64,000 bases of DNA from the NCBI GenBank assembly GCA_963762445.1, contig CAVXLA010000007.1, positions 72,546 through 136,545 on the forward strand, written 5' to 3'. Below are positions 1 through 64,000 of this stretch, one piece after another. Source of the stretch: an uncultured Chloroflexia bacterium (lineage in GTDB: Bacteria > Chloroflexota > Limnocylindria > Limnocylindrales > CSP1-4). Numbering within the stretch: the first letter of the stretch is position 1; each line of letters starts with the position of its first letter. The position numbers and the translations under genes are program-made. The notes beneath the pieces were generated by a model that saw only the letters and a list, made by a program, of their open reading frames with translations, ran no database searches and was not told the origin of the DNA.

Positions 1-1353
1 CAGCACGACGACGTGGGGCCGGCCGTCGGAGGCATACGCGGGCCGCCCTCCGTGACCGTCGCCACCCCCGTGGCCGCCGCCCCCGCCCCGGGCCGCGTCG
101 CCCGCGTCGGCCGCCACCGCCGGATCCGCCGCGCCCGCGGCTCGAGCCCCGTCCGCCGGAGCGGGCCTGGCCTCCATCCAGGCCACCAGCCGGTCCGCGG
201 CCCTGACCGTGAACGGCGTCAGGACGATCGAGATGACGGCCGTCCCGAGCAGCACGTCGTAGGCCGGCCTGGCCAGGATCCCGAGCCCCAGGGCCTCCTC
301 CGCGAGGATGAAGCTGAACTCGCCGACCTGGGCGAGCGTCGCCCCCAGCCTGAGCGCGGAACGGGCAGGCAGCCCGAACAGGCGGGCGAGCGCAGCGGCG
401 AGGAGGCCCTTCAGCAGCACGGCGACGATCACGAACACCAGCACCAGACCGGCCTGGGAGGCGATGCTCGCCGGGTCCACGAGCATCCCGACCGACACGA
501 AGAAGAGCACCGCGAACAGGTCGCGGAAGGGCACGATCTCGGCCACCGCCTGGTACGAGAGCTCGGACTCCGCGATCAGCAGCCCGGCGACGAACGCGCC
601 GAGCGCCAGGCCGAGCCCGAAGACGGCTGACGAAGTGACGGCCGCGACGAGCGCGGTCGCGATGACGGCCAGGAGGAAGAGCTCTGAGGAGCCGAGCCGG
701 GCGACGAGCCGGAACGCGGCCGGGAGGAGGCGGGTGCCGACGACGTAGGCGACGCCCAGGAAGAGGGCGACACGCGCCGCGGCGATCACGAGCGGGCCCA
801 CCGGGTCGCCGCCGGCCAGCGCCGGGAGCGTAGCCGCGACCACGATCGTGACGAGGTCCTGGACGATCATCCAGCCCACGAGGGCTCGGCCGTGGGTGCC
901 ATCGAGCTCGCCGCGCTCGACGAGGAGCTTGACGACGACGAGCGTCGACGAGATGGCGAGGGTCACCCCGATCACGAGCGAGCTCCTGGCGTCGAAGCCG
1001 AGGACGCCGGCAGCCGCAGCGCCGGCGAGGATCGTGCCGGCGACCTGGAGCAGGGCTGCGGCCACGGCAACGCCCCGGACCTCGAGGAGGTCGCGGAGCG
1101 GGAACTGGACGCCGAGGGCGAAGAGAAGGAGGACGACGCCGACGTCGGCGAGCACGGTGATCTGCTGCTGGTCGCCGACGAACCCCGGCGTGAACGGCCC
1201 GATGGCGATCCCTGCGACGAGGTACCCGACGATCGTCGGCTGCCGCAGCCGGGCGGCGACCGCCCCGCCGAGAAGGGCGGCCAGCACCGCGACGCCCAGG
1301 TTCAGGATGAACCGGAGCTCGTCGGTCAGGTGGATGTCCAGGGGAGGGACCAC
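1..1353 (-). CDS. Cation:proton antiporter (CPA2/KefB-type), partial; its 3' end lies beyond the left window edge
   Basis: Not in the ORF track because it runs off the window. My own reverse-strand translation from GTG at 1353 gives VVPPLDIHLTDELRFILNLGVAVLAALLGG...PTIVGYLVAGIAIGPFTPGF...GWMIVQDLVTIV...LGAFVAGLLIAESE... This is a multi-TM Na+/H+-exchanger pattern, with high GC3 and the frame open to position 1. Confidence 0.8.
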   Translation of the reverse strand, partial: MVPPLDIHLTDELRFILNLGVAVLAALLGGAVAARLRQPTIVGYLVAGIAIGPFTPGFVGDQQQITVLADVGVVLLLFALGVQFPLRDLLEVRGVAVAAALLQVAGTILAGAAAAGVLGFDARSSLVIGVTLAISSTLVVVKLLVERGELDGTHGRALVGWMIVQDLVTIVVAATLPALAGGDPVGPLVIAAARVALFLGVAYVVGTRLLPAAFRLVARLGSSELFLLAVIATALVAAVTSSAVFGLGLALGAFVAGLLIAESELSYQAVAEIVPFRDLFAVLFFVSVGMLVDPASIASQAGLVLVFVIVAVLLKGLLAAALARLFGLPARSALRLGATLAQVGEFSFILAEEALGLGILARPAYDVLLGTAVISIVLTPFTVRAADRLVAWMEARPAPADGARAAGAADPAVAADAGDAARGGGGGHGGGDGHGGRPAYASDGRPHVVVL

Positions 1354-1394
1354 GCCCCGATTATCGCCGCGGCCGCGGCCGGGACCCGCCGGGG

Positions 1395-2189
1395 CTAGTA
1401 GATCGAGCCGGCGTCCGCCGGGATCGCCACGGTGAAGGCGCTGTCGGGGATCGGCGCGTCGGGCGCCAGCTCAGTGGCCTCGACCCGCCGCGTCACGGTG
1501 CCGCCGAACGACTCCACCAGGAGCGAGAGGAGGCCGGTCTCACGGTCGAAGGCGACCTCCAGCCGGTGGTCGGGCCGGTCGCCGGCCATCTCGATCGTCC
1601 GGGGGTGGTCGCAGGTCACGAAGATCGCCTCGCGGCCGACCATCGTCCCGGTGCCGGTCACCGCCACGGTCCCCGTCGCCAGCACGTTCTGGCAGTAGCC
1701 GCCGGGATGGACGAAGGTGTCCGGCAGCGAGTTGGCGGGCAGCGCAGTGAGCGGCGCGTAGGGTCGCGACGTGCCGGGAAGGTCCCGGGCGGCGATCCCC
1801 ACGAGTCCTCGGCGGACCGGGCGGTCGGTCGCGAGGCGGTGCCAGCCCCGGTAGATGCGGACGGTCTCGCCGTCGCTCAGCCAGGTCTCGTGGTTCGCGG
1901 GCCCGGGCCGGTCCGGCCGCAGCACCGTCACCCGGACCGCGCCGGGATGGCGCAGCAGGACCTCGTGGACGCGGAGCGTCTCGCCCCCGGCGATCCAGGC
2001 TCGCTCCTCGAGGCGCAGGCGGAGCGTCGCGAAGCGCAGCTCGGCATCGCGGGCGAACGTGAAGAGCCTCGCCAGGTCCGGGACGCCCGGTCCGAGCTGG
2101 GCGATCTCCGGGACGCGGCCGCCGTCGGCCGCCACCCGGGTCGACGAGGCCCGGTCCCAGGGGGAGGGGGTCGAAGCCATGGCGGGCAT
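1395..2189 (-). CDS. Hypothetical protein
   Basis: The last 264 aa of ORF 1395..2384, from MPAMASTPSPW. The upstream part of the ORF is Arg/Pro junk. High GC3; no family motif recognised. Confidence 0.5.
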   Translation of the reverse strand: MPAMASTPSPWDRASSTRVAADGGRVPEIAQLGPGVPDLARLFTFARDAELRFATLRLRLEERAWIAGGETLRVHEVLLRHPGAVRVTVLRPDRPGPANHETWLSDGETVRIYRGWHRLATDRPVRRGLVGIAARDLPGTSRPYAPLTALPANSLPDTFVHPGGYCQNVLATGTVAVTGTGTMVGREAIFVTCDHPRTIEMAGDRPDHRLEVAFDRETGLLSLLVESFGGTVTRRVEATELAPDAPIPDSAFTVAIPADAGSIY

Positions 2190-2295
2190 TCTAGCGCCCC
2201 GTCCGCCAGCCCTGCCCCGAGCTGGAAGGCGCTGCCGGCGGCGCGGATTCGCGCCCATGTCATGGGCGAATGGGCGCGCGATGCGCACGGTGCCG

Positions 2296-2754
2296 CTACG
2301 CGGAAGGCTCTCCCGCGAGAAGACGCTCGAAGAGGGCAAGCCCGTCGGGCGTCCCGGGCCAGAGCTGGCCGCGACGCGTCGCATCGACCCGCCGCAGGAC
2401 CCGGCGCAGCACCACGACGGCGATGATCAGGTCGTCGAGCTGGCCGACTGCCGGCAGGAAGTCCGGGATCAGGTCGATCGGCGAGGCGAGCCACGCCCGG
2501 ATCGCGACCAGGCCCAGCCGCGAGCGCCGGGGCAGGCCGGGCTCCTCGCCCAGCCTGCGGGCCAGCGTGATGATGTCGGGGAGGATCCGGACCGCCGGTA
2601 CGGCGATCTCCTGCGGCGGCCGGTGGCGGCTGACGACGACCGCCGCCGCGATCCAGGCGACGAACGCGACCGCGAGCACCACGACGACGACCACGACCCA
2701 GCTCACGCGGCCACGATACCCGAGCGGTCGACTCGCCGGTGGGCGACGGGGCAT
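2296..2754 (-). CDS. DUF1232 (YkvA-like) membrane protein
   Basis: A TM helix (VVVVVVVLAVAFVAWIAAAVVV) followed by the SPIDLIPDFLPAVGQLDD signature typical of DUF1232. Start taken at the internal Met (MPRRPP). Confidence 0.7.
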   Translation of the reverse strand: MPRRPPASRPLGYRGRVSWVVVVVVVLAVAFVAWIAAAVVVSRHRPPQEIAVPAVRILPDIITLARRLGEEPGLPRRSRLGLVAIRAWLASPIDLIPDFLPAVGQLDDLIIAVVVLRRVLRRVDATRRGQLWPGTPDGLALFERLLAGEPSA

Positions 2755-2819
2755 GGCGAGACGTGCGGCATCCCGCGTCCCGTCCTCCAGCCTGCCGTCG
2801 GTTCCGTACACTCGCGACC

Positions 2820-3605
2820 GTGCGGAGCGGTGAGCGGGACCAGCGGTTCCTCCAGGCCGGCGACCTGCAGATCGGCTACGACGTCGTGGGCGCGGGGCCG
2901 CCCCTCGTCCTCCTCCACGGCGCGTCCTCCACGGGGCGCGAGGACTTCGGGGCCCAGCTGACGCGCCTCCGCACGGCGTTCACCTGCGTCCTGCCCGACG
3001 CCCGGGGCCACGCCCGGACCGTCCACGACGCGGCGAGCGGCCTCGCCCTCGCCGACCTCGTCGCCGACCTCGCCGCCCTGGTCGACGGCCTGGGCTTCGC
3101 GACCTTCGATCTCGTCGGCTTCTCGATGGGCGCCGCCACCGCGCTGGCGTACGCCAGCGAGCGTCCTGCGCGGCTCCGCTCGCTCGTGCTCGTAGGCGCC
3201 GCGACGGAGCGCGAGCCGCGGACGAGCGTGATCCGCCACCTTGCCGACGTGGGCCGGATCGAGCGCCAGGACCCGGCCTGGGCCGCGGCGCTCGCGCGGA
3301 GGCACGACCCGTTCCAGGGCGAAGGCGCCTGGCGCCGGCTGATGCGCGCGATCATCGACTTCGTGGCGGCCCAGGAGCCGCCGTCGCCGGCCGCGTTGCG
3401 GCGGATCGAGGTTCCCGCCCTCGTCGTGGTCGGCGACCGCGACCCGGTCGTCCCGGTCCCCCAGGCGGTGGCGCTGGCGCGCCAGCTTCCGGATGCCCGG
3501 CTGTTCGTCGTGCCCGGCTGCGGCCACGAGGTCCCCGCGAAGCGGCCCGGCCTCTTCGCCGAGGGGCTGACCGGCTTCTACCGCTCGATCGGGTCGGCCC
3601 CCTGA
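2820..3605 (+). CDS. Alpha/beta-fold hydrolase
   Basis: PLVLLHG oxyanion region, nucleophile elbow GFSMGA, and C-terminal GHEVP (catalytic His). The start is uncertain: GTG 2820 is preferred over ATG 2739, which would overlap the upstream gene. Confidence 0.8.
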   Translation: MRSGERDQRFLQAGDLQIGYDVVGAGPPLVLLHGASSTGREDFGAQLTRLRTAFTCVLPDARGHARTVHDAASGLALADLVADLAALVDGLGFATFDLVGFSMGAATALAYASERPARLRSLVLVGAATEREPRTSVIRHLADVGRIERQDPAWAAALARRHDPFQGEGAWRRLMRAIIDFVAAQEPPSPAALRRIEVPALVVVGDRDPVVPVPQAVALARQLPDARLFVVPGCGHEVPAKRPGLFAEGLTGFYRSIGSAP

Positions 3606-3746
3606 CCGCGGGCGGCCAGCCGTCCCCGCGGCCGCGGGCGGCGCCGCACGCAGGCTGAGCGCGGGCGAGGTGGCCCCGGGCGGTCGCGCCGTGGATACTG
3701 GCGGGCGACGCCGCCCGTTCGCGCGGCGCAGAGGCGAGGGATCGAC

Positions 3747-4631
3747 GTGGCCGACCAGCTGAACCGGGAGGACGCGCCGGATCTCGCGCTCGTCGAGCAT
3801 CCCGCCCGTCGGCGCGGCGCGGACGGGGCTCCGGTCGAGCCGCCGGAATGGCTGACCGGAGTGGCCCTCGTCACGCTGAACCGGCCGCGGGTCCTCAACG
3901 CCTTGAGCTTCGCCCTCCTCCTGCGGCTGGCGGAGGCCGTGGAGACGCTCGACGCCGACCCGTCCTGCGGAGCGATCGTGATCACCGGGGCCGGGACGCG
4001 GGCCTTCGCGGCCGGGGCCGACGTCGCGGAGCTGGCGACCCAGACGTCGGCGAGCCTGGCGGCGTCGCCGGGGTTTCGCGGCTGGGACCGGGTTGCGGCC
4101 GTGGCCACGCCGACGATCGCCGCCGTGCGCGGCTTCGCCTTGGGCGGCGGGGCGGAGCTGGCCCTCGCCTGCGACATGCTCGTCGCCGGCGAGGACGCCA
4201 CCTTCGGCCAGCCGGAGATCAACCTCGGGATCATCCCCGGCGGGGGCGGCACGCAGCGCCTCGCCCGCGCGATCGGCAAGGCGAGGACGATGGAGCTCGT
4301 GCTGACCGGGCGCCGCGTGACGGCGGCGGAGGCGGGTGCCCTGGGGTTCGTCACCCGCGTCGTGCCGGCGGCCGAGACGATCGGCACCGCGCTCGACCTC
4401 GCCGCGGCCGTGGCGGCCCAGCCCGCCGAGGCGGTCCGCGCGGCCGTCGCCGCCGTGCGCGCGGCGTTCGAGGGCCCCCTGGCCGACGGCATCCGCGTCG
4501 AGCGCGACCTGTTCCGGGAGCTCTTCGGGACGCCCGACCAGGCGGAGGGGATGCGGGCCTTCGTCGAGCGTCGCGAGCCGCGCTGGCGCGCGCGGGGGGC
4601 TATCGCGATCCCGCCGGATGGGGCATCCTAG
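3747..4631 (+). CDS. Enoyl-CoA hydratase/isomerase (crotonase family)
   Basis: ITGAGTRAFAAGADV, GGGAELALACDMLVAGEDATFGQPEINLGIIPGGGGTQRL and ELVLTG are classic crotonase motifs. Confidence 0.9.
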   Translation: MADQLNREDAPDLALVEHPARRRGADGAPVEPPEWLTGVALVTLNRPRVLNALSFALLLRLAEAVETLDADPSCGAIVITGAGTRAFAAGADVAELATQTSASLAASPGFRGWDRVAAVATPTIAAVRGFALGGGAELALACDMLVAGEDATFGQPEINLGIIPGGGGTQRLARAIGKARTMELVLTGRRVTAAEAGALGFVTRVVPAAETIGTALDLAAAVAAQPAEAVRAAVAAVRAAFEGPLADGIRVERDLFRELFGTPDQAEGMRAFVERREPRWRARGAIAIPPDGAS

Positions 4632-4659
4632 CGGCGCCGACGAGGGAGGCGGCAGCCGC

Positions 4660-5319
4660 ATGGACGACGCCCGGGCCACGGTCGAGGCTTCGCCGATCTC
4701 GCTCACCGCGGAGCACTCGTGGGAGGCCGCCGCTTCGATCCTCTACCCCGTGCTCCTGCCCGCCGGGACGCCGGGGCTTCGACTCGACAGCGTCACCGCG
4801 CCCTCGAGCGTGGCCGGGAACGAGGATCCCCTGCTCGATGACGGCCCCGTCGACCTCAAGGTCGCGTACGCCATGACCGCGGGTGCCTTCGACGTCTTCG
4901 CCAACGGCGACCACCTGTCCGCCTGGAACGTTTCGCCCACCACGCTGCGCGAGGCGGCCTTCCGCAATCTCGCGGCGTGGGCGGCCGGGGCGCCGTGGTC
5001 GATCGACGCCTCAGGCCGCCGGCGCGTGATCTCGTCGGATACGGGCGACGGCTGGGACGCCAGCCGGATCCTGCTGCCGGACGCGATCGCCCATCTCGAG
5101 GGAGAGCTCGGGGGCACGGGCGACCGGGTGCTGGTCGGCCTGCCGGCGCGCCACCTCCTCATTGCCGGCACCCTCCACCCGGACGACCTGGAGTTCGCCC
5201 CGCTGTTCGCGGACTTCGTCCTGGAGTACGCCGGCGACTCGGACGAGGCGATCGACCGCCGCACCTTCGAGCTCCGCGAGGGGCAGGTCGGCCTGTTCGA
5301 CCCGACCGCCCCGGCCTGA
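4660..5319 (+). CDS. Hypothetical protein
   Basis: ATG 4660 is preceded by the GAGGGAGG RBS (4642-4649). Non-repetitive 219-aa product with high GC3. The upstream part of ORF 4336..5319 is junk. Confidence 0.6.
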   Translation: MDDARATVEASPISLTAEHSWEAAASILYPVLLPAGTPGLRLDSVTAPSSVAGNEDPLLDDGPVDLKVAYAMTAGAFDVFANGDHLSAWNVSPTTLREAAFRNLAAWAAGAPWSIDASGRRRVISSDTGDGWDASRILLPDAIAHLEGELGGTGDRVLVGLPARHLLIAGTLHPDDLEFAPLFADFVLEYAGDSDEAIDRRTFELREGQVGLFDPTAPA

Positions 5320-5433
5320 GCCGGGCGACCTGGCAGGCCCCAGGCGGCGGGCGCGGCAGGGGCGCGCCGCGACTCGGCCGGCGTGGCGCGGCGGGCGCCG
5401 CTCGCCGGGCCGGGGGTGGCCTAGAATCCGGCC

Positions 5434-6663
<1,230 letters not shown>

Positions 6664-6715
6664 GCCCCGTCACACCGTCCCGGCCCCGCCGGTCTAAGGC
6701 TGCGGTCGCACCCCC

Positions 6716-7612
6716 ATGCCGGAGGACACCCTGCCCCACGATCCGCAGCCCGCTCCCGCCGCCACGGCCCTGTCCGTAGGCCCGGGCGCAGGCGTGATCG
6801 CCCGGCTCCGGGCTGCGAGCCGGCTGGCGCGCGGCGTGGCGCTCGCTCCCGTCTACCGGGCCTACACGGCCCGGCTTCGAGCGGAGGTCCTGGCCCGCCC
6901 GGTTCCGCATCACGTCGCCCTGATCATGGACGGCAACCGGCGCTGGGCCCGCGAGCTCGGCTTCCGGGAGATCCGGGCCGGCCACAGCCACGGCGCGGAC
7001 AAGGCGGTCGAGCTGCTGGGCTGGTGCGCCGCGATCGGCATCCGGGAGGTGACCCTGTGGGCCCTCTCGCTGGAGAACCTGGAGCGGTCGGCCGAGGAGG
7101 TCAGCGCGATCACCGAGATCGCCCGCGAGACGCTCGAGGCGCTCGCCGAGCGGGACCGGGTCCACCGGATGCAGATGAGCCTCCAGGTGATCGGGCGACG
7201 CGACCTCCTGCCGGAGCGGCTGCGCGAGGCCGCCGAGCGGGGCGAGGCGGAGACCCGTGGCCGGTCCGGCCTGCGCGTCACCCTCGCCCTCGGCTACTCC
7301 GGGCGCGACGAGCTGGTCGAGGCGGCGCGCGCCGCGGTACGGGCGCTCGTCGCCGAGGGAACCGCACCCGAGGCCCTCGCCGACGCCCTGACCGCCGAGC
7401 GGCTGGCCGCCCAGCTCTACACGCGCGGCTCGCCGGACCCCGAGCTGATCATCCGCACGTCGGGCGAGGTCCGCCTGTCGGGCTTCCTGCCCTGGCAAAG
7501 CGCCTACAGCGAGTTCTACTTCTGCGACGCCTACTGGCCCGCCTTCCGCGAGATCGACCTGCTGCGGGCGGTCCGGACGTACCAGCAGCGGGCCCGGCGC
7601 TTCGGGCGCTGA
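6716..7612 (+). CDS. uppS: Isoprenyl transferase / undecaprenyl-diphosphate synthase family
   Basis: HVALIMDGNRRWA, IRTSGEVRLSGFLPWQSAYSEFYF and the C-terminal RRFG. The exact start is uncertain. Confidence 0.9.
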   Translation: MPEDTLPHDPQPAPAATALSVGPGAGVIARLRAASRLARGVALAPVYRAYTARLRAEVLARPVPHHVALIMDGNRRWARELGFREIRAGHSHGADKAVELLGWCAAIGIREVTLWALSLENLERSAEEVSAITEIARETLEALAERDRVHRMQMSLQVIGRRDLLPERLREAAERGEAETRGRSGLRVTLALGYSGRDELVEAARAAVRALVAEGTAPEALADALTAERLAAQLYTRGSPDPELIIRTSGEVRLSGFLPWQSAYSEFYFCDAYWPAFREIDLLRAVRTYQQRARRFGR

Positions 7613-7685
7613 GGCGCCCACCTCGGACCGGGTCTCGGCGTGTCGGCCCCGGTCTCGCCGGTCCGTCCGGGTTTCGACGGTCTGC

Positions 7686-7714
7686 TTGTCGAAAACCGGA
7701 TGACCCCGTAGCAT
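7686..7714 (+). promoter_or_regulatory. Candidate sigma70-like promoter for erpA (TTGTCG-N17-TAGCAT)
   Basis: Hexamers at 7686-7691 and 7709-7714 with a 17-nt spacer, about 45 nt upstream of the erpA ATG. Each hexamer matches consensus at 4/6 positions. Confidence 0.25.
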
Positions 7715-7759
7715 TCTCTCGAGACCTGCCCCCCTTCGTCCCAAGGAGGACGTTCCCCC

Positions 7760-8140
7760 ATGATCGAGAACGCTGCGACCGTCGTCAGCCTCACGGACGC
7801 CGCCGCCGGCAAGCTCCGGCAGATCACGGCCGAGGAGCCGAACCCCGCCGCCGGCCTCCGCGTCTACGTCTACTCGGGCGGTTGCTCCGGCTTCCGCTAC
7901 GGGATGATGATCGAGGATGCGCCCACGTCCGACGACCACGTCCTCGAGGCGCAGGGGATCAAGGTCTACGTCGACACCAAGAGCATCGACCTCCTGCGCG
8001 GCTCGCAGATCGACTACGTCGACACGCTCATGGGCGCCGGCTTCACGGTGAACAACCCGAACGCTGTCGCGGCCTGCGGGTGCGGGTCATCCTTCCGCAC
8101 CGCCGACGCTGCGGGCAGCGCAGGCGCCTGCCACCACTGA
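7760..8140 (+). CDS. erpA: Iron-sulfur cluster insertion protein (HesB/IscA/ErpA family)
   Basis: AAGGAGGA RBS; GLRVYVYSGGCSGFRYGM and the C-terminal CGCGSSF cysteine triad. Confidence 0.9.
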   Translation: MIENAATVVSLTDAAAGKLRQITAEEPNPAAGLRVYVYSGGCSGFRYGMMIEDAPTSDDHVLEAQGIKVYVDTKSIDLLRGSQIDYVDTLMGAGFTVNNPNAVAACGCGSSFRTADAAGSAGACHH

Positions 8141-8373
8141 GCGCCGGCCGGCAGGCCCCGGCCCTCCTTCGCGACCCTTCGACGACGCTGGCACTGCCGG
8201 CGTCGTCTTCGTCTGCCGGCATCGGCCGGGTGGCGGCCGGACCAGGTCGGTCGTCGGGGCCAGGCGGGGCGGACCCGCCGGGCGCGCGGCGGTCACCTTG
8301 ACGGCCGCCGCCGAGGCTCGTAGCGTCGCAGCCGGTGCCCGGGTCCACCCGGCGAACACGAGTGGAGGGCGGC

Positions 8374-9096
8374 GTGAGCTTCCTGCAGAAGGCGAAGGAG
8401 AAGGCTGCCGAGGTCGCCAGGGAGGCCGCCGACGCGTCCACGCGCGCCGCCGGCGCCGTCTCGGCGAAGGCCCACGATCCGACCACGCAGGATCGGCTGA
8501 AGGCCGGGCTCTCCTCGGCCGGCAGGGCCGCCGGCGATGCATCGGCGAAGGCAGCAGATGCGTCGGCCAAGGCGGCGAGCGCAGTCGTCGCGAAGGCCCA
8601 GGACCCGGCGACCAAGGCGAAGGTGAAGAGCGGCCTCGCGAGCGCCGGGCGGGGCGCCCGGACGATGGTCGAGCGGATCGACCCCGGGATCCTGGCCGAG
8701 GTCGTGATCAAGGCGACCGCCCTGCAGGAGCGGGCGAACGCCCGGCTGCGGGCGAAGGGCTCGATCTACCGGATCGGCGAGATCCAGGTGACCGCCTCGC
8801 TGCCTCCCGGGATCTCCTTCTCGATCGAGCGCGTGGGAGACCACGACCACGAGGCGACCGCCGGCGCTCCCCAGCTGAGCTCCACGGAGATCCTGGCCGA
8901 GGAGCGCGCCGCCGGCGAGGAGGCGATCGTCTCCCTCGACACCGAGGAGCAGGCGGCGATCGGCGAGGAGATCGCCGAGGCCGAGGCCTCGATCGACGCC
9001 ACGGTCGACGCCCTCGAGGGCACGGCGCCGGCTGCCAGCCTGGCCGAAGCGCCGGCGACTCCGGCGGAGGTGCCCGAGGTCCGAGCGGGCGTCTAG
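8374..9096 (+). CDS. Hypothetical protein with an Ala/Lys-rich repeated N-terminal region
   Basis: GTG 8374 follows a GGAGGG RBS. There is an internal roughly 26-aa duplication (AVSAKAHDPTTQDRLKAGLSSAGRAA / AVVAKAQDPATKAKVKSGLASAGRGA). No family assigned. Confidence 0.5.
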   Translation: MSFLQKAKEKAAEVAREAADASTRAAGAVSAKAHDPTTQDRLKAGLSSAGRAAGDASAKAADASAKAASAVVAKAQDPATKAKVKSGLASAGRGARTMVERIDPGILAEVVIKATALQERANARLRAKGSIYRIGEIQVTASLPPGISFSIERVGDHDHEATAGAPQLSSTEILAEERAAGEEAIVSLDTEEQAAIGEEIAEAEASIDATVDALEGTAPAASLAEAPATPAEVPEVRAGV

Positions 9097-9145
9097 ACTG
9101 GCCCCAGGCCGGCCGGCGGCCGGCGGCGCGATCCAGGAGGCCGAC

Positions 9146-10709
<1,564 letters not shown>

Positions 10710-11080
10710 CACGGCTCTCCTGCGAGGGCCCGCATTGTTGCGCAAACACGCGCCCGGCGGAAGAACGCCGCTTGGCCGCAGCCGAGGACCGCGGCGATGC
10801 GCCCGATCGCCCGCGGCCGGGCCGGCACGGCCGGCACAGCGGGCGGAGTATCAGCCCCATCAGTACCGGGGCGTCTTCTCTGCCCGGCGCCACCAGCGAT
10901 CGGGTCGGGCATGGTCCTCGGGCGGTTGATGCGTCCGCCGGCAACGATCCCCGGAGAGCCGTCGAGCGTGGGGCGCCCCGCCCGGTAACCTCGCCCACCG
11001 TCCGGGTGCCACCGCGACGCTCCCCGCGTGGTCGCGGACGCAGCTTCCCCGTCCGGTAATGATGGGAGTGATGGAGCGGA

Positions 11081-11226
11081 CGATCCCGCGGGAGGTCCGG
11101 CCACGGGCGGCCCCGATCCCGGCCGCGGGCAGCCCCGATCCCGCGGCAGGTGCCGCCGCCGGCGCCGACGATCCCGGGCCGGGGACCGGGACCATCGGGG
11201 GATCGTCCTGCCGCACCCCGATCCCG
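11081..11226 (+). promoter_or_regulatory. Array of five same-orientation CGATCCCG octamers upstream of the GT2 gene
   Basis: Exact copies start at 11081, 11114, 11136, 11169 and 11219, giving spacings of 33, 22, 33 and 50 bp. A near-inverted copy (cgggggatcg) lies at 11196-11205. Confidence 0.4.
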
Positions 11227-11240
11227 GTACCCTTCGTGGG

Positions 11241-12134
11241 ATGCCGCTGACGCCCGATCCCGCCGCCGCGCTCTCCCGGCCCGCCGTCCTGATCGCACGG
11301 GGTCGCCTGATCATCGTCATGCCCGCCTACAACGCCGCGCTCACCCTCGAGCGGACCTACGCGGACGTGCCCCGCGAGATCGTCGACCGGGTGATCCTCG
11401 TCGACGACGTGTCGCGCGACCAGACCGTCGAGATCGCCCGGCGGCTGGGCCTCGACGTGATCGTCCACCGCCAGAACCGAGGCTACGGCGGCAACCAGAA
11501 GACCTGCTACGACGCGGCGCTCAAGGCCGGCGCCGATGTCGTGGTCATGCTCCACCCCGACTACCAGTACGACGCCACCCGGATCCCGGCCCTCGTCGAG
11601 CCGATCCTCCGCGGCGAGGCCGACCTCATGCTGGGCAGCCGCTTCCTGGGCGACCCGCTGGCCGGGGGGATGCCGCGCTGGAAGTACGTCAGCAACCGCT
11701 TCCTGACCGCCCTCGAGAACCGGGTCTTCGGACTGCGCCTCTCCGAGTACCACACGGGGTTCCGCGCCTACTCGCGGCACCTGCTCGAGACGATCCCGTA
11801 CCACCGCAACAGCGACGACTTCGTCTTCGACCAGGAGCTCGTCGCCCAGGCGGTGGCCGCGGGGCTGGCGATCGGCGAGATCGGCGTCCCGACCCGGTAC
11901 TTCGCCGAGGCCAGCTCCGTCGGCCTGCGCCGGAGCATCGTCTACGGCCTCTCGACGCTCCGCGTCTGCGCCCGTTTCGCGCTCCACCGGGTCCGGGTGC
12001 GGCCGTCGCCGAAGCTGACGCCGAAGCGGCCCGGCGTGGCGGTCAGCCGCAGCACGGCCCCCACCACGGAGCTGGCGGCCGACTCGAGCCCCGCCGACGC
12101 TCGTTGGCCGGGCGGGGCGGATCGTTCCGGGTGA
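11241..12134 (+). CDS. Family 2 glycosyltransferase (polyprenol-phosphate sugar transferase-like)
   Basis: IIVMPAYNAALTLERT, VILVDDVSRDQT, NRGYGGNQKTCY and MLHPDYQYD. Start at ATG 11241; the upstream part of ORF 11028.. is junk. Confidence 0.85.
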   Translation: MPLTPDPAAALSRPAVLIARGRLIIVMPAYNAALTLERTYADVPREIVDRVILVDDVSRDQTVEIARRLGLDVIVHRQNRGYGGNQKTCYDAALKAGADVVVMLHPDYQYDATRIPALVEPILRGEADLMLGSRFLGDPLAGGMPRWKYVSNRFLTALENRVFGLRLSEYHTGFRAYSRHLLETIPYHRNSDDFVFDQELVAQAVAAGLAIGEIGVPTRYFAEASSVGLRRSIVYGLSTLRVCARFALHRVRVRPSPKLTPKRPGVAVSRSTAPTTELAADSSPADARWPGGADRSG

Positions 12135-13096
12135 GCCGGCCGGCCATCCGGGCGATTCTCGGCCTCGCGATCTCCGCGCTCTCAGTCTGGCTCGTCGTGG
12201 GTCGGGTCGACCTGGAGGCGGCCTGGGCCTGGCTCCGCGGGGCCAACCTCGCCTGGGTCGCTGCGTCGCTCGCCTGCATCGCCCTCGACGTGGCCCTGCG
12301 GGCCATCCGCTGGCGCGCGCTCCTGGCGCCCGTGGCCCGGCTGCCGCTCGCGCCTGTCGGCGCCTCCCTGCTCGTCGGCTACCTCGCCAACAACGTCCTG
12401 CCCGCACGCCTCGGCGAGCTGGTCCGCAGCCACCACCTCGGGGACCGGACCGGCGTCTCCCGGGCCAGCGTCCTGGGCACCGTCGTCGTGGAGCGGGTGG
12501 TGGACACGGGCGTCCTCGTGACGATCGCCTCGGCAGCGATCGTCGTCCTCTCCGTGCGTGGCTTCGTGGCGAGTGCGGCGCTCCTCGGCCTGGCGGCGAC
12601 CGGCCTGCTGGTCGCGGGCCTCGCGCTCGCGCTCGTCGCCCACCGGCTGCCCTTCGCGGATCGCGTCGTCGCCGCGGCCGAACGGCGCCCGGCGGTGGCC
12701 CGGGCCGCGGCGCGCCTGCGGGGCGGCCTTGCGGTGGCCGGGCGACCGGCCACGATGGCCGCCGCGATCGGCTGGTCGCTGGGGGCGTGGGCGGCGACCA
12801 TCGTCGCGTTCGCCGCGGCGGGCCAGGCGATCGGCGTCGAGCTGACCTGGGGGCAGGCGGCGCTCCTGGCGGCGGGCGTCTCGCTCGTCACCGCGATCCC
12901 GGCCGGGCCCGGCTACGTCGGCACCTTCGAGCTCGCGGCGGTGGAGATCGGCCGCGCGGTCGGGACTGCGCCGGATGCGGCCTTCGCGCTGGCGTTCCTC
13001 GTCCACGCGGCGATCCTGGTCGTCACCTCGGTGGGCGGCGTCGTCGCCTTCGTGGCGACCGGGCGCGCTGCCGATCATCGGGAAGGTCGGGGCTGA
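12131..13096 (+). CDS. UPF0104 / lysylphosphatidylglycerol-synthase-TM-region family membrane protein
   Basis: GTGA overlap with the GT2 stop (12131-12134). Multi-TM protein with RWRALL, GYLANNVLPARLGELVR and PAGPGYVGTFE motifs. The GT2+UPF0104 pairing is common. Confidence 0.75.
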   Translation: MSRPAIRAILGLAISALSVWLVVGRVDLEAAWAWLRGANLAWVAASLACIALDVALRAIRWRALLAPVARLPLAPVGASLLVGYLANNVLPARLGELVRSHHLGDRTGVSRASVLGTVVVERVVDTGVLVTIASAAIVVLSVRGFVASAALLGLAATGLLVAGLALALVAHRLPFADRVVAAAERRPAVARAAARLRGGLAVAGRPATMAAAIGWSLGAWAATIVAFAAAGQAIGVELTWGQAALLAAGVSLVTAIPAGPGYVGTFELAAVEIGRAVGTAPDAAFALAFLVHAAILVVTSVGGVVAFVATGRAADHREGRG

Positions 13097-13159
13097 CGGG
13101 CGACCACCCGGCCGCCCGGGGGACACGGCGCCACGCCGCGCCGTGCCCCGGGACATGCC

Positions 13160-13192
13160 GACGCCCGCGAACGGTGGCCGTCCGCGGGCGTC
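13160..13192. terminator. GC-rich hairpin between convergent genes (bidirectional terminator candidate)
   Basis: The 10-bp stem gacgcccgcg / cgcgggcgtc has further pairing inside the loop (acgg..ccgt). It lies between the 13096 and 13224 gene ends. No clear U-tract. Confidence 0.3.
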
Positions 13193-13223
13193 GACGTTGC
13201 GCGAGAAGGCGCGAGGCGACGGC

Positions 13224-14231
13224 CTACGGCGCCGGCTTCGCGAGGTCGCTCAGCTTCGAGATCCCGTACTTCTCGGCCGTCGCCTTCGTGACGACGAAGC
13301 CGTTCTGGTCCGTGGCCGGCGCCGGGTCGAGCGTCGTGAGCCCCTTCGGCGCAAGCCGCTCCTTGAGCTTGGCCACGGTGGCCACTGGATCGGTGGACGC
13401 CTCGCCGGCGCCGCTGTTGACGTACTCGAGGGCCGTTGCGGCGTACTCGGCGAGGATGTCGATCTCGCCGGCCTCGAGGGCCGGGAAGACGATCTCGCGG
13501 TTGCCCAGCTGGAACTTCCGCTCGACCGTGAAGCCATTCGCCTCGAGGACCTGGGCGAACAGCTCGCCGAGGATCTCCTGCTCGTAGAAGTTGGTCGAGC
13601 CGACCTTGACGGTCGTGCCCGCGCCGGCGGTCCCCGACGTGAGCCCGGCTGAGCCGAGCCACGCCTTGACGACGTCCTTGGGATCCTTCTGGTCGACCGA
13701 GACCTGCTTGTTGAGACTCGTCAGGGTCGCCTGGTCGAGGGCGGCCATCCACGGGTTCAGGATGTCCGCGATGGCCGGCGTCGCGTCGAGCACAGCCGTT
13801 CGGACGACGGGCACGAGGTTGTCCGCCAGCTGGAGCTGCTTGTCGTCCGCCAGGAGGACAAAGCCGTTGGCGGCGATGGCGGGATCCGACGTGAAGAGCA
13901 GGCCGATGTCGACCTGGCCGTTCTTGACCGCCTCGACAGTGATCGGGCCCCCGGCGTCGAGCGGCTTGAACTCCTTGAACGTGAGCCCGTAGGTCTTCTC
14001 CAGCCCGACCGCGCAGAACGGGCGCTGCGGGCACTCGGGCGGCCCGCCCAGCACGAGGGTGCTGGCAAGCGATGCGGGGACGGGTGTGGGCGCCGCGCTC
14101 GCGGTTGGCGCGGGCGTCGCCGGAGCGGGCGTTGCCGCCGCCGGCGTTGGACTGCCCCCACCCGACGTGCACGCGCCGACGAGCAGCGCGAGCAACGTCG
14201 CCCCGAGGGCAGCCCTGCGGATGCTCCGCAT
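13224..14231 (-). CDS. Osmoprotectant (glycine betaine/choline-type, OpuAC/OpuCC family) ABC substrate-binding lipoprotein
   Basis: GGAGAAGGAGGA RBS. Signal peptide with lipobox (LLVGAC). Two OpuAC-like lobes (GSTNFYEQEILGELFAQVLEANGF...; GPITVEAVKNGQVDIGLLFTSD). Confidence 0.85.
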   Translation of the reverse strand: MRSIRRAALGATLLALLVGACTSGGGSPTPAAATPAPATPAPTASAAPTPVPASLASTLVLGGPPECPQRPFCAVGLEKTYGLTFKEFKPLDAGGPITVEAVKNGQVDIGLLFTSDPAIAANGFVLLADDKQLQLADNLVPVVRTAVLDATPAIADILNPWMAALDQATLTSLNKQVSVDQKDPKDVVKAWLGSAGLTSGTAGAGTTVKVGSTNFYEQEILGELFAQVLEANGFTVERKFQLGNREIVFPALEAGEIDILAEYAATALEYVNSGAGEASTDPVATVAKLKERLAPKGLTTLDPAPATDQNGFVVTKATAEKYGISKLSDLAKPAP

Positions 14232-14322
14232 GGGTCCTCCTTCTCCGTGGTCCGCGGATCGTCCACCGGGCGCATCCCCCACCGGGCGCTTCCCCCAGCG
14301 GCCGCGGAGCGGCAACGATAGC

Positions 14323-15066
14323 TCAGAGCCCAGGTTGTCGCGCCGGGACCTCCCCGGGCGCCCCGGGCCGGGTGACCCCGCGGACCGCGAATCGCCGCTC
14401 CATCACCGTGAAGGCGCGTTCCGTCGCGATCGCGAGGGCTGCCACGAGGATGGCTCCGGCCACCAGGCGGGCCGTCCCCTCCGCTCCCCGCAGGGCGAAG
14501 CCGTCGACGATGTAGCGCCCGAAGCCGCCCCCCGCGACGAGCGCGCCAAGAGTCGCGGTCGCCACCACCTGGACCGCCGCCGTGCGGGCGCCGACGAGGA
14601 TGAGCGGCATCCCGGCGGGGAGCTCCACCCGGCGGAGGACCTGGAGCTCGCGCATCCCCATCCCCCGACCTGCCTCGATCATGTCGCGGTCCACCTCGCG
14701 GAGCGCGACGTGGGCGCCGGCGAGGAGCGGCGGGATGGCGAGCAGGACGAGCGTCGGCAGCGTGGTGGGCGCGCCGAGGGCGCCCGTGAGGGTGAAGAAG
14801 ACGAGCAGGAGCGCGTACGACGGGACCGCGCGGCCGATGCTCGCGACATTGAGGACGGAGGTCCCCCAGCGGCCCGTGTGGCCGGTGTAGAGGCCCACCG
14901 GCACGGCGATCAGCGCGGCGACGAGGAGCGAGGCCCCCGAGAGCGCGACGTGCTCGAGCAGGCGCGCCGGGATCCCGTTCGATCCGCTCCAGTGGGCCGC
15001 GTCGAGCAGCCAGGCGACCCCGCTGCCGAGGATGTCCACGGTCAGGCCGCCCGGGCCCGCGCCCAT
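14323..15066 (-). CDS. ABC transporter permease (OpuCB/OpuCD type)
   Basis: BPD-transporter EAA-like loop (IEAGRGMGMRELQVLRRVELPAGMPLI). The start is ATG 15066 or GTG 15039. Confidence 0.85.
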   Translation of the reverse strand: MGAGPGGLTVDILGSGVAWLLDAAHWSGSNGIPARLLEHVALSGASLLVAALIAVPVGLYTGHTGRWGTSVLNVASIGRAVPSYALLLVFFTLTGALGAPTTLPTLVLLAIPPLLAGAHVALREVDRDMIEAGRGMGMRELQVLRRVELPAGMPLILVGARTAAVQVVATATLGALVAGGGFGRYIVDGFALRGAEGTARLVAGAILVAALAIATERAFTVMERRFAVRGVTRPGAPGEVPARQPGL

Positions 15067-15686
15067 GGCGTCAGCAGCCGCTGGAACCCGACGAGGGCCA
15101 GGTCGAACGCCACCGCCAGGGCGACCGAGACCACGATCCCCACGTAGACCATGGTCGGGAAGCTGCGGTTGAAGCCGCGCAGCATGAGCTGGCCCAGGCC
15201 CCCCTCGCCGATCAGCGCGGTCACCATCACGAGGCCGATGGTCGTGACCGTGGCGAGGCGGAGGGCGGCGACGATGACGGGCACGGCCAGCGGCAGCTCC
15301 ACCCGGGCCAGGCGCTGGCGCCCCGTGTAGCCCATCCCGGTGGCGGCCTCGATGGCATCGCTCGGCACGGCGTCGAGCCCGGAGACGACGCCGCGCACGA
15401 GGATGAGCAGCGTGTAGCTCACGAGGCCGATCTCCGACGTCAGCACGGACAGCCCGGTGAACGGCACGAGGACGGCGAAGAGGGCCAGGCTCGGGATCGT
15501 GTAGAGCAGCCCGGCGACGCCGGCGATCGGGCCGTAGAGCGGCCGCCAGCGGTACGCCGCGAGGCCCAGGGCCAGGCTGAGCGCGAAGCCCACGCCCACG
15601 GCGACGACGGTGAGCACGACGTGGTCGAGCGTCGCCGCGGCGATCTCGTCGAGGTTGCCGGCGATCCAGTCCCAGCGGATCGTCAT
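15042..15686 (-). CDS. ABC transporter permease (OpuCB/OpuCD type)
   Basis: ATGA overlap with the ATPase stop (15683-15686). Contains IEAATGMGYTGRQRLARVELPLAVPVI. Confidence 0.85.
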   Translation of the reverse strand: MTIRWDWIAGNLDEIAAATLDHVVLTVVAVGVGFALSLALGLAAYRWRPLYGPIAGVAGLLYTIPSLALFAVLVPFTGLSVLTSEIGLVSYTLLILVRGVVSGLDAVPSDAIEAATGMGYTGRQRLARVELPLAVPVIVAALRLATVTTIGLVMVTALIGEGGLGQLMLRGFNRSFPTMVYVGIVVSVALAVAFDLALVGFQRLLTPWARARAA

Positions 15687-16948
15687 CCGGCCGGCCTCGC
15701 GCCCCCGCTTCTCCGAGCGCGCCTCGCATTCCCGGGTCGGGCGCCGGCCGGCGCCGTCCCGTCGGGGCCATCCCCGTCGCGTCCCGCCTCCTCGCCGGGG
15801 GCCGTGTCGCGAAGGAGCCCGGCGATGGCGGCCACCGTCACCAGGCCCATGACGCGCTTCGCCTGGTCGACAACGATCCCGGCGTGGACGTCGGCGTCGA
15901 GGAGGATCGAAAGGGCGTCCTTGAGCGTGGCCCGCCGGTCGAGGAGGGGAGCGGCCGGCGACGACCGCGATTCCGTGAGGGGGCTCCCGGGCCGGATCTC
16001 GTCGCGGGCGATCCAGGCCACCGGCCGGTCGAGCTCGTCGAGGAGGAGGAGCCATGGAAACGACCCGGCCAGGGCCCGGCGGTGCGCGTCCGTCCCGATG
16101 TCGCCGGCCCGCGCCGTCACCGGCGACAGGAGCTCCAGGTCCGCGACCCGGCTGAGGCTCAGGCGCTTGAGGCCTCGGTCGGTCCCGACGAAGCGGGCCA
16201 CGAACGGCGACGCCGGGCTGGCCAGGATCTCGGCCGGCGGCCCGAATTGGGCGAGCACGCCGCCGTCGGCCAGCACGGCGACGAGGTCGCCCATCTTGAT
16301 CGCCTCGTCGATGTCGTGGGTGACGAAGAGGATCGTCTTGGCGAGCGATTCCTGGAGCCGCAGGAGCTCGTCCTGCAGGCGCTCCCGGACGATGGGGTCC
16401 ACGGCGCCAAAGGGCTCGTCCATGAGCATGATCGGCGGGTCGGCGGCGAGCGCCCGGGCCACCCCGACGCGCTGGCGCTCGCCCCCGGACAGCTGGACCG
16501 GGTAGCGCCGCGCGTAGGTCCCCGGCTCGAGGCCGACCAGGTCGAGGAGCTCCTCGGCGCGCTCCCGGCGCCGCGCCGCGGGCCAGCCGAGCAGGCGCGG
16601 CACCGTCGCCACGTTCTCGGCGATCGTCTCGTGGGGGAAGAGGCCCACCTGCTGGATGACGTACCCGATCCCGCGGCGCAGCTCCGCCAGGTCGCGCCCG
16701 GCGACGTCCTCCCCGTCGAGAAGGATCCGCCCCGCCGTCGGCTCGATGAGCCGGTTGACCATCTTGAGCGAGGTGGTCTTGCCGCAGCCCGAGGGACCGA
16801 CGAGGACGCAGATGCTGCCCGCGGGCACGGCCAGCGAGAGGTCGTTCACGGCGCCGGGCGCGCCGCGCCTCAGCGCGCGTCGGTCGTAGTGCTTGCTGAC
16901 GTGCTCGAACGCGACGGTGGCGGCTCGAGCTGCGGCCTGATCCGGCAT
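15683..16948 (-). CDS. Osmoprotectant ABC transporter ATP-binding protein with a C-terminal CBS pair
   Basis: Walker A GPSGCGKTT, signature LSGGERQRVGVARAL, Walker B IMLMDEPF, and a C-terminal CBS-like region. Start taken at MPDQAAA. Confidence 0.9.
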   Translation of the reverse strand: MPDQAAARAATVAFEHVSKHYDRRALRRGAPGAVNDLSLAVPAGSICVLVGPSGCGKTTSLKMVNRLIEPTAGRILLDGEDVAGRDLAELRRGIGYVIQQVGLFPHETIAENVATVPRLLGWPAARRRERAEELLDLVGLEPGTYARRYPVQLSGGERQRVGVARALAADPPIMLMDEPFGAVDPIVRERLQDELLRLQESLAKTILFVTHDIDEAIKMGDLVAVLADGGVLAQFGPPAEILASPASPFVARFVGTDRGLKRLSLSRVADLELLSPVTARAGDIGTDAHRRALAGSFPWLLLLDELDRPVAWIARDEIRPGSPLTESRSSPAAPLLDRRATLKDALSILLDADVHAGIVVDQAKRVMGLVTVAAIAGLLRDTAPGEEAGRDGDGPDGTAPAGARPGNARRARRSGGARPAG

Positions 16949-17064
16949 CCTCTCCGGGTACCCTCGGGCGTGGTTCCGGCACACCCTACCCGAACCACCG
17001 GCCGCGTGGATCTCGCGGGCCGCGAGGCGGCCCGCCGCGGCTGGGCAGGTGGCAGAATCGCGCC

Positions 17065-18090
17065 ATGACGTACGTTCCCGCCTCCACCCGCTACGACGCC
17101 ATGCAGTACCGGCGCTCCGGCCGGAGCGGGCTCCAGCTGCCCGCGATCTCGCTCGGGCTCTGGCAGAACTTCGGGCACGACCAGGCGCTCGACCGACAGC
17201 GCGAGGTGATCCGCCGGGCCTTCGACCGGGGGGTCACCCATTTCGACCTGGCGAACAACTACGGGCCGCCCTACGGGTCCGCGGAGGAGAACTTCGGCCG
17301 CATCCTGGCCGGCGACCTCCGCGGCTACCGGGACGAGCTCGTGATCTCCTCGAAGGCCGGCTACGACATGTGGCCCGGCCCGTACGGCAACTGGGGCTCC
17401 CGCAAGTACCTGCTCGCGAGCCTCGACCAGAGCCTCGGCCGGATGGGCCTGGACTACGTCGACATCTTCTACTCGCACCGGGCCGACCCGGCGACGCCGC
17501 TCGAGGAGACCATGGGCGCGCTCGACGCCGCGGTGCGGCAGGGCAAGGCCCTGTACGCGGGGATCTCGTCGTACTCGGCCGAGAGGACGCGCGAGGCCGT
17601 CGTCATCCTGCGCGAGCTGGGAACGCCGCTCCTGATCTCGCAGCCCTCGTACTCGATGCTCAACCGCTGGATCGAAGGAGGCCTCCTGGACGTCCTGGGC
17701 GACGAGGGCGTCGGCTGCATCGTCTTCTCGCCGCTGGGGCAGGGGCTCCTGACCGGGAAGTACCTGGACGGGATCCCGGCCGGCTCTCGGGCGCGGCCGG
17801 GAGGCTCGTTCTCCCCGGGCCTCCTGGACGGCGACACGCTGGGCAAGGTCCGCGCGCTGGCCGGCATCGCCCGACGGCGGGGGCAGACCCTCGCCCAGAT
17901 GGCCCTCGCCTGGGTGCTGCGCGACCCGCGCGTCACCTCGGCGCTCATCGGGGCGGGCAGCGTGGCCCAGCTCGACGAGAACCTCGCCGCGCTCGACAAC
18001 CTCGCGTTCTCGGCGGAGGAGCTCGCCGAGATCGACCGCCACGCCACGGACAGCGGGATCAACATCTGGGCGGCGTCCAGCGAAGCGTGA
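17065..18090 (+). CDS. Aldo/keto reductase (YghZ/Gpr-like)
   Basis: MQYRRSGRSGLQLPAISLGLWQNFG, THFDLANNYGPPYGSAEENFG, DIFYSHR and SPLGQGLLTGKY. Confidence 0.9.
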   Translation: MTYVPASTRYDAMQYRRSGRSGLQLPAISLGLWQNFGHDQALDRQREVIRRAFDRGVTHFDLANNYGPPYGSAEENFGRILAGDLRGYRDELVISSKAGYDMWPGPYGNWGSRKYLLASLDQSLGRMGLDYVDIFYSHRADPATPLEETMGALDAAVRQGKALYAGISSYSAERTREAVVILRELGTPLLISQPSYSMLNRWIEGGLLDVLGDEGVGCIVFSPLGQGLLTGKYLDGIPAGSRARPGGSFSPGLLDGDTLGKVRALAGIARRRGQTLAQMALAWVLRDPRVTSALIGAGSVAQLDENLAALDNLAFSAEELAEIDRHATDSGINIWAASSEA

Positions 18091-18165
18091 GGCCGCCGGC
18101 GACCGGGCGCCTGCGTCCGCGACCGCCGGCTGCCGCGCGTCCCACCGGCCCGCACCCGCCGGCCG

Positions 18166-18717
18166 CTACCCCGGCAGGGTCGCCAGGTCTCGCTCGATGA
18201 CCTCGCGGTCCTCCGCGTCGGCGACGGCGGCGGCCAGCGCGGCGGCACGGGACGTCCACGCCGCGCCTTCGGCGGCATCGCCCGCGACGAACGACGCCCG
18301 GGCCATCGCCTCGTAGACGGCCGGGCGATCCCAGTCCTCGACGGCCGCGCCCCCGGCCTCGACGAGCGCCACGGCCCGGCGCGCGTGCCAGAGGGCGGGC
18401 TCCGCCCGGCCCAGGACGGCGTACACGCGGCTGCACATCCACTCGCCGCGCCAGAGACGGGCCGGCGTGTCCGCGATCTCGCCCCAGTGGAAGCGCGAGG
18501 CGTGCGCCGCGTGGATCAGCTCGGCGTCCTGCTCGGGCGTCCGCGCGGGAAGCTCGAGGAGCTCCCAGCAGCGGTTGAAGAGACCGGCAGCCAGCGCCCG
18601 CCGCGTCGCCGGGTCCAGGTCGGGCGGGGGCGGTGGCGTGGGCGCGGCCGGCGGCGCCTGCGGGTCCGGCACCGCCGGCGGCTGCGACGGGACCAGCCGC
18701 TGCGGTGGCTCGGCCAT
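18166..18717 (-). CDS. Hypothetical protein
   Basis: GAGGAGGGG RBS. Pro-rich N-terminus followed by a helical domain (FNRCWELLE...HASRFHWGEI). No family assigned. Confidence 0.55.
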   Translation of the reverse strand: MAEPPQRLVPSQPPAVPDPQAPPAAPTPPPPPDLDPATRRALAAGLFNRCWELLELPARTPEQDAELIHAAHASRFHWGEIADTPARLWRGEWMCSRVYAVLGRAEPALWHARRAVALVEAGGAAVEDWDRPAVYEAMARASFVAGDAAEGAAWTSRAAALAAAVADAEDREVIERDLATLPG

Positions 18718-18901
18718 GATTCCCCTCCTCGCCGGCGATCGTGATGATCGCCGCCCGCGCCGTCAAGCGATCCCGACGCTCGCGCCCATGCAGGCCACGG
18801 CTTGATTCAGGCTGGTTTCAGGCTTCGGGGCCACGCTCCCGCCTGACGCATGCGGCTGCCCATCTCGCGCCGCGCGGACACGGATCGACGGAGACCCACG
18901 G

Positions 18902-20862
18902 ATGCGCTGGAAGACGCTGGGCGCCGCGCTCCTCGTCGTGGTCGGGATCGGCGCCGCGGCATTCGCCGTGGTCGGGCCCAACCTCGGCGGGACCGCAGCC
19001 ACGCAATACCTCACGAGCCAGGCGACGATCACCGACGTCGTGGACCAGGTGGCCGCGACGGGGACGATCGTGGCGGGGACCACGTACGACTTCGCCTTCG
19101 GCAGCGCCCCGTCCGTGGCGACGAGCTCGACCTCGGCGTCCACCGCGGGCACGGGCGGTGCAACCTCGTGGATCGTGAAGACCGTCGCCGTCACCCCGGG
19201 CCAGGCCGTCGCGGTCGGCGACCTCCTCGCCACCGCCGACACCAGCAGCGCTGAGCTCGACCTCGCGGTCGCCGAGGCAAACCTCCTCGCGGCCAGGGCG
19301 CGCCTGGCCAGCGACAAGGGCGGCCTGACGGCGACGGAGAAGGCGTCGGCGCTGCTCCAGGTGACGCAGGCACGGCAGCAGCTCGCCAACGCCCGCGCCT
19401 CGTACACGCAGTCGGCCGCCCAGAACGCGCTCAAGGTGACCGAGGCCGAGCAGGCCGTCGCCGACGCCAGGGCCGAGCTCGCGACGGCCAAGGCGGGACC
19501 GACGGCCGATGTCGTCGCGTCTGCCGACGAGGCGCTCGCGGCGGCGAAGCTCTCCCACCAGGGCACGGTCCAGTCGGTCGCCGACAGCCGCAGCCAGAAC
19601 GCCCTGAAGCTCTCGCAGGCCGCGAATGCCGTCTCGGCGGCGTCCACGAGCCTCGGCTCGGCGCAGGCCACCCTGTCGACCGCCGAGGCGGCCCTCGTCG
19701 CCGCGCGCGCGAAGCTCGCCACCGACCAGGCGGCCACCCCCCAGGACCCGGCCGCGATCGCCGCCGACCAGGCGGCCATCTCGCAGGACCAGGCGGCCGT
19801 CACGCAGGCCACCGCGGCCGTCACGCAGGCGCAGCAGGCCCTGACCTCGGCCCAGGGCAGCAGCGATTCCACCACGGCGCAGCTGACGGCGCAGGAGAAC
19901 CAGCTCGCGACCCAGCTCGCCCAGGCGGAGCTGTCGTGGGCCTCGGCGCAGCGCCAGTACGAATCGAAGGTCGCGCCGTCGCAGACCACCACCGATGCCG
20001 CCACGAAGGCCGCGACGCAGGCCGAGCAGAGCCTCGCGAGCCTCAAGCTCCAGGTCAGCCAGTCGACCACCCAGGCCTCCCAGCAGACCACCTCCGCCCA
20101 GCTGAGCCTGCAGGCGGCGGAGCTCGCCTACACGACCAGGACCGGCCCGGCCGACGAGGCCACGATCGCCGCCGACAAGGTGTCGGTGGCCCAGGCCGAG
20201 CAGGCGGTCGCCGAGGCGAAGCTCGTGATCGAGCGCGCGACGATCACCTGTCCCGTGGACGGCTTCGTGGTCGCCGTCAACGTGAGCCCGGGCCTCACCG
20301 CGCCGTCGGGGACCGCCATCTCGGTCCGGTCGGCGGCGCTCGAGGTGACGGCCTCGGTCACCGAATCCGACTTGCCCCTGATCGCGGTCGGTCAGGCGGC
20401 GACGGTGACGATCACGGCGCTCGCGAAGGACGTCACGGGCACCGTCGAACAGATCGACCAGGTGCCGGCCTCGGCGAGCGGCGGCGTCGTCAGCTACGGC
20501 ATCGTCGTCACCCTGCCGGAGGCCCCGAAGGGCGCCGTCCCCGGCATGAGCGCGGAGATCGCGGTGACCACCGCCTCGGCCACCAACGTCCTCGCCGTGC
20601 CCGCGATCGCGCTCGGCACGGCGACCGACGGGACCTACACGGTGCGGGTCCTCGACGCCTCCGGGCAGCCGACATCGGTCGCGGTTGACGTGGGGCTGAT
20701 CAGCTCCTCCCTGGCCGAGATCAAGAGCGGCATCAGCGAGGGGACGGCGGTGGTCGTCGGGACGGCCAGCGACCGCACGAGCACCAGCACCACCACGACG
20801 ACGCGGATCCCCGGCCTTGATGGAGGCGGCGCGTTCCCCGGCGGCGGGTTCCAGGTGCGGCC

Positions 20863-20866
<4 letters not shown>
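18902..20866 (+). CDS. HlyD/MacA-family efflux adaptor (membrane fusion protein) with a very long coiled coil
   Basis: N-terminal TM anchor, then roughly 290 aa of Ala/Gln-rich heptad-like sequence. The C-terminus has beta-barrel/MP-domain motifs (ITCPVDGFVVAVNV..., GMSAEIAVTT..., VLAVPAIAL). ATGA-coupled to the following ABC ATPase. Confidence 0.8.
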
Positions 20867-21638
<772 letters not shown>

Positions 21639-21642
<4 letters not shown>

Positions 21643-22847
21643 GGTACCTCGAGCTCGTCCAGCTGGCCGTCTCGCGCCTCGCCGCCGCCCGCCTGCGCGC
21701 GGTCCTCACGATGCTCGGCATCATCATCGGGGTCGGCTCGATCGTCGCCCTGGTGGCCGTCGCCCAGGGGGCGACGAGCGGGATCACGAACCGGATCCAG
21801 AGCCTGGGCACCAACCTCCTGACGGTCCAGCCCGGCTCGGCGACCAGCGGATTCGTCCGCCAGGGGGCAGGCTCGGCGACGACCCTCACGCTCGGCGACG
21901 CGGAGGCGATCGCCGCCCTCGCGGGCGTCGCGGCAGTCGCCCCGCAGGTCTCGACGCAGGCCGTCGTCATCGCCGGGGACAAGAACACGACGACCTCGGT
22001 CGTGGGCACGACGGCCGACTACCTGGCCGTCCGCACCTACGAGATCTGGCAGGGCTCGTTCCTGACGGAGGTCGCCAACCAGGAATCGCTGCGCGTCGCC
22101 GTCCTCGGGTCGACGACGGCCGACGACCTGGGCCTGGGCAAGGACGCCATCGGCCGCGAGATCCTCGTCGGCAGGATCCCCTTCCGCGTGGTCGGGATCC
22201 TGCAGGCCAAGGGCACGTCCGGAACGTCAAGCCAGGACGACCAGGTCCTGGTCCCGATCTCGACGGCCCAACGCTACTTCGTGGCGGGCACCAGGGTCCG
22301 CTCGATCGCCGTCAGCGTCGCCTCGGCCGGCGCGATCGAGCTGACCAAGGCACGCCTGAAGGCCGTCCTCCAGGAGCGGCACGGCACGAACGGGACGAAC
22401 GACGACTTCAACATCGCCGATCAGGCCCAGCTGCTCGACACCTTCTCGTCGGTGACGGGCCTGCTCACCCTGCTGCTGGCCGGCATCGCCTCGATCTCGC
22501 TCGTCGTCGGCGGCATCGGGATCATGAACATCATGCTCGTCAGCGTTCGCGAGCGGACGCGCGAGATCGGGATCCGCAAGGCGGTCGGCGCCCGGGGCTC
22601 CGACGTCCTGCTCCAGTTCCTCGTCGAGGCCCTCGTCCTCTCGCTCATGGGTGGCCTGATCGGCATCGTCGTCGGCGTCGCGGCTTCCGCCGCCATCGCG
22701 GCGGTCGCCGGCTGGGGCTTCTCCTTCAGCCCGCTCACCGTCGTCGTCGCCGTCGGCTTCAGCCTGATCGTCGGCGTCGTCTTCGGCGTCTGGCCCGCGC
22801 GCCAGGCCGCCCGGCTCGATCCCATCACCGCTCTTCGCTACGAGTAA
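21639..22847 (+). CDS. ABC transporter permease (MacB/FtsX family)
   Basis: MacB_PCD-like periplasmic domain plus a C-terminal FtsX domain ([27 protein letters not shown]). ATGA overlap with the ATPase gene. Confidence 0.9.
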
Positions 22848-22857
22848 GGAGACCGCC

Positions 22858-23469
22858 ATGACCGATCCCACGCAGCCCGTCGGCGACGCCCCGCCGCCGG
22901 CAGCGAGCCCCCGCGACGCCGCGGGCATCGGCCCGGGCGTGCTGCCGCTGGCGAGCGTGATCGCGAAGCCGAAGTCGCCAGGCAGCCGGAGCACCTCGCT
23001 CCTGCTGCTGCTCGCCGGCGCCATCGCGGTCGGCGGGCTCGCGTTTGCGGGCGGACGCCTGACCGCGCCGGCGGCCGCCACGTCAAGCAGGACCGCCAAC
23101 GGCCAGCGGTTCACGGGCACCGGCCAGGGGTTCACGGGCACCGGCCAGGCGTTTCCCGGTCGCGACGGGTTCGGTGGGATCTCGCTCACGGGAACGGTCG
23201 ACGCTGTCTCGGCCGACTCGATCACCCTCAAGCTCGCGTCGGGCACGTCCATCACGATCCCCCTCGACGCCAAGACGGCCTACCACAAGGCAGCCGCCGC
23301 CGCGGCCGGCGACGTCACCGTCGGCAGCCAGGTGCGGGTGACCCCGGGTGCCCGGACCGCGAACCCCGATGCCTCGTTCGTCCCGAACGCGTCCGCTGCG
23401 CCGGGCGCAGGCGGGATCAGCGGGATCGGCTTTGGCGCCGCGACGGACGTGACGTTGGTGCAGCCGTAG
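22858..23469 (+). CDS. Membrane-anchored hypothetical protein (DUF5666-like beta domain)
   Basis: AAGGAG RBS, one TM helix, a GQxFTGTG repeat, and GTVDAVSADSITLKLASGTSITIPLD. Lies immediately downstream of the MacAB-like genes. Confidence 0.6.
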   Translation: MTDPTQPVGDAPPPAASPRDAAGIGPGVLPLASVIAKPKSPGSRSTSLLLLLAGAIAVGGLAFAGGRLTAPAAATSSRTANGQRFTGTGQGFTGTGQAFPGRDGFGGISLTGTVDAVSADSITLKLASGTSITIPLDAKTAYHKAAAAAAGDVTVGSQVRVTPGARTANPDASFVPNASAAPGAGGISGIGFGAATDVTLVQP

Positions 23470-23660
23470 GGCGCAGGCCGCGGGCCCCACCACGAGTCGC
23501 GGCTCAACGCGACGCGTTACCGGCTGGGCCGGTAGGAATCAGGCTCGCCACGCTCCAGCGTGCGGTCAACCCGCCGGTGCTGCGCGTTTCCACACGTGGA
23601 GTGGGCCGCAGCAACCGGGCTGGCCGGTCATCGGTCGCCGCGAGCGATCCCGCGCGTCCG

Positions 23661-23945
23661 CTACGCGTTCTCCAGCTCGCGCGACATCGCCCGGAGGATG
23701 AAGCGGGCGGCCTCGGCCGACTTGGCGCCGAGCTTCTCGCCCGCCTCGACGTCGGCGTCGAGGGCGACGGCGAGATCCCCGAGCATCCGGTCGAGGGCCG
23801 GCGTCCGGATCAGCGCCCCGTCGGCCAGCGCGGCCTCGAGGCCGGCCGCGGCCGCCCGGGCGTTCTCGACGACGTGCCCCTTCGCCTCGACCAGGGCGCG
23901 GAAGGCCGCACGCGCGGCCTCGGCTGCCGGCCCGGTGGTGGTCAT
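23661..23945 (-). CDS. Small helical hypothetical protein (94 aa)
   Basis: ATGA overlap with the GNAT stop (23942-23945). Ala-rich helical product with high GC3. Confidence 0.45.
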   Translation of the reverse strand: MTTTGPAAEAARAAFRALVEAKGHVVENARAAAAGLEAALADGALIRTPALDRMLGDLAVALDADVEAGEKLGAKSAEAARFILRAMSRELENA

Positions 23946-24619
23946 CGCGCGGCCTCGGCTGCCGCGATCGCGCCCGCACCAGGCCCCGCGCCCGGCCGTC
24001 CGTCGGCGTCCGCGCCCGTCCCGCTCGTCGAGCTCGCCGGCTCGAGGCCCAGGACCCCGCGGCGGATGGCCCGCCACTCCTCGGCGAGGACGCTCATGTG
24101 GATCTCGTCGAAGAAATGGCCGTCCCGCCAGATCGCCTCGCGCGATCGCCCTTCGACGACGAACCCGACCTTGCGGTAGGAGCGGATCGCCCGCTCGTTG
24201 AAGGCGAAGACGGACAGGCCCACCCGGTGGAGCGCGAGCGTCCCGAAGGCATGGTCGAGCATGAGCGCGGTCGCCTCGGTGCCGTAGCCGCGATCCCAGC
24301 AGTCGCGCTCGCCGATCGTGATGTGGAAGAGGGCGGAGCCGTTATCCCCGTCGAGCTGCGAGAAGGCGCAGGTCCCGATGAGGCGGTCTGTCTCCCGCAG
24401 GTGGATCGCGAGGGCCAGCGAGCCCGGGCCGGCGACCCGCGCCTCGAAGAACCTCTGGACCTCGTCGGGGCGCATCGGGCCGTCCTGGTAGCGCGTGAGA
24501 CGAGCCACCTCAGGATCGGCATACCAGCGAGTGAATGCTCCCACGTTGCGCGGAACATGCGGGCGGAGGACGACCGTCCGTCCCTCGATCGCGTCGGGAA
24601 ACCAGCTCCGGGACTGCAT
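23942..24619 (-). CDS. GNAT family N-acetyltransferase (RimJ/RimL-like)
   Basis: VVLRPHVPRN..., IGERDCWDRGYGTEATALMLDHAF and VFAFNERAIRSYRKVGF. Confidence 0.85.
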   Translation of the reverse strand: MQSRSWFPDAIEGRTVVLRPHVPRNVGAFTRWYADPEVARLTRYQDGPMRPDEVQRFFEARVAGPGSLALAIHLRETDRLIGTCAFSQLDGDNGSALFHITIGERDCWDRGYGTEATALMLDHAFGTLALHRVGLSVFAFNERAIRSYRKVGFVVEGRSREAIWRDGHFFDEIHMSVLAEEWRAIRRGVLGLEPASSTSGTGADADGRPGAGPGAGAIAAAEAAR

Positions 24620-24671
24620 CTCGAGGGCGAGCGTATACCATCGCGACGGCCGCCTGACAGGGGAGCATCAC

Positions 24672-26393
24672 ATGCGCCGTTGGAGCGAGGTCGGGCAGCG
24701 GATCGCCGCCACGACGCGGACCTCGGAGAAGACCCGCCTCCTCGCCGACTACCTCGCCACGCTCGACCGGGGCTCCCTCGCGCCGGCCGTGGTCTTCTTC
24801 TCGGGGCGGCCGTTCGCCGAGGCCGACGCGCGGGCGCTCGGCCTGGGCTGGGCGACGCTCGCGGACGCCGTCGTGCGCGTCGCCGGGGTGTCGCGCGCGG
24901 AGCTCGGCGCCGCCTACGACCGCCATTCGGACCTGGGCCGGGCGGTCGGCGAGGTGCTCGCCGCGCGGACGGTCGACGCCGGCGGATTGCCGGACGCGCC
25001 CTCCGTCGCCGAGGTCGCGGCCGCGTTCGCCGAGATCGAGGCGGCCCGCGGGCCGGCCGCGAAGGCGGCGATCTTCGAGGCGCTCCTCCGCCGCTGCGAC
25101 CCGCTGACGGCGACGTACGTCGTGAAGATCCTCGGCGGGGAGATGCGGATCGGGCTCCGGGAGGGCCTGGTGGAGGCGGCGCTCGCCCGCGCGTTCGGAC
25201 GCCCGGCGGCCGCGCTCGCCCGTGCGGCCATGCTGACCGGCGACCTCGGCGAGGCCGCGCTGCTCGCCCTCGACGACCGGCTGGACGAGGCTCGCCTCCG
25301 CCTGTTCCACCCGATCCGCTTCATGCTGGCATCGCCGGCGGAGAACGCGGCCGAGATCGTCTCGCGGCTGGGGCCCGAGGTCTGGACCGAGGACAAGTAC
25401 GACGGCATCCGCGCCCAGCTCCACCGCCGGGCCGACGAGGTGCGCCTCTACTCGCGAGACCTCCACGACGTGACGCGGCAGTTCCCCGAGGTGGCCGCCG
25501 CGGCCCGCGGGCTGCCATGGGACGGGATCGTGGACGGCGAGCTGCTGGCCTTCCGGGACGGGACGGTCCTGCCCTTCCTCGCCCTGCAGAAGCGCCTGGG
25601 CCGGAAGGCGCCTCCGGTGGCGATGCTCGAGGAGGTCCCCGTCGCCTTCGTCGCTTTCGACCTGCTCGCGGCCGGGCCCCGCGGCGGCGAGGTGGCCCCC
25701 CTCCTGGAGCTGCCGCTTCGCGAGCGCCGGGCGCGGCTCGAAGCGCTGGACCTGCCCGGGGCCGACGCGGACCGCTTCGCGCTCAGCCTCCTGGCGACGG
25801 CCGGATCCACCGACGACCTGGAGCGCATCTTCGCCGAGGCGCGGGCACGCCGGAACGAGGGGCTCATGGTCAAGGACCCCGGGAGCGCGTACTCGCCCGG
25901 ACGGCGCGGCTACGGCTGGCTGAAGATGAAGAAGGCGCTGGCCACCATCGACTGCGTGGTGGTCGGTGTCGAGGTGGGCCACGGCAAGCGCCACGGGCTC
26001 CTGTCCGACTACACGTTCGCGGTGCGCGACGAGGTGGCAGGCGCGCTGGTCACGATCGGCAAGGCGTACTCGGGCCTGACCGACGCCGAGATCGCCGACC
26101 TCACGCGCTGGTTCGAGGGCCACACGATCTCCCGCCACGGGCGCTACCGGGTGGTGGAGCCGGCGATCGTCGTCGAGGTCGCGTTCGACGTCATCATGCG
26201 CTCGGCCCGCCACGCGTCCGGCTTCGCCCTGCGGTTTCCCCGGATCGCCCGGGTGCGCGACGACAAGGCCGTCGCGGAGATCGACACGCTGGCCACGGTC
26301 GCGCGCCTCTGGAGCGGGCTGCAGCACGGCGCGGAGCACCTCGTCACCCAGGGGGCCGCGGCCGACCGGAGGCCCGGCCCGGCGACCGGATAG
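24672..26393 (+). CDS. ATP-dependent DNA ligase (LigB/Cdc9-like)
   Basis: Adenylation motif I EDKYDGIRAQ (active-site Lys), GLMVKD, WLKMKK, and an N-terminal DNA-binding domain. Start at ATG 24672 (MRRWSEV). Confidence 0.9.
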   Translation: MRRWSEVGQRIAATTRTSEKTRLLADYLATLDRGSLAPAVVFFSGRPFAEADARALGLGWATLADAVVRVAGVSRAELGAAYDRHSDLGRAVGEVLAARTVDAGGLPDAPSVAEVAAAFAEIEAARGPAAKAAIFEALLRRCDPLTATYVVKILGGEMRIGLREGLVEAALARAFGRPAAALARAAMLTGDLGEAALLALDDRLDEARLRLFHPIRFMLASPAENAAEIVSRLGPEVWTEDKYDGIRAQLHRRADEVRLYSRDLHDVTRQFPEVAAAARGLPWDGIVDGELLAFRDGTVLPFLALQKRLGRKAPPVAMLEEVPVAFVAFDLLAAGPRGGEVAPLLELPLRERRARLEALDLPGADADRFALSLLATAGSTDDLERIFAEARARRNEGLMVKDPGSAYSPGRRGYGWLKMKKALATIDCVVVGVEVGHGKRHGLLSDYTFAVRDEVAGALVTIGKAYSGLTDAEIADLTRWFEGHTISRHGRYRVVEPAIVVEVAFDVIMRSARHASGFALRFPRIARVRDDKAVAEIDTLATVARLWSGLQHGAEHLVTQGAAADRRPGPATG

Positions 26394-26399
26394 GAGCCC

Positions 26400-26475
26400 G
26401 CGGTGCTCGACCGCGCCGTGCTTCGCTCCGGCACCCATGCGCGGCTGCGCCGGCCGGCGGTGCTCGACCGCGCCG
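26400..26475. repeat. 19-bp perfect direct repeat pair (gcggtgctcgaccgcgccg)
   Basis: Copies at 26400-26418 and 26457-26475, in the intergenic region downstream of the ligase gene. Confidence 0.85.
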
Positions 26476-26527
26476 CCATCCGCAGCTGTTCGTTTGCCTG
26501 CAAGGTCGGGGCGTCTAGACTGCCGCC

Positions 26528-27112
26528 ATGAGCCTGCCCTTCGACCCGCTGGGGAGCCTGCGCGCGGTCCCGCTGACGCTCTACACGGAGCTGCTCGTCG
26601 TCCGGGGGGCGATCCAGACCCACCAGCACCGGGTCACCGACATCCTCAACCAGGCAGAGGAGCCCCACCTCGTCCTCGAGGACGTGACGATCGAGGAGTA
26701 CGGGTCCACCGAGCCGCCGCTCCGCGCCGAGTTCGCCCAGGTGAACCTGGCGTCGGTCCTCTTCGCCGTCTCGCTCACCGCGGTCGAGCCGATCCGCGAG
26801 CTGCGGACGCCGAAGATCAGCGAGCGCGCGCTCCTCTCGGTGCCCCCCTTCCGGGTCGTCGGCCAGATCCACGTCCTGCCCGAGCGCAGCCTGCGCGAGA
26901 GCCTGGCCGAGCTCCACGGGGCCTTCATCCCGGTCACCGACGCCACCTTCTGGGCCGACCGGGTCGGGGAGGCGCGGCAGTCCGTCGCCTTCGTCGGCGT
27001 GAACCGCGCCCGGGCGCAGGTCTTCGCGCCGTTCCGCGAGGTCGACCTGTGGGCGGGTGTCGGCCACGCCGCCGACCAGATCGAGGAGCCGGAGCCGCCC
27101 GCGGCGGGCTGA
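26528..27112 (+). CDS. Hypothetical protein
   Basis: Non-repetitive 194-aa product with high GC3. No family motif recognised. Confidence 0.6.
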   Translation: MSLPFDPLGSLRAVPLTLYTELLVVRGAIQTHQHRVTDILNQAEEPHLVLEDVTIEEYGSTEPPLRAEFAQVNLASVLFAVSLTAVEPIRELRTPKISERALLSVPPFRVVGQIHVLPERSLRESLAELHGAFIPVTDATFWADRVGEARQSVAFVGVNRARAQVFAPFREVDLWAGVGHAADQIEEPEPPAAG

Positions 27113-27172
27113 CCGCGGGGCGAGGGCGCGTCGCCGAGTCGGCGCCGCTGAACGCTCGGCCCGCCGTGACGG

Positions 27173-28906
27173 TCAGTTGCCGGCAGGCGCCGCGGAACCC
27201 GCGTCCTGCGGCCGGGACGCCACAAGCGGCCAGCGGATACCCTCCGGCACGCTGCCCTGGCCGCTGATGAACGGCGCCGTGACCGGCAGCACTTTCTCCA
27301 CGTGGCAGCGGGCGCAGTAGACCGGCTGGTGGCAGTAGGCGCAGGACTGGTTGCCCGCCTCGCGGATCGCCTGCGCGTGGTTTGTCAGCATCTCGTCGTG
27401 CTTCACGTTCACGGCGCCCGTCTGGTGGCAGTTGAGGCAGTAGTCCCGGGCATGGCACTCGCCGCAGCTCTGACTGCCAGGATCCAGGGAGGTGGCCACG
27501 TTCTTGTGGTTGAAGACGTAAAGCGGGTCGTCGTGCGTCGAGGGCGGCTCCCCGAGCGGCAGGCTGGCGACGGCGATCCCGATCTGGGGGAACGTGTGGC
27601 ACGTGTCGCACGTCGCCGGGATGACCTCCTCCTGGACGACCCCGTCCTTCACGAGGTGGTGCCCGCCGTCGTGGCAGCGGAAGCAGCCCGGGAAGTCGAG
27701 GTGGCCGAGGAAGTCGGGGTAGCTCGCGGCCGAGACCTTCATGTCCGGCGTCGCCGACAGGCGGTAGAGGATCTTGATCTGGGCGATCGCCTGGTCGATG
27801 GCGATCTTCTGCGTCGCGGCCACGGTCGGGTAGCGGAGCTCGTAGAAGCTGCGCAGCTTGTCCGCCTCGGCGTCGGCGGCCGTCGCGTCCGGGTAGATGG
27901 ACCAGAGGATCCGGAGACCCTCGCGCTTGATCCAGGGGAGCGACGGGTCGATGCGGCCGGCGGCAAGGTCGGCGTCGAGGCTGCGGCGCGGGTTGGGGAT
28001 CGGGTGGCCCACGCGGTTGTGGCAGTTAAGGCAGTCCATGGTCCGGCCCTTCTCGGCCGCCTTGAGGCGGTCGATGTCGGGCTGGACATCCTCTGACACC
28101 TCCACCTGGTCCTGGGCGACGAACTCCTTGACGGTCCCGTCGTCCTCCGTGACCGCGACGTAGTCGATCTTCTCGGCGTTCTCGTCCGGTGTCCGGAACT
28201 CGACGTGGCGGAGCACGTGCCAGTGGACGCTGCGCTTGACGTCGAAGACGTCGCCCGAGCCGGGCCGGATCATCAGGCCCACGAACTGGCGGGTGTTGGC
28301 CTCGTCCTCGGTGAAGGAGGTCCGGGTGATCAGGTTCGCCGTGGCGAGCCGCTCCAGCGAGTGGCAGCGCAGGCAGGTGTCGTTCACCGACGGCAGGGCG
28401 CTGTGGTCCGGCGGCGGCACGGGCTTGGGATAGAGCCCGGTGATCACCTGGATCAGCTGGCGGGTCCCGTTCAGCTTGGCCTTGATCCAGCCGTCGACGC
28501 CGGGCTCCACGTGGCACTCGCCGCAGGTGACGTCGCGGTGTGGTCCCGCGTCGTAGGCGGCCAGCTCGGGGCCCATCTGGTGGCAGCGCCCGCAGAAGTC
28601 GGCCGTCTCCGTCCAGTGGATGAGCGAGACGCTGGTCCAGACGCCGGCGAAGGCGAAGGCGCCCACGACGAGCAGGAGGGCGAAGATCCCGCGGCGGGTG
28701 CGCGGCAGCCGGACGTGGATCGAGCGGCCGCGGAGGCGGTGCCGCGTGGGGACCGCCGCCTCTTTCGCGGGGGCTGCCTCGCCGTCGAGGTCGGCCGCGT
28801 CGACCGGGATGCCCGCGTCGAGCTCCGTCGAGACGTCCGGGTGCGCGGCGCTCCGGGTGCCGTCGACCGGCTCGTCGGCGGGGGCAGGCGTTCCGGGCTC
28901 GCTCAT
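27173..28906 (-). CDS. Membrane-anchored decahaem c-type cytochrome with an N-terminal NapC/NirT(NrfH)-like module
   Basis: One TM helix (IFALLLVVGAFAFAGVWTSVSLI). Ten CxxCH motifs: CGRCH, CGECH, CLRCH, CLNCH, CFRCH, CDTCH, CGECH, CLNCH, CAYCH and CARCH. The first four follow the NapC/NirT arrangement directly after the TM helix. Confidence 0.85.
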   Translation of the reverse strand: MSEPGTPAPADEPVDGTRSAAHPDVSTELDAGIPVDAADLDGEAAPAKEAAVPTRHRLRGRSIHVRLPRTRRGIFALLLVVGAFAFAGVWTSVSLIHWTETADFCGRCHQMGPELAAYDAGPHRDVTCGECHVEPGVDGWIKAKLNGTRQLIQVITGLYPKPVPPPDHSALPSVNDTCLRCHSLERLATANLITRTSFTEDEANTRQFVGLMIRPGSGDVFDVKRSVHWHVLRHVEFRTPDENAEKIDYVAVTEDDGTVKEFVAQDQVEVSEDVQPDIDRLKAAEKGRTMDCLNCHNRVGHPIPNPRRSLDADLAAGRIDPSLPWIKREGLRILWSIYPDATAADAEADKLRSFYELRYPTVAATQKIAIDQAIAQIKILYRLSATPDMKVSAASYPDFLGHLDFPGCFRCHDGGHHLVKDGVVQEEVIPATCDTCHTFPQIGIAVASLPLGEPPSTHDDPLYVFNHKNVATSLDPGSQSCGECHARDYCLNCHQTGAVNVKHDEMLTNHAQAIREAGNQSCAYCHQPVYCARCHVEKVLPVTAPFISGQGSVPEGIRWPLVASRPQDAGSAAPAGN

Positions 28907-28931
28907 CTGGATGACTCCGTCGGTCGTCTCG

Positions 28932-29537
28932 TCAGCCGTTGACCAGCTGCGAGACGAGCTGATCCATGTCGGCCGGCGTCAACCGCCCGATCCGCACGTC
29001 GCGGATCGTCCCGTCGCGCCCGACGAAGAAGTGGATCGGGATGCCGTAGGTCCGGTAGAGGTCGGCGATCGTCCCCTGGGGGTCGGCCACCAGCGGGAAG
29101 GTGAAGCCCACCCGCCTCGCGTAGTCGCTGACGGCAGCCTGGTCCTCGTCGATGAAGACCCCCAGGACGGCCAGCCCCTGCGGCTGGTACTTGACGTAGG
29201 CGGCCTGGAGGTCGGTGGCCTCCGCCCGGCAGTCCGGGCACCAGCTGGCCCCGAACGTCAGCCACGTGGGCTGGCCCTTCAGGGCGGCCATGGAGACCGC
29301 CGAGCCGTCGATCGCCGTCCCCGAGAAGTCCGGGGGCGTGTCGCCGACGCGCGGGGGCGCCCCCACCGGGGCCGCGCCGGGCCGGACGTTGGGGCCGCCC
29401 GAGGGCTGGTCCACGAACCAGGCCGCGGCGACCAGGAGAACCGCCACGACGGCCAGGACGAGGACTGTCCGCAGCCGGCCCGCGCCGAGACCGGAGGGCC
29501 GCGTCGCGGGGACCGGCACTGCATCCATGAGCGTCAC
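28932..29537 (-). CDS. resA: Thiol:disulfide oxidoreductase (ResA/TlpA/CcmG-like thioredoxin)
   Basis: TM anchor plus the thioredoxin fold motif FGASWCPDCRAE. Sits in a System II ccs context. Confidence 0.85.
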   Translation of the reverse strand: MTLMDAVPVPATRPSGLGAGRLRTVLVLAVVAVLLVAAAWFVDQPSGGPNVRPGAAPVGAPPRVGDTPPDFSGTAIDGSAVSMAALKGQPTWLTFGASWCPDCRAEATDLQAAYVKYQPQGLAVLGVFIDEDQAAVSDYARRVGFTFPLVADPQGTIADLYRTYGIPIHFFVGRDGTIRDVRIGRLTPADMDQLVSQLVNG

Positions 29538-29556
29538 TCCCGTCGTCGGCCGGGGC

Positions 29557-30441
29557 TCAGCCGAGGCCGGAGTAGCTGTGGAGCCCGCCGAAGAAGAGGT
29601 TGCCGAAGTACGTCATGAGCGTGGCGCCGAAGCCGACGAGCAGGAGGATCGCCGCCTTGTTGCCCCGCCAGCCGCGGACGACGCGGGCGTGGAGGTAGGC
29701 ACCGTAGATGAACCAGGTCACGAGCGACGCGGTCTCCTTGGGGTCCCAGCCCCAGTAGCGGCCCCAGGCCACGTCGGCCCACAGGGCGCCGAGGACGATC
29801 GTGAGGGTGAGGAAGGGGAAGCCGACGACGATCGCCCGGTAGCCGATCTCGTCGAGGACCTGCGGCTTGGGGAGCCCCCAGCGGCCGGTCTCGGGCTGGA
29901 TGAGGTAGAGGAGGGCTGCCGCGAAGGCGATCGTGAAGGAGCCGTAGGCGACGATCGCCGTGGCGACGTGAACGGAGAGAAGGAGGTTGTTCTGGAGCGC
30001 CGGGACGAGCGGCTCGATGTCGGCCGGGATCGTCAGGGCGTAGCCCAGGAGGGCGAGGGCGACGGGGAATGCCAGCAGGCCCAGGACGCGCTGGTGGTAC
30101 TTGCGCTCGAACCAGAGGTAGGCGCCGAGGATCCCGAACGCGAAGGCGACGGAGAACTCGTACATGTTGGAGAAGGGCCCGTGGCCGGTGGCGATGGTGC
30201 GGAAGACGAGGCTCGCGCCCAGCAGGAGGAAGCCCAGCCACCCCAGGATCGTGGCGTAGTGCCCGATCGAGGCGGTCCGGGGCCCGGACACGAAGCCCAC
30301 GCGGCCGGTGGACATCGGCACGCCCGCGGCGGCGAGCCGGGCGGCCCGCACGCCGGAGACGGCGTAGAGGACGTACGCGATCAGGGCCAGGGCCGTCATC
30401 GCGATCCCTGCTTCGAGGGAGTAGATGGCCATCTTTTCCAT
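29557..30441 (-). CDS. ccsA: Cytochrome c biogenesis protein CcsA/ResC
   Basis: AGGAG RBS. Trp-rich haem-handling motif WGRYWGWDPKETASL. Multi-TM. Confidence 0.9.
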   Translation of the reverse strand: MEKMAIYSLEAGIAMTALALIAYVLYAVSGVRAARLAAAGVPMSTGRVGFVSGPRTASIGHYATILGWLGFLLLGASLVFRTIATGHGPFSNMYEFSVAFAFGILGAYLWFERKYHQRVLGLLAFPVALALLGYALTIPADIEPLVPALQNNLLLSVHVATAIVAYGSFTIAFAAALLYLIQPETGRWGLPKPQVLDEIGYRAIVVGFPFLTLTIVLGALWADVAWGRYWGWDPKETASLVTWFIYGAYLHARVVRGWRGNKAAILLLVGFGATLMTYFGNLFFGGLHSYSGLG

Positions 30442-30451
30442 GGTTCCGCTC

Positions 30452-31912
30452 CTAGCTCCGCGCCTGGGCCGACACGGCCTGGCGGATCTCCGTGACGATG
30501 GTGGTGAACTCGGTGTCGAAGCCGGTGTCGCGGCGGCCGACCGCAGCCAGGGAGAGGGAGGTGCCGCCGCCCGGCCGCGCCACGAGGCGGCCCCAGATGC
30601 GCCGGTACGGGACGTAGAGGCGGATGACGAACCCGACGATCAGGAGGACGCAGCCGAGCCAGACGAGGGGCGTCCCGGGGTCGTTGGCGACGCTCAGGCC
30701 GGTGAACTTGGTTTCGCGGTCGAAGGTGAAGACCAGGCCCTCGATCGTCGTCGCGACGCCCTGGTCGATCGCCTGCTGGGTCACCGCGTCGCCGGTGTCG
30801 GAGCGGTAGAGCTCCACCGCGACCTGGCCCGGCTTGACGCTCGGGTCGTTGGGTCCCGTGGTGGCCACGATCCAGGCCGTCAGGTCCTGGCCCGGGACAG
30901 TGAACGAGCCGACCTTGTTACCGCCGTTGTTGGAGGTCCAGGCGAGCGGGACGCCCTCCGAGTAGAGGGTCGAGCCGGCGGCGTCCTTCACGGTCACGAC
31001 GGCGGCCGGGCCGAAGAACGCCTGAAAGAACGACATGCCCCGGTAGCGGAGCGGCTCGTTGACCCGGACCTGCTGCTGGGCGGCGACCTGGCCGTCCTGG
31101 GTCACCGTGATGTCGCTGACGTAGTCGAGCGGGGCGCCCGTTGTCGTGTTGTAGGTGTCCTTGAAGGAGTTCAGGGTGATCGTCGCCCCGGGCACCGTCG
31201 GGATCGCGGAGGTGGCGCCCTCGGCCAGCATGAACTGCGCGTCGCGGAAGCCCCACATGGAGCCGACCAGCGCGCCGGCAAGGATCACCACGATGGCGAC
31301 GTGGGCCACCAGGCCTGCCCAGGGAGCCCAGCTGTTCCGGACGGCGTAGAGGTGGACGGTGCCGTCGTCCTCCGTGATCGTGCCGTAGTGGTGGCGCTTG
31401 AAGACCTGTCCGGCCTCGGCGAGGACCTCGTCCGGCTTCCGCTGGAAGGTCATGGCCTCGTGCTGGGGCGCGTGCTCGAAGAAGGCCGGGCCAACGTCTA
31501 CGTGCGGCTTCCGCGTCGTCCGCCAGGTGCCCGGGATCCGGTGCACGGTGCAGGCGATCAGCGACGCGGCCAGGAGGGCCCCGATGACCCGCACCCAGAC
31601 CGAGGTGAAGATCTCGAAGACCTGGAGGCGGTCCATGAGGTCCGTCCAGCCGCCGAAGCGGGGCCGGATCTCGGCCAGCCAGCCGGCCTTGGCCTGCGGG
31701 TCGTCGGAGATGCCGGCCGGCGCCTGGATGACCAGGGTCCCGACCAGCGTCAGGGCCGCGAAGACGAGCATCAGGACGAGGGCCAGCTTCATCGAGGTGA
31801 GGAAGTGCCAGAGCCTGTCCAGCGCGGAGTCCACGGCGCCCATGCGCTCGGCGGCGCCCGGGGCCGGCACCGGGCCGCCCGGGAGCTCGTGGGTAGCTGC
31901 GTTCTGGGTCAT
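30452..31912 (-). CDS. resB: Cytochrome c biogenesis protein ResB/Ccs1
   Basis: GGAGG RBS. N-terminal SMKLALVLMLVFA TM helix, a large extracytoplasmic domain and C-terminal TM helices. Position between ccdA and ccsA. Confidence 0.85.
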   Translation of the reverse strand: MTQNAATHELPGGPVPAPGAAERMGAVDSALDRLWHFLTSMKLALVLMLVFAALTLVGTLVIQAPAGISDDPQAKAGWLAEIRPRFGGWTDLMDRLQVFEIFTSVWVRVIGALLAASLIACTVHRIPGTWRTTRKPHVDVGPAFFEHAPQHEAMTFQRKPDEVLAEAGQVFKRHHYGTITEDDGTVHLYAVRNSWAPWAGLVAHVAIVVILAGALVGSMWGFRDAQFMLAEGATSAIPTVPGATITLNSFKDTYNTTTGAPLDYVSDITVTQDGQVAAQQQVRVNEPLRYRGMSFFQAFFGPAAVVTVKDAAGSTLYSEGVPLAWTSNNGGNKVGSFTVPGQDLTAWIVATTGPNDPSVKPGQVAVELYRSDTGDAVTQQAIDQGVATTIEGLVFTFDRETKFTGLSVANDPGTPLVWLGCVLLIVGFVIRLYVPYRRIWGRLVARPGGGTSLSLAAVGRRDTGFDTEFTTIVTEIRQAVSAQARS

Positions 31913-31925
31913 GCGTGTGCCTCCG

Positions 31926-32693
31926 TCAGCCGCCGAGCGGCGCCGTGATTGCCGCGAGACGCGCCAGCAGGTTGGTGACCATGAGGACGCCGAGCACGAT
32001 CAGCAAAGCCCCGCTCACGAGCGAGACGGCGCGGTGGTGGCGCCCGACCCAGCCGAGCCGGCGGGCGACCCACGTCGCGCCCATCGCGACGGCAAGGAAC
32101 GGCACGGCGAGGCCGGCCGCGTAGGCAAGGAGAAGGACGGTGCCCTGGGCCACGCTGGCGGTCGAGGATGCGAGGCCGATAATCCCGCCCAGGATCGGTC
32201 CGATGCAGGGGCTCCAGCCGGCGGCGAAGACGACGCCGAAGAGGAGCGAACGGCCGTAGCCGGGGGCCCCCACGCCGGTCCCGCCGCCGAGGGCGACGGT
32301 CCCGCCGCCAATCGTGGCGCCGCCCAGGGCCGCCCCGCCGAAGACGGGCATGGGCCGCGTGTCGCGCCATAGGGCCCGCACGTTGATCACGCCGGCGACC
32401 TGCAGCCCCAGGACCACCAGGACCGCGCCGCCGATCATGCGCAGGTACTTCGCGTTGTCGGCGAGGGCGTAGCCGATCGCCCCGATGGAGGCCCAGAAGG
32501 CGACGAAGACGATCGTGAAGCCGGCGACGAAGGCCAGGCCGTGGAGGAGACTCCGGCGGCGGTCGGCCTCGCCGGTGGCGCCCACCATGTACCCGATGTA
32601 GGCGGGCACGAGCGGCAGGCAGCACGGCGAGGCGAAGGAGACGACGCCGGCAAGGAAGGCGACGACGAGGCCGATCCCGGCCCCGACGGTCAT
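31926..32693 (-). CDS. ccdA: Cytochrome c biogenesis thiol-reductant transporter CcdA (DsbD family)
   Basis: SFASPCCLPLVPAYIGY and AGWSPCIGPILGGI, the two conserved Cys-containing TM motifs. Confidence 0.9.
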   Translation of the reverse strand: MTVGAGIGLVVAFLAGVVSFASPCCLPLVPAYIGYMVGATGEADRRRSLLHGLAFVAGFTIVFVAFWASIGAIGYALADNAKYLRMIGGAVLVVLGLQVAGVINVRALWRDTRPMPVFGGAALGGATIGGGTVALGGGTGVGAPGYGRSLLFGVVFAAGWSPCIGPILGGIIGLASSTASVAQGTVLLLAYAAGLAVPFLAVAMGATWVARRLGWVGRHHRAVSLVSGALLIVLGVLMVTNLLARLAAITAPLGG

Positions 32694-33943
32694 GGCTGGG
32701 GGCTCCCGGACGGCGCCACGGAAGGCGCCGGGCTGGCGGGGGCCGTCGATGGCGCCGGGCTGGCGGCCGGCGACGCTGCCGGAGAGCCGGCCGGGCCGGG
32801 CGAGGCCGAGGCCAAGCCGGCGATCGCCGTCAGGTGGGCCTGCACCGTCTTGGCCAGCTGGCTCCCCGGATCCAGCTCGATGACCCGGTTCCAGTGGAGC
32901 TCGACGGCCGCCAGGTCGGGCGGCTGGCGGTTGAAGTAGAGGAAGCCGAGGTCATAGTGCGCCTCGACGCTCGCCTCGTCGATGTCGAGCGCCTTCCGCC
33001 AGGCGACCTCGGCCGCGTCCTGGTCGCCGTTGTTGAAGGCGGTGGCGCCCAGGGCCAGGAAGCCGCGCGCCTTCCCGGGCTCCAGCGTGGTGACCTTGGT
33101 GAACCAGTCGCCGGCCGTGGTGAAGTCGCCGATCCGGTAGTACTCGTCGCCGAGCGCCATCAGCGAGTCGGCGTCCTTGGGGTTCGCCTGGATCTTGCCC
33201 ATCAGAGTGGCGACCTTCGCCTGGTCGAGCACCGCGGCGCTGGGCGCCGCGGTGGCTGCCGGGCTGGCGCCGGCGCCGATGCCGCCCCCGCCGCTGCCGC
33301 CGAAGCCGTAGCCGACGACGGCGACGATCCCGATGGCGGCGACCGTCGCGCCGACCAGGGCAAGGTTGCGGAAGGCCTTCGAGGCGAGAAGCTCACCGAG
33401 GGCGCTGCTGCGCGGGGCGCTCACCGGCCGCACGGCCGCGAGGGCGGCCGCCCGCTGGGCGGCGGTTCCGACGATCTCGCGGCGGGCGGACGGATCCACC
33501 TCGGCGAGCAGGGCGTCGATCTCGTCGTCGCTGACGATCCGGCGCCCGTTCTCGTCGTAGCGCGGCAGTGGTGGGGCCGGAGCTGCCGTCGCGGCGGGGG
33601 GAACCGCGACGGCAGCCGGCGCAGGGGAATCCCGGTGGGCCGGAGGTGTCGCCGACCCACCGGGAAGGACGGCCGACCGTGCGCCCGCCCCGACGAGGGC
33701 GACGGCGCGAGCGAGCGCGGCCGGGTCCGTGAGAAGTGCGTACGCCTCGTCGGCTCCGGCAGCCTGGGTCCGGGCCCAGGAGCGGAGGCCGCGCGGCGCC
33801 GCGGCGAGGTACGCGGAGACCGCCTCGTGGGCGGCCCCCAGGTCCTCGGGGGTGGCGGACGGGTCGAGGCCGAGACGGGCCAGGAGCTCGCGCTCCAGCT
33901 TCTCGGCGGGCGTCGCCCTGGGGGTGGCGGGCGACGCGCTCAT
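32690..33943 (-). CDS. Membrane-anchored TPR-repeat protein, coupled to ccdA
   Basis: ATG 33943 follows a GGGAG RBS, and the stop overlaps the ccdA start (ATGA at 32690-32693). Contains a central TM helix (NLALVGATVAAIGIVAVVGYGF), C-terminal TPR repeats (LMALGDEYYRIGDFTTAGDWFTKV...) and an Ala/Pro/Ser-rich tail. Confidence 0.65.
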   Translation of the reverse strand: MSASPATPRATPAEKLERELLARLGLDPSATPEDLGAAHEAVSAYLAAAPRGLRSWARTQAAGADEAYALLTDPAALARAVALVGAGARSAVLPGGSATPPAHRDSPAPAAVAVPPAATAAPAPPLPRYDENGRRIVSDDEIDALLAEVDPSARREIVGTAAQRAAALAAVRPVSAPRSSALGELLASKAFRNLALVGATVAAIGIVAVVGYGFGGSGGGGIGAGASPAATAAPSAAVLDQAKVATLMGKIQANPKDADSLMALGDEYYRIGDFTTAGDWFTKVTTLEPGKARGFLALGATAFNNGDQDAAEVAWRKALDIDEASVEAHYDLGFLYFNRQPPDLAAVELHWNRVIELDPGSQLAKTVQAHLTAIAGLASASPGPAGSPAASPAASPAPSTAPASPAPSVAPSGSPQP

Positions 33944-34100
33944 CGCGTCGCTCCCGCCGGGCGCGCCCACCGGGCGCGCGCTCGTGCTGCGTCCATTGCC
34001 GGTTGCCCTCGTTGCGCACCGGGTCCATGCCCGGTCCCTTGACACCTGCGGCCAATTGTCCGGGTCGCGGGCCGGTGATCCCATCTGCCGGGGGACACAA

Positions 34101-34116
34101 ATGCGCGCGCGCGCAT
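34101..34116. promoter_or_regulatory. Perfect 16-bp palindrome ATGCGCGCGCGCGCAT (alternating CG core)
   Basis: Read directly. It lies in the 309-bp gap between the octahaem gene stop (34253) and the TPR gene start (33943). Confidence 0.3.
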
Positions 34117-34252
34117 AGGTTCGGCCGATAGGGGGAGCTTTCAGGCGGTGTACCGATCGATACAGGGGGCGCCGGGCGGGCAGCCGCCCTGGGGCGGCCT
34201 GGATCATGGCCCGAGGCGACCTCGGGCGGCGGCGTCCCCCGTGCCGCCTCGC

Positions 34253-37027
34253 TCAGTAGGTCTCGCCGTCGTGAGGCCAGCCGTGGCAGATGAGCGTGCA
34301 GCTGCCGCCGGTCGCCGTCTTCGTGAACTTGATCACGCCGTTCGCGTCGGGATACGGCTCGACATTCGGCGCGAAGTTGACGAGCCCGGTGTTGGCGCGA
34401 TCCCCGGCGTTGAACGCCTGCGCCGTGGAGTGCGTGCGGAAGTGGCACTCAGCGCAGATGGCGTTGCCGCCGCCTTCCCCTGGCGAGTCGATGCTCGTGC
34501 CGCGGGGGCCGTCGCCGGCGATCGTCGACACGTGGAGATCGTGGTCGTCGAAGACCGTCATGATGGCCGTGCCGCTGCGGAAGGGGGCCTCCGCGTGGCA
34601 GACGTAGCAGAGCGCGAAGTCGGCCCCGTCGTACGCCTCGTCCCACGACTTCAGGACCCGGTCGCGGTAGTTCTGGATCAGGAGTCCGCGGTACTGGCTC
34701 GTGTGCGGCGCCAGGTCGTCGCCGGCGGCGGTCGGGCTCGTCCCGGCCGTGGGCAGGGTCGCGTTGTACTTCCGCGGATCGCCGTGGCAGTTGACGCAAC
34801 GCACGGTGCTGGCGGTCGTGAAGTTCCACTGCTTGTACGGCGAGCTGTTGTTCAGGCTCCAGGTCATCTGGTCCGAGTCGTTCGTGCCCCGCGCCTCAAC
34901 CGGGTGGTACGACGCGTTGGCCGGGTTCAGCTCGATCGCCTTGTCGAGCGCCCACGTCGATGGGAACGTAAGGTCGGGTGCCGGGAGCGTCGTGAACCCG
35001 GAGTGGCACTTCAAGCAGACCTCGTACTCCCGATCCGGCTGGGACCCGGCCGCGCCGCTGAGGAACGTGTAGGTCGGCGGCTCGCCGGGCAGGCCGTTCG
35101 CGACGGAGACGCCCGAGATCGCAACCTGCCGTCCCGAAACCGACCAGCCGTCGGTGAACTGGGTGGGCGGCGTGGCCGTCGCGTTGTGCGTGTTGTGGCA
35201 GTCCGCGCACTCGGCGTGCCGGTTCAGGGCGCCCCCGAACTCGTTGTCCTTCGCGAGCGTGTGGGCGATCGGCGCCGACGTGCTGAGCGCGTCGTGGCGG
35301 TAGTAGGCGCTCGGCACCGTGCCCGGGGTCCCGGCGCTGTTGTCGGGCACCGCCGGGTCCGTGTACTGCGCCGTCGTGACCAGGTTCGAGCCCGTGCCGT
35401 CGTGACAGGTGAAGCACATGTTCGCCAGGGGTGCCGGCCTGGCGACCAGGCCGGTGTTCTCGGCGACGTGCGACCGGTGGCAGACGGCGCAGGTGTCCGA
35501 CACCAGGGTCATGTCCGGCACGTGGAGCGACGTGAACGGGGCCGCGAGCTGGTAGCGGGTCGCGGGCGCGGTCTGGGTCGCGACCGCCAGGCGGTAGGTT
35601 GGCGTCCCGCTCGCGAGCCATGTCGTCGCCATGAGGGCGGGCGTCACCAGCGGGAAGTCGACCCCGCTCACCGCCGACGGCCGCGCGTCCACCGGGGGAC
35701 CGACCGGGATGCCGTCGCGCTGGCCCGGCGACGCAGCGAATGCCGTCCGCGATGCGCTCCAGACCTGGCCGAGCGCCGCGCCGTGGATCGGCCGGGCACC
35801 GTCGACGAGCCTGAAGTCGAAGGCCTGCCCCAGCGGGAGGGCGCGGGTGACTCTCACCGTGAACTCGACCTCGGTGAAGGAGTCGCCTGCCAGGACGAGG
35901 CCGGGAACGCGGGTCGAGCCCATGAAGCGCGCGCCGGCCGCGGGCTCCTGCGTGTCGAAGTCGCGGTCGTGGACCCGGATGGCGCTCGTCGGGATCTCCT
36001 CCGAGAGGGGACCGGGGAGGGTGCCGCGGCCGCCCGCCATCGGGCGCCACTCCACGCCGACGTAGAACGGGACCTCGATCTCGCGGCGCCCGAGGGGGAC
36101 GTCGGCATAGGCCGGCTCGCCGCCGAGGCGGAACTGGAGGCGGGGGGTGACCTCGACGGGCACCGTGTCGGCGTTGCGCAATTGGAAGCCGATCCGGAAG
36201 GTGTCGTAGCGATCGACGCCGAGCAGGGGCTCGTCGGCGGCGAGGTAGTCCACCTGGTGGCTGACGCCGCCGATACGAGCCAGCGTGACGTGTTCCACGA
36301 TGATGTCGGGCGCCACGCGCAACCCCAGGGACGCGGCGTCGAGCAGCCCACCGGCGTGCTCCAGCCGGGCCTCGAGGATCGCGTCGAAGGCGGGCCGGTT
36401 CTCCGGCGACCGGGCCGGAGCCCGCAGGCGCACCGTCTCAGTCACGCGGTCGCCGGCGGCGAGGATGCCCTCCATCCAGGTGATGGTCCCGTTGTCCGGG
36501 TCGACGGTCCCGCCGCCGGTGCCGACCGGGCTCCAGCCAGGCGGCACGATCGCGATCAGCCGCACGTCCTTGGCGCGGTCGAGCACCCGGGCCGTCAGGC
36601 CGACGGTGACGATGGATCCTGGATCGACACGGCGACGCCCGGCGGCCGGTGCGTCAGCCGACACGCTCAGGGTCCCGCGAACGACCGTTGGCGTCGGAGT
36701 GGGGCTCGGGCTGGGCGTCGGGCTCGGCGTGGGCGAGGGATCGGGCGTCGGCGTTGGCGAGGGATCGGGCGTCGGCGTTGGCGAGGGATCGGGCGTCGGC
36801 GTTGGCGAGGGATCGGGCGTCGGCGTTGGCGAGGGATCGGGCGTCGGCGTTGGCGAGGGATCGGGCGTCGGCGTTGGCGTCGGATCGACGGCCGGAGCGG
36901 GCGTGGGATCGACGGCGCCGACCGACGGGACGACCGGCGTAAAGGCGAGGACCGCCACGACCGCCACCAGCACGGCCCCGAAGACAGGACCGGCGCGGTG
37001 TTGAGCGGTCTGACGCTTGGTGATCAT
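34253..37027 (-). CDS. Large modular secreted/anchored multihaem c-type cytochrome (7 CxxCH + 1 CxxxCH)
   Basis: GGAGGA RBS and an N-terminal hydrophobic anchor/signal. (DPSPTPTP)n linker, then a non-haem region of about 450 aa. The C-terminal haem domain carries CAVCH, CFTCH, CADCH, CLKCH, CVNCH, CYVCH, CAECH and a terminal CTLICH. Confidence 0.8.
36735..36878. repeat. Perfect 24-bp tandem repeat x6 (gagggatcgggcgtcggcgttggc) inside the octahaem gene
   Basis: Six identical units start at 36735, 36759, 36783, 36807, 36831 and 36855. They encode the (PSPTPTPD)6 linker on the minus strand. Confidence 0.95.
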
Positions 37028-37144
37028 GTTGCCTGAGTCCTCCGGGGCCCCGTGGTCGCGGAAGCGACCACGGGGTTGGGAGTAGGTCCTGGCGCAACCG
37101 GCGTGGAGGTCGGCTCGCGGTGGACCGCTGGACGTTGTCTTAGG

Positions 37145-38374
37145 TCAGGGAAGAATCGGGACGGGCACGGGGCCAGCAGCAGGCTCCCCCGAGTCCGTCG
37201 GGTCGTGGCACATCTGGCACGTTCCGCGGTTGTCGACCTTGAGGAGGCGGCTGTCGGTGCTGGCGGTGGTCGACACCGGGTCGAACACGCCGCCCACGAT
37301 GTTGTCGGGGAACGCCACGTGCTGGGAGTTGTACCCGGGCATCAGGGCATTCGAGCCGTGGGCCACGTGGCACGTGGTGCACGGCCTGCTGCTCGTGGTG
37401 TCGTGCCGGTACTTGTAGATGGCGTCGGTGGTTTCGTTGCCGAACCCACTCTGGTAATACCGCGTGTGGCATGTGCTGCACCACGCGGTGATCTGGGTCT
37501 TGAAGATCGTCTTGTCGGCATTGCCGATGGGATTGTCGTAGTCGTTCCGGCTCGCGGACGTCCACGGCACGCGCTGGTGCCAGTAGTCACCGGCGGAAGC
37601 GTTGCCGACGGCAGCGACGTCAGTTGCGAGGTAGATCTGGCCGCCGGAGGCATCGGTCTGGATGACGGTGTAGTTGCGCGTGGCCCCGTTGAGGTCCGCC
37701 GCCAGCGTCGGGCCGTCGGGGACGATCGCCGGGGCCGCCAAGGGCTCGGTGAGTCCCGGCGGCGGGTTCGGTTCCGGCCTCAGGATCCGGTAGTTGCCGT
37801 TCCCGTGCGGGTTATGGCACGACCCGCACGCGAGCGTCACGACCGGCCCGGGCTCGGGCGTCGTAGAGTCGGGCCCGTTGCCCCAGGCGCGTCCCGGGGT
37901 GGTCGCGAACGTGGCGCCCGCAAGCTTCAGGTGCGCCGAGGTCGTCGGCAGTCCCGAAGCCAGGGCAGGAACCTTGCGGTTCCCGGTGGCGCTCCGCCAC
38001 GCGTCCGACGAAGCGATACGGGCGAAGACGAAGCCGCCACCGCGGAGGGCGCCGATGACGGCGGTCCCTCTGATGGTGCCAGCGCTCGCATCGCCGGCGT
38101 CGAACTGGACGCCGTCCACGACGTTGGTCGTGGCGCCGGTCCCATTGGTGCCGTGGCAAACCAGGCACAGCGTCGCCTGGTCGGTGATGAGCTGGAATTC
38201 GGCCTGCGCGGTGTGGGCCCGATGGCAGCCGGCGCAACTGTCGGACGTGAGGCCCAGGGGGCCCGAGCCGTCGTTGTTCGCTGCCACGTGAGGTCCACCA
38301 TCCGCCAGGGCCGGAATCGCGGCAAGGAACAGCCAGAGCGCGGCTCCTGCGAGCAGGAGCGTCCATCGCCTCAC
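37145..38374 (-). CDS. Secreted hexahaem c-type cytochrome (paired-CXXCH type; OmcS-like by motif context)
   Basis: AAAGGAGGTGA RBS, then GTG 38374. Signal peptide ...FLAAIPALA|DGG. Six CxxCH motifs at aa 47, 70, 183, 299, 332 and 386 (CAGCH, CLVCH, CGSCH, CSTCH, CTTCH, CQMCH). At least 8 additional His are available as distal ligands. Confidence 0.8.
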   Translation of the reverse strand: MRRWTLLLAGAALWLFLAAIPALADGGPHVAANNDGSGPLGLTSDSCAGCHRAHTAQAEFQLITDQATLCLVCHGTNGTGATTNVVDGVQFDAGDASAGTIRGTAVIGALRGGGFVFARIASSDAWRSATGNRKVPALASGLPTTSAHLKLAGATFATTPGRAWGNGPDSTTPEPGPVVTLACGSCHNPHGNGNYRILRPEPNPPPGLTEPLAAPAIVPDGPTLAADLNGATRNYTVIQTDASGGQIYLATDVAAVGNASAGDYWHQRVPWTSASRNDYDNPIGNADKTIFKTQITAWCSTCHTRYYQSGFGNETTDAIYKYRHDTTSSRPCTTCHVAHGSNALMPGYNSQHVAFPDNIVGGVFDPVSTTASTDSRLLKVDNRGTCQMCHDPTDSGEPAAGPVPVPILP

Positions 38375-38482
38375 TGTCCTCACCTCCTTTCTCTGACTCT
38401 GCGGTGTCTCGACGAATGGGCCGCCACGATCGGCGGCGAGCATCGGTCCGGCGTCACCTCCCTCTTCGTGATCCCAGGAGCC

Positions 38483-39550
38483 TCAGTAGCTCCAGATCTG
38501 CACGCGGTCGTTGAACGTGTCAGCCACGTACACGCGTCCGCGCGCGTCGACCGCGACGCTGTTGGGGTACTCGAACCGCGCGTCCCCCACGCCCTCGCCG
38601 CCGATGTAGCCGAGGAAATCGAGGCGGCGGCTGTCGTCGGTAGGTGGGCGGTAGACGAAGACGCCCTGGCCGGTCGAGTCGGCGACGAACACCCGCCTGC
38701 TGCCGTCGACGGCCAGACCGCGCGGCAGTCCGAGGTTGCCCTGGCCGGCTCCGCGGCCGATCTGGGCATGGATCGTGCCATCGGCGCCGAACATGAGCAG
38801 GCGGCCGTTGTTGCTGTCGGACACATAGACGTTGCCGGCCCCGTCGACCGCGACCCCGTTCGGGAACGAGAGCTTGCTTGTCTCGCCGAGCGTCCGGACG
38901 ACCGTGGCCGTGCGGTCGATGACGAGGACCTTCTGGAAGGGGCCCGAGAGGTCCGTCACGTACAGGTTGCCCTTGGTGTCGAAGGTCAACCCCAGGGGCT
39001 GCCAGCCCGGCCGCGGCAGCGCGAGCGTGAGCTCGCGCTGGAAAGCCCCGTCGCGGTCGTAGATGTAGATCGCCCCGGCCAGGCGGTCGCTGACGTAGAC
39101 CTCGCTCGTGAGGGGGTCAATCGCCAGGTAGACAGGCGCGTGGTCGGTCCCGGTCGCCTCTGGCGGCGCCATCGTGCCGACCTTGTTGCCGCCCGCATCG
39201 AAGACGATCCCGGTCCGATCGCCCGACGACTGGGCGACGTAGATGCGGTCGCCCGACGGGCTGACGGCCACGCCGGAGGGACGCAGGGCGCCGTAGATGG
39301 CCGTCGCGTAGGAGGGCACTTCCGTCTGCGGGATCCCCGGGAGGGGCAGAGGGGGTATCGGCTGGCGGAACAGCAGATACCAGGTGGCAATCGTCGCCAG
39401 CATTGCCAGGAGGCCCAGGAGGAGGAGCGCGACGATCGCCTTGCGGCGCCGCCGGGGCTGCGCCTCGGGCTCGCCCTCGACGGCCGGCGGGCTGGGGGTG
39501 TCGTCGGCGGCCGGGACCGGGAGGCCGTCGGTGGTCATCTCGGCGGTCAT
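38483..39550 (-). CDS. Membrane-anchored NHL-repeat beta-propeller protein
   Basis: TM helix (IVALLLLGLLAMLATIATWYLLF) followed by repeated NHL-type blades (P.GVAV...G.IYV.D..N.RI..F). Examples are PSGVAVSPSGDRIYVA, PLGLTFDTKGNLYVTD, PNGVAVDGAGNVYVSDSNNGRLLMF, PRGLAVDGSRRVFVADS and PNSVAVDARGRVYVADTFNDRVQIW. TGATG overlap with the upstream TPR gene. Confidence 0.85.
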   Translation of the reverse strand: MTAEMTTDGLPVPAADDTPSPPAVEGEPEAQPRRRRKAIVALLLLGLLAMLATIATWYLLFRQPIPPLPLPGIPQTEVPSYATAIYGALRPSGVAVSPSGDRIYVAQSSGDRTGIVFDAGGNKVGTMAPPEATGTDHAPVYLAIDPLTSEVYVSDRLAGAIYIYDRDGAFQRELTLALPRPGWQPLGLTFDTKGNLYVTDLSGPFQKVLVIDRTATVVRTLGETSKLSFPNGVAVDGAGNVYVSDSNNGRLLMFGADGTIHAQIGRGAGQGNLGLPRGLAVDGSRRVFVADSTGQGVFVYRPPTDDSRRLDFLGYIGGEGVGDARFEYPNSVAVDARGRVYVADTFNDRVQIWSY

Positions 39551-40536
39551 CAGCCGTTCCCTCCGGCCGGCGCGCCGGGCGTCGGCAGAGCGGGCAGCGA
39601 GGTCGCGCCGGGGCCGACGCGGCTCATCCCGAGACGTGCGGCGGCGTTCTGCGGGTCCTTGGCGAGCGCCTTGCCATACCAGTCGGCTGCCGTCGCGGTG
39701 TCGCCCTTCGTCTCGTACAGGAGGCCGAGGCCGATCGCCGCGTCCAGCGCGGCGTCGCCGTCCACGATCGCGAGGAGGCGAGGCTCGGCGAGCTCGGGCT
39801 TCCCACCGTTCAGGTCGGCCATGGCGCCGGCCCATTCGGCCTCGGCCGTCTTGCCGGCCTTCGTGAAGCCCTCGGCGAGCGCCGTGTACGGCTCGCTCCA
39901 GCCGATCGGCACGAAGGCGATCGCGGACCGCAGGGCGGTTTCGGCCTTGCCGGTCTCGCCGGTCGCGACGTAGGCCGTCCCGATCAGGTAGAGGGCGTCC
40001 GCGTCCGAGCGCTGGATCGCGAGGGCCTTCTCAAGGAAGGGGATTGCCTCGGCCGGCTTTGCCTGCTGCATTGCGATCGAGCCGAGGCTGTAGTACGCCG
40101 CCTCGAGCGTGGGGTCGACGTTGGCCATCTCGCCGCCCTTGGCGATGTCGACGACCGCCTGGTAGTCCTTCGCCGCGTCGTCGAGTCGGCCGAGGCCCAT
40201 GTAGGCGGCGGCGCGCCCGAACGTGGCCAGCTCGGTCTCCTTGTTCGACTCGAGGATCAGGTTGTACTGGACGATCGCGTCCTCGAAACGGCCCTTGGCG
40301 ACGTACGTGTCGGCGAGCTCACCGCGCGAGGCGACGTCGTCCGGCGTGTCGCGCACGGCCTGCTCCAGCGCGGTGAGGCGCTGGTCGACGATCGGCGTGG
40401 TGGCCGGGCGCCAGCGATCGAGCGCGTAGAAGCCCACGAAGGCGATCGTTCCGACGACGAGGAGCAGCAGAACCCGCTTGATCAGCCGGTTGAGCTGCCG
40501 ATCGTCCATCTTGGTCGGGGACGTGACCCGGAACAT
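39550..40536 (-). CDS. Membrane-anchored TPR-repeat protein
   Basis: N-terminal TM helix (VLLLLVVGTIAFVGFYAL) followed by several TPR units (GELADTYVAKGRFEDAIVQYN..., AAYYSLGSIAMQQAKPAEAIPFLEKAL..., GLLYETKGDTATAADWYGKALAKDP). The start is ATG 40536 (AGGTG RBS) or GTG 40545. Confidence 0.8.
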   Translation of the reverse strand: MFRVTSPTKMDDRQLNRLIKRVLLLLVVGTIAFVGFYALDRWRPATTPIVDQRLTALEQAVRDTPDDVASRGELADTYVAKGRFEDAIVQYNLILESNKETELATFGRAAAYMGLGRLDDAAKDYQAVVDIAKGGEMANVDPTLEAAYYSLGSIAMQQAKPAEAIPFLEKALAIQRSDADALYLIGTAYVATGETGKAETALRSAIAFVPIGWSEPYTALAEGFTKAGKTAEAEWAGAMADLNGGKPELAEPRLLAIVDGDAALDAAIGLGLLYETKGDTATAADWYGKALAKDPQNAAARLGMSRVGPGATSLPALPTPGAPAGGNG

Positions 40537-40861
40537 GTGTGGCACCTGCTGTTACGACCTGTTAGCGACGCGTTGCAGCACGGGGCGCACCGGGAGGCAC
40601 ACCCCACCGCGGGTAATGGTCGGCTGCAGGGGCGCGCGAGCCAATCCGCCGGGGGGTAGAAGATGGATACAGGCCGGGAGTCGTGCCCGCGATCCGGGCA
40701 TGTATCGGGCGGATGATGGTGCGCAGACGCGCCGCCATGGTCGGGCCCACGGGCGCCGACGATCCTCGCGGAGCCGCTGGGTTCCCGTGCCGATATGCTC
40801 TCTGTCCGCGAGTCGGGAGGGTTCGCCGCCCGGCCCGGAGAAGCCGGAGGGGCGCCGCTCG

Positions 40862-42379
40862 ATGGGCAAGGCGAGCCGCGCGAAGCGGCCGGGGATCGGG
40901 CCCGCCGCGGTCGCGGCGCGGTCCGCGCGGCCCGCGCCGGAGGCGACGGCCGTTGCCCCGGGGGCCTCCTCCACGGGGCTCGGCGGCGCGCTCGCGGGAT
41001 GGGGCTCCGGGCTCGCCTCGATCGCGGCCACGTGCTGGCTGCTCGCGCACGTCCCCGCGCTCGCCCCGGTGGCGATTCCGGCGTGGGTCGTGACGGGCCT
41101 CGCGCTCGGCGTCCTCTCGCCGTGGCTCGGGCTGCTCCTCACGATCGCGGTGGTCCCCTTCCTCGGCGGCGCGATCGAGCCGATCGCCGGCGAGGTCCTC
41201 CGCGTCATGCCGATCTACGGCGCGGCGGCGAGGGTCCTGCTCGACCGGTTCGTGCTCGGGCCACGCCTCGGCCGTGTCGGCCCGGAGGGGCCGCCGTGGT
41301 GGGTCGTCGGGGCGGCCGTCGCGGCGACCGCGCTCTACGCGTACACCGCCCAGACGGGCTTTCTGGCCGCGGGCATGGATCCGCTCTACTTCGACTCCGC
41401 CATCCGCTGGCTGGCCGGCGGTCCGATGGCGATGATGGCCGCCTGGATCGCCGCATCCCACCTGGTTGCCGGCCGGGACACGGCGCTCACCACCGTCGTG
41501 CTGGGAGCGACGGCGGCCGGCTGTGTCCTCGCCCTGGCGGCCTGGCTGGGCGCTCCCGGCGTCGACCTCCTCACCTTCCCGGGCATCGTCAACGGCCGCC
41601 TCGCCGGGCTCGGCTACCCGACCCCGACGGCCATGGGTGTGGCGATCGCCCTGCCGTTCGCGGTCGCCGCGGCGCTCCGCTGGACGCGCTGGCTCGCCTT
41701 CGGCGTCATCGGGCTCGCGCTGGTCGTGATGATTCTCACCTGGTCGCGCGGCCCGCTGATCGCCGTCGGCATCGGGACGGTGGTGGCGGTGCTCGCCAGC
41801 GGGCGCGTCGAGCGGCGCCTCCGCATCGCCGGCCTCGCGGTCGGCGCCGTCGCGCTCCTCGCCCTCGTCGTCGTGCGCTACGGGACGAGCGTCGACGCGA
41901 TCGTCGCGGCCATCGGCGGCAGCGCCGGCAGCGACGTCGACCGGGTGAACACCTGGATCGCGGCGGTCACGATCGCGATCGGGAGCCCGCTGGTGGGTGG
42001 CGGCTGGCACAGCCTGGAGCGCGTCGGCGACTTCGCCACGCGCCAGGTCGCCTACAGCCACAACATCCTCCTCCACGGCTTCGCGGAGGGAGGCATCCCG
42101 CTGGGGATCACGAACGCGACCGTGATCCTCTACTCCGCCTGGCGGACCTGGCTCGGCCGGCACACGATGGCGCCGTACCTCATCGCGGCGGTCGTCGTCT
42201 GCCTGGTCTGCGGCTTCTGGGACATGCCGCAGGTCCGGAGCTACGCCGCGGTCATGGGCGGGATCGCGCTGGGGATGGCCGCCGGCCCGCTCATCGGGCG
42301 GTCAACCGGCGGACCGGCGCCGCGCGCGGCCGGCGCTCAGGCGCTCGGGCGCGGCGTGGAGAAGTCGGCCGCGAGGTAG
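40862..42379 (+). CDS. O-antigen ligase/polymerase-like (Wzy_C family) membrane protein
   Basis: More than 10 predicted TM segments, with LTWSRGPLIAVGIG followed by an extracytoplasmic loop ending in HNILLHGFAEGG. Start at ATG 40862. The 3' end overlaps the convergent Rieske gene by 43 bp. Confidence 0.7.
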   Translation: MGKASRAKRPGIGPAAVAARSARPAPEATAVAPGASSTGLGGALAGWGSGLASIAATCWLLAHVPALAPVAIPAWVVTGLALGVLSPWLGLLLTIAVVPFLGGAIEPIAGEVLRVMPIYGAAARVLLDRFVLGPRLGRVGPEGPPWWVVGAAVAATALYAYTAQTGFLAAGMDPLYFDSAIRWLAGGPMAMMAAWIAASHLVAGRDTALTTVVLGATAAGCVLALAAWLGAPGVDLLTFPGIVNGRLAGLGYPTPTAMGVAIALPFAVAAALRWTRWLAFGVIGLALVVMILTWSRGPLIAVGIGTVVAVLASGRVERRLRIAGLAVGAVALLALVVVRYGTSVDAIVAAIGGSAGSDVDRVNTWIAAVTIAIGSPLVGGGWHSLERVGDFATRQVAYSHNILLHGFAEGGIPLGITNATVILYSAWRTWLGRHTMAPYLIAAVVVCLVCGFWDMPQVRSYAAVMGGIALGMAAGPLIGRSTGGPAPRAAGAQALGRGVEKSAAR

Positions 42380-42861
42380 ATCTCGATGCGGCCGTCGATC
42401 TCGCGGACGCGGAACTCGTCGAGTGGGCGCGGCGGCGGCCCGGACAGGACGTTCCCGTCGAGGTCGAAGCGTGCGTCATGGCAGAGGCAGGAGAACGTCG
42501 CCTCGTCGGTCCACTCGTAGGCGCAGCGGGCGTGGGGGCAGCGAGGGTCGAAGGCGACGAGCTCGCCGGCGGGGCGGAGGACGAGCCAGGCGGAGCCGGA
42601 GATGGACGCCCCGCCGACCGTTCCCGCGAAGCGGACCGGCACCGGCGTGTCGACCACCAGCGTGCTCGGGTCGACGTCTGCCTGCAGCCAGCCGCGCGCG
42701 GCGGGCGTGGCGCCGGCGCCGCAGGCCTCGAGGAGCGCCATGCCTGCGACCGAGGAGCCGATGACGGCGAGCGCGTGCCGCCGGCTGATGGGGCGCGATG
42801 CGGCGAGCGGGCGAGGGGTGCCCGCGACGGGCGGCGCGCTCGGATCCGGCATGCCGGACAT
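42337..42861 (-). CDS. Rieske [2Fe-2S] domain protein with a Tat/lipoprotein-type signal
   Basis: SRRHALAVIGSSVAGMALLEAC (twin-Arg plus lipobox). Rieske boxes CPHARC and CLCHDARF. Confidence 0.85.
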   Translation of the reverse strand: MSGMPDPSAPPVAGTPRPLAASRPISRRHALAVIGSSVAGMALLEACGAGATPAARGWLQADVDPSTLVVDTPVPVRFAGTVGGASISGSAWLVLRPAGELVAFDPRCPHARCAYEWTDEATFSCLCHDARFDLDGNVLSGPPPRPLDEFRVREIDGRIEIYLAADFSTPRPSA

Positions 42862-42909
42862 CCTACCCTTGGTCCGTCGTGGGGTGCGAGGCAGGAGCTC
42901 GGGCCGCGC

Positions 42910-43368
42910 TCAGCCGGCGACCGGCGCGACCCTGGCGGCCGTCGGGGACGGGGCGGCGGACGGCGTGGCCGCGGGCGCCGGCCCCGGCGCCGGCGATGGA
43001 GCGGCAACCGGCGCCGGGGCGGCCCGGCGGTTCCCCAGGCAGGCGGCGATGATCCGGTCGATCAGCGAGTCGGGGTCGGGCGCGATGGCCTCGCGGCGGA
43101 TTGTCCACGCCTGCGAGGTGCTGATGCTGACGTCGACGATGGCCCGGCAGCGGCTGTCGCGGAGCAGGTCGACGAGGCCGACCGGCCCGCCCTCCTCGAG
43201 GATCACCACGTCGGCGTCGCTGGCGATCGCTCGCTCCATGGCGTCGGGATCGCCCATCGCGACTCGCTCCACCTCGAGGTCGGGCACGGACGCCATGAGG
43301 GCGCCCAGCCCCTCGCCGAGAAGCGGATGGTCGTACAGGACGAGGACCTTGACCGGGTCCGACATCAC
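42910..43368 (-). CDS. Receiver-like (pseudo-receiver?) domain protein with an Ala/Pro-rich tail
   Basis: VKVLVLYDHPLLGEGL...DADVVILEEGG resembles a CheY-like fold, but the expected phospho-acceptor Asp position reads E. No output domain. Confidence 0.45.
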   Translation of the reverse strand: MMSDPVKVLVLYDHPLLGEGLGALMASVPDLEVERVAMGDPDAMERAIASDADVVILEEGGPVGLVDLLRDSRCRAIVDVSISTSQAWTIRREAIAPDPDSLIDRIIAACLGNRRAAPAPVAAPSPAPGPAPAATPSAAPSPTAARVAPVAG

Positions 43369-43534
43369 GCCGGGTACCCCCTATCGGGCGAGCCCGGGCA
43401 GGGCTCGCTCGGCGCGATGCTACGGAGCGTGACCCGGCGTCACCATCCGCCCGTCGGCACAAATCACGGGCCGGAGCGTCTATCGAACGGCACCGCGCGC
43501 CCCGGCGTGGCGACCGCGTCGGCGCTGGGGTCGG

Positions 43535-44254
43535 CTACCCCCCCGGGCGCGGCTCTGCGGGTCGCGGCTCGGACGGGCGGGGCGGCATCCCCAGGCCTTG
43601 GGCAACCGTGTAGGCCGCCGCCTGGGTGCGGTTGGAGAGGTGGAGCTTCTCGAGGGCGTTGTGGACGTGGTTCTTGACGGTGCCCTCGGTGATCACCAGC
43701 TGGGTGGCGATCTCCTTGTTCGAGAGCCCGCCCGCCACGAGCTGGAGGATCTCCGTCTCGCGCCGGGTCAGTGACGTCTCGCCGTCGCGCGAGACCGGGG
43801 CGTGGGGCCGGGGCGGTCCCTCGCGGAGCGCGTCGAGCAGCTTGTGGGCGATCCCCGGGGCGATCGGGGCCTCGCCGCGCATGACTCCGCGCAGGTCGTC
43901 GAAGAGGACCTCGGGCCGGATGTTCTTCAGGAGGTAGCCGTTGGCGCCGGCGCGGATGGCGTCGAAAAGGTCGTCGTCCTCCTCCGAGATCGTGAGCATG
44001 ACGATCTTCGTCGCGAAGCCCGCGCCCCGGATCGCCCGCACACCATCCACCCCGCCGGCGATCGGCATGTTGACATCCATGAGCACGACATCGGGGTTGA
44101 GTGCGCGCACCCGTTCCAGGGCCTCGAGCCCGTCGTCGGCCTCGCCGACGACCGTCATGTCGAGCTGGCCGTTGACGAGCCCCGCGAGCGCCTTCCGAAA
44201 GAGCGGGTGGTCGTCAACCAGCAGGACGCGCAGGGACGGTGGCGTGTGCGGCAC
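43535..44254 (-). CDS. NarL/FixJ (LuxR-type HTH) response regulator
   Basis: AGGAGGAA RBS, then GTG 44254. Contains RVLLVDDHPLFR, DVVLMDVNMP and a C-terminal LTRRETEILQLVAGGLSNKEIA...TVKNHV. Confidence 0.9.
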   Translation of the reverse strand: MPHTPPSLRVLLVDDHPLFRKALAGLVNGQLDMTVVGEADDGLEALERVRALNPDVVLMDVNMPIAGGVDGVRAIRGAGFATKIVMLTISEEDDDLFDAIRAGANGYLLKNIRPEVLFDDLRGVMRGEAPIAPGIAHKLLDALREGPPRPHAPVSRDGETSLTRRETEILQLVAGGLSNKEIATQLVITEGTVKNHVHNALEKLHLSNRTQAAAYTVAQGLGMPPRPSEPRPAEPRPGG

Positions 44255-46082
44255 GCGGTTCCTCCTGCTGAAGCCGGACCTCGACGCGGGTCCCCCGGCC
44301 CGGCGCAGTATGCACGGCGAGCGTACCCCCAATCTGCTCCACCCGCTCGCGCATCGAGGCCAGCCCGAAGCCGTGGTCGAGCGCCTCCTCGAGGCGGCCG
44401 GGGTCGAATCCCCCGCCATCGTCCGTCACCGTCAAGGCGACCACGCCGTCCTCGGCGTTGAGGCTGACGCTCGCGTGTCGCGCGCCCGCGTGCTTGCGAA
44501 CGTTGGTGAGCGCCTCCTGGACGACGCGGAGCAGCTGGACCTCGCTCCGCGGGGTGAGCGCCCGGCGCGCGCTGCCGTTGCAGTGAAGCGTCGCCTTGAT
44601 CCCGGTCTGGCGCGAGTACTTGCGGAGGTACTCCCCCAGCGCGCCTTCCAGCCCGTCGGCCGAGGTCACCGACTCGCGCAGCCCCAGGATCGCCTCCCGG
44701 ACGTCCTTGTAGGCCTCGTCGGCGATCTCCGCGAGCTCCCCGATCTCGGTGGCCACGCCGTCGCCCGGGACGTCCTGCACCTCCGGCTCGAGACTGCGCA
44801 GGCGGAGGTGGATGACGCCCAGCACCTGGGCGATGCTGTCGTGCAGCTCGCGAGCGATCCGGTCGCGCTCGGCCACGATCGTGTACTGCTGCTCGGCCTC
44901 GCGGAGGCGCGCCGTGCCGGCGGCGATCGCGGCCATGTCGGCCAGGGCGCCCAGCAGCTCGCGATCGCGGTCGGTGTAGGGAACGCCGGCCGTCCGCATG
45001 ACGCAGAGCTCGCCCAGGAAGCCGTCCGCGCCGCGGAGCGGTCGAGCCAGCACGGCCGCGTTCGGCCCGTCGTGCTGGACGGGGCAGGCCGGGTTGTGGC
45101 GGTCTGCGGTGCCGTCGTCGGCGGGGTGGGCGAGGAGGCAGGTGCTGCCGTCGTCGGCGATCGCGAGGCGGTTGGTCCAGTCGAAGCTGTGGCCGTCCGC
45201 GCGGGGGTCGGCCAGGCAGACGACGGCCCGGTCGGCGCCCAGGAGCTCCCGGGCGTGCCTGGTGATGAGGTCGAGAAGCTCGCGCAGCTCGGCGCGACCC
45301 GTGAGCTGGAGGGCCACGGAGTACAGCGCTGTCCGCTGGTGCTCCTCGCGCCGGAGGTCCGCCAGCGAGGTTCCGAGGGTGGCCGCCGTGCCGATCGCTC
45401 CGGCGAGGTCGGCGAGGGCAGCGATCGAGATGGCCGGGTCCGCCGAAGGATGGAAGATCAGGCGCATCGTTCCGACGGTCGCCACGCGGCCGGCCAGGGG
45501 CAGGTCGACGACCGCGGCGTCCACCTCCGGTCGCTGCACGCGGGCGGTCCGCGAGGCGGAGGCGGGGGTCTCGTCCAGGATCCTGTGAGCCCACTGCATG
45601 CCGATGCTGTCGCCGAGGTCGTCCGGCCTGCGCACCTTGAGCGGCTGCCCCCCCGGCCCGCCGACGCGGATCTGGCCGGCCAGCGCGCCAGTGTGCTCGA
45701 GAACGCGGTCGAGGGCGGCGGCGAGGGTCGACTCGAGGTCGGTGCCACCCTGGAGGGCCGAGGCGACCGCGTGCGTCGCCGCGAGGTCCTGGTTCGACGC
45801 GATCAGGCGCTGCTGGGCGTGGTCGAGGACGGCGAAGATCCCGAGGCCGAACACGACCGCCGCGCCGCTCATGACGAGCGCCGAGAACACGTGGGCGGAA
45901 TCGGCCGACACCGAGGGCTCCACGACCCACCAGCGGAAGACCTCGAAGGCCCAGATGAAGGCGATCGGGAGGAGGACGCCGACCCACTTCGCGCGCGTGA
46001 GCAGGCGGACGTCGGGCTCAGGGTTCACGGGCAAACCATACCCTGCCCGGGGGTATCGATCGGCAGGGCCGATTGGCCCCAT
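44214..46082 (-). CDS. Sensor histidine kinase (2 TM, GAF domains, HisKA_3 + HATPase_c)
   Basis: ERDRIARELHDSIAQVLG (H-box, NarX/DegS type) and the C-terminal DDGGGFD...GFGLASMRERVE. The start is uncertain (ATG 46082, TTG 46037 or GTG 46028). The 3' end overlaps the regulator gene. Confidence 0.85.
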   Translation of the reverse strand: MGPIGPADRYPRAGYGLPVNPEPDVRLLTRAKWVGVLLPIAFIWAFEVFRWWVVEPSVSADSAHVFSALVMSGAAVVFGLGIFAVLDHAQQRLIASNQDLAATHAVASALQGGTDLESTLAAALDRVLEHTGALAGQIRVGGPGGQPLKVRRPDDLGDSIGMQWAHRILDETPASASRTARVQRPEVDAAVVDLPLAGRVATVGTMRLIFHPSADPAISIAALADLAGAIGTAATLGTSLADLRREEHQRTALYSVALQLTGRAELRELLDLITRHARELLGADRAVVCLADPRADGHSFDWTNRLAIADDGSTCLLAHPADDGTADRHNPACPVQHDGPNAAVLARPLRGADGFLGELCVMRTAGVPYTDRDRELLGALADMAAIAAGTARLREAEQQYTIVAERDRIARELHDSIAQVLGVIHLRLRSLEPEVQDVPGDGVATEIGELAEIADEAYKDVREAILGLRESVTSADGLEGALGEYLRKYSRQTGIKATLHCNGSARRALTPRSEVQLLRVVQEALTNVRKHAGARHASVSLNAEDGVVALTVTDDGGGFDPGRLEEALDHGFGLASMRERVEQIGGTLAVHTAPGRGTRVEVRLQQEEPRAAHATVPARPAG

Positions 46083-46221
46083 GCACATGTGCGCATTGGT
46101 CCATGCGAAGCGCTGCGGCGGGCGCCGCGGTGCGCAGGGGCACCGCAATCGATCTCGCGGGCCGGGTCTGGCGTGCCGCAGCGGCCCGACCGGGCATCCG
46201 GCGACGGCCCGTGGGGCCGCG

Positions 46222-47067
46222 TCAGCGCTCGATCGGAAGATCCAGGCGGCTGCCCCACTCGGCCCAGCCGCCGTCGTAGACCGCGACGTCGTCGTGGCCC
46301 ATGAGGGCCAGGACGAAGGCCAGCTTGGCCGCCCCGATGCCCGTGCCGTCGTAGCAGACGATCCGGCGGGCCCGCGAGACGCCGGCCGCCGCCAGCAGCT
46401 CCCGCAGCTCGTCGCCGTCGAGGAACCTGCCTGACCCCGGTGCGGTTGTCCCGCCGACGGGCAGGTTCACGGCGCCCGGGATGTGGCCGAGGCGGCGGCC
46501 GCTCCCGGCGAACCCGTGGTGCTCCGCCGGCGTGCGCGCGTCGAGGAAGAGGGCGTCCGGCGAGCCGACCAGGGCCCTGGCATCGCTGCCCGTGAGGCGG
46601 AGGCGGAGCTCGGCGCGCGGTGTGAACGCGCCACGGTGCGTCTCCGGGACCGCGTGCGAGACCGGCCGGCCCGAGGCGAGCCAGGCGCCGAACCCGCCGT
46701 CGAGGACTCGCACCGAGTCCAGCCCGCAGGCGCGGAGGCTCCACCAGGTGCGCGCGGCGTACAGGCTCGCCGTGTCGTCGTACACCACGACCGTCGTCCC
46801 GTTGCCGATTCCTGCCCCGCCCAGGGCAGCCGCGACCTGGTCGGGCGGGGCGAGCAGGAGCGTGCCCTCCGGGGCGTCGTGGTCGGTGAGCGCCTCCCGC
46901 CAGTCGAGATGAGTGGCGCCGGGGACGTGGCCGTCGTTGAAGACCCTGTGGCTCGAGCCGTCGGGGCGCCAGCGCACGTCGAGGATCCGCAGCTCCGGGC
47001 GGCCGAGGCTCTCGGCCAGCCAGTCAGGAGAGGCGAGGAGCTCGGGTCGTGCGTGGGCGCCGGACAT
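46222..47067 (-). CDS. Thiosulfate/3-mercaptopyruvate sulfurtransferase (tandem rhodanese)
   Basis: Two rhodanese domains (GHVPGATHLDW; GHIPGAVNLP), catalytic loop CYDGTGIGAA, and DGGWAEW. Confidence 0.88.
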   Translation of the reverse strand: MSGAHARPELLASPDWLAESLGRPELRILDVRWRPDGSSHRVFNDGHVPGATHLDWREALTDHDAPEGTLLLAPPDQVAAALGGAGIGNGTTVVVYDDTASLYAARTWWSLRACGLDSVRVLDGGFGAWLASGRPVSHAVPETHRGAFTPRAELRLRLTGSDARALVGSPDALFLDARTPAEHHGFAGSGRRLGHIPGAVNLPVGGTTAPGSGRFLDGDELRELLAAAGVSRARRIVCYDGTGIGAAKLAFVLALMGHDDVAVYDGGWAEWGSRLDLPIER

Positions 47068-47089
47068 CGCTCCCTATCATACGGACCCG

Positions 47090-48394
47090 ATGAGCGATTC
47101 CCGGCTCCCCGAAGGTCCTGCCGCCGCCGGTCGAGGCCGGGGAGACCACGCGGGCGCCCGTGAGGCTTCCGAGGCCGAACGGCTTGCCGTGCTGCGCGCC
47201 GGCCTTCCGGCGACCCGGGCCGGCATCTACCTCAACACGGGCTCGGCCGGCCCCCTCCCCGCCGAGGCAGCGGCGGCGATGGCCGAGATCGCCGACCGGG
47301 AGCTGGCCGTCGGCCGCGGGTCGCGGGAGGCGTTCGAGGAGCTTGTCGGTCGCCTGGACGAGGCGCGGGCCGTGGTCGCCGCGGTTCTTGGCACGGAGAT
47401 GGACCTCGTCGCGCTGACCCACTCCACCACCGAGGGGATCAACCTGGCCCTCGGGACGGTCGACTGGCGACCGGGCGACCGGGCCGTCACGACGTCGCTG
47501 GAGCACCCGGGCGTGACGGGCCCGCTGGCTCGGCTCGGCGACCGGCTCGGGGTGGAGGTCGTCGAGGCGGTGATCGGCGACGGCGACGACGACGCCCGCA
47601 CGCTCGCGGCCCTGGAGGCCGCCGTGGCCGGCGGACGGACGCGGGCGATCGTGGCCTCGCACCTGACCTGGTCGACCGGGGCGCTGCTGCCGGCGGCGGC
47701 GATCGCGGCGCTGGCGCGCCGCCGCGGGGTGGTCGCGATCCTCGACGGTGCCCAGGCGGCCGGGGCGATCCCGCTCGCGGTCGACGAGATCGGCGCCGAC
47801 TTCTACGCGGTCAGCGGCCAGAAGTGGCTGCTCGGACCGGAGGGGACGGGCGCCCTCGCGGTCCGCCGCGACGTCGCCGGTTCGGCGCTGCCGCCGGTCG
47901 GCGGCTTCCTGGCCTCGTCGCCGTACGCGGTCGGCCGGGACGCCCTCTGGCCGGACGCCCGGCGTTTCGAGACTGCCGGCCTGCACACGCCGTCGATCGT
48001 GGGCCTGGCCCGCAGCGCCGGCTGGCTGAGCATGTTCGCCGGCCTGCCGTGGGCGTACGAGCGGGCGGCGCGGCTCGCAGCCGCCGCGGCGGAGCGACTG
48101 GCGGCCACGCCCGGGGTCACGCTCGTGACGCCGCGCGCCCGGATGGGGACGCTGGTCGCGTTCCGCGTGGCCGGGTGGGAAGCGGAGGCGGTCGCCGGGG
48201 CGCTGGAGCGCCGCGTCCACGCGATCGTGCGCTCGATCCCGGGGCACGACCTCGTCCGCCTCAGCGTCGCCTTCTTCACCACGGACGACGAGCTGCGGCG
48301 GGTGCTCGACGCCATCGAGGAGATCGCGGCGCACACGCCGGAGACGCTGCCGGCGCGCCCGGCGATCGAGTTCCTGGACCAGGCTCCGGGATGA
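47090..48394 (+). CDS. Class V aminotransferase / cysteine desulfurase-like PLP enzyme
   Basis: IYLNTGSAGPLP, THSTTEGINL and FYAVSGQKWLLGPEGTGAL (PLP Lys context). Start at ATG 47090. Confidence 0.85.
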   Translation: MSDSRLPEGPAAAGRGRGDHAGAREASEAERLAVLRAGLPATRAGIYLNTGSAGPLPAEAAAAMAEIADRELAVGRGSREAFEELVGRLDEARAVVAAVLGTEMDLVALTHSTTEGINLALGTVDWRPGDRAVTTSLEHPGVTGPLARLGDRLGVEVVEAVIGDGDDDARTLAALEAAVAGGRTRAIVASHLTWSTGALLPAAAIAALARRRGVVAILDGAQAAGAIPLAVDEIGADFYAVSGQKWLLGPEGTGALAVRRDVAGSALPPVGGFLASSPYAVGRDALWPDARRFETAGLHTPSIVGLARSAGWLSMFAGLPWAYERAARLAAAAAERLAATPGVTLVTPRARMGTLVAFRVAGWEAEAVAGALERRVHAIVRSIPGHDLVRLSVAFFTTDDELRRVLDAIEEIAAHTPETLPARPAIEFLDQAPG

Positions 48395-48819
48395 CCGGCG
48401 GCCCGCGTCCCGAGTCGCCCGCCGATCGCGGTGCCGGCGTGCGCCCGCGAGGCTGGTTCGAGGTCCGCTGGCGCCAGCTGCGCCGGGCGCCGCCGCCCGT
48501 GGTCCGGGCGGTCCTGAGCAGCACGCTCGTCGCGGCGGTGCTCGGGAGCCTCTACCTCGCCTACGACCTGGCGCTCGACGCCGGCGCCGACCTGCCCGGC
48601 GGCGACCTGCGCCTCCTCGCGGGGTTCCTCTTCGTGGGGGCGGTGGCATTCCTCGGGGCCTGGCTGACGTACCTGGTCGTGCCGCAACCGGGCCGGCCCG
48701 GCGTGCGCAGCCGCTGGAGCGCGGCCCTCGGCCTCTTCGCCGCCCTGCCGATCGCCTACCTCGCCCTCGTCCTCTTCTTCCAGGTGCTGAAGCCGCTGCT
48801 CCAGGGGATCGGCGCCTGA
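48391..48819 (+). CDS. Small membrane protein (hypothetical)
   Basis: ATGA overlap with the upstream stop. Three to four hydrophobic helices (VLSSTLVAAVLGSLYLAY, LLAGFLFVGAVAFLGAWLTYLVV, LGLFAALPIAYLALVLFF). Confidence 0.5.
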   Translation: MTGGPRPESPADRGAGVRPRGWFEVRWRQLRRAPPPVVRAVLSSTLVAAVLGSLYLAYDLALDAGADLPGGDLRLLAGFLFVGAVAFLGAWLTYLVVPQPGRPGVRSRWSAALGLFAALPIAYLALVLFFQVLKPLLQGIGA

Positions 48820-49064
48820 GCTTCGGGGCCGCTTCGGCGGCCGGAGCCGCCTCGGCCGCTCTCCGCGCTCCAGGCGCCCCTGCCCGTCGCGGCCCGTCCC
48901 GGCGCTCCAGGCGCCCCGGCCCGAGCCGCATTTCGGTGCGCGGCCGCACCACAACCCGCCCCGGGGGGTCTGGTCCGCAGCGTCGGTCCCGGAGTACGCT
49001 CCCGTGGTCCTTATCCGGTCGGCGCCCGCCCTATCGCGGACCGACCTCCTCCACGCACGAAGAC

Positions 49065-49400
49065 GTGACCGTGGCCGCCAACGTCGATCCATATGTCGCG
49101 CTCCCGAAGCTGTACGGCGCGCCCTCGTACGGCCGCGCCCCGAAGGTCGCGCCCGAGACCGAGCGGCCCTTCGATCCCGACGACCTGCCCCTCGCCGTCG
49201 AGCAGACGGAGGACGAGCGCGCCATCGCCCGGACGCTCCCCGTCTTCGCGTCGTACCGCACGAGCGGGAGCTGGCAGCCGGCCCGGGAGCCTCTCCCGGC
49301 GTCCCGGGCGGAGGCGAGCCCCACGACGCGCGCGAGCGGCGGCGGCGTCCGCCGCTTCGGCCTGAGGGCCATCACCGAGCGCCTGGGCGGCCGCCGGTAG
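49065..49400 (+). CDS. Hypothetical protein
   Basis: High GC3 and a non-repetitive product (DPYVALPKLYGAPSYGRAP...). The GTG start and RBS are unclear. Confidence 0.35.
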   Translation: MTVAANVDPYVALPKLYGAPSYGRAPKVAPETERPFDPDDLPLAVEQTEDERAIARTLPVFASYRTSGSWQPAREPLPASRAEASPTTRASGGGVRRFGLRAITERLGGRR

Positions 49401-49544
49401 CGTCGCGCCCGATCCCCCCGGCGCGCGCCGCACCCTGACACCGCGTCGTCCGGCGCCGCGCCACGGGCGGCCTCGCGGGCACCGCCGGCGTGCTCCGGCC
49501 GATACCTTTGCACAAGACGTGCGCGAGCGGCACCATATCGAGGT

Positions 49545-49985
49545 ATGAGCAGCGAACGCACCCTGCGCATCGGGCAGGCGGCCGAGCTCCTTGGTGTCGG
49601 TGTCGAGACGCTCCGCCGCTGGGAGGAGGACGGCCAGCTGCGGACCGTCCGCAGCGCCGGGGGGCAACGGCTGGTGCCCCTCGCGGAGGTCAGCCGGCTC
49701 CTGGGCGAGCGGCGACAGGCCGTCGCCGAGGGGCGCGCGGCGCGGTCGCGGCCGCCTGCGCGCGAGCGCCGGATCGTGGCCCAGTCGGCGCGCAACCGCT
49801 TCCCGGGAGTGGTCACGCGCATCGACCGCGACGGCATCGTGGCCGTCGTGGAGGTGATGGCGGGCCCCCACCGCGTGGTCAGTCTCATGACTGCGGAAGC
49901 CGTCGAGGAGATGGGCCTCCACGTGGGCGACGAAGCGATCGGCGTGGTCAAGGCGACCAACGTGATCGTGGAAGTCCCCGGGTGA
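49545..49985 (+). CDS. MerR/excisionase-type HTH + TOBE (molybdate-binding Mop) regulator, ModE-like
   Basis: N-terminal LRIGQAAELLGVGVETLRRWEEDGQL. C-terminal TOBE: SARNRFPGVVTRIDRDGIVAVVEV...GDEAIGVVKATNVIV. Lies directly upstream of modAB. Confidence 0.85.
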   Translation: MSSERTLRIGQAAELLGVGVETLRRWEEDGQLRTVRSAGGQRLVPLAEVSRLLGERRQAVAEGRAARSRPPARERRIVAQSARNRFPGVVTRIDRDGIVAVVEVMAGPHRVVSLMTAEAVEEMGLHVGDEAIGVVKATNVIVEVPG

Positions 49986-49987
49986 CG

Positions 49988-50866
49988 ATGCGGTGCGCGG
50001 CACCGGCACCGCGGGTCGCCGCCGGCAGCCGGGCGGGGTCGCGCCGCCGGGCACCGGCCTCGACTGTCGCCGCCGGCATCCTGCTCGCCGTCGCGGTGGC
50101 CGGCTGCCAGGGGCTCGCGCCCGGCAACGGTCCGGGCGCGGCTCGGGGCGGCGTGGAGCTGACCGTGTTCGCCGCGGCGTCGCTGCGGGAGGCCTTCGGT
50201 GCCGTCAAGGTGTCATACGAGGCGGCGAACCCCGGCGTGGGCCTGGTCCTCTCGTTCGACGGCTCCAGCGCCCTGCGGGCCCAGGTCGAGCAGGGGGCGC
50301 CAGTCGACGTCTTCGCCTCGGCCGACTCGCGCAACCCGGCGATCCTGGCCGACGCCGGGCTCACCTCGGGCGAGCCGCAGGCATTCGCCGGCAACCGGCT
50401 CGCCATCGTAGTACCGGCGGCGAACCCGGCCGCGATCACCACGGCGGTCGACCTTGCCCGACCGGGCGTCCGGCTGGTCGGCGCCGGCCCCGAGGTGCCG
50501 ATCAGCGGCTACGCGGCGGAGATGCTCGCCAACCTGGCCCGCCTGCCGGGCTATCCGGCGGGTTATGTCGCGGCCGTGGCCGCCAACGTCGTCAGCCGCG
50601 AGGACAATGTCAAGGCGGTCCTCGCCAAGGTCCAGCTGGGCGAGGGCGACGCCGGCGTCGTCTACGCGACCGACGCCGTCGCCGCCGGCAACGCCGTGCG
50701 GTCCATCCCGGTTCCGGACGAGGCGAACGTCGTCGCCACGTACGCCGCCGTCGTGCCGCGAGACGCGCCGCATCCCGGGGCGGCCTCGTCCTTCCTGGCC
50801 TGGCTGCGCGGCCCCGACGGCATGGCCGTCCTCGCCCGCTTCGGCTTCGTGGCCCCGGCACCGTGA
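49988..50866 (+). CDS. modA: Molybdate ABC transporter substrate-binding lipoprotein
   Basis: Lipobox LAVAVAGC. Contains LTVFAAASLREAF, LSFDGSSALRAQVEQGAPVDVFASAD and GEGDAGVVYATD. Confidence 0.88.
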   Translation: MRCAAPAPRVAAGSRAGSRRRAPASTVAAGILLAVAVAGCQGLAPGNGPGAARGGVELTVFAAASLREAFGAVKVSYEAANPGVGLVLSFDGSSALRAQVEQGAPVDVFASADSRNPAILADAGLTSGEPQAFAGNRLAIVVPAANPAAITTAVDLARPGVRLVGAGPEVPISGYAAEMLANLARLPGYPAGYVAAVAANVVSREDNVKAVLAKVQLGEGDAGVVYATDAVAAGNAVRSIPVPDEANVVATYAAVVPRDAPHPGAASSFLAWLRGPDGMAVLARFGFVAPAP

Positions 50867-50876
50867 CGGCACGCTG

Positions 50877-51713
50877 ATGGCCGACGCGACGACGTTCCGC
50901 CCTGCCCTGCGCCGCCGGATCCGGGCCCCGGGTGGCGCGCCCGGCGCGCTCCTCGCCGTCATCGCGGGCGTGTTCCTCGGGCTGCCGGTGGTCACCCTCG
51001 TCGCCCGGGCGGTCCTTGCCGCACCGACCGTGGGGACGGAGGCCGCGGCCGCGGTCCTCGACGCCCTGGTCCTGAGCCTCGCCACCACGACGGTCAGCCT
51101 GGCCCTCGTCGTCGGGTTCGGCCTGCCGCTGGCGTGGTGGCTCGCCCGCCGACCTCCGCGGGGAGCCGCCCTCGTGGAGACCCTGGTCGACCTGCCGATG
51201 ATCCTTCCGCCCTCGGTGGCGGGCCTCGCCCTGCTGCTGGTGTTCGGGCGCCGGGGCCTCCTGGGCGGCGAGCTCGCCCTGCTGGGCGTCGCGATCCCCT
51301 TCACGGTTCTCGCCGTCGTCGTGGCCCAGGCCTTCGTCGCCGCCCCGTTCTTCGTGCGCGCCGCGCGCGCCGCGATCCGGGCCGTCGATCGGGACCTGGA
51401 GGACGCGGCCCGGGTGGACGGCGCGAGCGAGCTGGCGGTGGCCCGCCACGTGACGATCCCGCTGGGCGCGGCGGCGTTGTCGGCGGGGCTGGTGATGGCC
51501 TGGGCCCGGGCGCTCGGCGAGTTCGGGGCCACGATCATGTTTGCCGGCAACATCGCGGGCCGGACGCAGACGCTCCCGCTCCTGGTCTACTCGGAGTTCC
51601 AGGGCAGCCTGGACGCGGCCCTCGTCGCCGCCGCGATCCTGGTGGCGGCCGCGCTCGGGGTGCTCGTCTCCGTGCGGCTGCGGCGGGTTGGGGATCGGGA
51701 CTCGTCCGCCTGA
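50877..51713 (+). CDS. modB: Molybdate ABC transporter permease
   Basis: PMILPPSVAGLALLLVFGRRG, EDAARVDGAS (EAA loop) and GEFGATIMFAGNIAGRTQTLPL. No modC follows. Confidence 0.9.
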   Translation: MADATTFRPALRRRIRAPGGAPGALLAVIAGVFLGLPVVTLVARAVLAAPTVGTEAAAAVLDALVLSLATTTVSLALVVGFGLPLAWWLARRPPRGAALVETLVDLPMILPPSVAGLALLLVFGRRGLLGGELALLGVAIPFTVLAVVVAQAFVAAPFFVRAARAAIRAVDRDLEDAARVDGASELAVARHVTIPLGAAALSAGLVMAWARALGEFGATIMFAGNIAGRTQTLPLLVYSEFQGSLDAALVAAAILVAAALGVLVSVRLRRVGDRDSSA

Positions 51714-51825
51714 GGCGCGGAGTACATCGCCCCTCGACCGGCCGCGCAGGGTCTATTCTCTCGGAGCCGGGACACGCGAGCGAGACCGCTTCGATGGCCT
51801 CGATCCTGGCCCGGCGCGGACCCGC

Positions 51826-51901
51826 GGGGGAGTAGCTCAGCGGTTAGAGCAGGCGTCTTATACACGCCACGCCGGTGGTTCGAATCCACCCTCCCCTACC
51901 A
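51826..51901 (+). tRNA. tRNA with anticodon UAU (reads AUA; tRNA-Ile2-like), CCA encoded
   Basis: Manual cloverleaf. Acceptor GGGGGAG/CTCCCCT (G1:U72), D arm GCTC-AGCGGTTA-GAGC, anticodon arm GGCGT-CTTATAC-ACGCC, variable loop ACGCC, T arm GGTGG-TTCGAAT-CCACC, discriminator A, then CCA. Confidence 0.8.
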
Positions 51902-51989
51902 CCTCCGAGGGACATCCTCGACCACCGAGGGTGCTCAAGACGCATGGAACGGGTCGGCATGGCGCGTTCGGGCGCCGAGCGGGCCGGAC

Positions 51990-52364
51990 CTATCGTTCGC
52001 CGGCGACGACCCCCTCGTCTTCGACGAGGCGGAGCAGGTCGATCGTGTCGCTCAGATGGGCATTGAAGAGGCGCCGCGCCACGTCGAGCAGCTCGAAGAG
52101 CTCGGCGTCGGCGACGCTGTAGATGATCGTGGTCCCGTGGCGCTCCGTCGTGAGGATGTTCCGTCCGCGCAGCACGGCGAGCTGCTGCGAGACCGATGAG
52201 CCGGGAACCTCGGTCGCCTCCTGGATCTGGGTGACGCTCATGGGGCCGTTCCGCAGGAGCTCGAGGATCCAGATGCGCAGGGGATGCGCAAGCGCCTTGA
52301 AGAACTCCGCCTTGAACTGGCGCAGCCGCTCCGCATCGTCGGGTCGCAACGTTCCACGTGTCAT
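51990..52364 (-). CDS. ArsR/SmtB family transcriptional regulator
   Basis: FKALAHPLRIWILELLRNGPMSVTQIQEATEVPGSSVSQQLAVLRGRNIL is a winged-HTH ArsR signature. Confidence 0.88.
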   Translation of the reverse strand: MTRGTLRPDDAERLRQFKAEFFKALAHPLRIWILELLRNGPMSVTQIQEATEVPGSSVSQQLAVLRGRNILTTERHGTTIIYSVADAELFELLDVARRLFNAHLSDTIDLLRLVEDEGVVAGER

Positions 52365-52493
52365 GTCCCGAGACTACGCCTCCGAGCTGGCGATCACACA
52401 TCCACGGGCCGGCACATCGACCACGAATCACGGTCGGGGAGAGCTCCGCGCGGGTCGGCTCGACCTCCGTCGACATCCCCAGTGGCTCGTTGC

Positions 52494-52509
52494 CTTGCAA
52501 TACTGCAAG
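52494..52509. promoter_or_regulatory. Palindrome CTTGCA-atac-TGCAAG in the arsR-divergent intergenic region (operator candidate)
   Basis: Perfect 6-bp inverted repeat with a 4-bp spacer. It is followed by TATCAT (52526-52531), 6 nt before ATG 52538, which suggests a possibly leaderless transcript. Confidence 0.3.
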
Positions 52510-52537
52510 ATAACGAAGCACACGGTATCATGTGTCC

Positions 52538-53023
52538 ATGCGCAAGGTCTCCGAGCTCCGCATCGGTGCCGACGCCACGCCCGCCACCGCCGACGTCCCC
52601 TGGGCCAGTGCGCTGAACGCGACCACTGAGTGCGACGACATCTCGGTGACGTTGCTCGCCCTCGATGTCGTGGATGACCTCCTGCGCCTGACGGGCGTCA
52701 TCCGGGTGGGCGACCGGCCCGATATCCGGGTGGCGAGCATCCCGTCGCTCGAGATCGTCTTGCCTGACGGCATGCCGCTTCCGATGGTGGACGCCCACCT
52801 CATGCCTCATGGGCGGCTCGCCTGGATGTCGTGGACCTACGAGCGGCCGGCGGTCGTCCCGAAACGGCTCGAGGCGACGATCAGCCGCATCGTGTTCGAG
52901 TACCGCGGGACGCGGCCCGCCCGCCTCGACGTGGAAGGGCCGTGGTCCTTCTCACTCATGGTTCGGCCTCCGGCGCTGCCCGTGGTCGCGGACCGCCTGG
53001 AAGGGAACATCGGGAGGAACTGA
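52538..53023 (+). CDS. Hypothetical protein
   Basis: ORF 52532..53023. The start is ATG 52538 or GTG 52532. Non-repetitive product; no family recognised. Confidence 0.5.
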   Translation: MRKVSELRIGADATPATADVPWASALNATTECDDISVTLLALDVVDDLLRLTGVIRVGDRPDIRVASIPSLEIVLPDGMPLPMVDAHLMPHGRLAWMSWTYERPAVVPKRLEATISRIVFEYRGTRPARLDVEGPWSFSLMVRPPALPVVADRLEGNIGRN

Positions 53024-53415
53024 TGGAGTTGACGGCGCTGCTCGAGGAAGCCCAGTCTGCACCGCCCGCCCGGCGCATCGAGTGGCGTGACCCGATCGCC
53101 GCGTACGGAGCCCGGGCGATCGAGGGCGTTCGTCCCTGGCTCATGGAGGGCGTGCTCTCGGCGTTCGCGGTCCGCGTCATCGAGCGGGCGGGCTCCAATG
53201 GGGAGCCCGAGCTGGCCACCCAGGTGCTGCGCTCCGTGCGTGCGCGGGTGCCCTCCGGCGTGACCGCGGACGTCACCTGGGCGCTGCAGCGCCTGCGGGC
53301 GGCGTCGCGACCTGACGCCACGACACCGCCGAAGCCGGCTGCACCTCGCTCGGCCAGGTCGGTCCGGCGGGAGCCCCCGCAATTCACGATGGTTGCCCAG
53401 CGCCGAGCTCGCTGA
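53023..53415 (+). CDS. Hypothetical protein
   Basis: TGATG overlap with the upstream gene. Helical 130-aa product; no family recognised. Confidence 0.5.
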   Translation: MELTALLEEAQSAPPARRIEWRDPIAAYGARAIEGVRPWLMEGVLSAFAVRVIERAGSNGEPELATQVLRSVRARVPSGVTADVTWALQRLRAASRPDATTPPKPAAPRSARSVRREPPQFTMVAQRRAR

Positions 53416-53437
53416 TCGCGGTCCCGGCGAATTCACG

Positions 53438-53465
53438 GATCCCCGCGGCAGAAGCCGCGGGGATC
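53438..53465 (+). terminator. Perfect 11-bp stem hairpin after the 53415 stop (terminator candidate, no U-tract)
   Basis: gatccccgcgg-cagaag-ccgcggggatc. Confidence 0.35.
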
Positions 53466-53803
53466 AGCACGCCCGGAGGGAAGAGACACACGCATGCCGA
53501 ACGTGCCCGCGCCCTGGAGCTGGCCTCCGGCCTGATCCTGCCGACCGTCGCGGTGCTCCTCGGCTTGGCCACCCTGGCCTCGACACGGTCCCATCGCTCG
53601 TGCCCACGACGCACCGGTTCCGCCCAGGCCGCGCGCCGGGTCGCCCCGCCCGTGGACCGTTGGCCGCCAGTGCCGCCTGCCGGATTCAAGTGTGCTCACT
53701 ATCGGTCAGCGAGATTGACACGGGGACGTACAATCTGGTCAGAAACGAACGTCTTCGAACCAACATGTTCGGATACGATCACACTGCAGGAAGGGGACCG
53801 CGC

Positions 53804-54571
53804 ATGCTGTCCGAACAGCGTCGCATCCTCATCGTTGGCGAGCTCCAGCAGAATGGGCTGGCTACCGTCCATGATCTGGCGCGCCGGCTGGACGTGTCCG
53901 AAGTCACGATCCGGCGCGACCTGGAGAGGCTCGACCGCGCGGGCGAGGTCGTGCGGGTCCACGGGGGCGCCATGCTGCGCCGCCACGGGACCTCGTTCGA
54001 GCCCCTGTGGGACACGAAGGTCGCCCTCCGAAACGAGTCCAAGAAGCGGATCGGCGAAGCTGCTGCGAGCCGAGTCCGACCCGGCGAGACGATCCTCCTC
54101 GACAGCGGCACCACGACCCTCTGCGTGGCCCAGGCGCTCAGGGTCCCCTGTTGCGTTGTCGCCGTCGACGTGAAGATCGCGCTCGAGCTGGCCAGGAGGC
54201 CGACATCCGACGCGATCCAGACGCTCATCGTTGGCGGTGAGGTACGGCCCGGTTTCTACTCCACGACTGGCCACTTCGCGCTTGGGATGCTCGCGCAACT
54301 CCACGTAGACCGGGCGTTCCTCGGGGCGGACGCGATCGACATCGAAGCCGGGGTCACGAACGCAACTGTCCAGGGGACGGGGATCAAGAAGGCGATCATC
54401 GCGTCCGCGAATGAGGTCGTTCTCGTTGCCGACGCGTCGAAGCTCGGTCTCGTGGCGCTCTCCAAGGTCGCGGCGCTTACCGAGGTCGACCTGTGGATCA
54501 CCGACGAGGGCCAGGATCCTGAGGCCCTCGAGCGAGTCCGACGCACGGGTCTGAAGGTCGAGGTGGTGTAG
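53804..54571 (+). CDS. DeoR family transcriptional regulator
   Basis: N-terminal HTH (RRILIVGELQQNGLATVHDLARRLDVSEVTIRRDLERL) plus a DeoR C-terminal sensor (LLDSGTTT..., FLGADAID...). Confidence 0.88.
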   Translation: MLSEQRRILIVGELQQNGLATVHDLARRLDVSEVTIRRDLERLDRAGEVVRVHGGAMLRRHGTSFEPLWDTKVALRNESKKRIGEAAASRVRPGETILLDSGTTTLCVAQALRVPCCVVAVDVKIALELARRPTSDAIQTLIVGGEVRPGFYSTTGHFALGMLAQLHVDRAFLGADAIDIEAGVTNATVQGTGIKKAIIASANEVVLVADASKLGLVALSKVAALTEVDLWITDEGQDPEALERVRRTGLKVEVV

Positions 54572-55468
54572 GTGGCGAGGTTCGAGGGGACGAGTCCGGT
54601 CACGGCCCGAGATGTCGCGCCCCGGTCCGACCGTGACGGCGCGACAGTGGAGCCCGACCCCCGACCCCGTCTCGAGTTTGGGGCCCTCAGGCGGAAGGCG
54701 ATCGTCGCCGGCGTTCACCTCCTTCCCTTGCCGGGCAGCCCGGCCTACGAGCGCGATGGCGGAATGCGACCCATCGTGGCGCGGGCTCGAACCGACGTCA
54801 GGATCCTCGCCGATCACGACGTCGACGCGATCCTCTTCGCGAACGAGGCCGACACGCCGTATCTGCGCTCGCTTGGTCCCGAGACGGTCGCGGCCTTCAC
54901 GGACGCGGTGGCAGAGGCGACGCAGGGTCTCGGCCTGCCATTCGGGATCAACGCCCTGCTCGACGCCGGCGCCGGCATCGCGATTGCCCACGCCACGGGG
55001 GGCACGTTCGTCCGAGGGTATTTCACCGGGGTCTACGCGACGGAGTCCGGCTTCATGGATACCTGCGGTGCGGAAGCCCTCCGGCTCCGCTCCGCCATCG
55101 GCGCCGGCACCATCCGCGTCTTCCACAACCTGGTGTGTGCATTCGGCGCCCATATGGCGCCGCGGCCCCTGGCGCAGGAGGCGCGTGGGGCGCTCGTCCA
55201 CGGCCGCGTCGACGGGCTCACGATCTCGGGTCAGGGCGGCGGCTCACCGCCGGCCGTCGAGCTCTTCCGCGAGGTCAAGGAAGCCGTCCCCGACCTCCCC
55301 GTCCTTGCCGGCACCGCGGTCAGCGCGGACAACGTGGGCTCGATCCTGCAGGTGGCGGATGGCGCGATCGTCGTCAGCAGCCTTCGCAAAGACGGGAAGC
55401 CCCTCAATCCGATCGATCCAGAACGCGTCAGGGAGTTCATGAGCCGGGCCCGCGCGGCGGAGGCCTGA
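54572..55468 (+). CDS. BtpA/SgcQ family TIM-barrel protein
   Basis: AIVAGVHLLPLPGSPAY..., DVDAILFANEADTPY, and a C-terminal LAGTAVSADNV...ADGAIVVSSLRKDG. The pattern matches the BtpA/SgcQ family. GTG start. Confidence 0.75.
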   Translation: MARFEGTSPVTARDVAPRSDRDGATVEPDPRPRLEFGALRRKAIVAGVHLLPLPGSPAYERDGGMRPIVARARTDVRILADHDVDAILFANEADTPYLRSLGPETVAAFTDAVAEATQGLGLPFGINALLDAGAGIAIAHATGGTFVRGYFTGVYATESGFMDTCGAEALRLRSAIGAGTIRVFHNLVCAFGAHMAPRPLAQEARGALVHGRVDGLTISGQGGGSPPAVELFREVKEAVPDLPVLAGTAVSADNVGSILQVADGAIVVSSLRKDGKPLNPIDPERVREFMSRARAAEA

Positions 55469-55471
55469 GCC

Positions 55472-57019
55472 GTGGCCACACTGGTCGGCCTCGACGTCGG
55501 AACGCAGGCGGTCCGGGCGCTCGCCGTGCGCACCGACGGGACGAAGCTGGCCGATCGGAGCGTTCGCATCGACACCCAGCACCCAGCCCCTGGTCAAGCC
55601 GAACAGGACGCGGAGCAGTGGTGGAGCGCCGCCCTTGCGGTGCTGCGCGCGGTGATGGAAGCACCCGGCGTCGAGCCGGGCGACGTGACGGCGCTGAGCT
55701 ATGGGTGCACCTCGTGCACGGTCATCGCGCTCGATCGTGATGGACGACCACTGCGGCCGGCTCTCCTGTGGATGGACGAGCGAGCCACGCGCGAGGCCCG
55801 CGAGGTGACCGCCACGGGGAGCCCGGTGCTGCGCTATTCGGGCGGCGTCGTCTCACCTCAATGGATGCTCCCGAAGGTGAAGTGGCTCATGGCTCACGAG
55901 CCAGAGACGTTCGAGCGCGCGCATCGGATCGTGGAGCAGACGGACTTCTTCACGCACCGCCTCACCGGGCGGTGGACGCTCGGGTACAACAACCTCGTCG
56001 CCAAGTGGAACTACGCCAACCCGTGTGGCGGCTGGCCTCCCGGGTTCCTGGAGGCCGCAGGGGTCGCGGAGGCGTCGGCCAAGTGGCCGACGGAGATCCT
56101 GCCCCTCGGCACTCCGCTGGGCCGGATCCGGCCGGAGGTCGCCAGTGCGACCGGCCTGCCGGAAGGAGCCCAGGTGCTCCAGGGAGGCATCGATTCCCAC
56201 CTGGCGATGATCGGGACCTCCGTCGTCCTGCCGGGCGAGCTTGCCATCGTGATGGGCTCATCGACGGTCGTGATCGGCCAGGCCGACAAGCCCATCTTCG
56301 CCGACAACTGGGGCCCCTACCCTGACGCAGTCATCGAGGGCGCGTATACGCTCGGGGGCGGGCAGAGCACGACCGGGGCGATCGTCCAGTGGCTTCTCCA
56401 CTCGATCGCCGGCGTCGCCAGCGCCAGCGCGGCAGCCACCCTCGCGCGGCTCGAGACCGAGGCAGCCGGGCTTCCGCCAGGCAGCGAGGGTCTCGTCCTG
56501 CTCGACTACTTCGCGGGCAACCGCACGCCCTGGAAGGACCCCGATGCACGTGGGGTGGTCTGTGGCCTGACCCTCCGGCACGGCCTGGCCCATCTGCTCC
56601 GAGCCATCCACGAGGGGACCTCATACGGGACCCGCCTGATCATCTCGAACCTCGTGGCTCACGACTACGCAGTTCGCCGGCTCGTCGCCAGCGGCGGCGG
56701 CGCCCGAAGCGACCTCGCCATGCGAATCCTCGCTGACGTGCTGGGTGAGCCGATCGAGCTCGCGACAGAGCCCGAATCGACGGCCCTGGGCGCCACCATC
56801 GTCGCCGGCGTCGGCGTCGGCACGTTCGGCTCATATGGCGAGGCGGTCGAGGCACTCGTCCGCGTTCAAAGGAGAGTCGAGCCGCGAACCGCCAACAAGG
56901 AGGCCTATGACTTCTATTTCGAACAGTACGTCGGGAGTTACAAGGCGCTCAGGAAGCTGATGCACGAAGTGGCTCGTTTCGAGGAGCGGCGCGCGTCCTC
57001 CGCCCCGGCCCCGCGTTGA
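55472..57019 (+). CDS. FGGY-family carbohydrate kinase (xylulo/ribulokinase-like)
   Basis: LVGLDVGTQAVRAL (N-terminal ATPase motif), LLWMDERA, GGIDSHLAMIG, SGGGARS. Confidence 0.88.
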   Translation: MATLVGLDVGTQAVRALAVRTDGTKLADRSVRIDTQHPAPGQAEQDAEQWWSAALAVLRAVMEAPGVEPGDVTALSYGCTSCTVIALDRDGRPLRPALLWMDERATREAREVTATGSPVLRYSGGVVSPQWMLPKVKWLMAHEPETFERAHRIVEQTDFFTHRLTGRWTLGYNNLVAKWNYANPCGGWPPGFLEAAGVAEASAKWPTEILPLGTPLGRIRPEVASATGLPEGAQVLQGGIDSHLAMIGTSVVLPGELAIVMGSSTVVIGQADKPIFADNWGPYPDAVIEGAYTLGGGQSTTGAIVQWLLHSIAGVASASAAATLARLETEAAGLPPGSEGLVLLDYFAGNRTPWKDPDARGVVCGLTLRHGLAHLLRAIHEGTSYGTRLIISNLVAHDYAVRRLVASGGGARSDLAMRILADVLGEPIELATEPESTALGATIVAGVGVGTFGSYGEAVEALVRVQRRVEPRTANKEAYDFYFEQYVGSYKALRKLMHEVARFEERRASSAPAPR

Positions 57020-57048
57020 ACTAGGGAGCAGGAGGGCTCGCAAGAAAG

Positions 57049-57219
57049 ATGAGATCCAGGATTCCGTTCAGGACGGTCGCGCTCGCTGTCTGTCTCGTGC
57101 TCGCGGTGGCGGCGTGTGGCTTCGGGTACTGGAGAGAGGCCATCCGAGCGTGGCGTGCCAGCCAGCACGATGCCGAGACCGGGTCGCTCGAGCACGCCGC
57201 GCGGCCCCCGCAGATGTGA
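57049..57219 (+). CDS. Small putative lipoprotein (56 aa), below the ORF-track size cutoff
   Basis: My translation: MRSRIPFRTVALAVCLVLAVAACGFGYWREAIRAWRASQHDAETGSLEHAARPPQM. It has a signal peptide plus an AVAAC lipobox, with AGGAGGG 13 nt upstream. Confidence 0.3.
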   Translation: MRSRIPFRTVALAVCLVLAVAACGFGYWREAIRAWRASQHDAETGSLEHAARPPQM

Positions 57220-57244
57220 CGGCGAACCAGAGGGAGAGGCGGAG

Positions 57245-58099
57245 ATGCGGTTCGCGCTGATGGTCGATCCCGAGGAGGGTCTCTCCTACGCGCAGACCCT
57301 CGAGCTGGCGCAGGCAGCCGAAGCCGCAGGCTTCGAGGCATTCGTCCGCTCGGACCACTGGCTCTCGCTGAGGGGCGACTGGGCGCGGCCGGCAAGCGAT
57401 GCCTGGACGACCCTGGCCGGGCTGGCCCGCGATACGACCCGCATCCGCCTGGGCACCATGGTGTCGCCGGTGACGTTTCGCCAGCCGATCGAGATCGCCA
57501 AGATCGTCGCGACGGTAGACGAGATGAGCGGCGGGCGGATCGAGCTCGGGCTCGGTGCGGGATGGTACGAGCCCGAGCACGAGCGGTTCGGCATCCCGTA
57601 CCCACCCCTGGCCGAGCGCTTCGATCTCCTCGAGGAGCAGCTCGAGATCGTAACCGGGCTCTGGACCCAGCCCGCGTTCAGCTTCTCGGGCGCCCACTAC
57701 CGCCTGCACGACGCCGTCTGCGAACCGAAGCCCCTCCAGCGCCCGCACCCGCCGATCGTGATCGGCGGCTCTGGCAAGGCGCGGCTCGTCCGCCTCGCCG
57801 CCTCCTTCGCCAGCGAGCTGAACCTCGACTCCCCATCGCCGGAGGCCTGTCGCGAGGTCTTCGCGCGCGTCGACGCCGCCTGCCGAGCCGTCGGGCGTGA
57901 TCCCGCGACGATCCAACGGTCGGCCATGCTGATGTGGCGCGACGCGGACGCCCCATCGTCTCCGGAGGAGCAGCGGGCGTGCGTCGCCTCCTATGTCGCC
58001 GCTGGTGTCCAGAGGCTGGTTCTCAATGTCTGGCCCGGCCCCGGCGAGCCTGCGATGATCGCGCGCCTGGGAAGCGAAGTGCTCGCGGCGTTCACCTGA
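57245..58099 (+). CDS. LLM-class (luciferase-like) F420-dependent oxidoreductase
   Basis: GFEAFVRSDHW, TTRIRLGTMVSPVTFRQP, GGRIELGLGAGW and HPPIVIGGSG. Confidence 0.85.
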   Translation: MRFALMVDPEEGLSYAQTLELAQAAEAAGFEAFVRSDHWLSLRGDWARPASDAWTTLAGLARDTTRIRLGTMVSPVTFRQPIEIAKIVATVDEMSGGRIELGLGAGWYEPEHERFGIPYPPLAERFDLLEEQLEIVTGLWTQPAFSFSGAHYRLHDAVCEPKPLQRPHPPIVIGGSGKARLVRLAASFASELNLDSPSPEACREVFARVDAACRAVGRDPATIQRSAMLMWRDADAPSSPEEQRACVASYVAAGVQRLVLNVWPGPGEPAMIARLGSEVLAAFT

Positions 58100-58192
58100 G
58101 AGCGTCCGACTGAAGACTCCGGTCGCCGTGGGGGATGACCGGCTTGCAGGTCGACTGGCTCTCGCCTGGCAGAACCTGTTCGAGGATCGCGG

Positions 58193-59116
58193 CTACGGCA
58201 GGGCGGCCACGAGGGCGCGCCCGCCGGGGCCCGGCCGCAGCTCCCAGGCGCCCGCCGCCGCGGGGACCACGATCGTCTCGAGGGCCGCGAGCCGCCGCGA
58301 CCAGCCCGCCCCGGCCAGCTCCGCCGACGCCCCGACCGCGGTCACGACCTGGACGGTGCGCCCGCCGGGATCGAGGCGCGCCGGCGCGTCCGCGACGTCG
58401 AGCACGAAGTGCCGGCAGGCGGCAACCCGTCCGCCGCCGGCCGTCGCCCGCACCGCGGGCCGGCTCTGCGGGACGACGGCGGCGAGCGCCTCCCTCGCGT
58501 GGAGCGGCCGCCCGGGCGAGGCGGCCCGCCCCCAGTCGTCGACGCGATACGTCAGGTCCGACGGCTGCTGGAGCTCGTAGAGGAAGACGCCCGGTCCGAT
58601 CGCGTGGAGCGTCCCCGCCGCCAGCAGGAGGACGTCGCCGGCCGAGACGGCGTGGCGGGCGAGGAGGCCGGTCGTGGCGGCACCCCGGCGCATCGCGGCG
58701 CGCAGGTCGGCCTCGCGCACCCCCGGCCGGGCGCCCGCCAGGAGCTGCGCCCCCGGCGCGGCGTCGATGACGTACCAGGCCTCGGCCTTGCCGACAGCGT
58801 CGGGACCGGCCAGGCGGCGCGCGGTCCCGTCGTCGGGATGGACCTGGACCGACAGCCAGGCCGCGGGGTCGATGAGCTTCACCAGCAGCGGGAAGCGCGG
58901 CCCGCGCCTTGGCCGGGCGCTCGCGCCCACAAGGGCGGGGCCGAGCTCCGCCGCCAGGTCGTCGAGCGTGCGCCCGGCGCCGGGTCCGTCGGCGGCGCGC
59001 AGCCAGGGGCCCGCGACCCACAGCTCACCGACCGGCAACGCGCCCGGGGGTCCGAGGCGGGTGCCGCCCCAGACGCGCTCCTGGGCAAGCGGGATGACCC
59101 GGAAGGGAGTCAGCAC
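58193..59116 (-). CDS. manA: Type I phosphomannose isomerase (mannose-6-phosphate isomerase family)
   Basis: ERVWGG, FPLLVKLIDPAAWLSVQVHPDD, GKAEAWYVI and AGTLHAIGPG. Confidence 0.85.
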   Translation of the reverse strand: MLTPFRVIPLAQERVWGGTRLGPPGALPVGELWVAGPWLRAADGPGAGRTLDDLAAELGPALVGASARPRRGPRFPLLVKLIDPAAWLSVQVHPDDGTARRLAGPDAVGKAEAWYVIDAAPGAQLLAGARPGVREADLRAAMRRGAATTGLLARHAVSAGDVLLLAAGTLHAIGPGVFLYELQQPSDLTYRVDDWGRAASPGRPLHAREALAAVVPQSRPAVRATAGGGRVAACRHFVLDVADAPARLDPGGRTVQVVTAVGASAELAGAGWSRRLAALETIVVPAAAGAWELRPGPGGRALVAALP

Positions 59117-59125
59117 CCACCGAGC

Positions 59126-60337
59126 CTACAACGGCCGGGACCCTGCGGTGGCGTCGGCGCGGCCGGGCCGAGGCCGGACGACCGGCCGGGGCGAGAGCGC
59201 CGCGGCCAGCACATCCCCCACGATCGCCCCGAGCTGGTCCCACTCCACGAGGAAGGCGTCGTGGCCCTTCGTCGAGTGCAGCTCGCGGTAGCCGGCGTGG
59301 GCGCCCTCGGCCGCGGTCGCCGCGACGAGCGCCCGCACCTGGTCGGGCCCGTAGAGGATGTCGCCGGTGATCCCGAGGCCCGTGAGCCGGACGCCGTGGT
59401 CGGCGAGGCGGGCGAGTGCCGGGCCGAGGCCGCCCCGGCCGGCTCCGACGTCGTGGCGGTCCATCGCCGCCACGAGGACCCGGTAGGTCTCGGGGTCGAA
59501 CCGACCCACGAGCTTGCGGCCCTGATAGGCCAGATAGCTCGTGATCGACGGCGTCCCGTCCGGCTCGACCGCGCGCCCGAACCGCTGGTCGAAGTCGACC
59601 TCGCTCCGATACGTCGTCATCGCCAGGCGCCGGGCAAGGTCCAGGCCGTCCTCGCCGAGCCGGCGGACGAGCTCGAGCTGGATGCCGTTCCAGGCGATCG
59701 CGAGGGCGCCGGTGGCGGCCGGTGCCGCGATCGGCAGGACGTGGGCGACCGCCTCGGGGCGCTCGAGGGCCACCTCGAGGGCGACCATGCCCCCCAGTGA
59801 GCCGCCGGCGACCACGGCGAGCCGATCGATCCCGAGGGCGTCCAGGAGCGCCCACTGGGCGCGTGCCTGGTCGCGGGTGGAGACGGCAGGGAAGGCCGAG
59901 CCGTAGGGCCGGCCGGTCGCGGGGTCGGGGCTGGTCGGGCCCGTCGTCCCGTACGAGCCGCCGAGAAGATTCGCGCAGAGGACGCCGACCCGGGTCGTGT
60001 CGAGGGCGCGGCCCGGCCCGATGAGCGGCGCCCACCAGTCGCCGGCCGCGTCGGCGCTGCCGGTGAGCGCGTGGACCACCAGGACCTGTGCGGCGTCCGC
60101 AGGCCCGGGGCCGTCGTGGCGGTAGGCGACGCGGAGCGCCGGGAGGACCGTGCCGTCGTCGAGGGTGAACGGCCCGACCTCGCGGGTGACCACGCCGCCC
60201 GTGTCGAAGGGCGACGGCGGGCGCGGCCCCACGGCCGGGCCGAGACCGGCCCGGCGCGCACGCCCCGCAGCGGGGAGGGGCGAGGGACCGGCACTGGCCG
60301 CCTGCGCGGGACCGGTGCCGGCCGCCTCCGCGGCCAC
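59126..60337 (-). CDS. metX: Homoserine O-acetyltransferase
   Basis: VVHALTGSADAAGDWW, GGSLGGMVALE (nucleophile elbow) and STKGHDAFLVE. The start is either GTG 60337 (2 nt after the metY stop) or GTG 60193. Confidence 0.85.
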   Translation of the reverse strand: MAAEAAGTGPAQAASAGPSPLPAAGRARRAGLGPAVGPRPPSPFDTGGVVTREVGPFTLDDGTVLPALRVAYRHDGPGPADAAQVLVVHALTGSADAAGDWWAPLIGPGRALDTTRVGVLCANLLGGSYGTTGPTSPDPATGRPYGSAFPAVSTRDQARAQWALLDALGIDRLAVVAGGSLGGMVALEVALERPEAVAHVLPIAAPAATGALAIAWNGIQLELVRRLGEDGLDLARRLAMTTYRSEVDFDQRFGRAVEPDGTPSITSYLAYQGRKLVGRFDPETYRVLVAAMDRHDVGAGRGGLGPALARLADHGVRLTGLGITGDILYGPDQVRALVAATAAEGAHAGYRELHSTKGHDAFLVEWDQLGAIVGDVLAAALSPRPVVRPRPGRADATAGSRPL

Positions 60338-60339
60338 GG

Positions 60340-61908
<1,569 letters not shown>

Positions 61909-61947
61909 TCAACCAGGCCACGGTCGTGATCTGCATCGTCGGCGGAG

Positions 61948-63065
61948 TGTGCACGATCATCGGGCGGAATGCAAACGGGTGTAGTCGTTCGGTACCTCCG
62001 TTACACATCGACCTCGAGCGATGCCAGGTACTCGGCCGGGGTCAGGTAGCCGAGGGCCTGGTGGGGGCGGATGGTGTTGTAGACGGCCTCCCAGGCCCGG
62101 AGCGCGACCTGGAAGGCCTCGAGCTCGGGCTCGGCGGCGGTCACCTCGTAGAACTCCTCGGTGTGGGTCCGGTTCGCCCGCTCGACGGCGCCGTGGAGCT
62201 TGGGGGAGCGCGGCGGCAGGACGAAGAGGCGGATGCCGCGGGCCTCGCAGGCAGCCTCGAACTCGGCCATGAACTCCGACCCGTTGTCGATGCTGATCGC
62301 CCGGACCCCGAACGGCATCCGCTCGGCGAGGCGATCGAGGACCGCGGCCGCGGCCGTCGCCGTCGCCCGACGTCCCAGCTCGACGACGTCCCAGCGGGAG
62401 ACGACATCGCGGGCGGTGAACTGCTTCCAGATCCGGCCGGGCAGGGGCCGGATGTCGAGGGTGTCGAGCTCGACGAGGTCGCCCGGCCGACGGACCGACC
62501 AGCCGGCCGGCCGCCGGATCGCGTAGGGCCGCGACCAGCGCCGGCGGCGGACGCCCATCCGGCGCCGGGCCGGCTCCCGGAGCTCGCCGGTGGCCCGCAG
62601 CCGGCCCAGGATCCGGCCCACCATCGAGACCGACAGGCGGATCCCCTCCCGGCGCAGCAGGACGACGAGCTTGTCCTTGCCCCAGCGGGGGTAGCGCTCG
62701 CGCTGGCGGCGGACGGCGACGAGCTCCACGAGGGTCCAGGTCGGGCGCCTTCGGCGGACCGGCCGGGAGCTGCGGTCCTCGAGGCTCTCGAGGCGCGACC
62801 GGTCGAAGCGTCCGAGCCAGCGGTACATCGTCGGGCGGGAGTACCCGAAGTGGCGGGCGGTGCGGGCGACGTTCTCCCCGTGCTCCCGGTGCCAGTCGAG
62901 CATCTCGAGGCGGACCCGGGCGCTCCGGGAGAGGTCGGGCGGAGGCGTCGCGATCGGGCGCGGTCCGCTGCGCCGCACGCGGTGCGTGCCGCCGGCCTGG
63001 CGGGCGGCCTTCCGCCAACGGGTAGACTTCGGCATCGAGAGCCCTCCTGCTGCTGATGTCAGACA
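61948..63065 (-). mobile_element. IS481-family insertion sequence (boundaries approximate)
   Basis: A single DDE transposase ORF. Only weak terminal inverted-repeat candidates were found (tgtgcacgatcatc... at 61948 versus ...gatgtcagaca ending at 63065, roughly 9/17 matches). No clear target-site duplication. Confidence 0.55.
62001..63035 (-). CDS. IS481-family transposase (HTH + rve/DDE integrase core)
   Basis: N-terminal HTH (ARTARHFGYSRPTMYRWL). DDE core: VELDTLDI..., ISIDNGSEFMA..., RSPKLHGAVERANRT..., YNTIRPHQALG. Confidence 0.9.
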   Translation of the reverse strand: MPKSTRWRKAARQAGGTHRVRRSGPRPIATPPPDLSRSARVRLEMLDWHREHGENVARTARHFGYSRPTMYRWLGRFDRSRLESLEDRSSRPVRRRRPTWTLVELVAVRRQRERYPRWGKDKLVVLLRREGIRLSVSMVGRILGRLRATGELREPARRRMGVRRRRWSRPYAIRRPAGWSVRRPGDLVELDTLDIRPLPGRIWKQFTARDVVSRWDVVELGRRATATAAAAVLDRLAERMPFGVRAISIDNGSEFMAEFEAACEARGIRLFVLPPRSPKLHGAVERANRTHTEEFYEVTAAEPELEAFQVALRAWEAVYNTIRPHQALGYLTPAEYLASLEVDV

Positions 63066-63222
63066 CCACCAGCGTAGCGAGGGCTCTCAGCTCATTCCCG
63101 GGCCCGGATCCGCCTCACTCCACGCCCAGGCCCGGTGTCACGGACGTATCTGGACGCGATCACCGGGTCAGCGGCGGCGCCGCGCGGGAATGTCGTGGGA
63201 GACCCGGAACGGTGCAGGCCGG

Positions 63223-63990
63223 TCAGGCCAGGGCGGACAGGAGATCGACCACGTGGGCAAGCCGGTCGGGCGTCAGGCCCCGCTGGGCCGGCATCGCCGC
63301 CAGCCAGGCCGGCACGTCGTCGGGCCGCACCACGGCGCAGCCGTCCGTCCGGGCGATCTCGCCCGGGTCGCCGAGCACTGCTGCCTGCACCCGCACCACG
63401 AAGTCGCGCTCCTGGGTCTCCAGGTGGCGGCGCAGCCGGTCCGCGTCCCGGGCCGCCCGCTGGAGCGGGTTCTCGATGGAGCGCCACGTCCGGTCGGCGA
63501 GGCGGACCTCCCAGCGATCGCCCATGCGACGCGTCGCCGCAGCGGGCGGGAGCGACTCGAACAGGGTGACCCCGTGCGGACCGACCACGACCTCGGGGAG
63601 GCGCCGGCCGTCGGGCAGGCGGACGCGTGGGATCACCGTACAGCCGTCGGGGAGCAGCTCCGCGCGTCGCGTCACCGGGGGCGTCTCGCCGCGCGCGGCG
63701 CTGGCGTTCGCGACGGCCCCACCGAGGCGCGCGATCCCCGCGATGGCGAAGCCTGCAGGGGCCGTGAGGGCAACCGCGAGCGAGACGGCCCCCATCAGCG
63801 GCGTCACCTCGCTGCGCGAGCCGAGGTCCACCAGGCGGGCAAGGAGCGGCGTGGCGAAGACGAGCCAGGCGGCGGCGACGGCGATTCCCAGCCAGGCCGC
63901 GCCGACGATCGCGGGCGGGGCGGCAGCCGCGAGCCCGGAGCTGGGGCGCCGCGCACGCGGGCGTGCGGTGGCGGGCGCGGAGATCTGCAT
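63223..63990 (-). CDS. NERD-domain-like membrane protein
   Basis: Two or three N-terminal TM helices, then PEVVVGPHGVTLFE...W...ENPLQRAARDADRLRRHL, which resembles the nuclease-related (NERD) domain pattern. Confidence 0.55.
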   Translation of the reverse strand: MQISAPATARPRARRPSSGLAAAAPPAIVGAAWLGIAVAAAWLVFATPLLARLVDLGSRSEVTPLMGAVSLAVALTAPAGFAIAGIARLGGAVANASAARGETPPVTRRAELLPDGCTVIPRVRLPDGRRLPEVVVGPHGVTLFESLPPAAATRRMGDRWEVRLADRTWRSIENPLQRAARDADRLRRHLETQERDFVVRVQAAVLGDPGEIARTDGCAVVRPDDVPAWLAAMPAQRGLTPDRLAHVVDLLSALA

Positions 63991-64000
63991 CGCCTGATCG

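Follow-up and report, generated by a model that had tools for sequence, protein, structure and literature searches.

A conserved locus for multihaem cytochromes and their maturation in Limnocylindria-type Chloroflexota, a candidate quinol-to-surface electron conduit

In a 64,000-nucleotide stretch of DNA from an uncultured Chloroflexia bacterium (the window), System II cytochrome c maturation genes lie between genes for large multihaem cytochromes. This raises the question of what these cytochromes do: do they carry electrons from quinol out to the cell surface, bring electrons in, serve enzymes within the envelope, or catalyze a reaction of their own? Our analysis points to a lineage-wide respiratory module that makes the proteins of a non-catalytic multihaem electron conduit at the outer face of a single membrane and provides for their maturation, a reading to which we give about an even chance. 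Judged from sequence, a quinol-to-surface conduit of a monoderm would be its most likely function.

Results

Layout and conservation of the locus

Ten consecutive minus-strand ORFs occupy positions 27173-40545, with the gene order and all 24 haem motifs listed by an earlier sequence-only reading: ten CxxCH in the decahaem protein, seven CxxCH plus CTLICH (CxxxCH) in the 924-aa (octahaem) protein, and six CxxCH in the hexahaem protein (Table 1). Pfam and NCBIfam matches likewise bore out its parts list of System II, three cytochromes, NHL and TPR proteins. Among the coding-frame ORFs of the window (GC3 above 0.85), CxxCH occurs in these three cytochromes only. Over-extended ORFs were trimmed using the gene calls of the closest relative, which placed the starts at 40536 (first TPR gene), 39550 (NHL, 355 aa), GTG 38374 (hexahaem, 409 aa), 33943 (second TPR gene, 417 aa), and 29528 (ResA). 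The description of short gaps and overlaps throughout stood in part. The two start/stop overlaps were confirmed (TGATG at 39550, TPR/NHL; ATGA at 32690-32693, second TPR/ccdA), but with the second TPR gene starting at 33943, a gap of 309 nt separates it from the octahaem gene, so some junctions are not tight.

We compared the locus with 77 loci from Limnocylindria-type Chloroflexota MAGs, all from uncultured organisms. Gene order was the same in nearly all of them, a recurrence that argues against a chance arrangement; some relatives have two hexahaem copies. The conserved unit is longer than the ten genes and reaches upstream to 46082. The lineage, presumably monoderm, is known from soil and aquifers and is described as mostly aerobic, some members having Rubisco.

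Table 1. Features of the locus and its upstream genes (positions within the window).
Position	Strand	Feature	Basis
27173..28906	-	Membrane-anchored decahaem cytochrome, 577 aa: NrfH-type quinol-dehydrogenase module, then seven haems	10 CxxCH
28932..29528	-	ResA-like membrane-anchored thioredoxin, WCPDC	AhpC-TSA/Redoxin; CxxC motif
29557..30441	-	CcsA/ResC-type cytochrome c synthase subunit (NCBIfam name CcsB)	PF01578 162 bits; TIGR03144 229.6 bits, cut-off 187.6
30452..31912	-	ResB/CcsB-type haem-handling protein	PF05140, 254 bits
31926..32693	-	CcdA, System II thiol-reductant transporter	DsbD_TM 53.4 bits, cut-off 27.1
32690..33943	-	Bitopic TPR protein, 417 aa	TPR matches; one TM segment; conserved position
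34253..37027	-	924-aa cytochrome, 7 CxxCH + 1 CxxxCH in C-terminal domain	Motifs, hydrophobic N-terminus
37145..38374	-	Secreted hexahaem cytochrome c, 409-aa precursor, signal peptide ...ALA/DGGPH (cleavage at slash)	6 CxxCH; Paired_CXXCH_1
38483..39550	-	Membrane-anchored NHL beta-propeller, 355 aa	NHL E=3.7e-26; N-terminal TM segment; conserved position
39550..40536	-	Membrane-anchored TPR protein, 328 aa	TPR families; one N-terminal hydrophobic segment; conserved position
40735..42314	.	1.58-kb genome-specific insertion with gene for a Wzy_C / O-glycosylation-ligase-like membrane protein	DNA comparison with relative L001
42337..42861	-	Exported bc1/b6f-type Rieske [2Fe-2S] protein, 174 aa	Pfam Rieske E=1.6e-11
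42910..43365	-	Small receiver-like protein, 151 aa, without output domain	Weak NarL receiver match
43535..44254	-	NarL/LuxR-type response regulator	Response_reg + GerE; GTG start
44214..46082	-	Sensor histidine kinase: membrane segments, GAF, HisKA_3, HATPase_c	Pfam; start from relative's gene call

The three cytochromes

The decahaem protein, with one TM segment (71-97), matched NrfH of Desulfovibrio vulgaris (PDB 2J7A chain C; NapC/NirT family) at E=3e-6 with the single sequence and 1.8e-11 with the profile. The aligned region covers the TM helix and haems 1-3, including a CxxCHxM first haem and a nearby Lys; among relatives, CxxCHxM (M111) and K144 are conserved. The proposed NapC/NirT-type N-terminus is therefore correct and, more exactly, of NrfH type. 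The residue that we take to be NrfH Asp89 aligns with an invariant Gln of the decahaem family. NrfH, however, has four haems, the fourth of which does not align, whereas the decahaem protein has an insert of about 110 residues and seven further haems, and its locus lacks an NrfA partner. Its NrfH equivalog score is 55 bits, below the cut-off of 134 bits.

For the hexahaem protein, a profile search of the PDB ranked OmcS of Geobacter sulfurreducens (6EF8) first (E=0.0016), with four collinear segments spanning all six haem motifs. OmcS was also the best Foldseek match to the AF2 model (pLDDT 80.5), but a weak and very distant one (TM 0.30, E=0.026, probability 0.47; identity about 16% over the aligned fold). 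Multihaem families give high background scores against one another, as the hhalign controls showed; the local score against OmcS was 121, while segment-permuted OmcS reached 50-80 and the decahaem protein 70. Reciprocal HMM scores were 25.4 and 17.2 bits versus -4.5 for CxxCH-preserving shuffles. By these comparisons the hexahaem protein is related to OmcS distantly but specifically, and in that sense the earlier label “OmcS-like” holds.

Both proteins have a Sec signal, six CxxCH in the same order and the motif contexts CxGCHxxH, CxSCHxPHG..YR, WCxxCHT, CxxCHxAHxS, and a C-terminal CxxCH. Their mature lengths are 385 (hexahaem) and 407 residues (OmcS). Each family has six conserved non-motif His (H52, H77, H171, H213, H347, and H362 in the hexahaem protein), of which OmcS His16, His147, and His335 align exactly and the others fall in equivalent segments. 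The spacing between haems 4 and 5 differs, at 33 residues versus 90 in OmcS. Polymerization is proven for OmcS; the filaments that the sequence-only reading proposed for the Limnocylindria cytochromes would be a conjecture.

The 924-aa cytochrome consists of a signal peptide or anchor, a Pro/Thr-rich linker encoded by a 24-nt tandem repeat (7.1 copies), a non-haem region of about 380 aa, in which a domain search returned nothing significant, and a C-terminal haem domain. This domain is paralogous to the hexahaem protein (hhalign 136; HMM 28.5 bits against the hexahaem profile), and relatives' versions have 7+1 or 3+1 haems. With its linker and variable non-haem module, the protein looks like a surface-exposed, fast-evolving end.

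Maturation genes and companion proteins

The maturation genes form a single block of four components, as in System II elsewhere (CcdA, ResA, ResB, ResC/CcsBA); the ResA model scored 85 bits, below its cut-off of 170. Unlike System II elsewhere, the block has presumed client cytochromes on both sides and a dedicated bitopic TPR protein before it. These genes may be the genome's sole System II set, placed beside its main clients. The bitopic protein has a cytoplasmic N-terminal part, one TM segment, and extracytoplasmic TPR, and its match to TPR_CcmH_CycH is weak (E=0.003); we regard it as a candidate apocytochrome or assembly chaperone.

The NHL protein matched the ScyF-like NHL model at E=3.7e-29, below that model's cut-off. 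The sequence-only reading had likened its position to the omcS neighbourhood of Geobacter, naming a beta-propeller and a prolyl isomerase there. The propeller gene is present, but a prolyl isomerase is missing from the genes within 10 kb of omcS. The Geobacter propeller is YncE/lactonase-like, while the one here is NHL-type and membrane-anchored, and a comparison of the two gave no convincing sequence similarity. Like the Limnocylindria locus, the omcS locus encodes several cytochromes that are paralogous to one another, accompanied by a beta-propeller and, upstream, a two-component system. The Geobacter locus, in a diderm rather than a monoderm host, lacks maturation genes, an NrfH-type decahaem, and a Rieske gene.

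Upstream genes

The statement that the locus has no Fe-S subunit is true inside 27173-40545, but a conserved Rieske gene lies just upstream; of the 61 loci that extend far enough, about 46 have it ahead of the first TPR gene. Its product has a twin-arginine motif (SRRHAL; Tat), the cluster boxes CPHARC...CLCH and the extra disulfide cysteines of the bc1/b6f type, and lacks the PetC membrane anchor; its top PDB matches were b6f/bc Rieske domains (8hn2, E=1.7e-12). In this genome, the insertion parts it from the cytochrome genes, although the flanks are contiguous in the relative L001. The inserted gene (about 40862-42379, plus strand; Wzy_C E=5e-12, weak matches to PEP_O_lig_1 and TfpM) encodes a Wzy_C-type protein found in none of the 77 related loci, and a search for terminal repeats at the insertion found none. 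Given this split and the 309-nt gap inside the ten genes, the genes may not form one single operon.

Further upstream, as far as the flanks of the loci reach, the histidine kinase keeps its co-directional position in 55 of 77 loci, the response regulator in 56, and the small receiver-like protein in 58. The kinase core matched NarQ/NarX-type kinases; its GAF sensor part did not match the GAF domains of DevS/DosT. The regulator matched the NarL model at E=1.8e-57, below the model cut-off. The receiver-like protein had no Pfam match and resembles the NarL receiver N-terminus weakly (E=3e-5). In relatives, the cluster often stands directly beside Rieske/cytochrome b genes that come with a 10-haem subunit of their own (at least 18 relatives), which ties it to quinol-linked respiration. 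The sequence-only reading had overlooked this link, as well as the two-component system and the conserved Rieske protein.

Proposed conduit and alternative explanations

In the conduit that we propose, the one-helix-anchored decahaem protein would exchange electrons with the menaquinol pool through its NrfH-type, Met-ligated first haem (CxxCHxM), its ten haems leading off from the membrane. The secreted OmcS-family hexahaem protein would act as a relay, and the 924-aa cytochrome would form the distal or surface end, its Pro/Thr-rich linker being long enough to cross the wall. CcdA, ResA, ResB, and CcsB would attach the 24 haems; chaperone or scaffold functions would fall to the NHL propeller and both TPR proteins, all membrane-anchored; and expression would be controlled by the GAF kinase together with the NarL-type regulator and the receiver-like protein. 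The exported Rieske protein would add a one-electron carrier to the chain, probably of higher potential. We infer in which order the electrons pass, that they move outward, and what accepts them (mineral Fe/Mn, humics, or a partner), as well as the parts played by the TPR, NHL, and Rieske proteins and any polymerization.

A cleavable signal peptide begins the hexahaem protein, and the 924-aa protein starts with either a signal peptide or an anchor. The decahaem, NHL, and TPR proteins have one TM segment each; no sortase, S-layer, or lipobox anchor was recognized. Judged by the signal peptides and the linker, the cytochromes would lie beyond the membrane. Every gene in the interval is accounted for, which leaves no room for a porin and agrees with the earlier remark that an MtrB-type porin gene is absent, and the monoderm style suggested earlier agrees with the presumed envelope of the lineage. 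NrfH is the anchor of a nitrite reductase, and with an NrfH-like N-terminus the decahaem protein could be the quinol-oxidizing anchor of a catalytic multihaem enzyme of the Nrf, Otr, or Hao type, with a soluble N or S compound as its substrate. We consider this very improbable. In line with the earlier statement that catalytic hallmarks are absent, the three cytochromes contain no CxxCK, searches of Pfam, NCBIfam, and the PDB gave no match to NrfA, Otr, or Hao, and the neighbourhood conserved across the 77 loci is free of reductase genes. Moreover, the conserved non-motif His (six for six haems in the hexahaem protein, at least 11 for ten in the decahaem protein, 12 for eight in the 924-aa protein) provide at least one spare His per haem, enough for bis-His haems in all three.

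Through the Rieske protein, the two-component system, and the relatives' Rieske/cytochrome b link, two other roles gain some likelihood, although we judge each of them unlikely. The conduit might run inward, the surface cytochromes taking electrons from Fe(II), Mn(II), reduced humics, a cathode, or a partner and passing them through the hexahaem and Rieske proteins to a sink of high potential, for example a terminal oxidase, with the decahaem protein or a neighbouring bc complex feeding some electrons uphill into the quinone pool. Rieske clusters of the bc1/b6f type with the extra disulfide are of comparatively high potential, and such a carrier suits a high-potential chain at least as well as outward metal reduction. 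The mostly aerobic lineage, the Rubisco of some members, the bc-complex genes adjoining relatives' clusters, and a related locus from a MAG titled “MnB_4 Mn-Chloroflexi-1” agree with uptake. However, NrfH-type modules are known as quinol oxidizers, and the conserved gene set contains no Cyc2-type or multicopper oxidase; no sequence feature fixes the direction. Alternatively, the cytochromes could be the lineage's c-type carriers in a respiratory branch internal to the envelope, linking the quinol pool, via the decahaem protein and the Rieske/cytochrome b complex, to terminal oxidases or reductases whose genes lie elsewhere. A near-universal cluster in a mostly aerobic lineage, with System II embedded beside its main clients, Rieske/cytochrome b genes next to it in relatives, and a gap that permits separate expression of the maturation half, would fit such a branch. 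Yet 24 haems, plus ten on the relatives' bc complex, far exceed what hand-over to an oxidase needs, the conserved neighbourhood contains neither an oxidase nor a reductase gene, the hexahaem protein is related to OmcS, and the distal cytochrome appears surface-exposed.

Comparison with known and candidate extracellular electron transfer systems

The proposed conduit shares its logic with the monoderm chains of Thermincola (ImdcA, PdcA, CwcA, OcwA) and Carboxydothermus ferrireducens (OmhA, SmhA-C), which dispense with a porin and combine a quinol-oxidizing multihaem protein of the membrane with others that cross the wall and one at the surface (PMC7911101, PMC7829351). Embedded System II genes, NHL/TPR companions, and a Rieske protein are not part of the description of those clusters, which come from anaerobic Firmicutes, and the locus cytochromes gave no sequence-level match to OcwA or another solved member. 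Candidate loci of Desulfovibrio ferrophilus (DFE_0448-0465), “Ca. Tenderia” (Uet), and SEEP-SRB belong to diderm hosts, and some include porins and prolyl isomerases, or TPR proteins, whereas the Limnocylindria locus has no isomerase (PMC9769857, PMC10734462, PMC12246660). What these loci have in common with the Limnocylindria locus is that large multihaem genes adjoin NHL or beta-propeller genes, the propellers being likened by description.

Gene content and conservation of the cytochrome cluster

The ten consecutive minus-strand genes that the sequence-only reading had placed at window positions 27173-40545 are present, and both reported overlaps between neighboring genes (TGATG and ATGA) are genuine. 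Since the G+C content of the window is about 74%, lists of open reading frames (ORFs) were full of shadow frames. Coding frames were chosen by third-position G+C, and gene starts were set from the gene calls of the closest relative, which shortened several ORFs. Translation confirmed ten CxxCH motifs in the 577-aa anchored decahaem cytochrome, seven CxxCH and one CTLICH in the large 924-aa cytochrome, and six CxxCH in the secreted hexahaem, with CxxCK absent from the translated genes throughout the cluster. Across the 64-kb window, no further coding-frame ORF carries CxxCH. Long plus-strand frames antisense to the cytochrome genes (34148-37036 and 37052-39973, of 962 and 973 codons, and similar others) were rejected as genes, because they failed the codon-position G+C profile of coding frames and are a by-product of the 74% G+C. 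A 309-nt non-coding gap (33944-34252; 275 nt in the closest relative) runs from the large cytochrome gene to the second TPR gene, so the ten genes may be transcribed as two units, with the maturation half on its own. Promoter and terminator scans gave background levels.

A scan with one genome per species yielded 77 related loci. By title, their source metagenome-assembled genomes (MAGs) belong to Chloroflexota, Chloroflexi, Chloroflexia, Candidatus Limnocylindria, Limnocylindrales or Anaerolineaceae, the sole exception being one short contig binned as Actinomycetota. The closest locus shares 91% identity with the window's hexahaem, and G+C is 69-74% in the 23 loci profiled. In a synteny survey (tblastn with the ten proteins), nearly all loci of sufficient length showed one and the same arrangement: TPR, NHL, hexahaem, large cytochrome, TPR, CcdA, ResB, CcsB (the NCBIfam name for the CcsA/ResC-type synthase subunit), ResA, decahaem. 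The outer flanks, with DNA ligase and DUF6812 on one side and a rhodanese on the other, are unrelated and kept only in close relatives. The hexahaem has more than 1,700 relatives in databases, and its family profile matched 2,064 clusters (50% identity) at E ≤1e-3 and 436 at E ≤1e-30. Many loci carry, between the NHL gene and the hexahaem, a second hexahaem paralogue of ~490-900 aa, whose haems 3-4 and 4-5 are set apart by long insertions; the window has none. In relatives, the large cytochrome is either of a 7+1-haem type or of a short 3+1-haem type; haem 1 and the last three haems are the only ones that every version has.

The conserved unit extends beyond the interval first described, to co-directional genes upstream. 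A histidine kinase, a NarL-type response regulator and a small receiver-like protein are each kept in 55-58 of the 77 loci. No relative of solved structure was found for the GAF sensor of the kinase, and its assignment as a DevS/DosT-like hypoxia sensor was rejected as unsupported. The earlier reading had also missed a Rieske gene just upstream of the ten genes, which occurs in about 46 of the 61 loci whose sequence extends that far upstream. Its 174-aa product (Pfam Rieske, E=1.6e-11) has a twin-arginine signal (SRRHAL) and bc1/b6f-type boxes (CPHARC and CLCH), and its best solved relatives are b6f/bc Rieske domains; the Pfam scan returned no PetC-anchor (TM_PetC) match.

A 1.58-kb insertion next to the Rieske gene carries, on the opposite strand, a gene for a Wzy_C/O-glycosylation-ligase-like membrane protein. 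The insertion is absent from the closest relative, the encoded protein is missing in all 77 loci, and no flanking repeats were found. Enzymes of this family O-glycosylate surface proteins, and the adjacent large cytochrome has a Pro/Thr-rich linker; a connection between the two is conceivable.

Coordinates of features in the window and in related loci. L numbers denote individual loci among the 77 related gene clusters.
Feature	Position	Strand	Remark
GAF/HisKA_3 histidine kinase	44214-46082	-	upstream, co-directional
NarL-type response regulator	43535-44254	-	upstream, co-directional
Small receiver-like protein	42910-43365	-	upstream, co-directional
Rieske protein	42337-42861	-	between the regulatory genes and the first TPR gene
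Wzy_C/O-glycosylation-ligase-like membrane protein	about 40862-42379	+	carried by the insertion
Insertion	40735-42314		splits the Rieske gene from the first TPR gene; this window only
NHL propeller	38483-39550	-	boundary per closest relative's gene calls
Hexahaem	37145-38374	-	GTG start, per closest relative's gene calls
Second TPR protein	32690-33943	-	start per closest relative's gene calls
Second hexahaem paralogue (examples)	L024:8290-9921; L072:5020-7716		related loci
Rieske/cytochrome b sets	L072:18388-21198; L057:18915-21305; L075:707-3859; L019:2068-5151		relatives, outside the window

The N-terminus of the decahaem resembles NrfH

The decahaem consists of a cytoplasmic tail, one membrane helix (residues 71-97) and a haem domain. 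Its family profile hit chain C of 2J7A, the NrfH of Desulfovibrio, with the helix and haems 1-3 aligned (E=1.8e-11), and a single-sequence PDB search also found NrfH. The haem-1 motif, C105-G-R-C-H-Q-M111, is of the NrfH-subtype CxxCHxM, and M111 and K144 are kept in 95% of 37 homologues and are invariant in A3. The protein scored 34.3 bits with Pfam Cytochrom_NNT (cut-off 24.1) and 55 bits with the NrfH equivalog, below its cut-off of 134; the DmsE/MtrA models were far below their cut-offs. Haem 4 of NrfH has no aligned counterpart in the decahaem, which, unlike NrfH, continues with an insert of ~110 residues and then seven more haems. Eleven additional conserved His are available as distal ligands.

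The hexahaem is distantly related to the OmcS family

The hexahaem has a signal peptide ending in ALA and a 385-residue mature protein with its six CxxCH motifs; the signal peptide and mature N-terminus (ALA/DGGPH) hardly vary. The conserved His outside the motifs number exactly six: H52, H77, H171, H213, H347 and H362. Neither a single-sequence PDB search nor a 25-sequence profile found OmcS, and AF2 reached a pLDDT of 37 with the 25-sequence alignment. With a profile of 149 sequences, including paralogues, OmcS (6EF8) was the best PDB match (E=0.0016), in four collinear segments spanning all six haem motifs; MtrA came next (E=0.0027), via repeated generic paired CxxCH motifs. The 149-sequence alignment alone gave a usable AF2 model (pLDDT 80.5, pTM 0.80, without haems). 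In a Foldseek search of the PDB with this model, OmcS ranked top over 453 columns, as a weak match (E=0.026, probability 0.47, TM 0.30).

For profile comparison, an alignment of the OmcS family was built, whose top member is named OmcS by NCBI, and signal peptides were removed. The hexahaem and OmcS profiles aligned in hhalign with a local score of 121 over haems 1-3 (probability 98.6) and a global score of 108, and the alignment carries on collinearly to haems 4, 5 and 6. As controls, OmcS with its six segments permuted scored 50-80 locally and 39-70 globally, and the decahaem scored 70. Because such controls score 50-80, the raw E-value of 5e-16 was not taken at face value, and the differences from the controls were used. 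Reciprocal HMMs gave a clearer separation. The Limnocylindria HMM scored 25.4±6.6 bits on OmcS-family proteins vs -4.5±5.7 for shuffles that keep every CxxCH. The OmcS HMM scored 17.2±6.5 bits on Limnocylindria hexahaems, where shuffles reached -4.6, the decahaem -7.9 and the haem domain of the 924-aa protein -3.2. The OmcS family likewise conserves six non-motif His, of which His16, His147 and His335 align exactly with H77, H213 and H362 of the hexahaem, and the other three fall in equivalent segments. The label "OmcS-like" given to the hexahaem from inspection is thus upheld by the PDB profile, the hhalign controls and the reciprocal HMMs: on sequence comparison, the hexahaem is a distant but specific relative of the OmcS family.

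OmcS His16 ligates haem 5 of the neighboring subunit, and its equivalent in the hexahaem is H77 (in CAGCHRAH). H77 is invariant, and the same CxxCHxxH motif also occurs in MtrA, which does not form filaments.

The large cytochrome and the companion proteins

The 924-aa cytochrome starts with a signal peptide or signal anchor, followed by a 75-residue Pro/Thr linker. The linker is coded by a 24-nt tandem repeat (36718-36887; 7.1 copies, 97% matches, DPSPTPTP units) and drew low-complexity hits in single-sequence PDB searches. The closest relative's protein has 1,019 aa, so the length of this cytochrome varies. No recognizable domain was found in the middle 380-residue region, DUF11 appearing only at E=0.3. 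The haem domain is a paralogue of the hexahaem, with 12 conserved spare His.

Overall, Pfam and NCBIfam models agreed with the remaining assignments of the sequence-only reading, namely CcdA, the NHL propeller, the two TPR proteins and the NapC/NirT- or NrfH-type N-terminus of the decahaem. The stated absence of an MtrB-type porin held as well, as each gene of the interval was given an assignment, with no porin-like gene among them. Like the NHL propeller, the two TPR proteins are predicted to span the membrane once and to have their folded parts outside, and both TPR proteins weakly match the CcmH/CycH apocytochrome-chaperone TPR model. The System II maturation set is complete, with TIGR03144, PF01578, PF05140 and PF02683 all above cut-offs (ResB, 254 bits; CcsA/ResC-type synthase TIGR03144, 229.6 bits vs a cut-off of 187.6). 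The ResA-like thioredoxin has WCPDC and scores under the ResA subfamily cut-off.

A bc-type complex adjoins the cluster in some relatives

Among 21 loci with at least 500 nt past the decahaem gene, the cluster continues in ten, often with a PCYCGC-motif protein (PF13798) and then a membrane-anchored Rieske subunit of the PetC type. In the five loci with enough flanking sequence, a cytochrome b of 363-377 aa follows PetC, and in L072 and L073 a second 10-haem cytochrome, without sequence relation to the first decahaem, follows cytochrome b. In eight other loci, PetC and cytochrome b are encoded on the kinase side, immediately upstream of its gene, and a 10-haem cytochrome gene comes after them in both loci examined in full (L019 and L075); judging from the L075 sequence, this cytochrome apparently has a C-terminal membrane helix. 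These downstream or upstream sets indicate that a Rieske/cytochrome b complex bearing a decahaem as its c subunit exists in the lineage and tends to adjoin the cluster. The 64-kb window itself contains no PetC-cytochrome b-decahaem set and no cytochrome b.

Comparison with known systems

The Geobacter omcS locus consists, in order, of omcS, omcT, a 1,017-aa spermine-synthase-like protein, a third OmcS-like cytochrome, a YncE/lactonase-type propeller, a 718-aa protein and an LpoB-like protein, with a two-component system upstream. It shares with the present cluster the themes of paralogous cytochromes, a propeller and a two-component system, whereas it has no maturation genes, NrfH-type cytochrome or Rieske gene. 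Of the companions that the sequence-only reading ascribed to omcS, the beta-propeller is there, and no prolyl isomerase lies within 10 kb of omcS. Homology between the NHL propeller and the Geobacter propeller was not demonstrable (BLASTP, E=0.017). Clusters of cytochromes with NHL or other propellers have been described in Desulfovibrio ferrophilus, 'Ca. Tenderia' and SEEP-SRB (PMC9769857, PMC10734462, PMC12246660), and monoderm extracellular electron-transfer chains in Thermincola and Carboxydothermus (PMC7911101, PMC7829351). Solved members of those systems did not match the cluster proteins in PDB searches.

Proposed function and alternatives

No member of Limnocylindria (Ellin6529 / CSP1-4) has been cultured. 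The group abounds in soils, aquifers and lakes and has been described from genomes as aerobic oxidizers of gases and organic carbon; a monoderm envelope and a mostly aerobic metabolism are inferred for it. The cluster is best read as encoding an electron conduit without catalytic function, placed on the outer side of the single membrane. Electrons would enter from quinol via the NrfH-type decahaem and be relayed by the secreted OmcS-family hexahaem, and the distal end would be the tethered large cytochrome with its fast-evolving non-haem module. The maturation genes, the candidate chaperones or scaffolds and the dedicated two-component regulator would belong to the same conduit. That this machinery instead serves a catalytic Nrf-, Otr- or Hao-type enzyme is highly improbable, as CxxCK is absent from the locus and no NrfA-like gene, the partner that would carry CxxCK, was found in the window or the 77 loci.

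The Rieske protein and the neighboring bc complex tie the chain into quinol-based respiration, and the direction of flow is not fixed thereby. We see an even chance that electrons run outward, reducing minerals or humics. Inward electron uptake through the same chain is unlikely, and we also doubt that the cluster is a respiratory branch internal to the envelope. A more specific form of the conduit, in which the hexahaem, alone or with its paralogue, would polymerize to a haem wire crossing or leaving the monoderm wall of this globally abundant lineage, fed by the NrfH-type decahaem and, in relatives, by the decahaem-bearing Rieske/cytochrome b complex, has an outside chance of being correct. 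If true, Chloroflexota-related bacteria would have a form of cytochrome-nanowire respiration that comes with its own dedicated cassette for maturation and assembly.

A conduit of this kind would let Limnocylindria take part in the redox cycling of iron, manganese and humics or exchange electrons with partners, and, with an OmcS-family member, would extend OmcS-type cytochromes to the monoderm envelope. In full-text literature searches, no published account turned up of the cluster or of any multihaem cytochrome from Limnocylindria. Taken singly, the ingredients are already known: OmcS-family cytochromes, NrfH modules, System II maturation and propeller/TPR companions. What is new is that they occur in a fixed set together with a Rieske protein, that the host lineage is monoderm and largely aerobic, and that the cluster is linked to a bc complex bearing a decahaem. 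Being compact and having its own maturation genes and candidate assembly factors (TPR and NHL), the cluster is also a practical cassette for heterologous expression, which would allow testing what the TPR and NHL companions do.

Other features of the window

ARAGORN reported a 96-nt tRNA-Arg (CCT) on the minus strand at 5302-5397; no tRNA passed the Rfam gathering threshold there, which points to a doubtful call or an unusual gene. A tRNA-Ile (anticodon TAT) at 51826-51901 was reported by ARAGORN, with an Rfam tRNA at the same site. The stretch that follows it (52000-58100) has a G+C of 0.69, vs about 0.75, encodes ArsR- and DeoR-type regulators, BtpA, an FGGY sugar kinase and a luciferase-like monooxygenase, and may be an acquired island.

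Follow-up and report, generated by a model that had tools for sequence, protein, structure and literature searches.

Organization of the Locus and Architecture of the Protein

The window, a 64,000-nucleotide stretch of DNA from an uncultured Chloroflexia bacterium, carries on its minus strand a cluster of ten genes which encode, in order, a TPR protein, an NHL propeller, an OmcS-like hexahaem cytochrome, the protein under study, another TPR protein, CcdA, ResB, CcsB, a thioredoxin and an NrfH-like decahaem cytochrome (Table 1). The fourth gene (ORF 34253-37027) starts with ATG and encodes 924 amino acids followed by a stop codon; its product, which probably carries eight haems, is referred to below as the octahaem protein. 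A first-pass annotation had described it as a modular cytochrome made of a membrane anchor or signal, a Pro/Thr linker, a beta-rich region and a haem domain with seven CXXCH motifs and CTLICH, and this architecture proved to be real.

Table 1. Positions of the features of the gene cluster in the window; residue numbers refer to the 924-residue octahaem protein.
Feature	Position	Strand	Basis or remark
TPR gene heading the cluster	39550-40545	-	Pfam TPR families
Membrane-anchored NHL beta-propeller gene	38483-39835	-	Pfam NHL, 3.7e-26
Secreted hexahaem cytochrome, upstream neighbor	37145..38443	-	Six CXXCH; distant OmcS relative
Shine-Dalgarno GGAGGA	37038..37043	-	10 nt 5' of the ATG at 37027; read from sequence
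Sec-type export signal, residues 1-38	36914..37027	-	Sole hydrophobic segment; pattern conserved in long-form homologues
Pro/Thr/Ser/Asp linker, residues 39-117 (79 aa)	36677..36913	-	TRF and composition
Tandem Ig-like beta-sandwich, haem-free, residues 118-426	35750..36676	-	AF2 all-beta, pLDDT >90; Foldseek
Low-confidence connector, residues 427-500	35528..35749	-	pLDDT <50; SPGQRxGxPVG and PRYRLA motifs conserved
Octahaem domain, residues 501-924 (424 aa)	34256..35527	-	Seven CXXCH and one CX3CH; 142-sequence alignment, AF2
Paired_CXXCH_1 module, CAVCHRSH...CFTCHDG, residues 510-544	35396..35500	-	PF09699, 46.2 bits (cut-off 20.6)
CTLICH, terminal CX3CH, residues 910-915, then GWPH	34283..34300	-	Invariant C, C, H
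Downstream TPR, CcdA, ResB, CcsB, thioredoxin-like and NapC/NrfH-type decahaem genes	27173..34207	-	Pfam/NCBIfam

The public call for the same gene (P0003) comprises 803 amino acids; it begins downstream of the linker and therefore lacks an export signal, and the same N-terminal truncation was observed in many gene calls for homologues. We favored the 924-residue start because of the Shine-Dalgarno sequence that precedes its ATG. The resulting protein has a single hydrophobic segment (residues 10-41), and its putative export signal is composed of an n-region (KR..HR), a hydrophobic stretch (V15-F29) and a c-region (TPVVPSVGA), with a pattern, R-x-hydrophobic-LAFxPxxPxV[GI]A, that is kept in long-form homologues. 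This signal may be cut after VGA or may act as a signal anchor. Cleavage of the N-terminus may occur, as the conserved V-x-A that follows the hydrophobic stretch resembles a signal peptidase I site; no sequence feature would then be left to hold the protein at the cell, and this counts against a role as a surface conduit. Indeed, no LPXTG sorting signal, lipobox cysteine or second transmembrane segment was found in the 924-residue sequence. A sortase anchor was rejected in view of the C-terminal end (...[11 protein letters not shown]), and a lipoprotein anchor because the first cysteine only occurs at residue 513.

The linker that follows the signal consists of 46% P, 24% T, 11% S and 10% D, and includes six perfect PDPSPTPT units; at the DNA level, it corresponds to a 24-bp tandem repeat (7.1 copies, 97% match, positions 36718-36887, determined using TRF). 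In homologues, its length varies from 35 to ~500 residues, with a P/T/S/A/D content of 53-90%. The wall-spanning tether previously read into this linker fared poorly, since it presumes an uncleaved anchor, at odds with the likeness of V-x-A to a signal peptidase I site.

The Haem-Free Region

The haem-free stretch between the linker and the first CXXCH was measured at ~395 residues, rather than the ~450 first announced. AF2 predicted ~305 of these as all-beta, with pLDDT >90, while ~75 constitute a low-confidence connector, in which the P, G and Q residues hardly vary and one G not at all (58-sequence alignment). The beta region is divided into two subdomains, D1 (~118-240) and D2 (~241-426), and Foldseek matched it to integrin alpha thigh and calf domains, RbmA, the Ig-like domains of PrgB, AgI/II C-domains and transglutaminase barrels. 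According to these models, the N-terminal region is a tandem of Ig-like domains resembling adhesin or stalk domains, and not an enzyme; a known enzyme domain at this place would have spoken against the first reading of the protein. The beta-sandwich character suspected earlier was thus confirmed by AF2 and Foldseek, but the suggested CARDB/DUF11 identity was not: Pfam and NCBIfam contained no family above cut-off for this region, the only Pfam match being a sub-threshold one to DUF11 (11.9 bits for a cut-off of 24.6, E=0.28), and CARDB gave no match. This part of the protein is variable in the family. D1 is absent from Actinomycetota homologues and the entire Ig-like region from short forms, which also lack the linker, and relatives carry in its place SpaA_2, Laminin_G_3, beta-helix or DUF7507 surface modules, or none at all.

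The C-Terminal Haem Domain

The C-terminal domain contains the haem motifs CAVCH (513), CFTCH (538), CADCH (607), CLKCH (671), CVNCH (744), CYVCH (807), CAECH (858) and CTLICH (910), and all 16 cysteines of the protein lie within these motifs. In an alignment of 142 homologues from at least nine phyla (Chloroflexota, Actinomycetota, Myxococcota, Nitrospirota, Acidobacteriota, Binatota, Eisenbacteria, Thermodesulfobacteriota and Aminicenantes), the two cysteines and the histidine of the terminal CX3CH were invariant and their spacing was always three. Eight histidines outside the motifs were likewise invariant (520, 578, 614, 708, 775, 829, 832 and 866), and two more, His 502 and His 919, nearly so. 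At four of the eight haem sites, including CX3CH, a CH-x2-3-H pattern was observed. Since CX3CH and eight further histidines are invariant, the best reading of this domain is that it probably binds eight covalent haems, all bis-His, seven of them at CXXCH and one at the putative CX3CH site, in accordance with the eighth, non-canonical haem site surmised at first. The protein moreover has what is expected of a c-type cytochrome, i.e., haem motifs and an N-terminal signal, with ResB, CcsB, CcdA and thioredoxin-like genes in the same cluster.

Outside the paired-CXXCH motif, neither Pfam nor NCBIfam contained a family for the haem domain, and the TIGR01905 paired-CXXCH profile scored slightly under its cut-off (22.3 versus 25.2 bits). 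A first AF2 run, on the 803-residue form with 58 sequences, gave pLDDT values of 40-77 in the haem domain; a second, restricted to the haem domain and based on 142 sequences, reached a pLDDT of 88.8 and a pTM of 0.89, and placed CTLICH in a C-terminal beta-hairpin. Foldseek found no match for this model in the PDB at E<=0.001, and sequence-profile searches of the PDB gave matches confined to the paired-CXXCH part, with no relative of known function. The fold may thus be new, a provisional statement because Foldseek performs weakly on coil-rich haem proteins modelled without haem. Conserved polar motifs were also found away from the haem sites ([16 protein letters not shown], SQYRGxLxQNYRDR and GTDIDxxGAGQGN).

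Distribution, Neighboring Genes and Host Envelope

One library contained more than 559 homologues and another 646 clusters (50% identity); as these keep an identical motif set, this architecture is no chance product. A search of genome contigs with the single protein yielded no related loci, while an alignment-based scan did recover them. The ten-gene order is conserved at ~40 loci, in Limnocylindria-type Chloroflexota and in Actinomycetota, among which at least one cultured strain of Intrasporangium (Intrasporangium sp. DVR), so that the role of the cluster is open to experimental test. Many of the carrier genomes were derived from soil and freshwater metagenomes. In the host class, the gene is patchy (16 of 201 genomes), and the Actinomycetota sequences form one clade within those of Chloroflexota (96% SH-aLRT). 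Literature searches turned up no account of the family or the cluster in Limnocylindria or Actinomycetota, the only mention found being that of an ImcH-like cytochrome in Intrasporangium calvum.

In the monoderm clade, almost every locus has the hexahaem gene in synteny with the octahaem gene. A profile built from 23 hexahaem orthologues matched OmcS (6ef8) with E=9.4e-6 over 120 residues, and a single-sequence search of the PDB did not find OmcS. The doubled CXXCH arrangement shared by the two neighbors had been taken as a sign of common ancestry or interaction. This argument carries little weight, as the similarity is restricted to ~60 residues, and these belong to Paired_CXXCH_1, a widespread module with matches in MtrA, OmcE and NrfB too; shared ancestry of the whole proteins was rejected, BLASTP similarity being limited to the paired motif. 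The evidence for a partnership is rather the conserved synteny, together with gene fusion in other phyla. In Thermodesulfobacteriota (L079), the octahaem domain is indeed fused to a complete N-terminal OmcE-like tetrahaem module (E=1e-28 to 7tfs), and shared N-terminal motifs indicate that the same fusion apparently exists in Nitrospirota, Acidobacteriota and Aminicenantes. The homology between the OmcE-like N-terminus of these fused forms and the hexahaem protein of the window is weak.

The upstream NHL and TPR genes are kept across loci, and NHL genes also adjoin distant homologues of the haem domain. Downstream, the CcdA, ResB, CcsB and thioredoxin-like proteins constitute a System II cytochrome c maturation set, a second ResB and a second CcsB being encoded elsewhere in the genome. 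The decahaem protein is membrane-anchored, with ten CXXCH motifs, and its best NCBIfam match is NrfH (6e-15). None of the 11 genomes examined for the genus contained Omp85/BamA, and its four high-quality genomes all encode sortases; as first proposed, the host lineage thus looks monoderm on genomic grounds.

Proposed Role and Alternative Explanations

We consider it likely that the octahaem protein acts in the wall zone or at the surface, as part of an extracellular electron transfer conduit in a monoderm. Such transfer is probably the function of the cluster, judging from gene content, synteny and envelope type, and we infer from them, in the following scheme, where the octahaem protein is localized, in which order the carriers act, and which way and with which substrate electrons flow. 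The NapC/NrfH-type membrane decahaem cytochrome would exchange electrons with the menaquinone pool. The haem domain of the octahaem protein would lie outside the cytoplasmic membrane, behind a linker of variable length and two Ig-like stalk or adhesin domains, and, with the OmcS-like hexahaem cytochrome, it would relay electrons, outward or inward, through the wall or over it, the extracellular partner being for example an iron or manganese mineral, a humic substance or another cell. The TPR proteins and the NHL propeller may scaffold or assemble these cytochromes, while the System II set of the cluster itself would attach their 24 haems. As NHL genes lie beside even distant homologues, the arrangement matches that of the NHL-plus-multihaem clusters which have been proposed for extracellular electron transfer.

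Several observations count against such a conduit. For the haem domain, the searches detected no relative whose function is known. The best named match of the decahaem protein, NrfH, is a donor to a reductase of soluble substrates. The host lineages are usually regarded as aerobic heterotrophs, and few genomes of the class carry the gene. In D. ferrophilus, moreover, Fe(III) oxide reduction was not abolished by the deletion of comparable NHL-associated cytochrome clusters (PMC9769857).

A bolder extension of this reading, which we hold as doubtful, is that the C-terminal domain constitutes a previously unrecognised, structurally novel octahaem module, characterized by the invariant haem at its terminal CX3CH, present in at least nine phyla and dedicated to a partnership with nanowire-type cytochromes. 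In diderm phyla, the partner would be an OmcE-like fusion, and in monoderms the OmcS-like product of the adjacent gene, with NHL propellers present in nearly all cases; in monoderms, the module, borne on a Pro/Thr linker of variable length and an Ig-like stalk, may then provide a cytochrome wire with a base or charging station that crosses the wall, or act as its tethered shuttle.

It seems unlikely that the octahaem protein mainly serves as the base, cap or charging adaptor of a putative OmcS-like hexahaem filament, which it would anchor or feed and which would run through the wall, instead of acting as a free terminal reductase. The constant adjacency of the two genes in the monoderm clade and the fusion to a complete OmcE-like module in other phyla would fit such a filament, as would His 502 and His 919, which are surplus to eight bis-His haems and could serve in ligation between subunits as in OmcS. 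In Geobacter, omcS likewise has NHL and TPR genes beside it, in the osc operon, and a part in the folding and secretion of nanowires has been proposed for them (PMC13194489, citing Shen et al., 2025). By contrast, the link between the hexahaem protein and OmcS is weak, as it appears by profile and vanishes with a single sequence, and the short forms of the octahaem protein have neither linker nor stalk.

A catalytic role is quite unlikely, i.e., that of a subunit of a respiratory reductase or oxidase for soluble substrates, such as N or S oxyanions, on the outer face of the membrane and fed by the NrfH-like decahaem protein. NrfH feeds NrfA, and OTR, ONR and MccA are octahaem enzymes, MccA having a non-canonical CX15CH haem motif. 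Eight haems with one non-canonical attachment motif recall MccA, the resemblance of the partner decahaem protein to NrfH is in keeping with a reductase, and strongly conserved polar motifs such as SQYRGxLxQNYRDR and GTDIDxxGAGQGN, away from the haem sites, could be those of an enzyme. However, no likeness to NrfA, ONR, OTR, HAO or MccA was found in the PDB by sequence (E=2.5 for NrfA) or by fold (none with Foldseek), and with eight invariant distal-type histidines for eight haems, no haem is obviously without a sixth ligand. Furthermore, with its linker, Ig-like stalk and variable adhesin-type modules, the family fits a surface protein better than an enzyme docked to a membrane quinol dehydrogenase, and the OmcE-like nanowire fusion and OmcS-like neighbor favor a surface role.

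Finally, it is very unlikely that the terminal CX3CH holds no haem and that the protein is a heptahaem cytochrome whose C-terminal hairpin is stabilized by a disulfide or a small Cys2-His(2) metal site. The predicted beta-hairpin setting of C-x3-C-H-x3-H, versus the helical turn typical of CXXCH, would allow this. However, the Cys-His dyad and exact three-residue spacing do not vary across at least nine phyla, the histidine that follows mirrors CH-x2-3-H at three canonical sites of the same protein, the invariant distal-type histidines number eight and not seven, and in ImcH and some CymA homologues a CX3CH motif is a proposed site of haem attachment (PMC6295460).

The octahaem family and the ten-gene module are common in metagenomes, with more than 600 clusters at 50% identity, and their carriers, Limnocylindria-type Chloroflexota and Actinomycetota, are not normally listed as respirers of metals or humic substances. 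To our knowledge, a mechanism of extracellular electron transfer without an outer membrane is known only from a few thermophilic Firmicutes. If the conduit reading is true, more organisms than presently thought would couple carbon turnover to the redox cycling of iron, manganese and humic substances, and the haem domain would be a new fold in which System II matures a naturally occurring CX3CH site. If the wire-partner reading is also true, the cluster would represent a mobile kit for extracellular respiration in aerobic-looking soil Chloroflexota and Actinomycetota.

Comparison With Known Systems

With the nanowire cytochromes OmcE and OmcS (7TFS, 6EF8), the octahaem domain shares the Paired_CXXCH_1 module of its first two haem motifs. 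This likeness does not extend beyond ~40 residues, so that full-length homology was not found: the PDB alignments to 7tfs and 9yuq were confined to the paired-CXXCH stretch, and no result indicated that the octahaem protein polymerises. The decahaem surface cytochromes MtrC and OmcA (PF22113, domains II/IV) are also surface-exposed terminal electron-transfer proteins with beta-barrel domains, and they show a weak profile likeness over the first four or so haem sites; the protein of the window scored 18.7 bits, below the cut-off of 30, which some homologues just pass (e.g., P0008, 31.8 bits). Haem count and domain order differ, and Foldseek gave no match of the octahaem model to MtrC, MtrF or OmcA.

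At the level of gene content, the cluster resembles several systems proposed for extracellular electron transfer in which multihaem cytochromes, OmcS-like ones included, are accompanied by NHL and TPR-type helpers: DFE_0448-0451 and DFE_0461-0465 in D. ferrophilus (PMC9769857), Uet in Ca. Tenderia (PMC10734462) and the omcS companion (osc) operon of Geobacter (PMC13194489). All of these belong to diderms and involve outer-membrane or porin components, whereas the cluster in the window comes from a lineage that seems to have no outer membrane and, unlike them, includes a NapC-type decahaem cytochrome and a set of System II maturation genes of its own.

OcwA of Thermincola potens (PDB 6I5B; PMC6703420, PMC7829351) was retrieved neither by PDB sequence-profile search nor by Foldseek with the octahaem protein, and is likewise an exported multihaem c-type cytochrome of a monoderm. 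Together with related cytochromes of Gram-positive metal reducers, it has been proposed to act at the wall or surface, in a chain that leads from a membrane-bound, quinol-oxidising multihaem cytochrome to extracellular acceptors (PMC6703420, PMC7829351). OcwA has nine haems, whereas the octahaem protein would have eight, including the one at the terminal CX3CH, in addition to a Pro/Thr linker and an Ig-like stalk. The hosts of OcwA are thermophilic Firmicutes, while those of the octahaem protein are Chloroflexota and Actinomycetota, in which its gene belongs to a cluster with NHL, TPR and System II genes.

An octahaem domain with an invariant terminal CX3CH motif

The haem domain of the octahaem protein spans 424 residues and carries the motifs CAVCH, CFTCH, CADCH, CLKCH, CVNCH, CYVCH, CAECH and a terminal CTLICH; the protein has 16 cysteines, none of them outside these eight motifs. 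In an alignment of 142 sequences from Chloroflexota, Actinomycetota, Myxococcota, Lentisphaerota, Nitrospirota, Acidobacteriota, Binatota, Eisenbacteria, Thermodesulfobacteriota and Aminicenantes, all seven CXXCH motifs were invariant, as were C910, C914 and H915 of the CX3CH motif, whose spacing was always exactly three; this clear conservation upholds the motif as a candidate eighth haem site, as proposed in the first-pass annotation. Eight further histidines (520, 578, 614, 708, 775, 829, 832 and 866) were invariant, while His 502 and 919 were conserved in more than 90% of sequences. Because eight attachment sites are accompanied by eight invariant histidines of distal type, this pattern fits eight bis-His haems. 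A histidine four residues past the CX3CH motif reproduces the CH-x2-3-H pattern that three canonical sites of the protein show. We infer haem occupancy of the CX3CH site from the sequence; a non-haem role is unlikely for a motif that is invariant.

A search for paired-CXXCH domains had been suggested, and indeed the first two haem motifs, and these only, matched a curated family (Paired_CXXCH_1). The MtrC/MtrF domain II/IV profile stayed under its cut-off on the haem domain, and profile searches of all PDB sequences matched only the paired-CXXCH stretch, in MtrA, OmcE-type proteins, NrfB and NapB. The kinship or interaction with the adjoining hexahaem cytochrome that had been read from this doubled arrangement is a weak argument, since the similarity of the two neighbours is limited to a module of about 60 residues. 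When AlphaFold2 was run a second time, now with only the haem domain and its alignment of 142 sequences, it gave a confident model (pLDDT 88.8, pTM 0.89), in which the CX3CH motif is predicted to lie in a C-terminal beta-hairpin. With this model, Foldseek, which is insensitive to coil-rich proteins modelled without haems, returned no PDB entry at E ≤ 0.001, which suggests a fold so far absent from solved structures.

Modular N-terminal region

The architecture proposed from the sequence alone was correct as to motif set, linker and N-terminal anchor or signal; the haem-free stretch between linker and haem domain had been slightly overestimated (it has about 395 residues) and the strand had not been given. 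Residues 122-426 were modelled by AlphaFold2 as all-beta (pLDDT > 90) and were matched by Foldseek to tandem Ig-like stalk or adhesin domains (integrin alpha thigh/calf, Vibrio RbmA, Enterococcus PrgB, streptococcal antigen I/II C-domains, transglutaminase barrels), in line with the beta-sandwich-like, possibly adhesive region anticipated. A known enzyme domain, named beforehand as a finding that would speak against this reading, was detected here neither by Pfam nor by Foldseek; DUF11, one of the domain types then suggested for searching, was the sole Pfam signal and fell far under threshold.

The first sandwich is absent from Actinomycetota homologues, other homologues have SpaA_2, Laminin_G_3, beta-helix or DUF7507 modules, those of loci L012, L022 and L027 consist of a signal peptide and the haem domain and nothing else, and linker length varies from 35 to about 500 residues. 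As the N-terminal region is thus modular, swapped or missing, the octahaem domain is, judging from these homologues, the constant functional core of the family, and the parts in front of it resemble accessories for spacing or adhesion of the sort typical of Gram-positive surface proteins. The connector to the haem domain, with its near-invariant motifs SPGQRxGxPVG and PRYRLA, could be a site of processing, glycosylation or partner binding.

Gene start and export

The 924-aa frame opens with an ATG, 10 nt downstream of a Shine-Dalgarno sequence (GGAGGA). Its single hydrophobic segment (residues 10-41) precedes a 79-residue linker (Pro 46%, Thr 24%, Ser 11%, Asp 10%) encoded by a 24-bp tandem repeat (7.1 copies, 97% match). 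The conserved V-x-A after the hydrophobic stretch and the helix-breaking Pro upstream favour a cleaved signal over an anchor. The public entry (P0003) has 803 aa and begins past the linker at an internal GTG/ATG, and many homologues are equally shortened in public gene calls, with M[ST][AV]DAP as first residues. Export is a requirement for any c-type cytochrome; since the long forms also have a conserved N-terminus in common and the long start here has a good ribosome-binding site, the 924-aa start is the sensible one. The short calls drop signal peptide and linker, and automated localisation predictions for the family will therefore be wrong. Between the hexahaem and octahaem genes, 23 nt 5' of the octahaem start, lies a perfect, GC-rich inverted repeat, ccccgtggtcgc-ttcc-gcgaccacgggg, without a T-run behind it; this putative hairpin could stabilise or attenuate the mRNA and set the ratio of the two cytochromes.

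Distribution, gene cluster and envelope

More than 559 homologues match the full length of the protein apart from the linker, and an unfiltered search limited to the haem domain gave 646 clusters at 50% identity (350 at E ≤ 1e-10). The gene's occurrence within the host class is patchy, in 16 of 201 genomes and 8 of 43 genera. In the haem-domain tree, monoderm sequences formed one supported clade, and the Actinomycetota within it grouped as one clade (96% SH-aLRT) among lineages of Chloroflexota, a topology that fits a single module transfer between these phyla.

Ten co-directional genes form the cluster, the octahaem gene being number four, and their order recurs in about 40 loci, some from Limnocylindria-type Chloroflexota and others from Actinomycetota (Dermatophilaceae, Phycicoccus, Ornithinibacter, Nanopelagicales and the cultured Intrasporangium sp. 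DVR). The octahaem protein of the latter comprises a signal, a Thr/Pro-rich linker, one beta domain and a haem domain ending CTLTCHGKDH, and this cultured bacterium offers a usable experimental system. The divergent Wzy_C-like gene upstream of the cluster holds its position in the closest relatives only (loci L001, L013, L043 and L048).

Since ResB and CcsB each have a second copy encoded outside the cluster, the System II set within it may serve its own cytochromes alone. The source genome (3.0 Mb, 83% complete) holds four further multihaem open frames, and the CX3CH motif is absent from the three on C10 and C9. Omp85/BamA was found in none of the 11 genomes of the genus, where positive controls responded, and sortases occur in all its high-quality genomes, which supports a monoderm envelope.

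Location of the features discussed (window positions unless a contig, C, or homologous locus, L, is named)
Feature	Location	Strand	Remark
Cluster gene 1			Membrane-anchored TPR protein
Cluster gene 2			Membrane-anchored NHL propeller
Cluster gene 3	37145-38443		Secreted hexahaem cytochrome
Cluster gene 4	34253-37027	minus	Octahaem gene
Cluster gene 5			TPR protein
Cluster gene 6			CcdA
Cluster gene 7			ResB
Cluster gene 8			CcsB
Cluster gene 9			Thioredoxin-like protein
Cluster gene 10			Membrane-anchored NapC/NrfH-type decahaem
Public entry P0003	34256-36664		
Connector, stalk to haem domain (residues 427-500)	35528-35749	minus	Low-confidence, predicted disordered
Linker repeat	36718-36887		
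Inverted repeat	37050-37078	minus	Putative hairpin
Wzy_C/O-antigen-ligase-like membrane protein gene	40478-42379	plus	
Second ResB	C9:439565-440815		Outside cluster
Second CcsB	C6:237710-238330		Outside cluster, contig other than second ResB
Open frame, 7 CXXCH	C6:239283-240461		About 1 kb from second CcsB
Open frame, 10 CXXCH	C10:283763-286348		Multihaem
Open frame, 8 CXXCH	C9:517431-518732		Multihaem
Open frame, 6 CXXCH	C9:520474-521853		Multihaem
Intrasporangium sp. DVR locus	L023:8605-14694		NHL, hexahaem, octahaem, TPR genes, order kept
Ca. Desulfobia pelagia fusion	L079:1569-3323		
12-haem fused proteins	L079, L061, L072, L076, L080		NHL propeller genes nearby

Nanowire-type relatives and proposed function

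A profile of 23 hexahaem orthologues retrieved OmcS (E = 9.4e-6, about 120 residues), which the single sequence did not in a PDB search. More telling for a nanowire link is the fusion of the octahaem domain to an OmcE-like tetrahaem in other phyla. In Ca. Desulfobia pelagia (Thermodesulfobacteriota), a complete OmcE-like part precedes the octahaem domain and covers OmcE full length (7TFS, E = 1e-28), and proteins of Nitrospirota, Acidobacteriota and Aminicenantes, with 11 CXXCH plus CX3CH and the common N-terminal motifs KHNLS...CxFCHTPHN, appear to be the same fusion. NHL genes adjoin most of the distant homologues.

We propose that the NapC/NrfH-type decahaem, on the outward side of the membrane, would oxidise menaquinol or reduce menaquinone. 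The exchange of electrons with a partner outside the cell, in whichever direction, would run across or over the wall through the OmcS-like hexahaem and the octahaem protein, in either order. Scaffolding or assembly of the cytochromes would fall to the NHL and TPR proteins, and the cluster's System II would attach 24 haems, that of CX3CH included. Were the N-terminal segment an anchor, the PT linker (by rough estimate 20-25 nm when extended) and two Ig-like domains could put the haem domain at the wall surface; were it cleaved, partners or wall interactions would have to retain the protein. An attractive rival reading makes the octahaem protein a candidate base or adaptor for an OmcS-like filament. 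A catalytic octahaem reductase supplied by the NrfH-like partner is another rival, against which three points speak: the protein shows no similarity to known enzymes, none of its distal histidines is missing, and it is built like a surface protein.

Comparison with known systems

The octahaem haem-domain family appears to be undescribed in the literature searched, as do the terminal CX3CH that is invariant in it, its modular presentation on an Ig-like stalk and PT linker, and its spread through soil Chloroflexota and Actinomycetota; the closest published mention is of an Intrasporangium calvum ImcH-like cytochrome that has c-type cytochrome genes associated with it (PMC6295460). The system itself is of a known kind, a monoderm surface multihaem cytochrome in an NHL/TPR-assisted electron-transfer cluster. 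Multihaem cytochromes and NHL/TPR genes recur together in proposed extracellular electron transfer systems: the DFE clusters of D. ferrophilus (PMC9769857), Uet (PMC10734462) and the Geobacter osc operon around omcS, for whose products a role in nanowire folding and secretion has been proposed (PMC13194489, citing Shen et al. 2025).

What the first reader, a model, noticed from the sequence alone, without database searches (positions are those of the whole stretch)
37145..38374. 409-aa secreted hexahaem cytochrome whose motif order and flanking residues resemble the nanowire cytochrome OmcS
The gene has the strongest RBS in the locus (AAAGGAGGTGA) and a clean signal peptide (..AIPALA|DGG). Six CxxCH motifs lie at aa 47, 70, 183, 299, 332 and 386. 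At least eight extra His could give bis-His ligation.

Several motif contexts match what I recall of Geobacter OmcS, which is also about 400 aa with six haems:
- An N-terminal doubled motif, C-x2-CH-x2-H ... C-x2-CH-G/x.
- A GG(D/G)F segment after it (RGGGFVF).
- The third motif, C-x-S-CH-[ND]-PHG followed by YRIL.
- The fourth motif, WC-x2-CHT followed about 20 aa later by (Y/L)RH.
- The fifth motif, C-x-[ST]-CH-x-AH-[GA]-S.
- A C-terminal C-x2-CH-[AD].

The spacing between motifs 4-5 and 5-6 is shorter than I remember for OmcS. If it is a homologue, it is a divergent and more compact one in a very different (GC-rich, probably monoderm) lineage.
Basis: partly seen in the sequence, partly recalled or inferred. 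Interest (0 to 1): 0.82.

Follow-up and report, generated by a model that had tools for sequence, protein, structure and literature searches.

The report
Compact OmcS-like hexahaem cytochrome, Chloroflexota
This gene encodes a secreted six-haem cytochrome from an uncultured soil Chloroflexota lineage that is a distant, compact relative of the Geobacter "nanowire" protein OmcS and sits in a conserved cluster that looks like an electron conduit from membrane to cell surface; whether it forms wires is untested.

Summary
Window 37145-38374 (minus strand, GTG start) encodes a 409-aa protein with a signal peptide and six CxxCH motifs at the stated positions. It has the strongest ribosome-binding site in its cluster.

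It belongs to a large unannotated family: 2827 clusters at 50% identity, and at least 159 Chloroflexota genomes, many labelled Limnocylindrales/Limnocylindria. All 12 Cys and 12 His are conserved, enough for six bis-His haems. They lie in the same order as the 12 conserved His of the OmcS family.

The OmcS link is real but remote:
- HMMER and BLAST against the PDB do not find OmcS.
- Foldseek with a good AlphaFold model (pLDDT 80) ranks OmcS first, but not significantly (E 1.2, TM 0.28).
- Profile-profile alignment is collinear. It covers the full length through an intermediate subfamily and beats every block-permuted control.
- The NHL-propeller gene directly upstream is shared with OmcS loci.

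The gene lies in a 14-gene cluster with near-constant order in 77 loci: sensor kinase, regulator, Rieske, TPR, NHL, hexahaem, anchored octahaem, TPR, System II haem-attachment genes, and a NapC-like decahaem. The best reading is the abundant middle component of a quinol-to-surface conduit, like Thermincola CwcA. Polymerisation is possible but untested.

The parts
37145..38374 (-). Hexahaem c-type cytochrome gene (HEX), 409 aa, GTG start
   Evidence: Pfam Paired_CXXCH_1 at 6e-20. More than 2186 homologues.
38380..38390 (-). Shine-Dalgarno AAAGGAGGTGA, 5 nt before the GTG start; the leader is conserved across the family
38303..38374 (-). Signal peptide (aa 1-24, ...AIPALA|DGGPH), unusually conserved
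   Evidence: Hydrophobic stretch aa 4-26. W14, L15, A19, P21 and A24 are invariant in A1. Cleavage is inferred.
38222..38236 (-). Haem motif 1, C47AGCH51, followed by H54
   Evidence: invariant in 150 sequences.
38153..38167 (-). Haem motif 2, C70LVCH74
   Evidence: Reciprocal best context match to OmcS motif 2.
37814..37828 (-). Haem motif 3, C183GSCH187, then NPH190GNGNYRIL
   Evidence: Best context match to OmcS motif 3, CSSCHDPHG.
37466..37480 (-). Haem motif 4, W-C299STCH303-T; the YRH324 ligand candidate lies 21 aa later
37367..37381 (-). Haem motif 5, C332TTCH336, then VAH339GS
37205..37219 (-). Haem motif 6, C386QMCH390, followed by the conserved tail ending PxPxLP
37048..37075 (-). 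12-bp perfect GC hairpin between the HEX stop and the RBS of the next gene; possibly a transcript stabiliser or partial terminator
   Evidence: z = -4.0. Stems of 9 bp or more occur downstream of HEX in 14/70 loci against 7/225 controls. Function is inferred.
38483..39550 (-). Membrane-anchored NHL-repeat beta-propeller; its ATG overlaps the TPR1 stop
   Evidence: Pfam NHL 3.7e-26. TM helix. Matches the gene directly upstream of omcS-family genes at 25-35% identity.
39550..40545 (-). TPR protein 1 with an N-terminal TM helix
   Evidence: Present in 67 of 78 loci.
34253..37027 (-). 924-aa protein: N-terminal anchor, Pro/Thr-rich linker, non-haem middle domain, C-terminal domain with 7 CxxCH plus 1 CxxxCH
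32690..34207 (-). TPR protein 2 (the true start is probably later)
28932..32693 (-). System II cytochrome c maturation genes: CcdA (31926-32693), ResB (30452-31912), ResC/CcsA (29557-30441), ResA-like thioredoxin (28932-29537)
27173..28906 (-). 577-aa membrane-anchored decahaem with a NapC/NirT/NrfH-type N-terminus; candidate quinol dehydrogenase
   Evidence: 31% identity over 121 aa to Thermincola ImdcA.
42337..46148 (-). Upstream cluster genes: Rieske protein (42337-42861), 152-aa receiver-like protein (42910-43368), LuxR-type response regulator (43535-44419), GAF histidine kinase (44214-46148)
   Evidence: Synteny in 49-57 of 78 loci.

Best explanation
HEX is an exported c-type cytochrome with six haems, all probably ligated by two histidines. 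That ligation suits an electron carrier rather than a catalyst.

It represents a large, unannotated family centred on the Limnocylindria (Ellin6529) lineage of Chloroflexota. It is a remote, more compact relative of the OmcS family. Both are built from three 'doubled CXXCH' units with the same 12-Cys/12-His blueprint.

It is the strongly translated middle component of a conserved three-cytochrome chain of 10 + 6 + 8 haems:
1. A membrane-anchored NapC/NirT-type decahaem exchanges electrons with the quinone pool.
2. HEX carries them through the extracytoplasmic or cell-wall space.
3. A membrane-tethered octahaem on a long Pro/Thr linker presents them at the surface.

Membrane-anchored NHL-propeller and TPR proteins serve as scaffolds or assembly factors. 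A dedicated System II machinery attaches the haems. A GAF kinase and LuxR-type regulator control expression.

**Shown:** gene, motifs, conservation, synteny, remote collinear similarity to OmcS.
**Inferred:** export, bis-His ligation, the order of the chain, direction of electron flow, location, oligomeric state.
For: - **Motifs and start:**
- **Family size and taxonomy:**
- **Ligands:** twelve His conserved (11 invariant, H29 in at least 90%) and 12 invariant Cys in 150 diverse members. These match the 12 conserved His of 41 OmcS-family proteins in order.
- **Collinear alignment to OmcS:** BLASTP, 46-311 against 8-251. hhalign Viterbi, 290 columns across motifs 1-5. Full length through subfamily 2.
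- **Controls:** other multihaems score 62 or less. The native order ranks first among permutations. Motifs 2, 3 and 4 are reciprocal best context matches, and the diagonal ranks 4 of 720.
- **Structure:** OmcS is the only cytochrome retrieved by Foldseek from 350,542 chains.
- **Shared neighbour:** an NHL-propeller gene lies directly upstream in four OmcS loci and here.
- **Synteny:** 14 genes in 77 loci, and in a second lineage that uses System I maturation.
- **Decahaem:** NapC/NrfH-type N-terminus, TM anchor and similarity to ImdcA.
- **Octahaem:** anchor, PT linker and 12 conserved extra His.
- **Expression signals:** strong, conserved SD.
- **Precedent:** Thermincola ImdcA-PdcA-CwcA-OcwA, where the hexahaem CwcA was modelled on OmcS (PMC7911101).
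Against: - No significant sequence hit to OmcS by phmmer or hmmsearch.
- The Foldseek match is not significant (E 1.2, TM 0.28).
- Masking the Cys/His columns abolishes the profile-profile signal.
- Block-permuted OmcS still reaches hhalign 'probabilities' of 98%, so those probabilities are inflated by the repeated haem modules.
- The subfamily-2 HMM scores MtrA (35 bits) almost as high as OmcS proteins (up to 41 bits). The DmsE-family HMM gives 54 bits on HEX. HEX could therefore simply belong to a broad paired-CXXCH supergroup.
- Nothing in the window fixes the electron acceptor or donor, the direction of flow, or the envelope type of the organism.
- A Rieske protein in the cluster has no assigned place in the proposed chain.
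Confidence: 0.55

Rival explanations
1. HEX polymerises head to tail like OmcS. The +3 His of motif 1 (H54, equivalent to OmcS His16) ligates haem 5 of the next subunit. This would form a haem wire that crosses the cell wall, and possibly extends beyond it, in a Chloroflexota cell.
For: - It has the same 12-ligand blueprint as OmcS. If the ligation pattern is inherited, haem 5 needs a His from a neighbouring subunit. OmcS haem 5 is ligated by a His of the adjacent subunit (PMC12203936; PMC9473688).
- Haem motifs sit close to both termini, and the tails are invariant (DGGPH; PxPxLP).
- In the monomer model, only the N-terminal segment 21-67, which carries H29, motif 1 and H54, is poorly predicted (with loop 189-202). 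The rest is confident.
- The SD is the strongest in the cluster and conserved, and a hairpin recurs after the gene. Both fit a major structural subunit.
- Inter-motif loops tolerate insertions of several hundred residues, so they must be exposed.
- Thermincola CwcA, proposed to polymerise, could only be obtained insoluble.
Against: - No multimer model, no coordinates and no experiment.
- Fold similarity to OmcS is not significant.
- None of the OmcS companion genes other than the NHL gene is present.
- All of the supporting features also fit an abundant monomeric carrier.
Confidence: 0.25
2. HEX is a generic paired-CXXCH periplasmic-type cytochrome. Its resemblance to OmcS is only the shared modular construction (three doubled-CXXCH units), not specific common ancestry. 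It serves an ordinary respiratory branch, for example quinol to a soluble or enzyme-bound acceptor.
For: - The only curated domain is Paired_CXXCH_1.
- MtrA is the best, though weak, PDB sequence hit.
- The DmsE-family HMM gives 54 bits. MtrA scores 35 bits on the subfamily-2 HMM.
- Masked alignments collapse. Permuted controls still score about 99.
- TM to OmcS is 0.28.
Against: - The native order beats every permutation.
- Motifs 2-4 are reciprocal best context matches.
- The OmcS HMM scores HEX and subfamily 2 at 10-26 bits but MtrA and other multihaems below 0.
- Extended alignments of 204-324 columns are seen only with OmcS.
- Both proteins share the position of a ligand His at the mature N-terminus, and subfamily 2 shares the C-terminal end right after haem 6.
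- The NHL neighbour is shared.
- No catalytic subunit is encoded in the cluster.
Confidence: 0.2
3. The conduit runs inward. The cluster takes electrons from an extracellular donor, such as Fe(II), Mn(II) or reduced humics, and passes them to the respiratory chain. The Rieske protein would be part of the high-potential acceptor side.
For: - A Tat-type, membrane-anchored Rieske protein is conserved in the cluster.
- One related locus comes from a MAG named 'MnB_4 Mn-Chloroflexi-1'.
- Multihaem conduits are known to work in either direction (PMC5815863).
Against: - Bis-His haems and a NapC/NirT-type quinol dehydrogenase are typical of low-potential, outward conduits (established knowledge).
- No potentials, physiology or expression data are available.
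- The MAG name is anecdotal.
Confidence: 0.15

Closest known systems
OmcS (GSU2504; PDB 6EF8/6NEF) and its family (OmcT, OscC) of Geobacter and relatives
   Same: - Size of about 400 aa, a Sec signal peptide and six CxxCH motifs.
- Twelve conserved His in the same order: N-terminal His; CxxCHxxH; CxxCH; His; CxxCHxxH; CxxCH; His; CxxCHxxH; CxxCH.
- Similar contexts at motifs 2-4: C-x-S-C-H-[DN]-P-H-G, W-C-x-x-C-H-T, [YL]-R-H.
- GG-x-F after motif 2.
- An NHL-propeller gene directly upstream.
- The sister subfamily also ends 2-3 residues after haem 6.
   Different: - About 21-23% identity, with no HMMER-level significance.
- Foldseek TM of 0.28.
- Gaps 1-2, 4-5 and 5-6 are much shorter; gaps 2-3 and 3-4 are longer.
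- An extra conserved C-terminal tail, PxPxLP.
- The host is Chloroflexota.
- No OscB or OscD-H secretion and folding genes. The partners are instead TPR proteins, an anchored octahaem, a NapC-like decahaem and System II genes.
- Filament formation is unknown.
CwcA (TherJR_1122 / Tfer_0075), the cell-wall hexahaem of Thermincola (Firmicutes)
   Same: - A hexahaem in a non-proteobacterial lineage, proposed as a remote OmcS homologue (18% identity).
- Encoded alongside a membrane-anchored NapC-like decahaem (ImdcA).
- Works with a surface multihaem.
- The proposed role is bridging the cell wall (PMC7911101).
   Different: - The CwcA sequence could not be obtained here, so the relationship is untested.
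- The primers in the paper's supplement imply a mature N-terminus EEPYY and a C-terminus VQYADVAG, unlike DGGPH and PxPxLP.
- The Thermincola surface reductase OcwA is NrfA-like, whereas the octahaem here has no detectable relatives.
MtrA/DmsE/MtoA decahaem family (PDB 6R2Q chain A)
   Same: - Built from doubled-CXXCH units with bis-His haems.
- Weak local matches (DmsE HMM 54 bits; MtrA is the best PDB sequence hit).
- An envelope-crossing electron-carrier role.
   Different: - Ten haems, and inserted in an outer-membrane porin.
- Matches cover only single doubled-CXXCH units (32-69 columns).
- The NCBIfam score is far below the family cutoff (54 against 192).
NHL-propeller plus multihaem clusters of Desulfovibrio ferrophilus (DFE_0448-0451, DFE_0461-0465)
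   Same: NHL beta-propeller proteins are co-encoded and co-expressed with surface multihaem cytochromes. They are proposed to stabilise the complex (PMC5815863).
   Different: The cytochromes are different, the setting is an outer membrane, and no sequence comparison was made here.

Membership tests
OmcS family (6EF8) | Six CxxCH motifs in a secreted protein of about 400 aa | tested here: met
OmcS family (6EF8) | Significant sequence similarity by BLAST or HMMER | tested here: not met
   No OmcS hit at E<=10 in the PDB with the sequence or the profile. OmcS proteins score 6-37 bits on the HEX HMM, and HEX scores -0.5 to 26 bits on the OmcS HMM. The pairwise BLASTP E of 9e-6 applies to a two-sequence search only.
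OmcS family (6EF8) | Collinear profile-profile alignment across the haem motifs that exceeds modular background | tested here: met
   HEX against the OmcS family: 290 columns across motifs 1-5. The native order ranks 1 of 25. Subfamily 2 against OmcS is full length, score 178. Native scores 153.6 against permuted mean 99, sd 15.5, max 133. Caveat: the signal vanishes when Cys/His columns are masked.
OmcS family (6EF8) | The same set and order of twelve axial His ligands (all haems bis-His) | tested here: met
   HEX: H29, 51, 54, 74, 148, 187, 190, 303, 324, 336, 339, 390. OmcS, mature numbering: H2, 13, 16, 51, 110, 144, 147, 243, 257, 332, 335, 404. Actual ligation is inferred from conservation.
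OmcS family (6EF8) | The same fold and haem arrangement | tested here: inconclusive
   AlphaFold2 model with pLDDT 79.9 and pTM 0.81. In Foldseek against the PDB, OmcS ranks first of only two hits, but with E 1.2, probability 0.06, TM 0.28. The model has no haems and no coordinates were available.
OmcS family (6EF8) | Polymerisation through an inter-subunit His to haem 5 | not testable with these tools
   No multimer prediction or coordinates. The OmcS property is taken from PMC12203936 and PMC9473688.
OmcS family (6EF8) | osc companion genes (OscB, OscD-H) next to the cytochrome | tested here: not met
   The Geobacter locus has spermine-synthase-like, YncE-propeller and LpoB/GNA1162-like genes, and a related locus has a rotamase gene. 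None of these is in the window cluster. Only the upstream NHL-propeller gene is shared.
Doubled CXXCH domain (Pfam PF09699 / TIGR01905) | Score above the curated cutoff | tested here: met
   71.1 bits against a cutoff of 20.6, four stretches. 63.9 bits against 25.2.
DmsE/MtrA decahaem family (TIGR03508) | Score above the curated cutoff; ten haems | tested here: not met
   54.5 bits against a cutoff of 192.2; six haems.
Thermincola CwcA-type cell-wall hexahaem | Sequence similarity to CwcA | not testable with these tools
Thermincola-type Gram-positive conduit (ImdcA-PdcA-CwcA-OcwA) | A membrane-anchored NapC-like decahaem co-encoded with the hexahaem | tested here: met
   A 577-aa protein with 10 CxxCH, one TM helix and a NapC/NrfH N-terminus. 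31% identity over 121 aa to ImdcA.

The most novel reading that the evidence does not exclude
The Limnocylindria hexahaem is a minimal OmcS-type nanowire subunit. It would polymerise through an inter-subunit His (H54 to haem 5 of the neighbour) across the cell wall of a Chloroflexota cell, assembled with an NHL-propeller partner inherited from the same ancestor as the Geobacter omcS-NHL pair. That would make OmcS-type wires an ancient trait shared by diderm and Terrabacteria lineages, and would give abundant soil and freshwater Chloroflexota a capacity for long-range extracellular electron transfer.
Probability: 0.25. Interest if true: 0.85.

Novelty: new variant of a known kind. Interest (0 to 1): 0.62.

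Why it matters
Limnocylindria (Ellin6529) are, to my knowledge, abundant and uncultured in soils and lakes. No extracellular electron transfer role was found for them in the searchable literature.

This work defines a large unannotated cytochrome family: 2827 clusters at 50% identity. It also defines a near-invariant 14-gene cluster with all the parts of a membrane-to-surface haem conduit.

The family gives a compact, sequence-diverse set of OmcS relatives. The conserved core (12 Cys, 12 His, a few flanking residues) and the freely variable loops are plainly visible. That is useful for working out what is essential for an OmcS-type haem chain and for engineering smaller wires.

The shared NHL-propeller neighbour points to a conserved assembly partner that predates the outer-membrane secretion genes of Geobacter.

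If the protein polymerises, it would extend cytochrome nanowires to a new phylum and a new envelope type.

Tried and rejected
- **AlphaFold2 with a shallow alignment** (40 sequences at 52% identity or more) gave pLDDT 44 and was not searched. A 150-sequence alignment including a divergent branch raised it to 79.9.
- **Foldseek against the PDB** gave no significant hit. I did not treat OmcS ranking first as proof.
- **PDB sequence searches** with the sequence and the profile found no OmcS.
- **hhalign probabilities (97-99.6%)** were not taken at face value. Block-permuted OmcS still gives about 98%, and masking Cys/His columns destroys the hit. I relied on the margin over permutations and over other multihaems instead.
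- **Long family members (600-870 aa) as tandem HEX-HEX fusions**, which would have argued for head-to-tail contacts. Rejected: they have six motifs with large loop insertions.
- **OscD (YncE propeller) as the counterpart of the window's NHL protein.** Rejected: E 0.016. The counterpart is the gene upstream of omcS.
- **Retrieving Thermincola CwcA** from the paper's supplement failed because the alignment is an image.
- **Shen et al. 2025 (osc cluster) and Wang et al. 2019** are not held in the library.
- **Cluster names** for the distant subfamily gave no taxonomy.
- **The consensus promoter/terminator scan** found nothing near the gene.
Full report
**1. What is in the sequence**

On the minus strand, window 37145-38374 encodes a 409-aa protein from a GTG start. 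The motif AAAGGAGGTGA (38380-38390) lies 5 nt upstream. A longer ATG-started ORF (to 38443) is possible mechanically. The homologues, however, begin at the same MRRW/MKRL position. The in-frame 'KEV' seen upstream in some database entries is simply the translated Shine-Dalgarno.

- Six CxxCH motifs lie at aa 47, 70, 183, 299, 332 and 386.
- There are 14 His and 12 Cys. All the Cys are in the motifs.
- A hydrophobic stretch at aa 4-26 ends in ALA|DGGPH.
- The window is 73% G+C, and the gene has the GC3 expected of a real gene.
- The SD is the longest anti-SD match among the 13 cluster genes: 10 nt against 5 or fewer.
- The leader AGAAAGGAGGTGAGGACA followed by GTG or TTG recurs almost unchanged in at least 43 of 75 related loci. 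The proteins in those loci are only about 50% identical.

**2. The family**

The protein has more than 2186 relatives in the 90% clusters. An exhaustive HMMER search found 2827 clusters at 50% identity with E<=1e-3, of which 463 have E<=1e-30. Sources call them 'predicted CXXCH cytochrome' or 'cytochrome c3 family' at best.

A scan of species-representative genomes found 159 relatives. Nearly all of the 78 loci listed are Chloroflexota MAGs, many labelled Candidatus Limnocylindrales/Limnocylindria and many from Danish soils.

In an alignment of 150 diverse members:
- All 12 Cys are invariant.
- Eleven His are invariant (51, 54, 74, 148, 187, 190, 303, 324, 336, 339, 390).
- H29 is conserved in at least 90%.

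That makes six proximal plus six further His, exactly enough for six bis-His haems. The signal peptide and the C-terminal tail (..GPxPxPxLP) are unusually conserved. The loops between motifs 3-4 and 4-5 accept insertions of hundreds of residues in some members.

**3. Is it related to OmcS?**

The evidence divides into tests that failed or were inconclusive, tests that point to a specific relationship, and gene context.

*Tests that failed or were inconclusive*
- phmmer and a family profile against all PDB sequences do not retrieve OmcS even at E<=10. The best, weak hit is MtrA.
- A HEX HMM scores OmcS-family proteins at 6-37 bits, and the OmcS HMM scores HEX proteins at -0.5 to 26 bits. Neither is significant at database scale.
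- NCBIfam and Pfam recognise only the doubled-CXXCH domain. The DmsE decahaem model gives 54 bits, far below its cutoff.
- A first AlphaFold2 model was useless (pLDDT 44). With a deeper and more diverse alignment the model reached pLDDT 79.9 and pTM 0.81.
- Foldseek against 350,542 PDB chains returned only two hits at E<=10. The first was OmcS 6ef8_A, but with E 1.2, probability 0.06 and TM 0.28. That is a pointer, not a fold match. The model has no haems, and OmcS-like proteins are mostly loops.

*Tests that point to a specific relationship*
- Pairwise BLASTP gives one collinear alignment, HEX 46-311 against OmcS 8-251, at 23% identity.
- hhalign of the HEX family against 41 OmcS-family proteins gives a Viterbi alignment of 290 columns through motifs 1-5.
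- The 12 conserved His of the OmcS family (mature 2, 13, 16, 51, 110, 144, 147, 243, 257, 332, 335, 404) occur in exactly the same order and motif classes as the 12 of HEX.
- Scoring only the residues around each motif, with Cys and His excluded, motifs 2, 3 and 4 are reciprocal best matches between the families. The diagonal assignment ranks 4th of 720.
- Against single sequences, the HEX profile matches OmcS with score 82 over 204 columns. It matches MtrA with 47/32, the neighbouring cytochrome with 62/48, and ImdcA, PdcA, OcwA and the decahaem with less than 40. The OmcS profile likewise prefers HEX (70/154) over MtrA (53/115).
- A sister subfamily of 25 representatives is unambiguously related to HEX (E 1e-108). 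It has N-terminus ADNGPH and motif 3 CxSCHDPHGNGNYRIL, and it ends 2-3 residues after haem 6, as OmcS does. It aligns with the OmcS family from signal peptide to C-terminus: 324 columns, score 178.

*Controls, which matter here*
- When the six motif-centred blocks of the OmcS alignment are permuted, hhalign still reports 83-99% 'probability'. The repeated haem modules therefore inflate that statistic.
- Even so, the native order is the best of 25 orders for HEX: 119 against 109 or less.
- It is also the best of 46 orders for the subfamily: 153.6 against mean 99, sd 15.5, max 133.
- Masking the Cys/His columns removes the signal altogether.
- With HMMER, the subfamily HMM scores MtrA (35 bits) close to the best OmcS proteins (41 bits).

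*Gene context*
- In the Geobacter omcS locus, the gene directly upstream of omcS on the same strand is a 315-aa NHL-type six-bladed propeller.
- It is conserved directly upstream of OmcS homologues in three other loci, at 37-50% identity.
- It matches the window's NHL protein, which sits in the same position relative to HEX, at 25-35% identity over 120-160 residues.
- The other omcS companion genes (spermine-synthase-like, YncE propeller, LpoB/GNA1162-like, rotamase) are absent from the window cluster.

*Conclusion on this point.* HEX is not a member of the OmcS family in the usual sense. It is most likely a remote relative with the same ligand blueprint, within a wider group of cytochromes built from doubled-CXXCH units.

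**4. The surroundings**

HEX lies in a long minus-strand cluster:

| Gene | Window coordinates | Notes |
|---|---|---|
| GAF histidine kinase | 44214-46148 | |
| LuxR-type regulator | 43535-44419 | |
| 152-aa receiver-like protein | 42910-43368 | |
| Rieske protein | 42337-42861 | Twin-arginine leader |
| TPR protein 1 | 39550-40545 | TM-anchored |
| NHL propeller | 38483-39550 | TM-anchored; ATG overlaps the TPR1 stop |
| HEX | 37145-38374 | |
| 924-aa protein | 34253-37027 | |
| TPR protein 2 | 32690-34207 | |
| CcdA, ResB, ResC, ResA-like | 28932-32693 | System II maturation |
| 577-aa decahaem | 27173-28906 | NapC/NirT/NrfH-type |

- The 924-aa protein has an N-terminal anchor and a roughly 75-residue Pro/Thr linker of the kind seen in cell-surface proteins. 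It also has a middle domain with no detectable relatives and a C-terminal domain. That domain carries seven CxxCH plus a conserved CxxxCH and 12 further conserved His in 49 homologues.
- The decahaem has one TM helix. Its N-terminus is 31% identical over 121 residues to Thermincola ImdcA.
- tblastn of all these proteins against 78 related loci shows the same genes in nearly the same order almost everywhere. HEX is in 78, NHL 73, the large cytochrome 72, TPR1 67, TPR2 65, ResB 57 and the kinase/regulator 52. The lower counts are mostly due to contig ends.
- A distant lineage (L083) keeps kinase-regulator-TPR-NHL-HEX-cytochrome-TPR-NapC but has System I (CcmE, CcmB) genes nearby. The cytochrome/TPR/NHL core is therefore the conserved unit.
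- These three are the only multihaem genes in the window.

**5. How it most likely works**

1. The anchored NapC-type decahaem acts as quinol dehydrogenase. This is established for the NapC/NirT/NrfH family.
2. HEX is the exported carrier.
3. The tethered octahaem on a long linker is the distal, surface-exposed member.

All three appear to be bis-His, which suits electron transfer rather than catalysis. The anchored TPR and NHL proteins are plausible scaffolds or assembly factors. Both TPR proteins have weak matches to the CcmH/CycH apocytochrome-chaperone TPR domain.

Expression signals are consistent with HEX being made in excess of its neighbours:
- HEX has by far the best SD.
- A 12-bp GC hairpin lies in the 117-nt spacer after it.
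- Comparable stems are enriched downstream of HEX in relatives (14/70 against 7/225).

This arrangement parallels the model for Gram-positive Thermincola (ImdcA, PdcA, CwcA, OcwA). There the hexahaem CwcA was modelled on OmcS at 18% identity and proposed to stack across the peptidoglycan (PMC7911101; PMC12203936).

The direction of flow, the substrate, the location, the role of the Rieske protein and the envelope type are all inferences.

**6. Could it be a wire?**

In OmcS, haem 5 is completed by a His from the adjacent subunit (PMC12203936, PMC9473688). To my knowledge this is His16, the +3 His of motif 1.

If the ligation pattern is inherited along with the blueprint, HEX would need a neighbour to complete haem 5. 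Three observations are suggestive but weak:
- In the monomer model, the segment carrying H29, motif 1 and H54 (residues 21-67) is the main low-confidence region, while most of the rest scores above 80.
- The termini are invariant.
- The loops are free to vary.

No multimer prediction or coordinates were available. I put polymerisation at about 0.25.

**7. Novelty and verdict**

Remote OmcS-like hexahaems outside Proteobacteria have a precedent in CwcA. OmcS machinery has also been described as widespread (Shen et al. 2025, cited in PMC13194489, not readable here).

I found no description of this Chloroflexota family or its cluster. The only paper mentioning Limnocylindria and multihaem cytochromes together counts only large cytochromes in Anaerolineae.

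I rate it a new variant of a known kind. It is an uncharacterised, compact OmcS-like hexahaem family with a distinctive, highly conserved partner set in an abundant uncultured lineage. Interest is moderate to high, at 0.62. The central structural claim, a nanowire, remains untested, and the homology to OmcS rests on a small set of residues.

Noticed in passing
window 40478-42379 (+): A 633-aa ORF with an O-antigen-ligase (Wzy_C) domain lies on the opposite strand between the Rieske and TPR1 genes. In the 91%-identical relative (L001) these two genes are only about 270 bp apart, so this is a genome-specific insertion into the conserved cluster.
   Followed up: partly
window 38375-38392 and the same position in L001-L078: The HEX leader AGAAAGGAGGTGAGGACA followed by a GTG or TTG start is conserved at the nucleotide level in at least 43 of 75 loci, although the proteins are only about 50% identical. 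It pairs a perfect SD with a non-ATG start.
   Followed up: partly
window 37048-37075: A perfect 12-bp GC hairpin (CCCCGUGGUCGC-UUCC-GCGACCACGGGG), without a U-tract, lies between the HEX stop and the next gene's RBS. Perfect stems of 9 bp or more occur within 160 nt downstream of HEX in 14/70 related loci, against 7/225 random pieces.
   Followed up: partly
window 34253-37027 (-), aa 40-115 and aa 910-915: The 924-aa neighbour has a tandem TPTPDPSP-type Pro/Thr linker. Besides seven CxxCH, it has a conserved CxxxCH (C910-TLI-C914-H915), which implies an eighth haem bound by an atypical motif. Its middle domain of roughly 370 aa has no detectable relatives and varies greatly in length among homologues (660-1370 aa).
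   Followed up: partly
L083 (contig_102875 of ERZ25039488), 2625-13592 and 15965-17293: A distant subfamily keeps the kinase-regulator-TPR-NHL-hexahaem-cytochrome-TPR-NapC order but has System I (CcmE, CcmB) genes nearby instead of System II. Its hexahaem ends right after haem 6, like OmcS.
   Followed up: partly
P0381, P0371, P0379, P0393, P0430, P0383 (family members of 600-870 aa): Some family members carry several copies of a 40-60-aa repeat (consensus around 'T..HG[FL].VGD.V.I.G') inserted in the loops between haem motifs 3-4 and 4-5. The six haem motifs are left intact.
   Followed up: no
L055, L060, L063, L071 (around 8001-9300): The HEX homologues in several MAG loci are broken by frameshifts. 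The flanking sequence is intact, so these are probably assembly or sequencing errors rather than pseudogenes.
   Followed up: no
window 42910-43368 (-): A conserved 152-aa protein between the regulator and the Rieske gene has only a weak match to the N-terminal receiver part of NarL-type regulators and an Ala/Pro-rich tail. It is present in 57 of 78 loci.
   Followed up: no
window 39548-39552: The NHL gene's ATG overlaps the TPR1 stop codon (TGATG), which suggests translational coupling of the two membrane-anchored partners.
   Followed up: no
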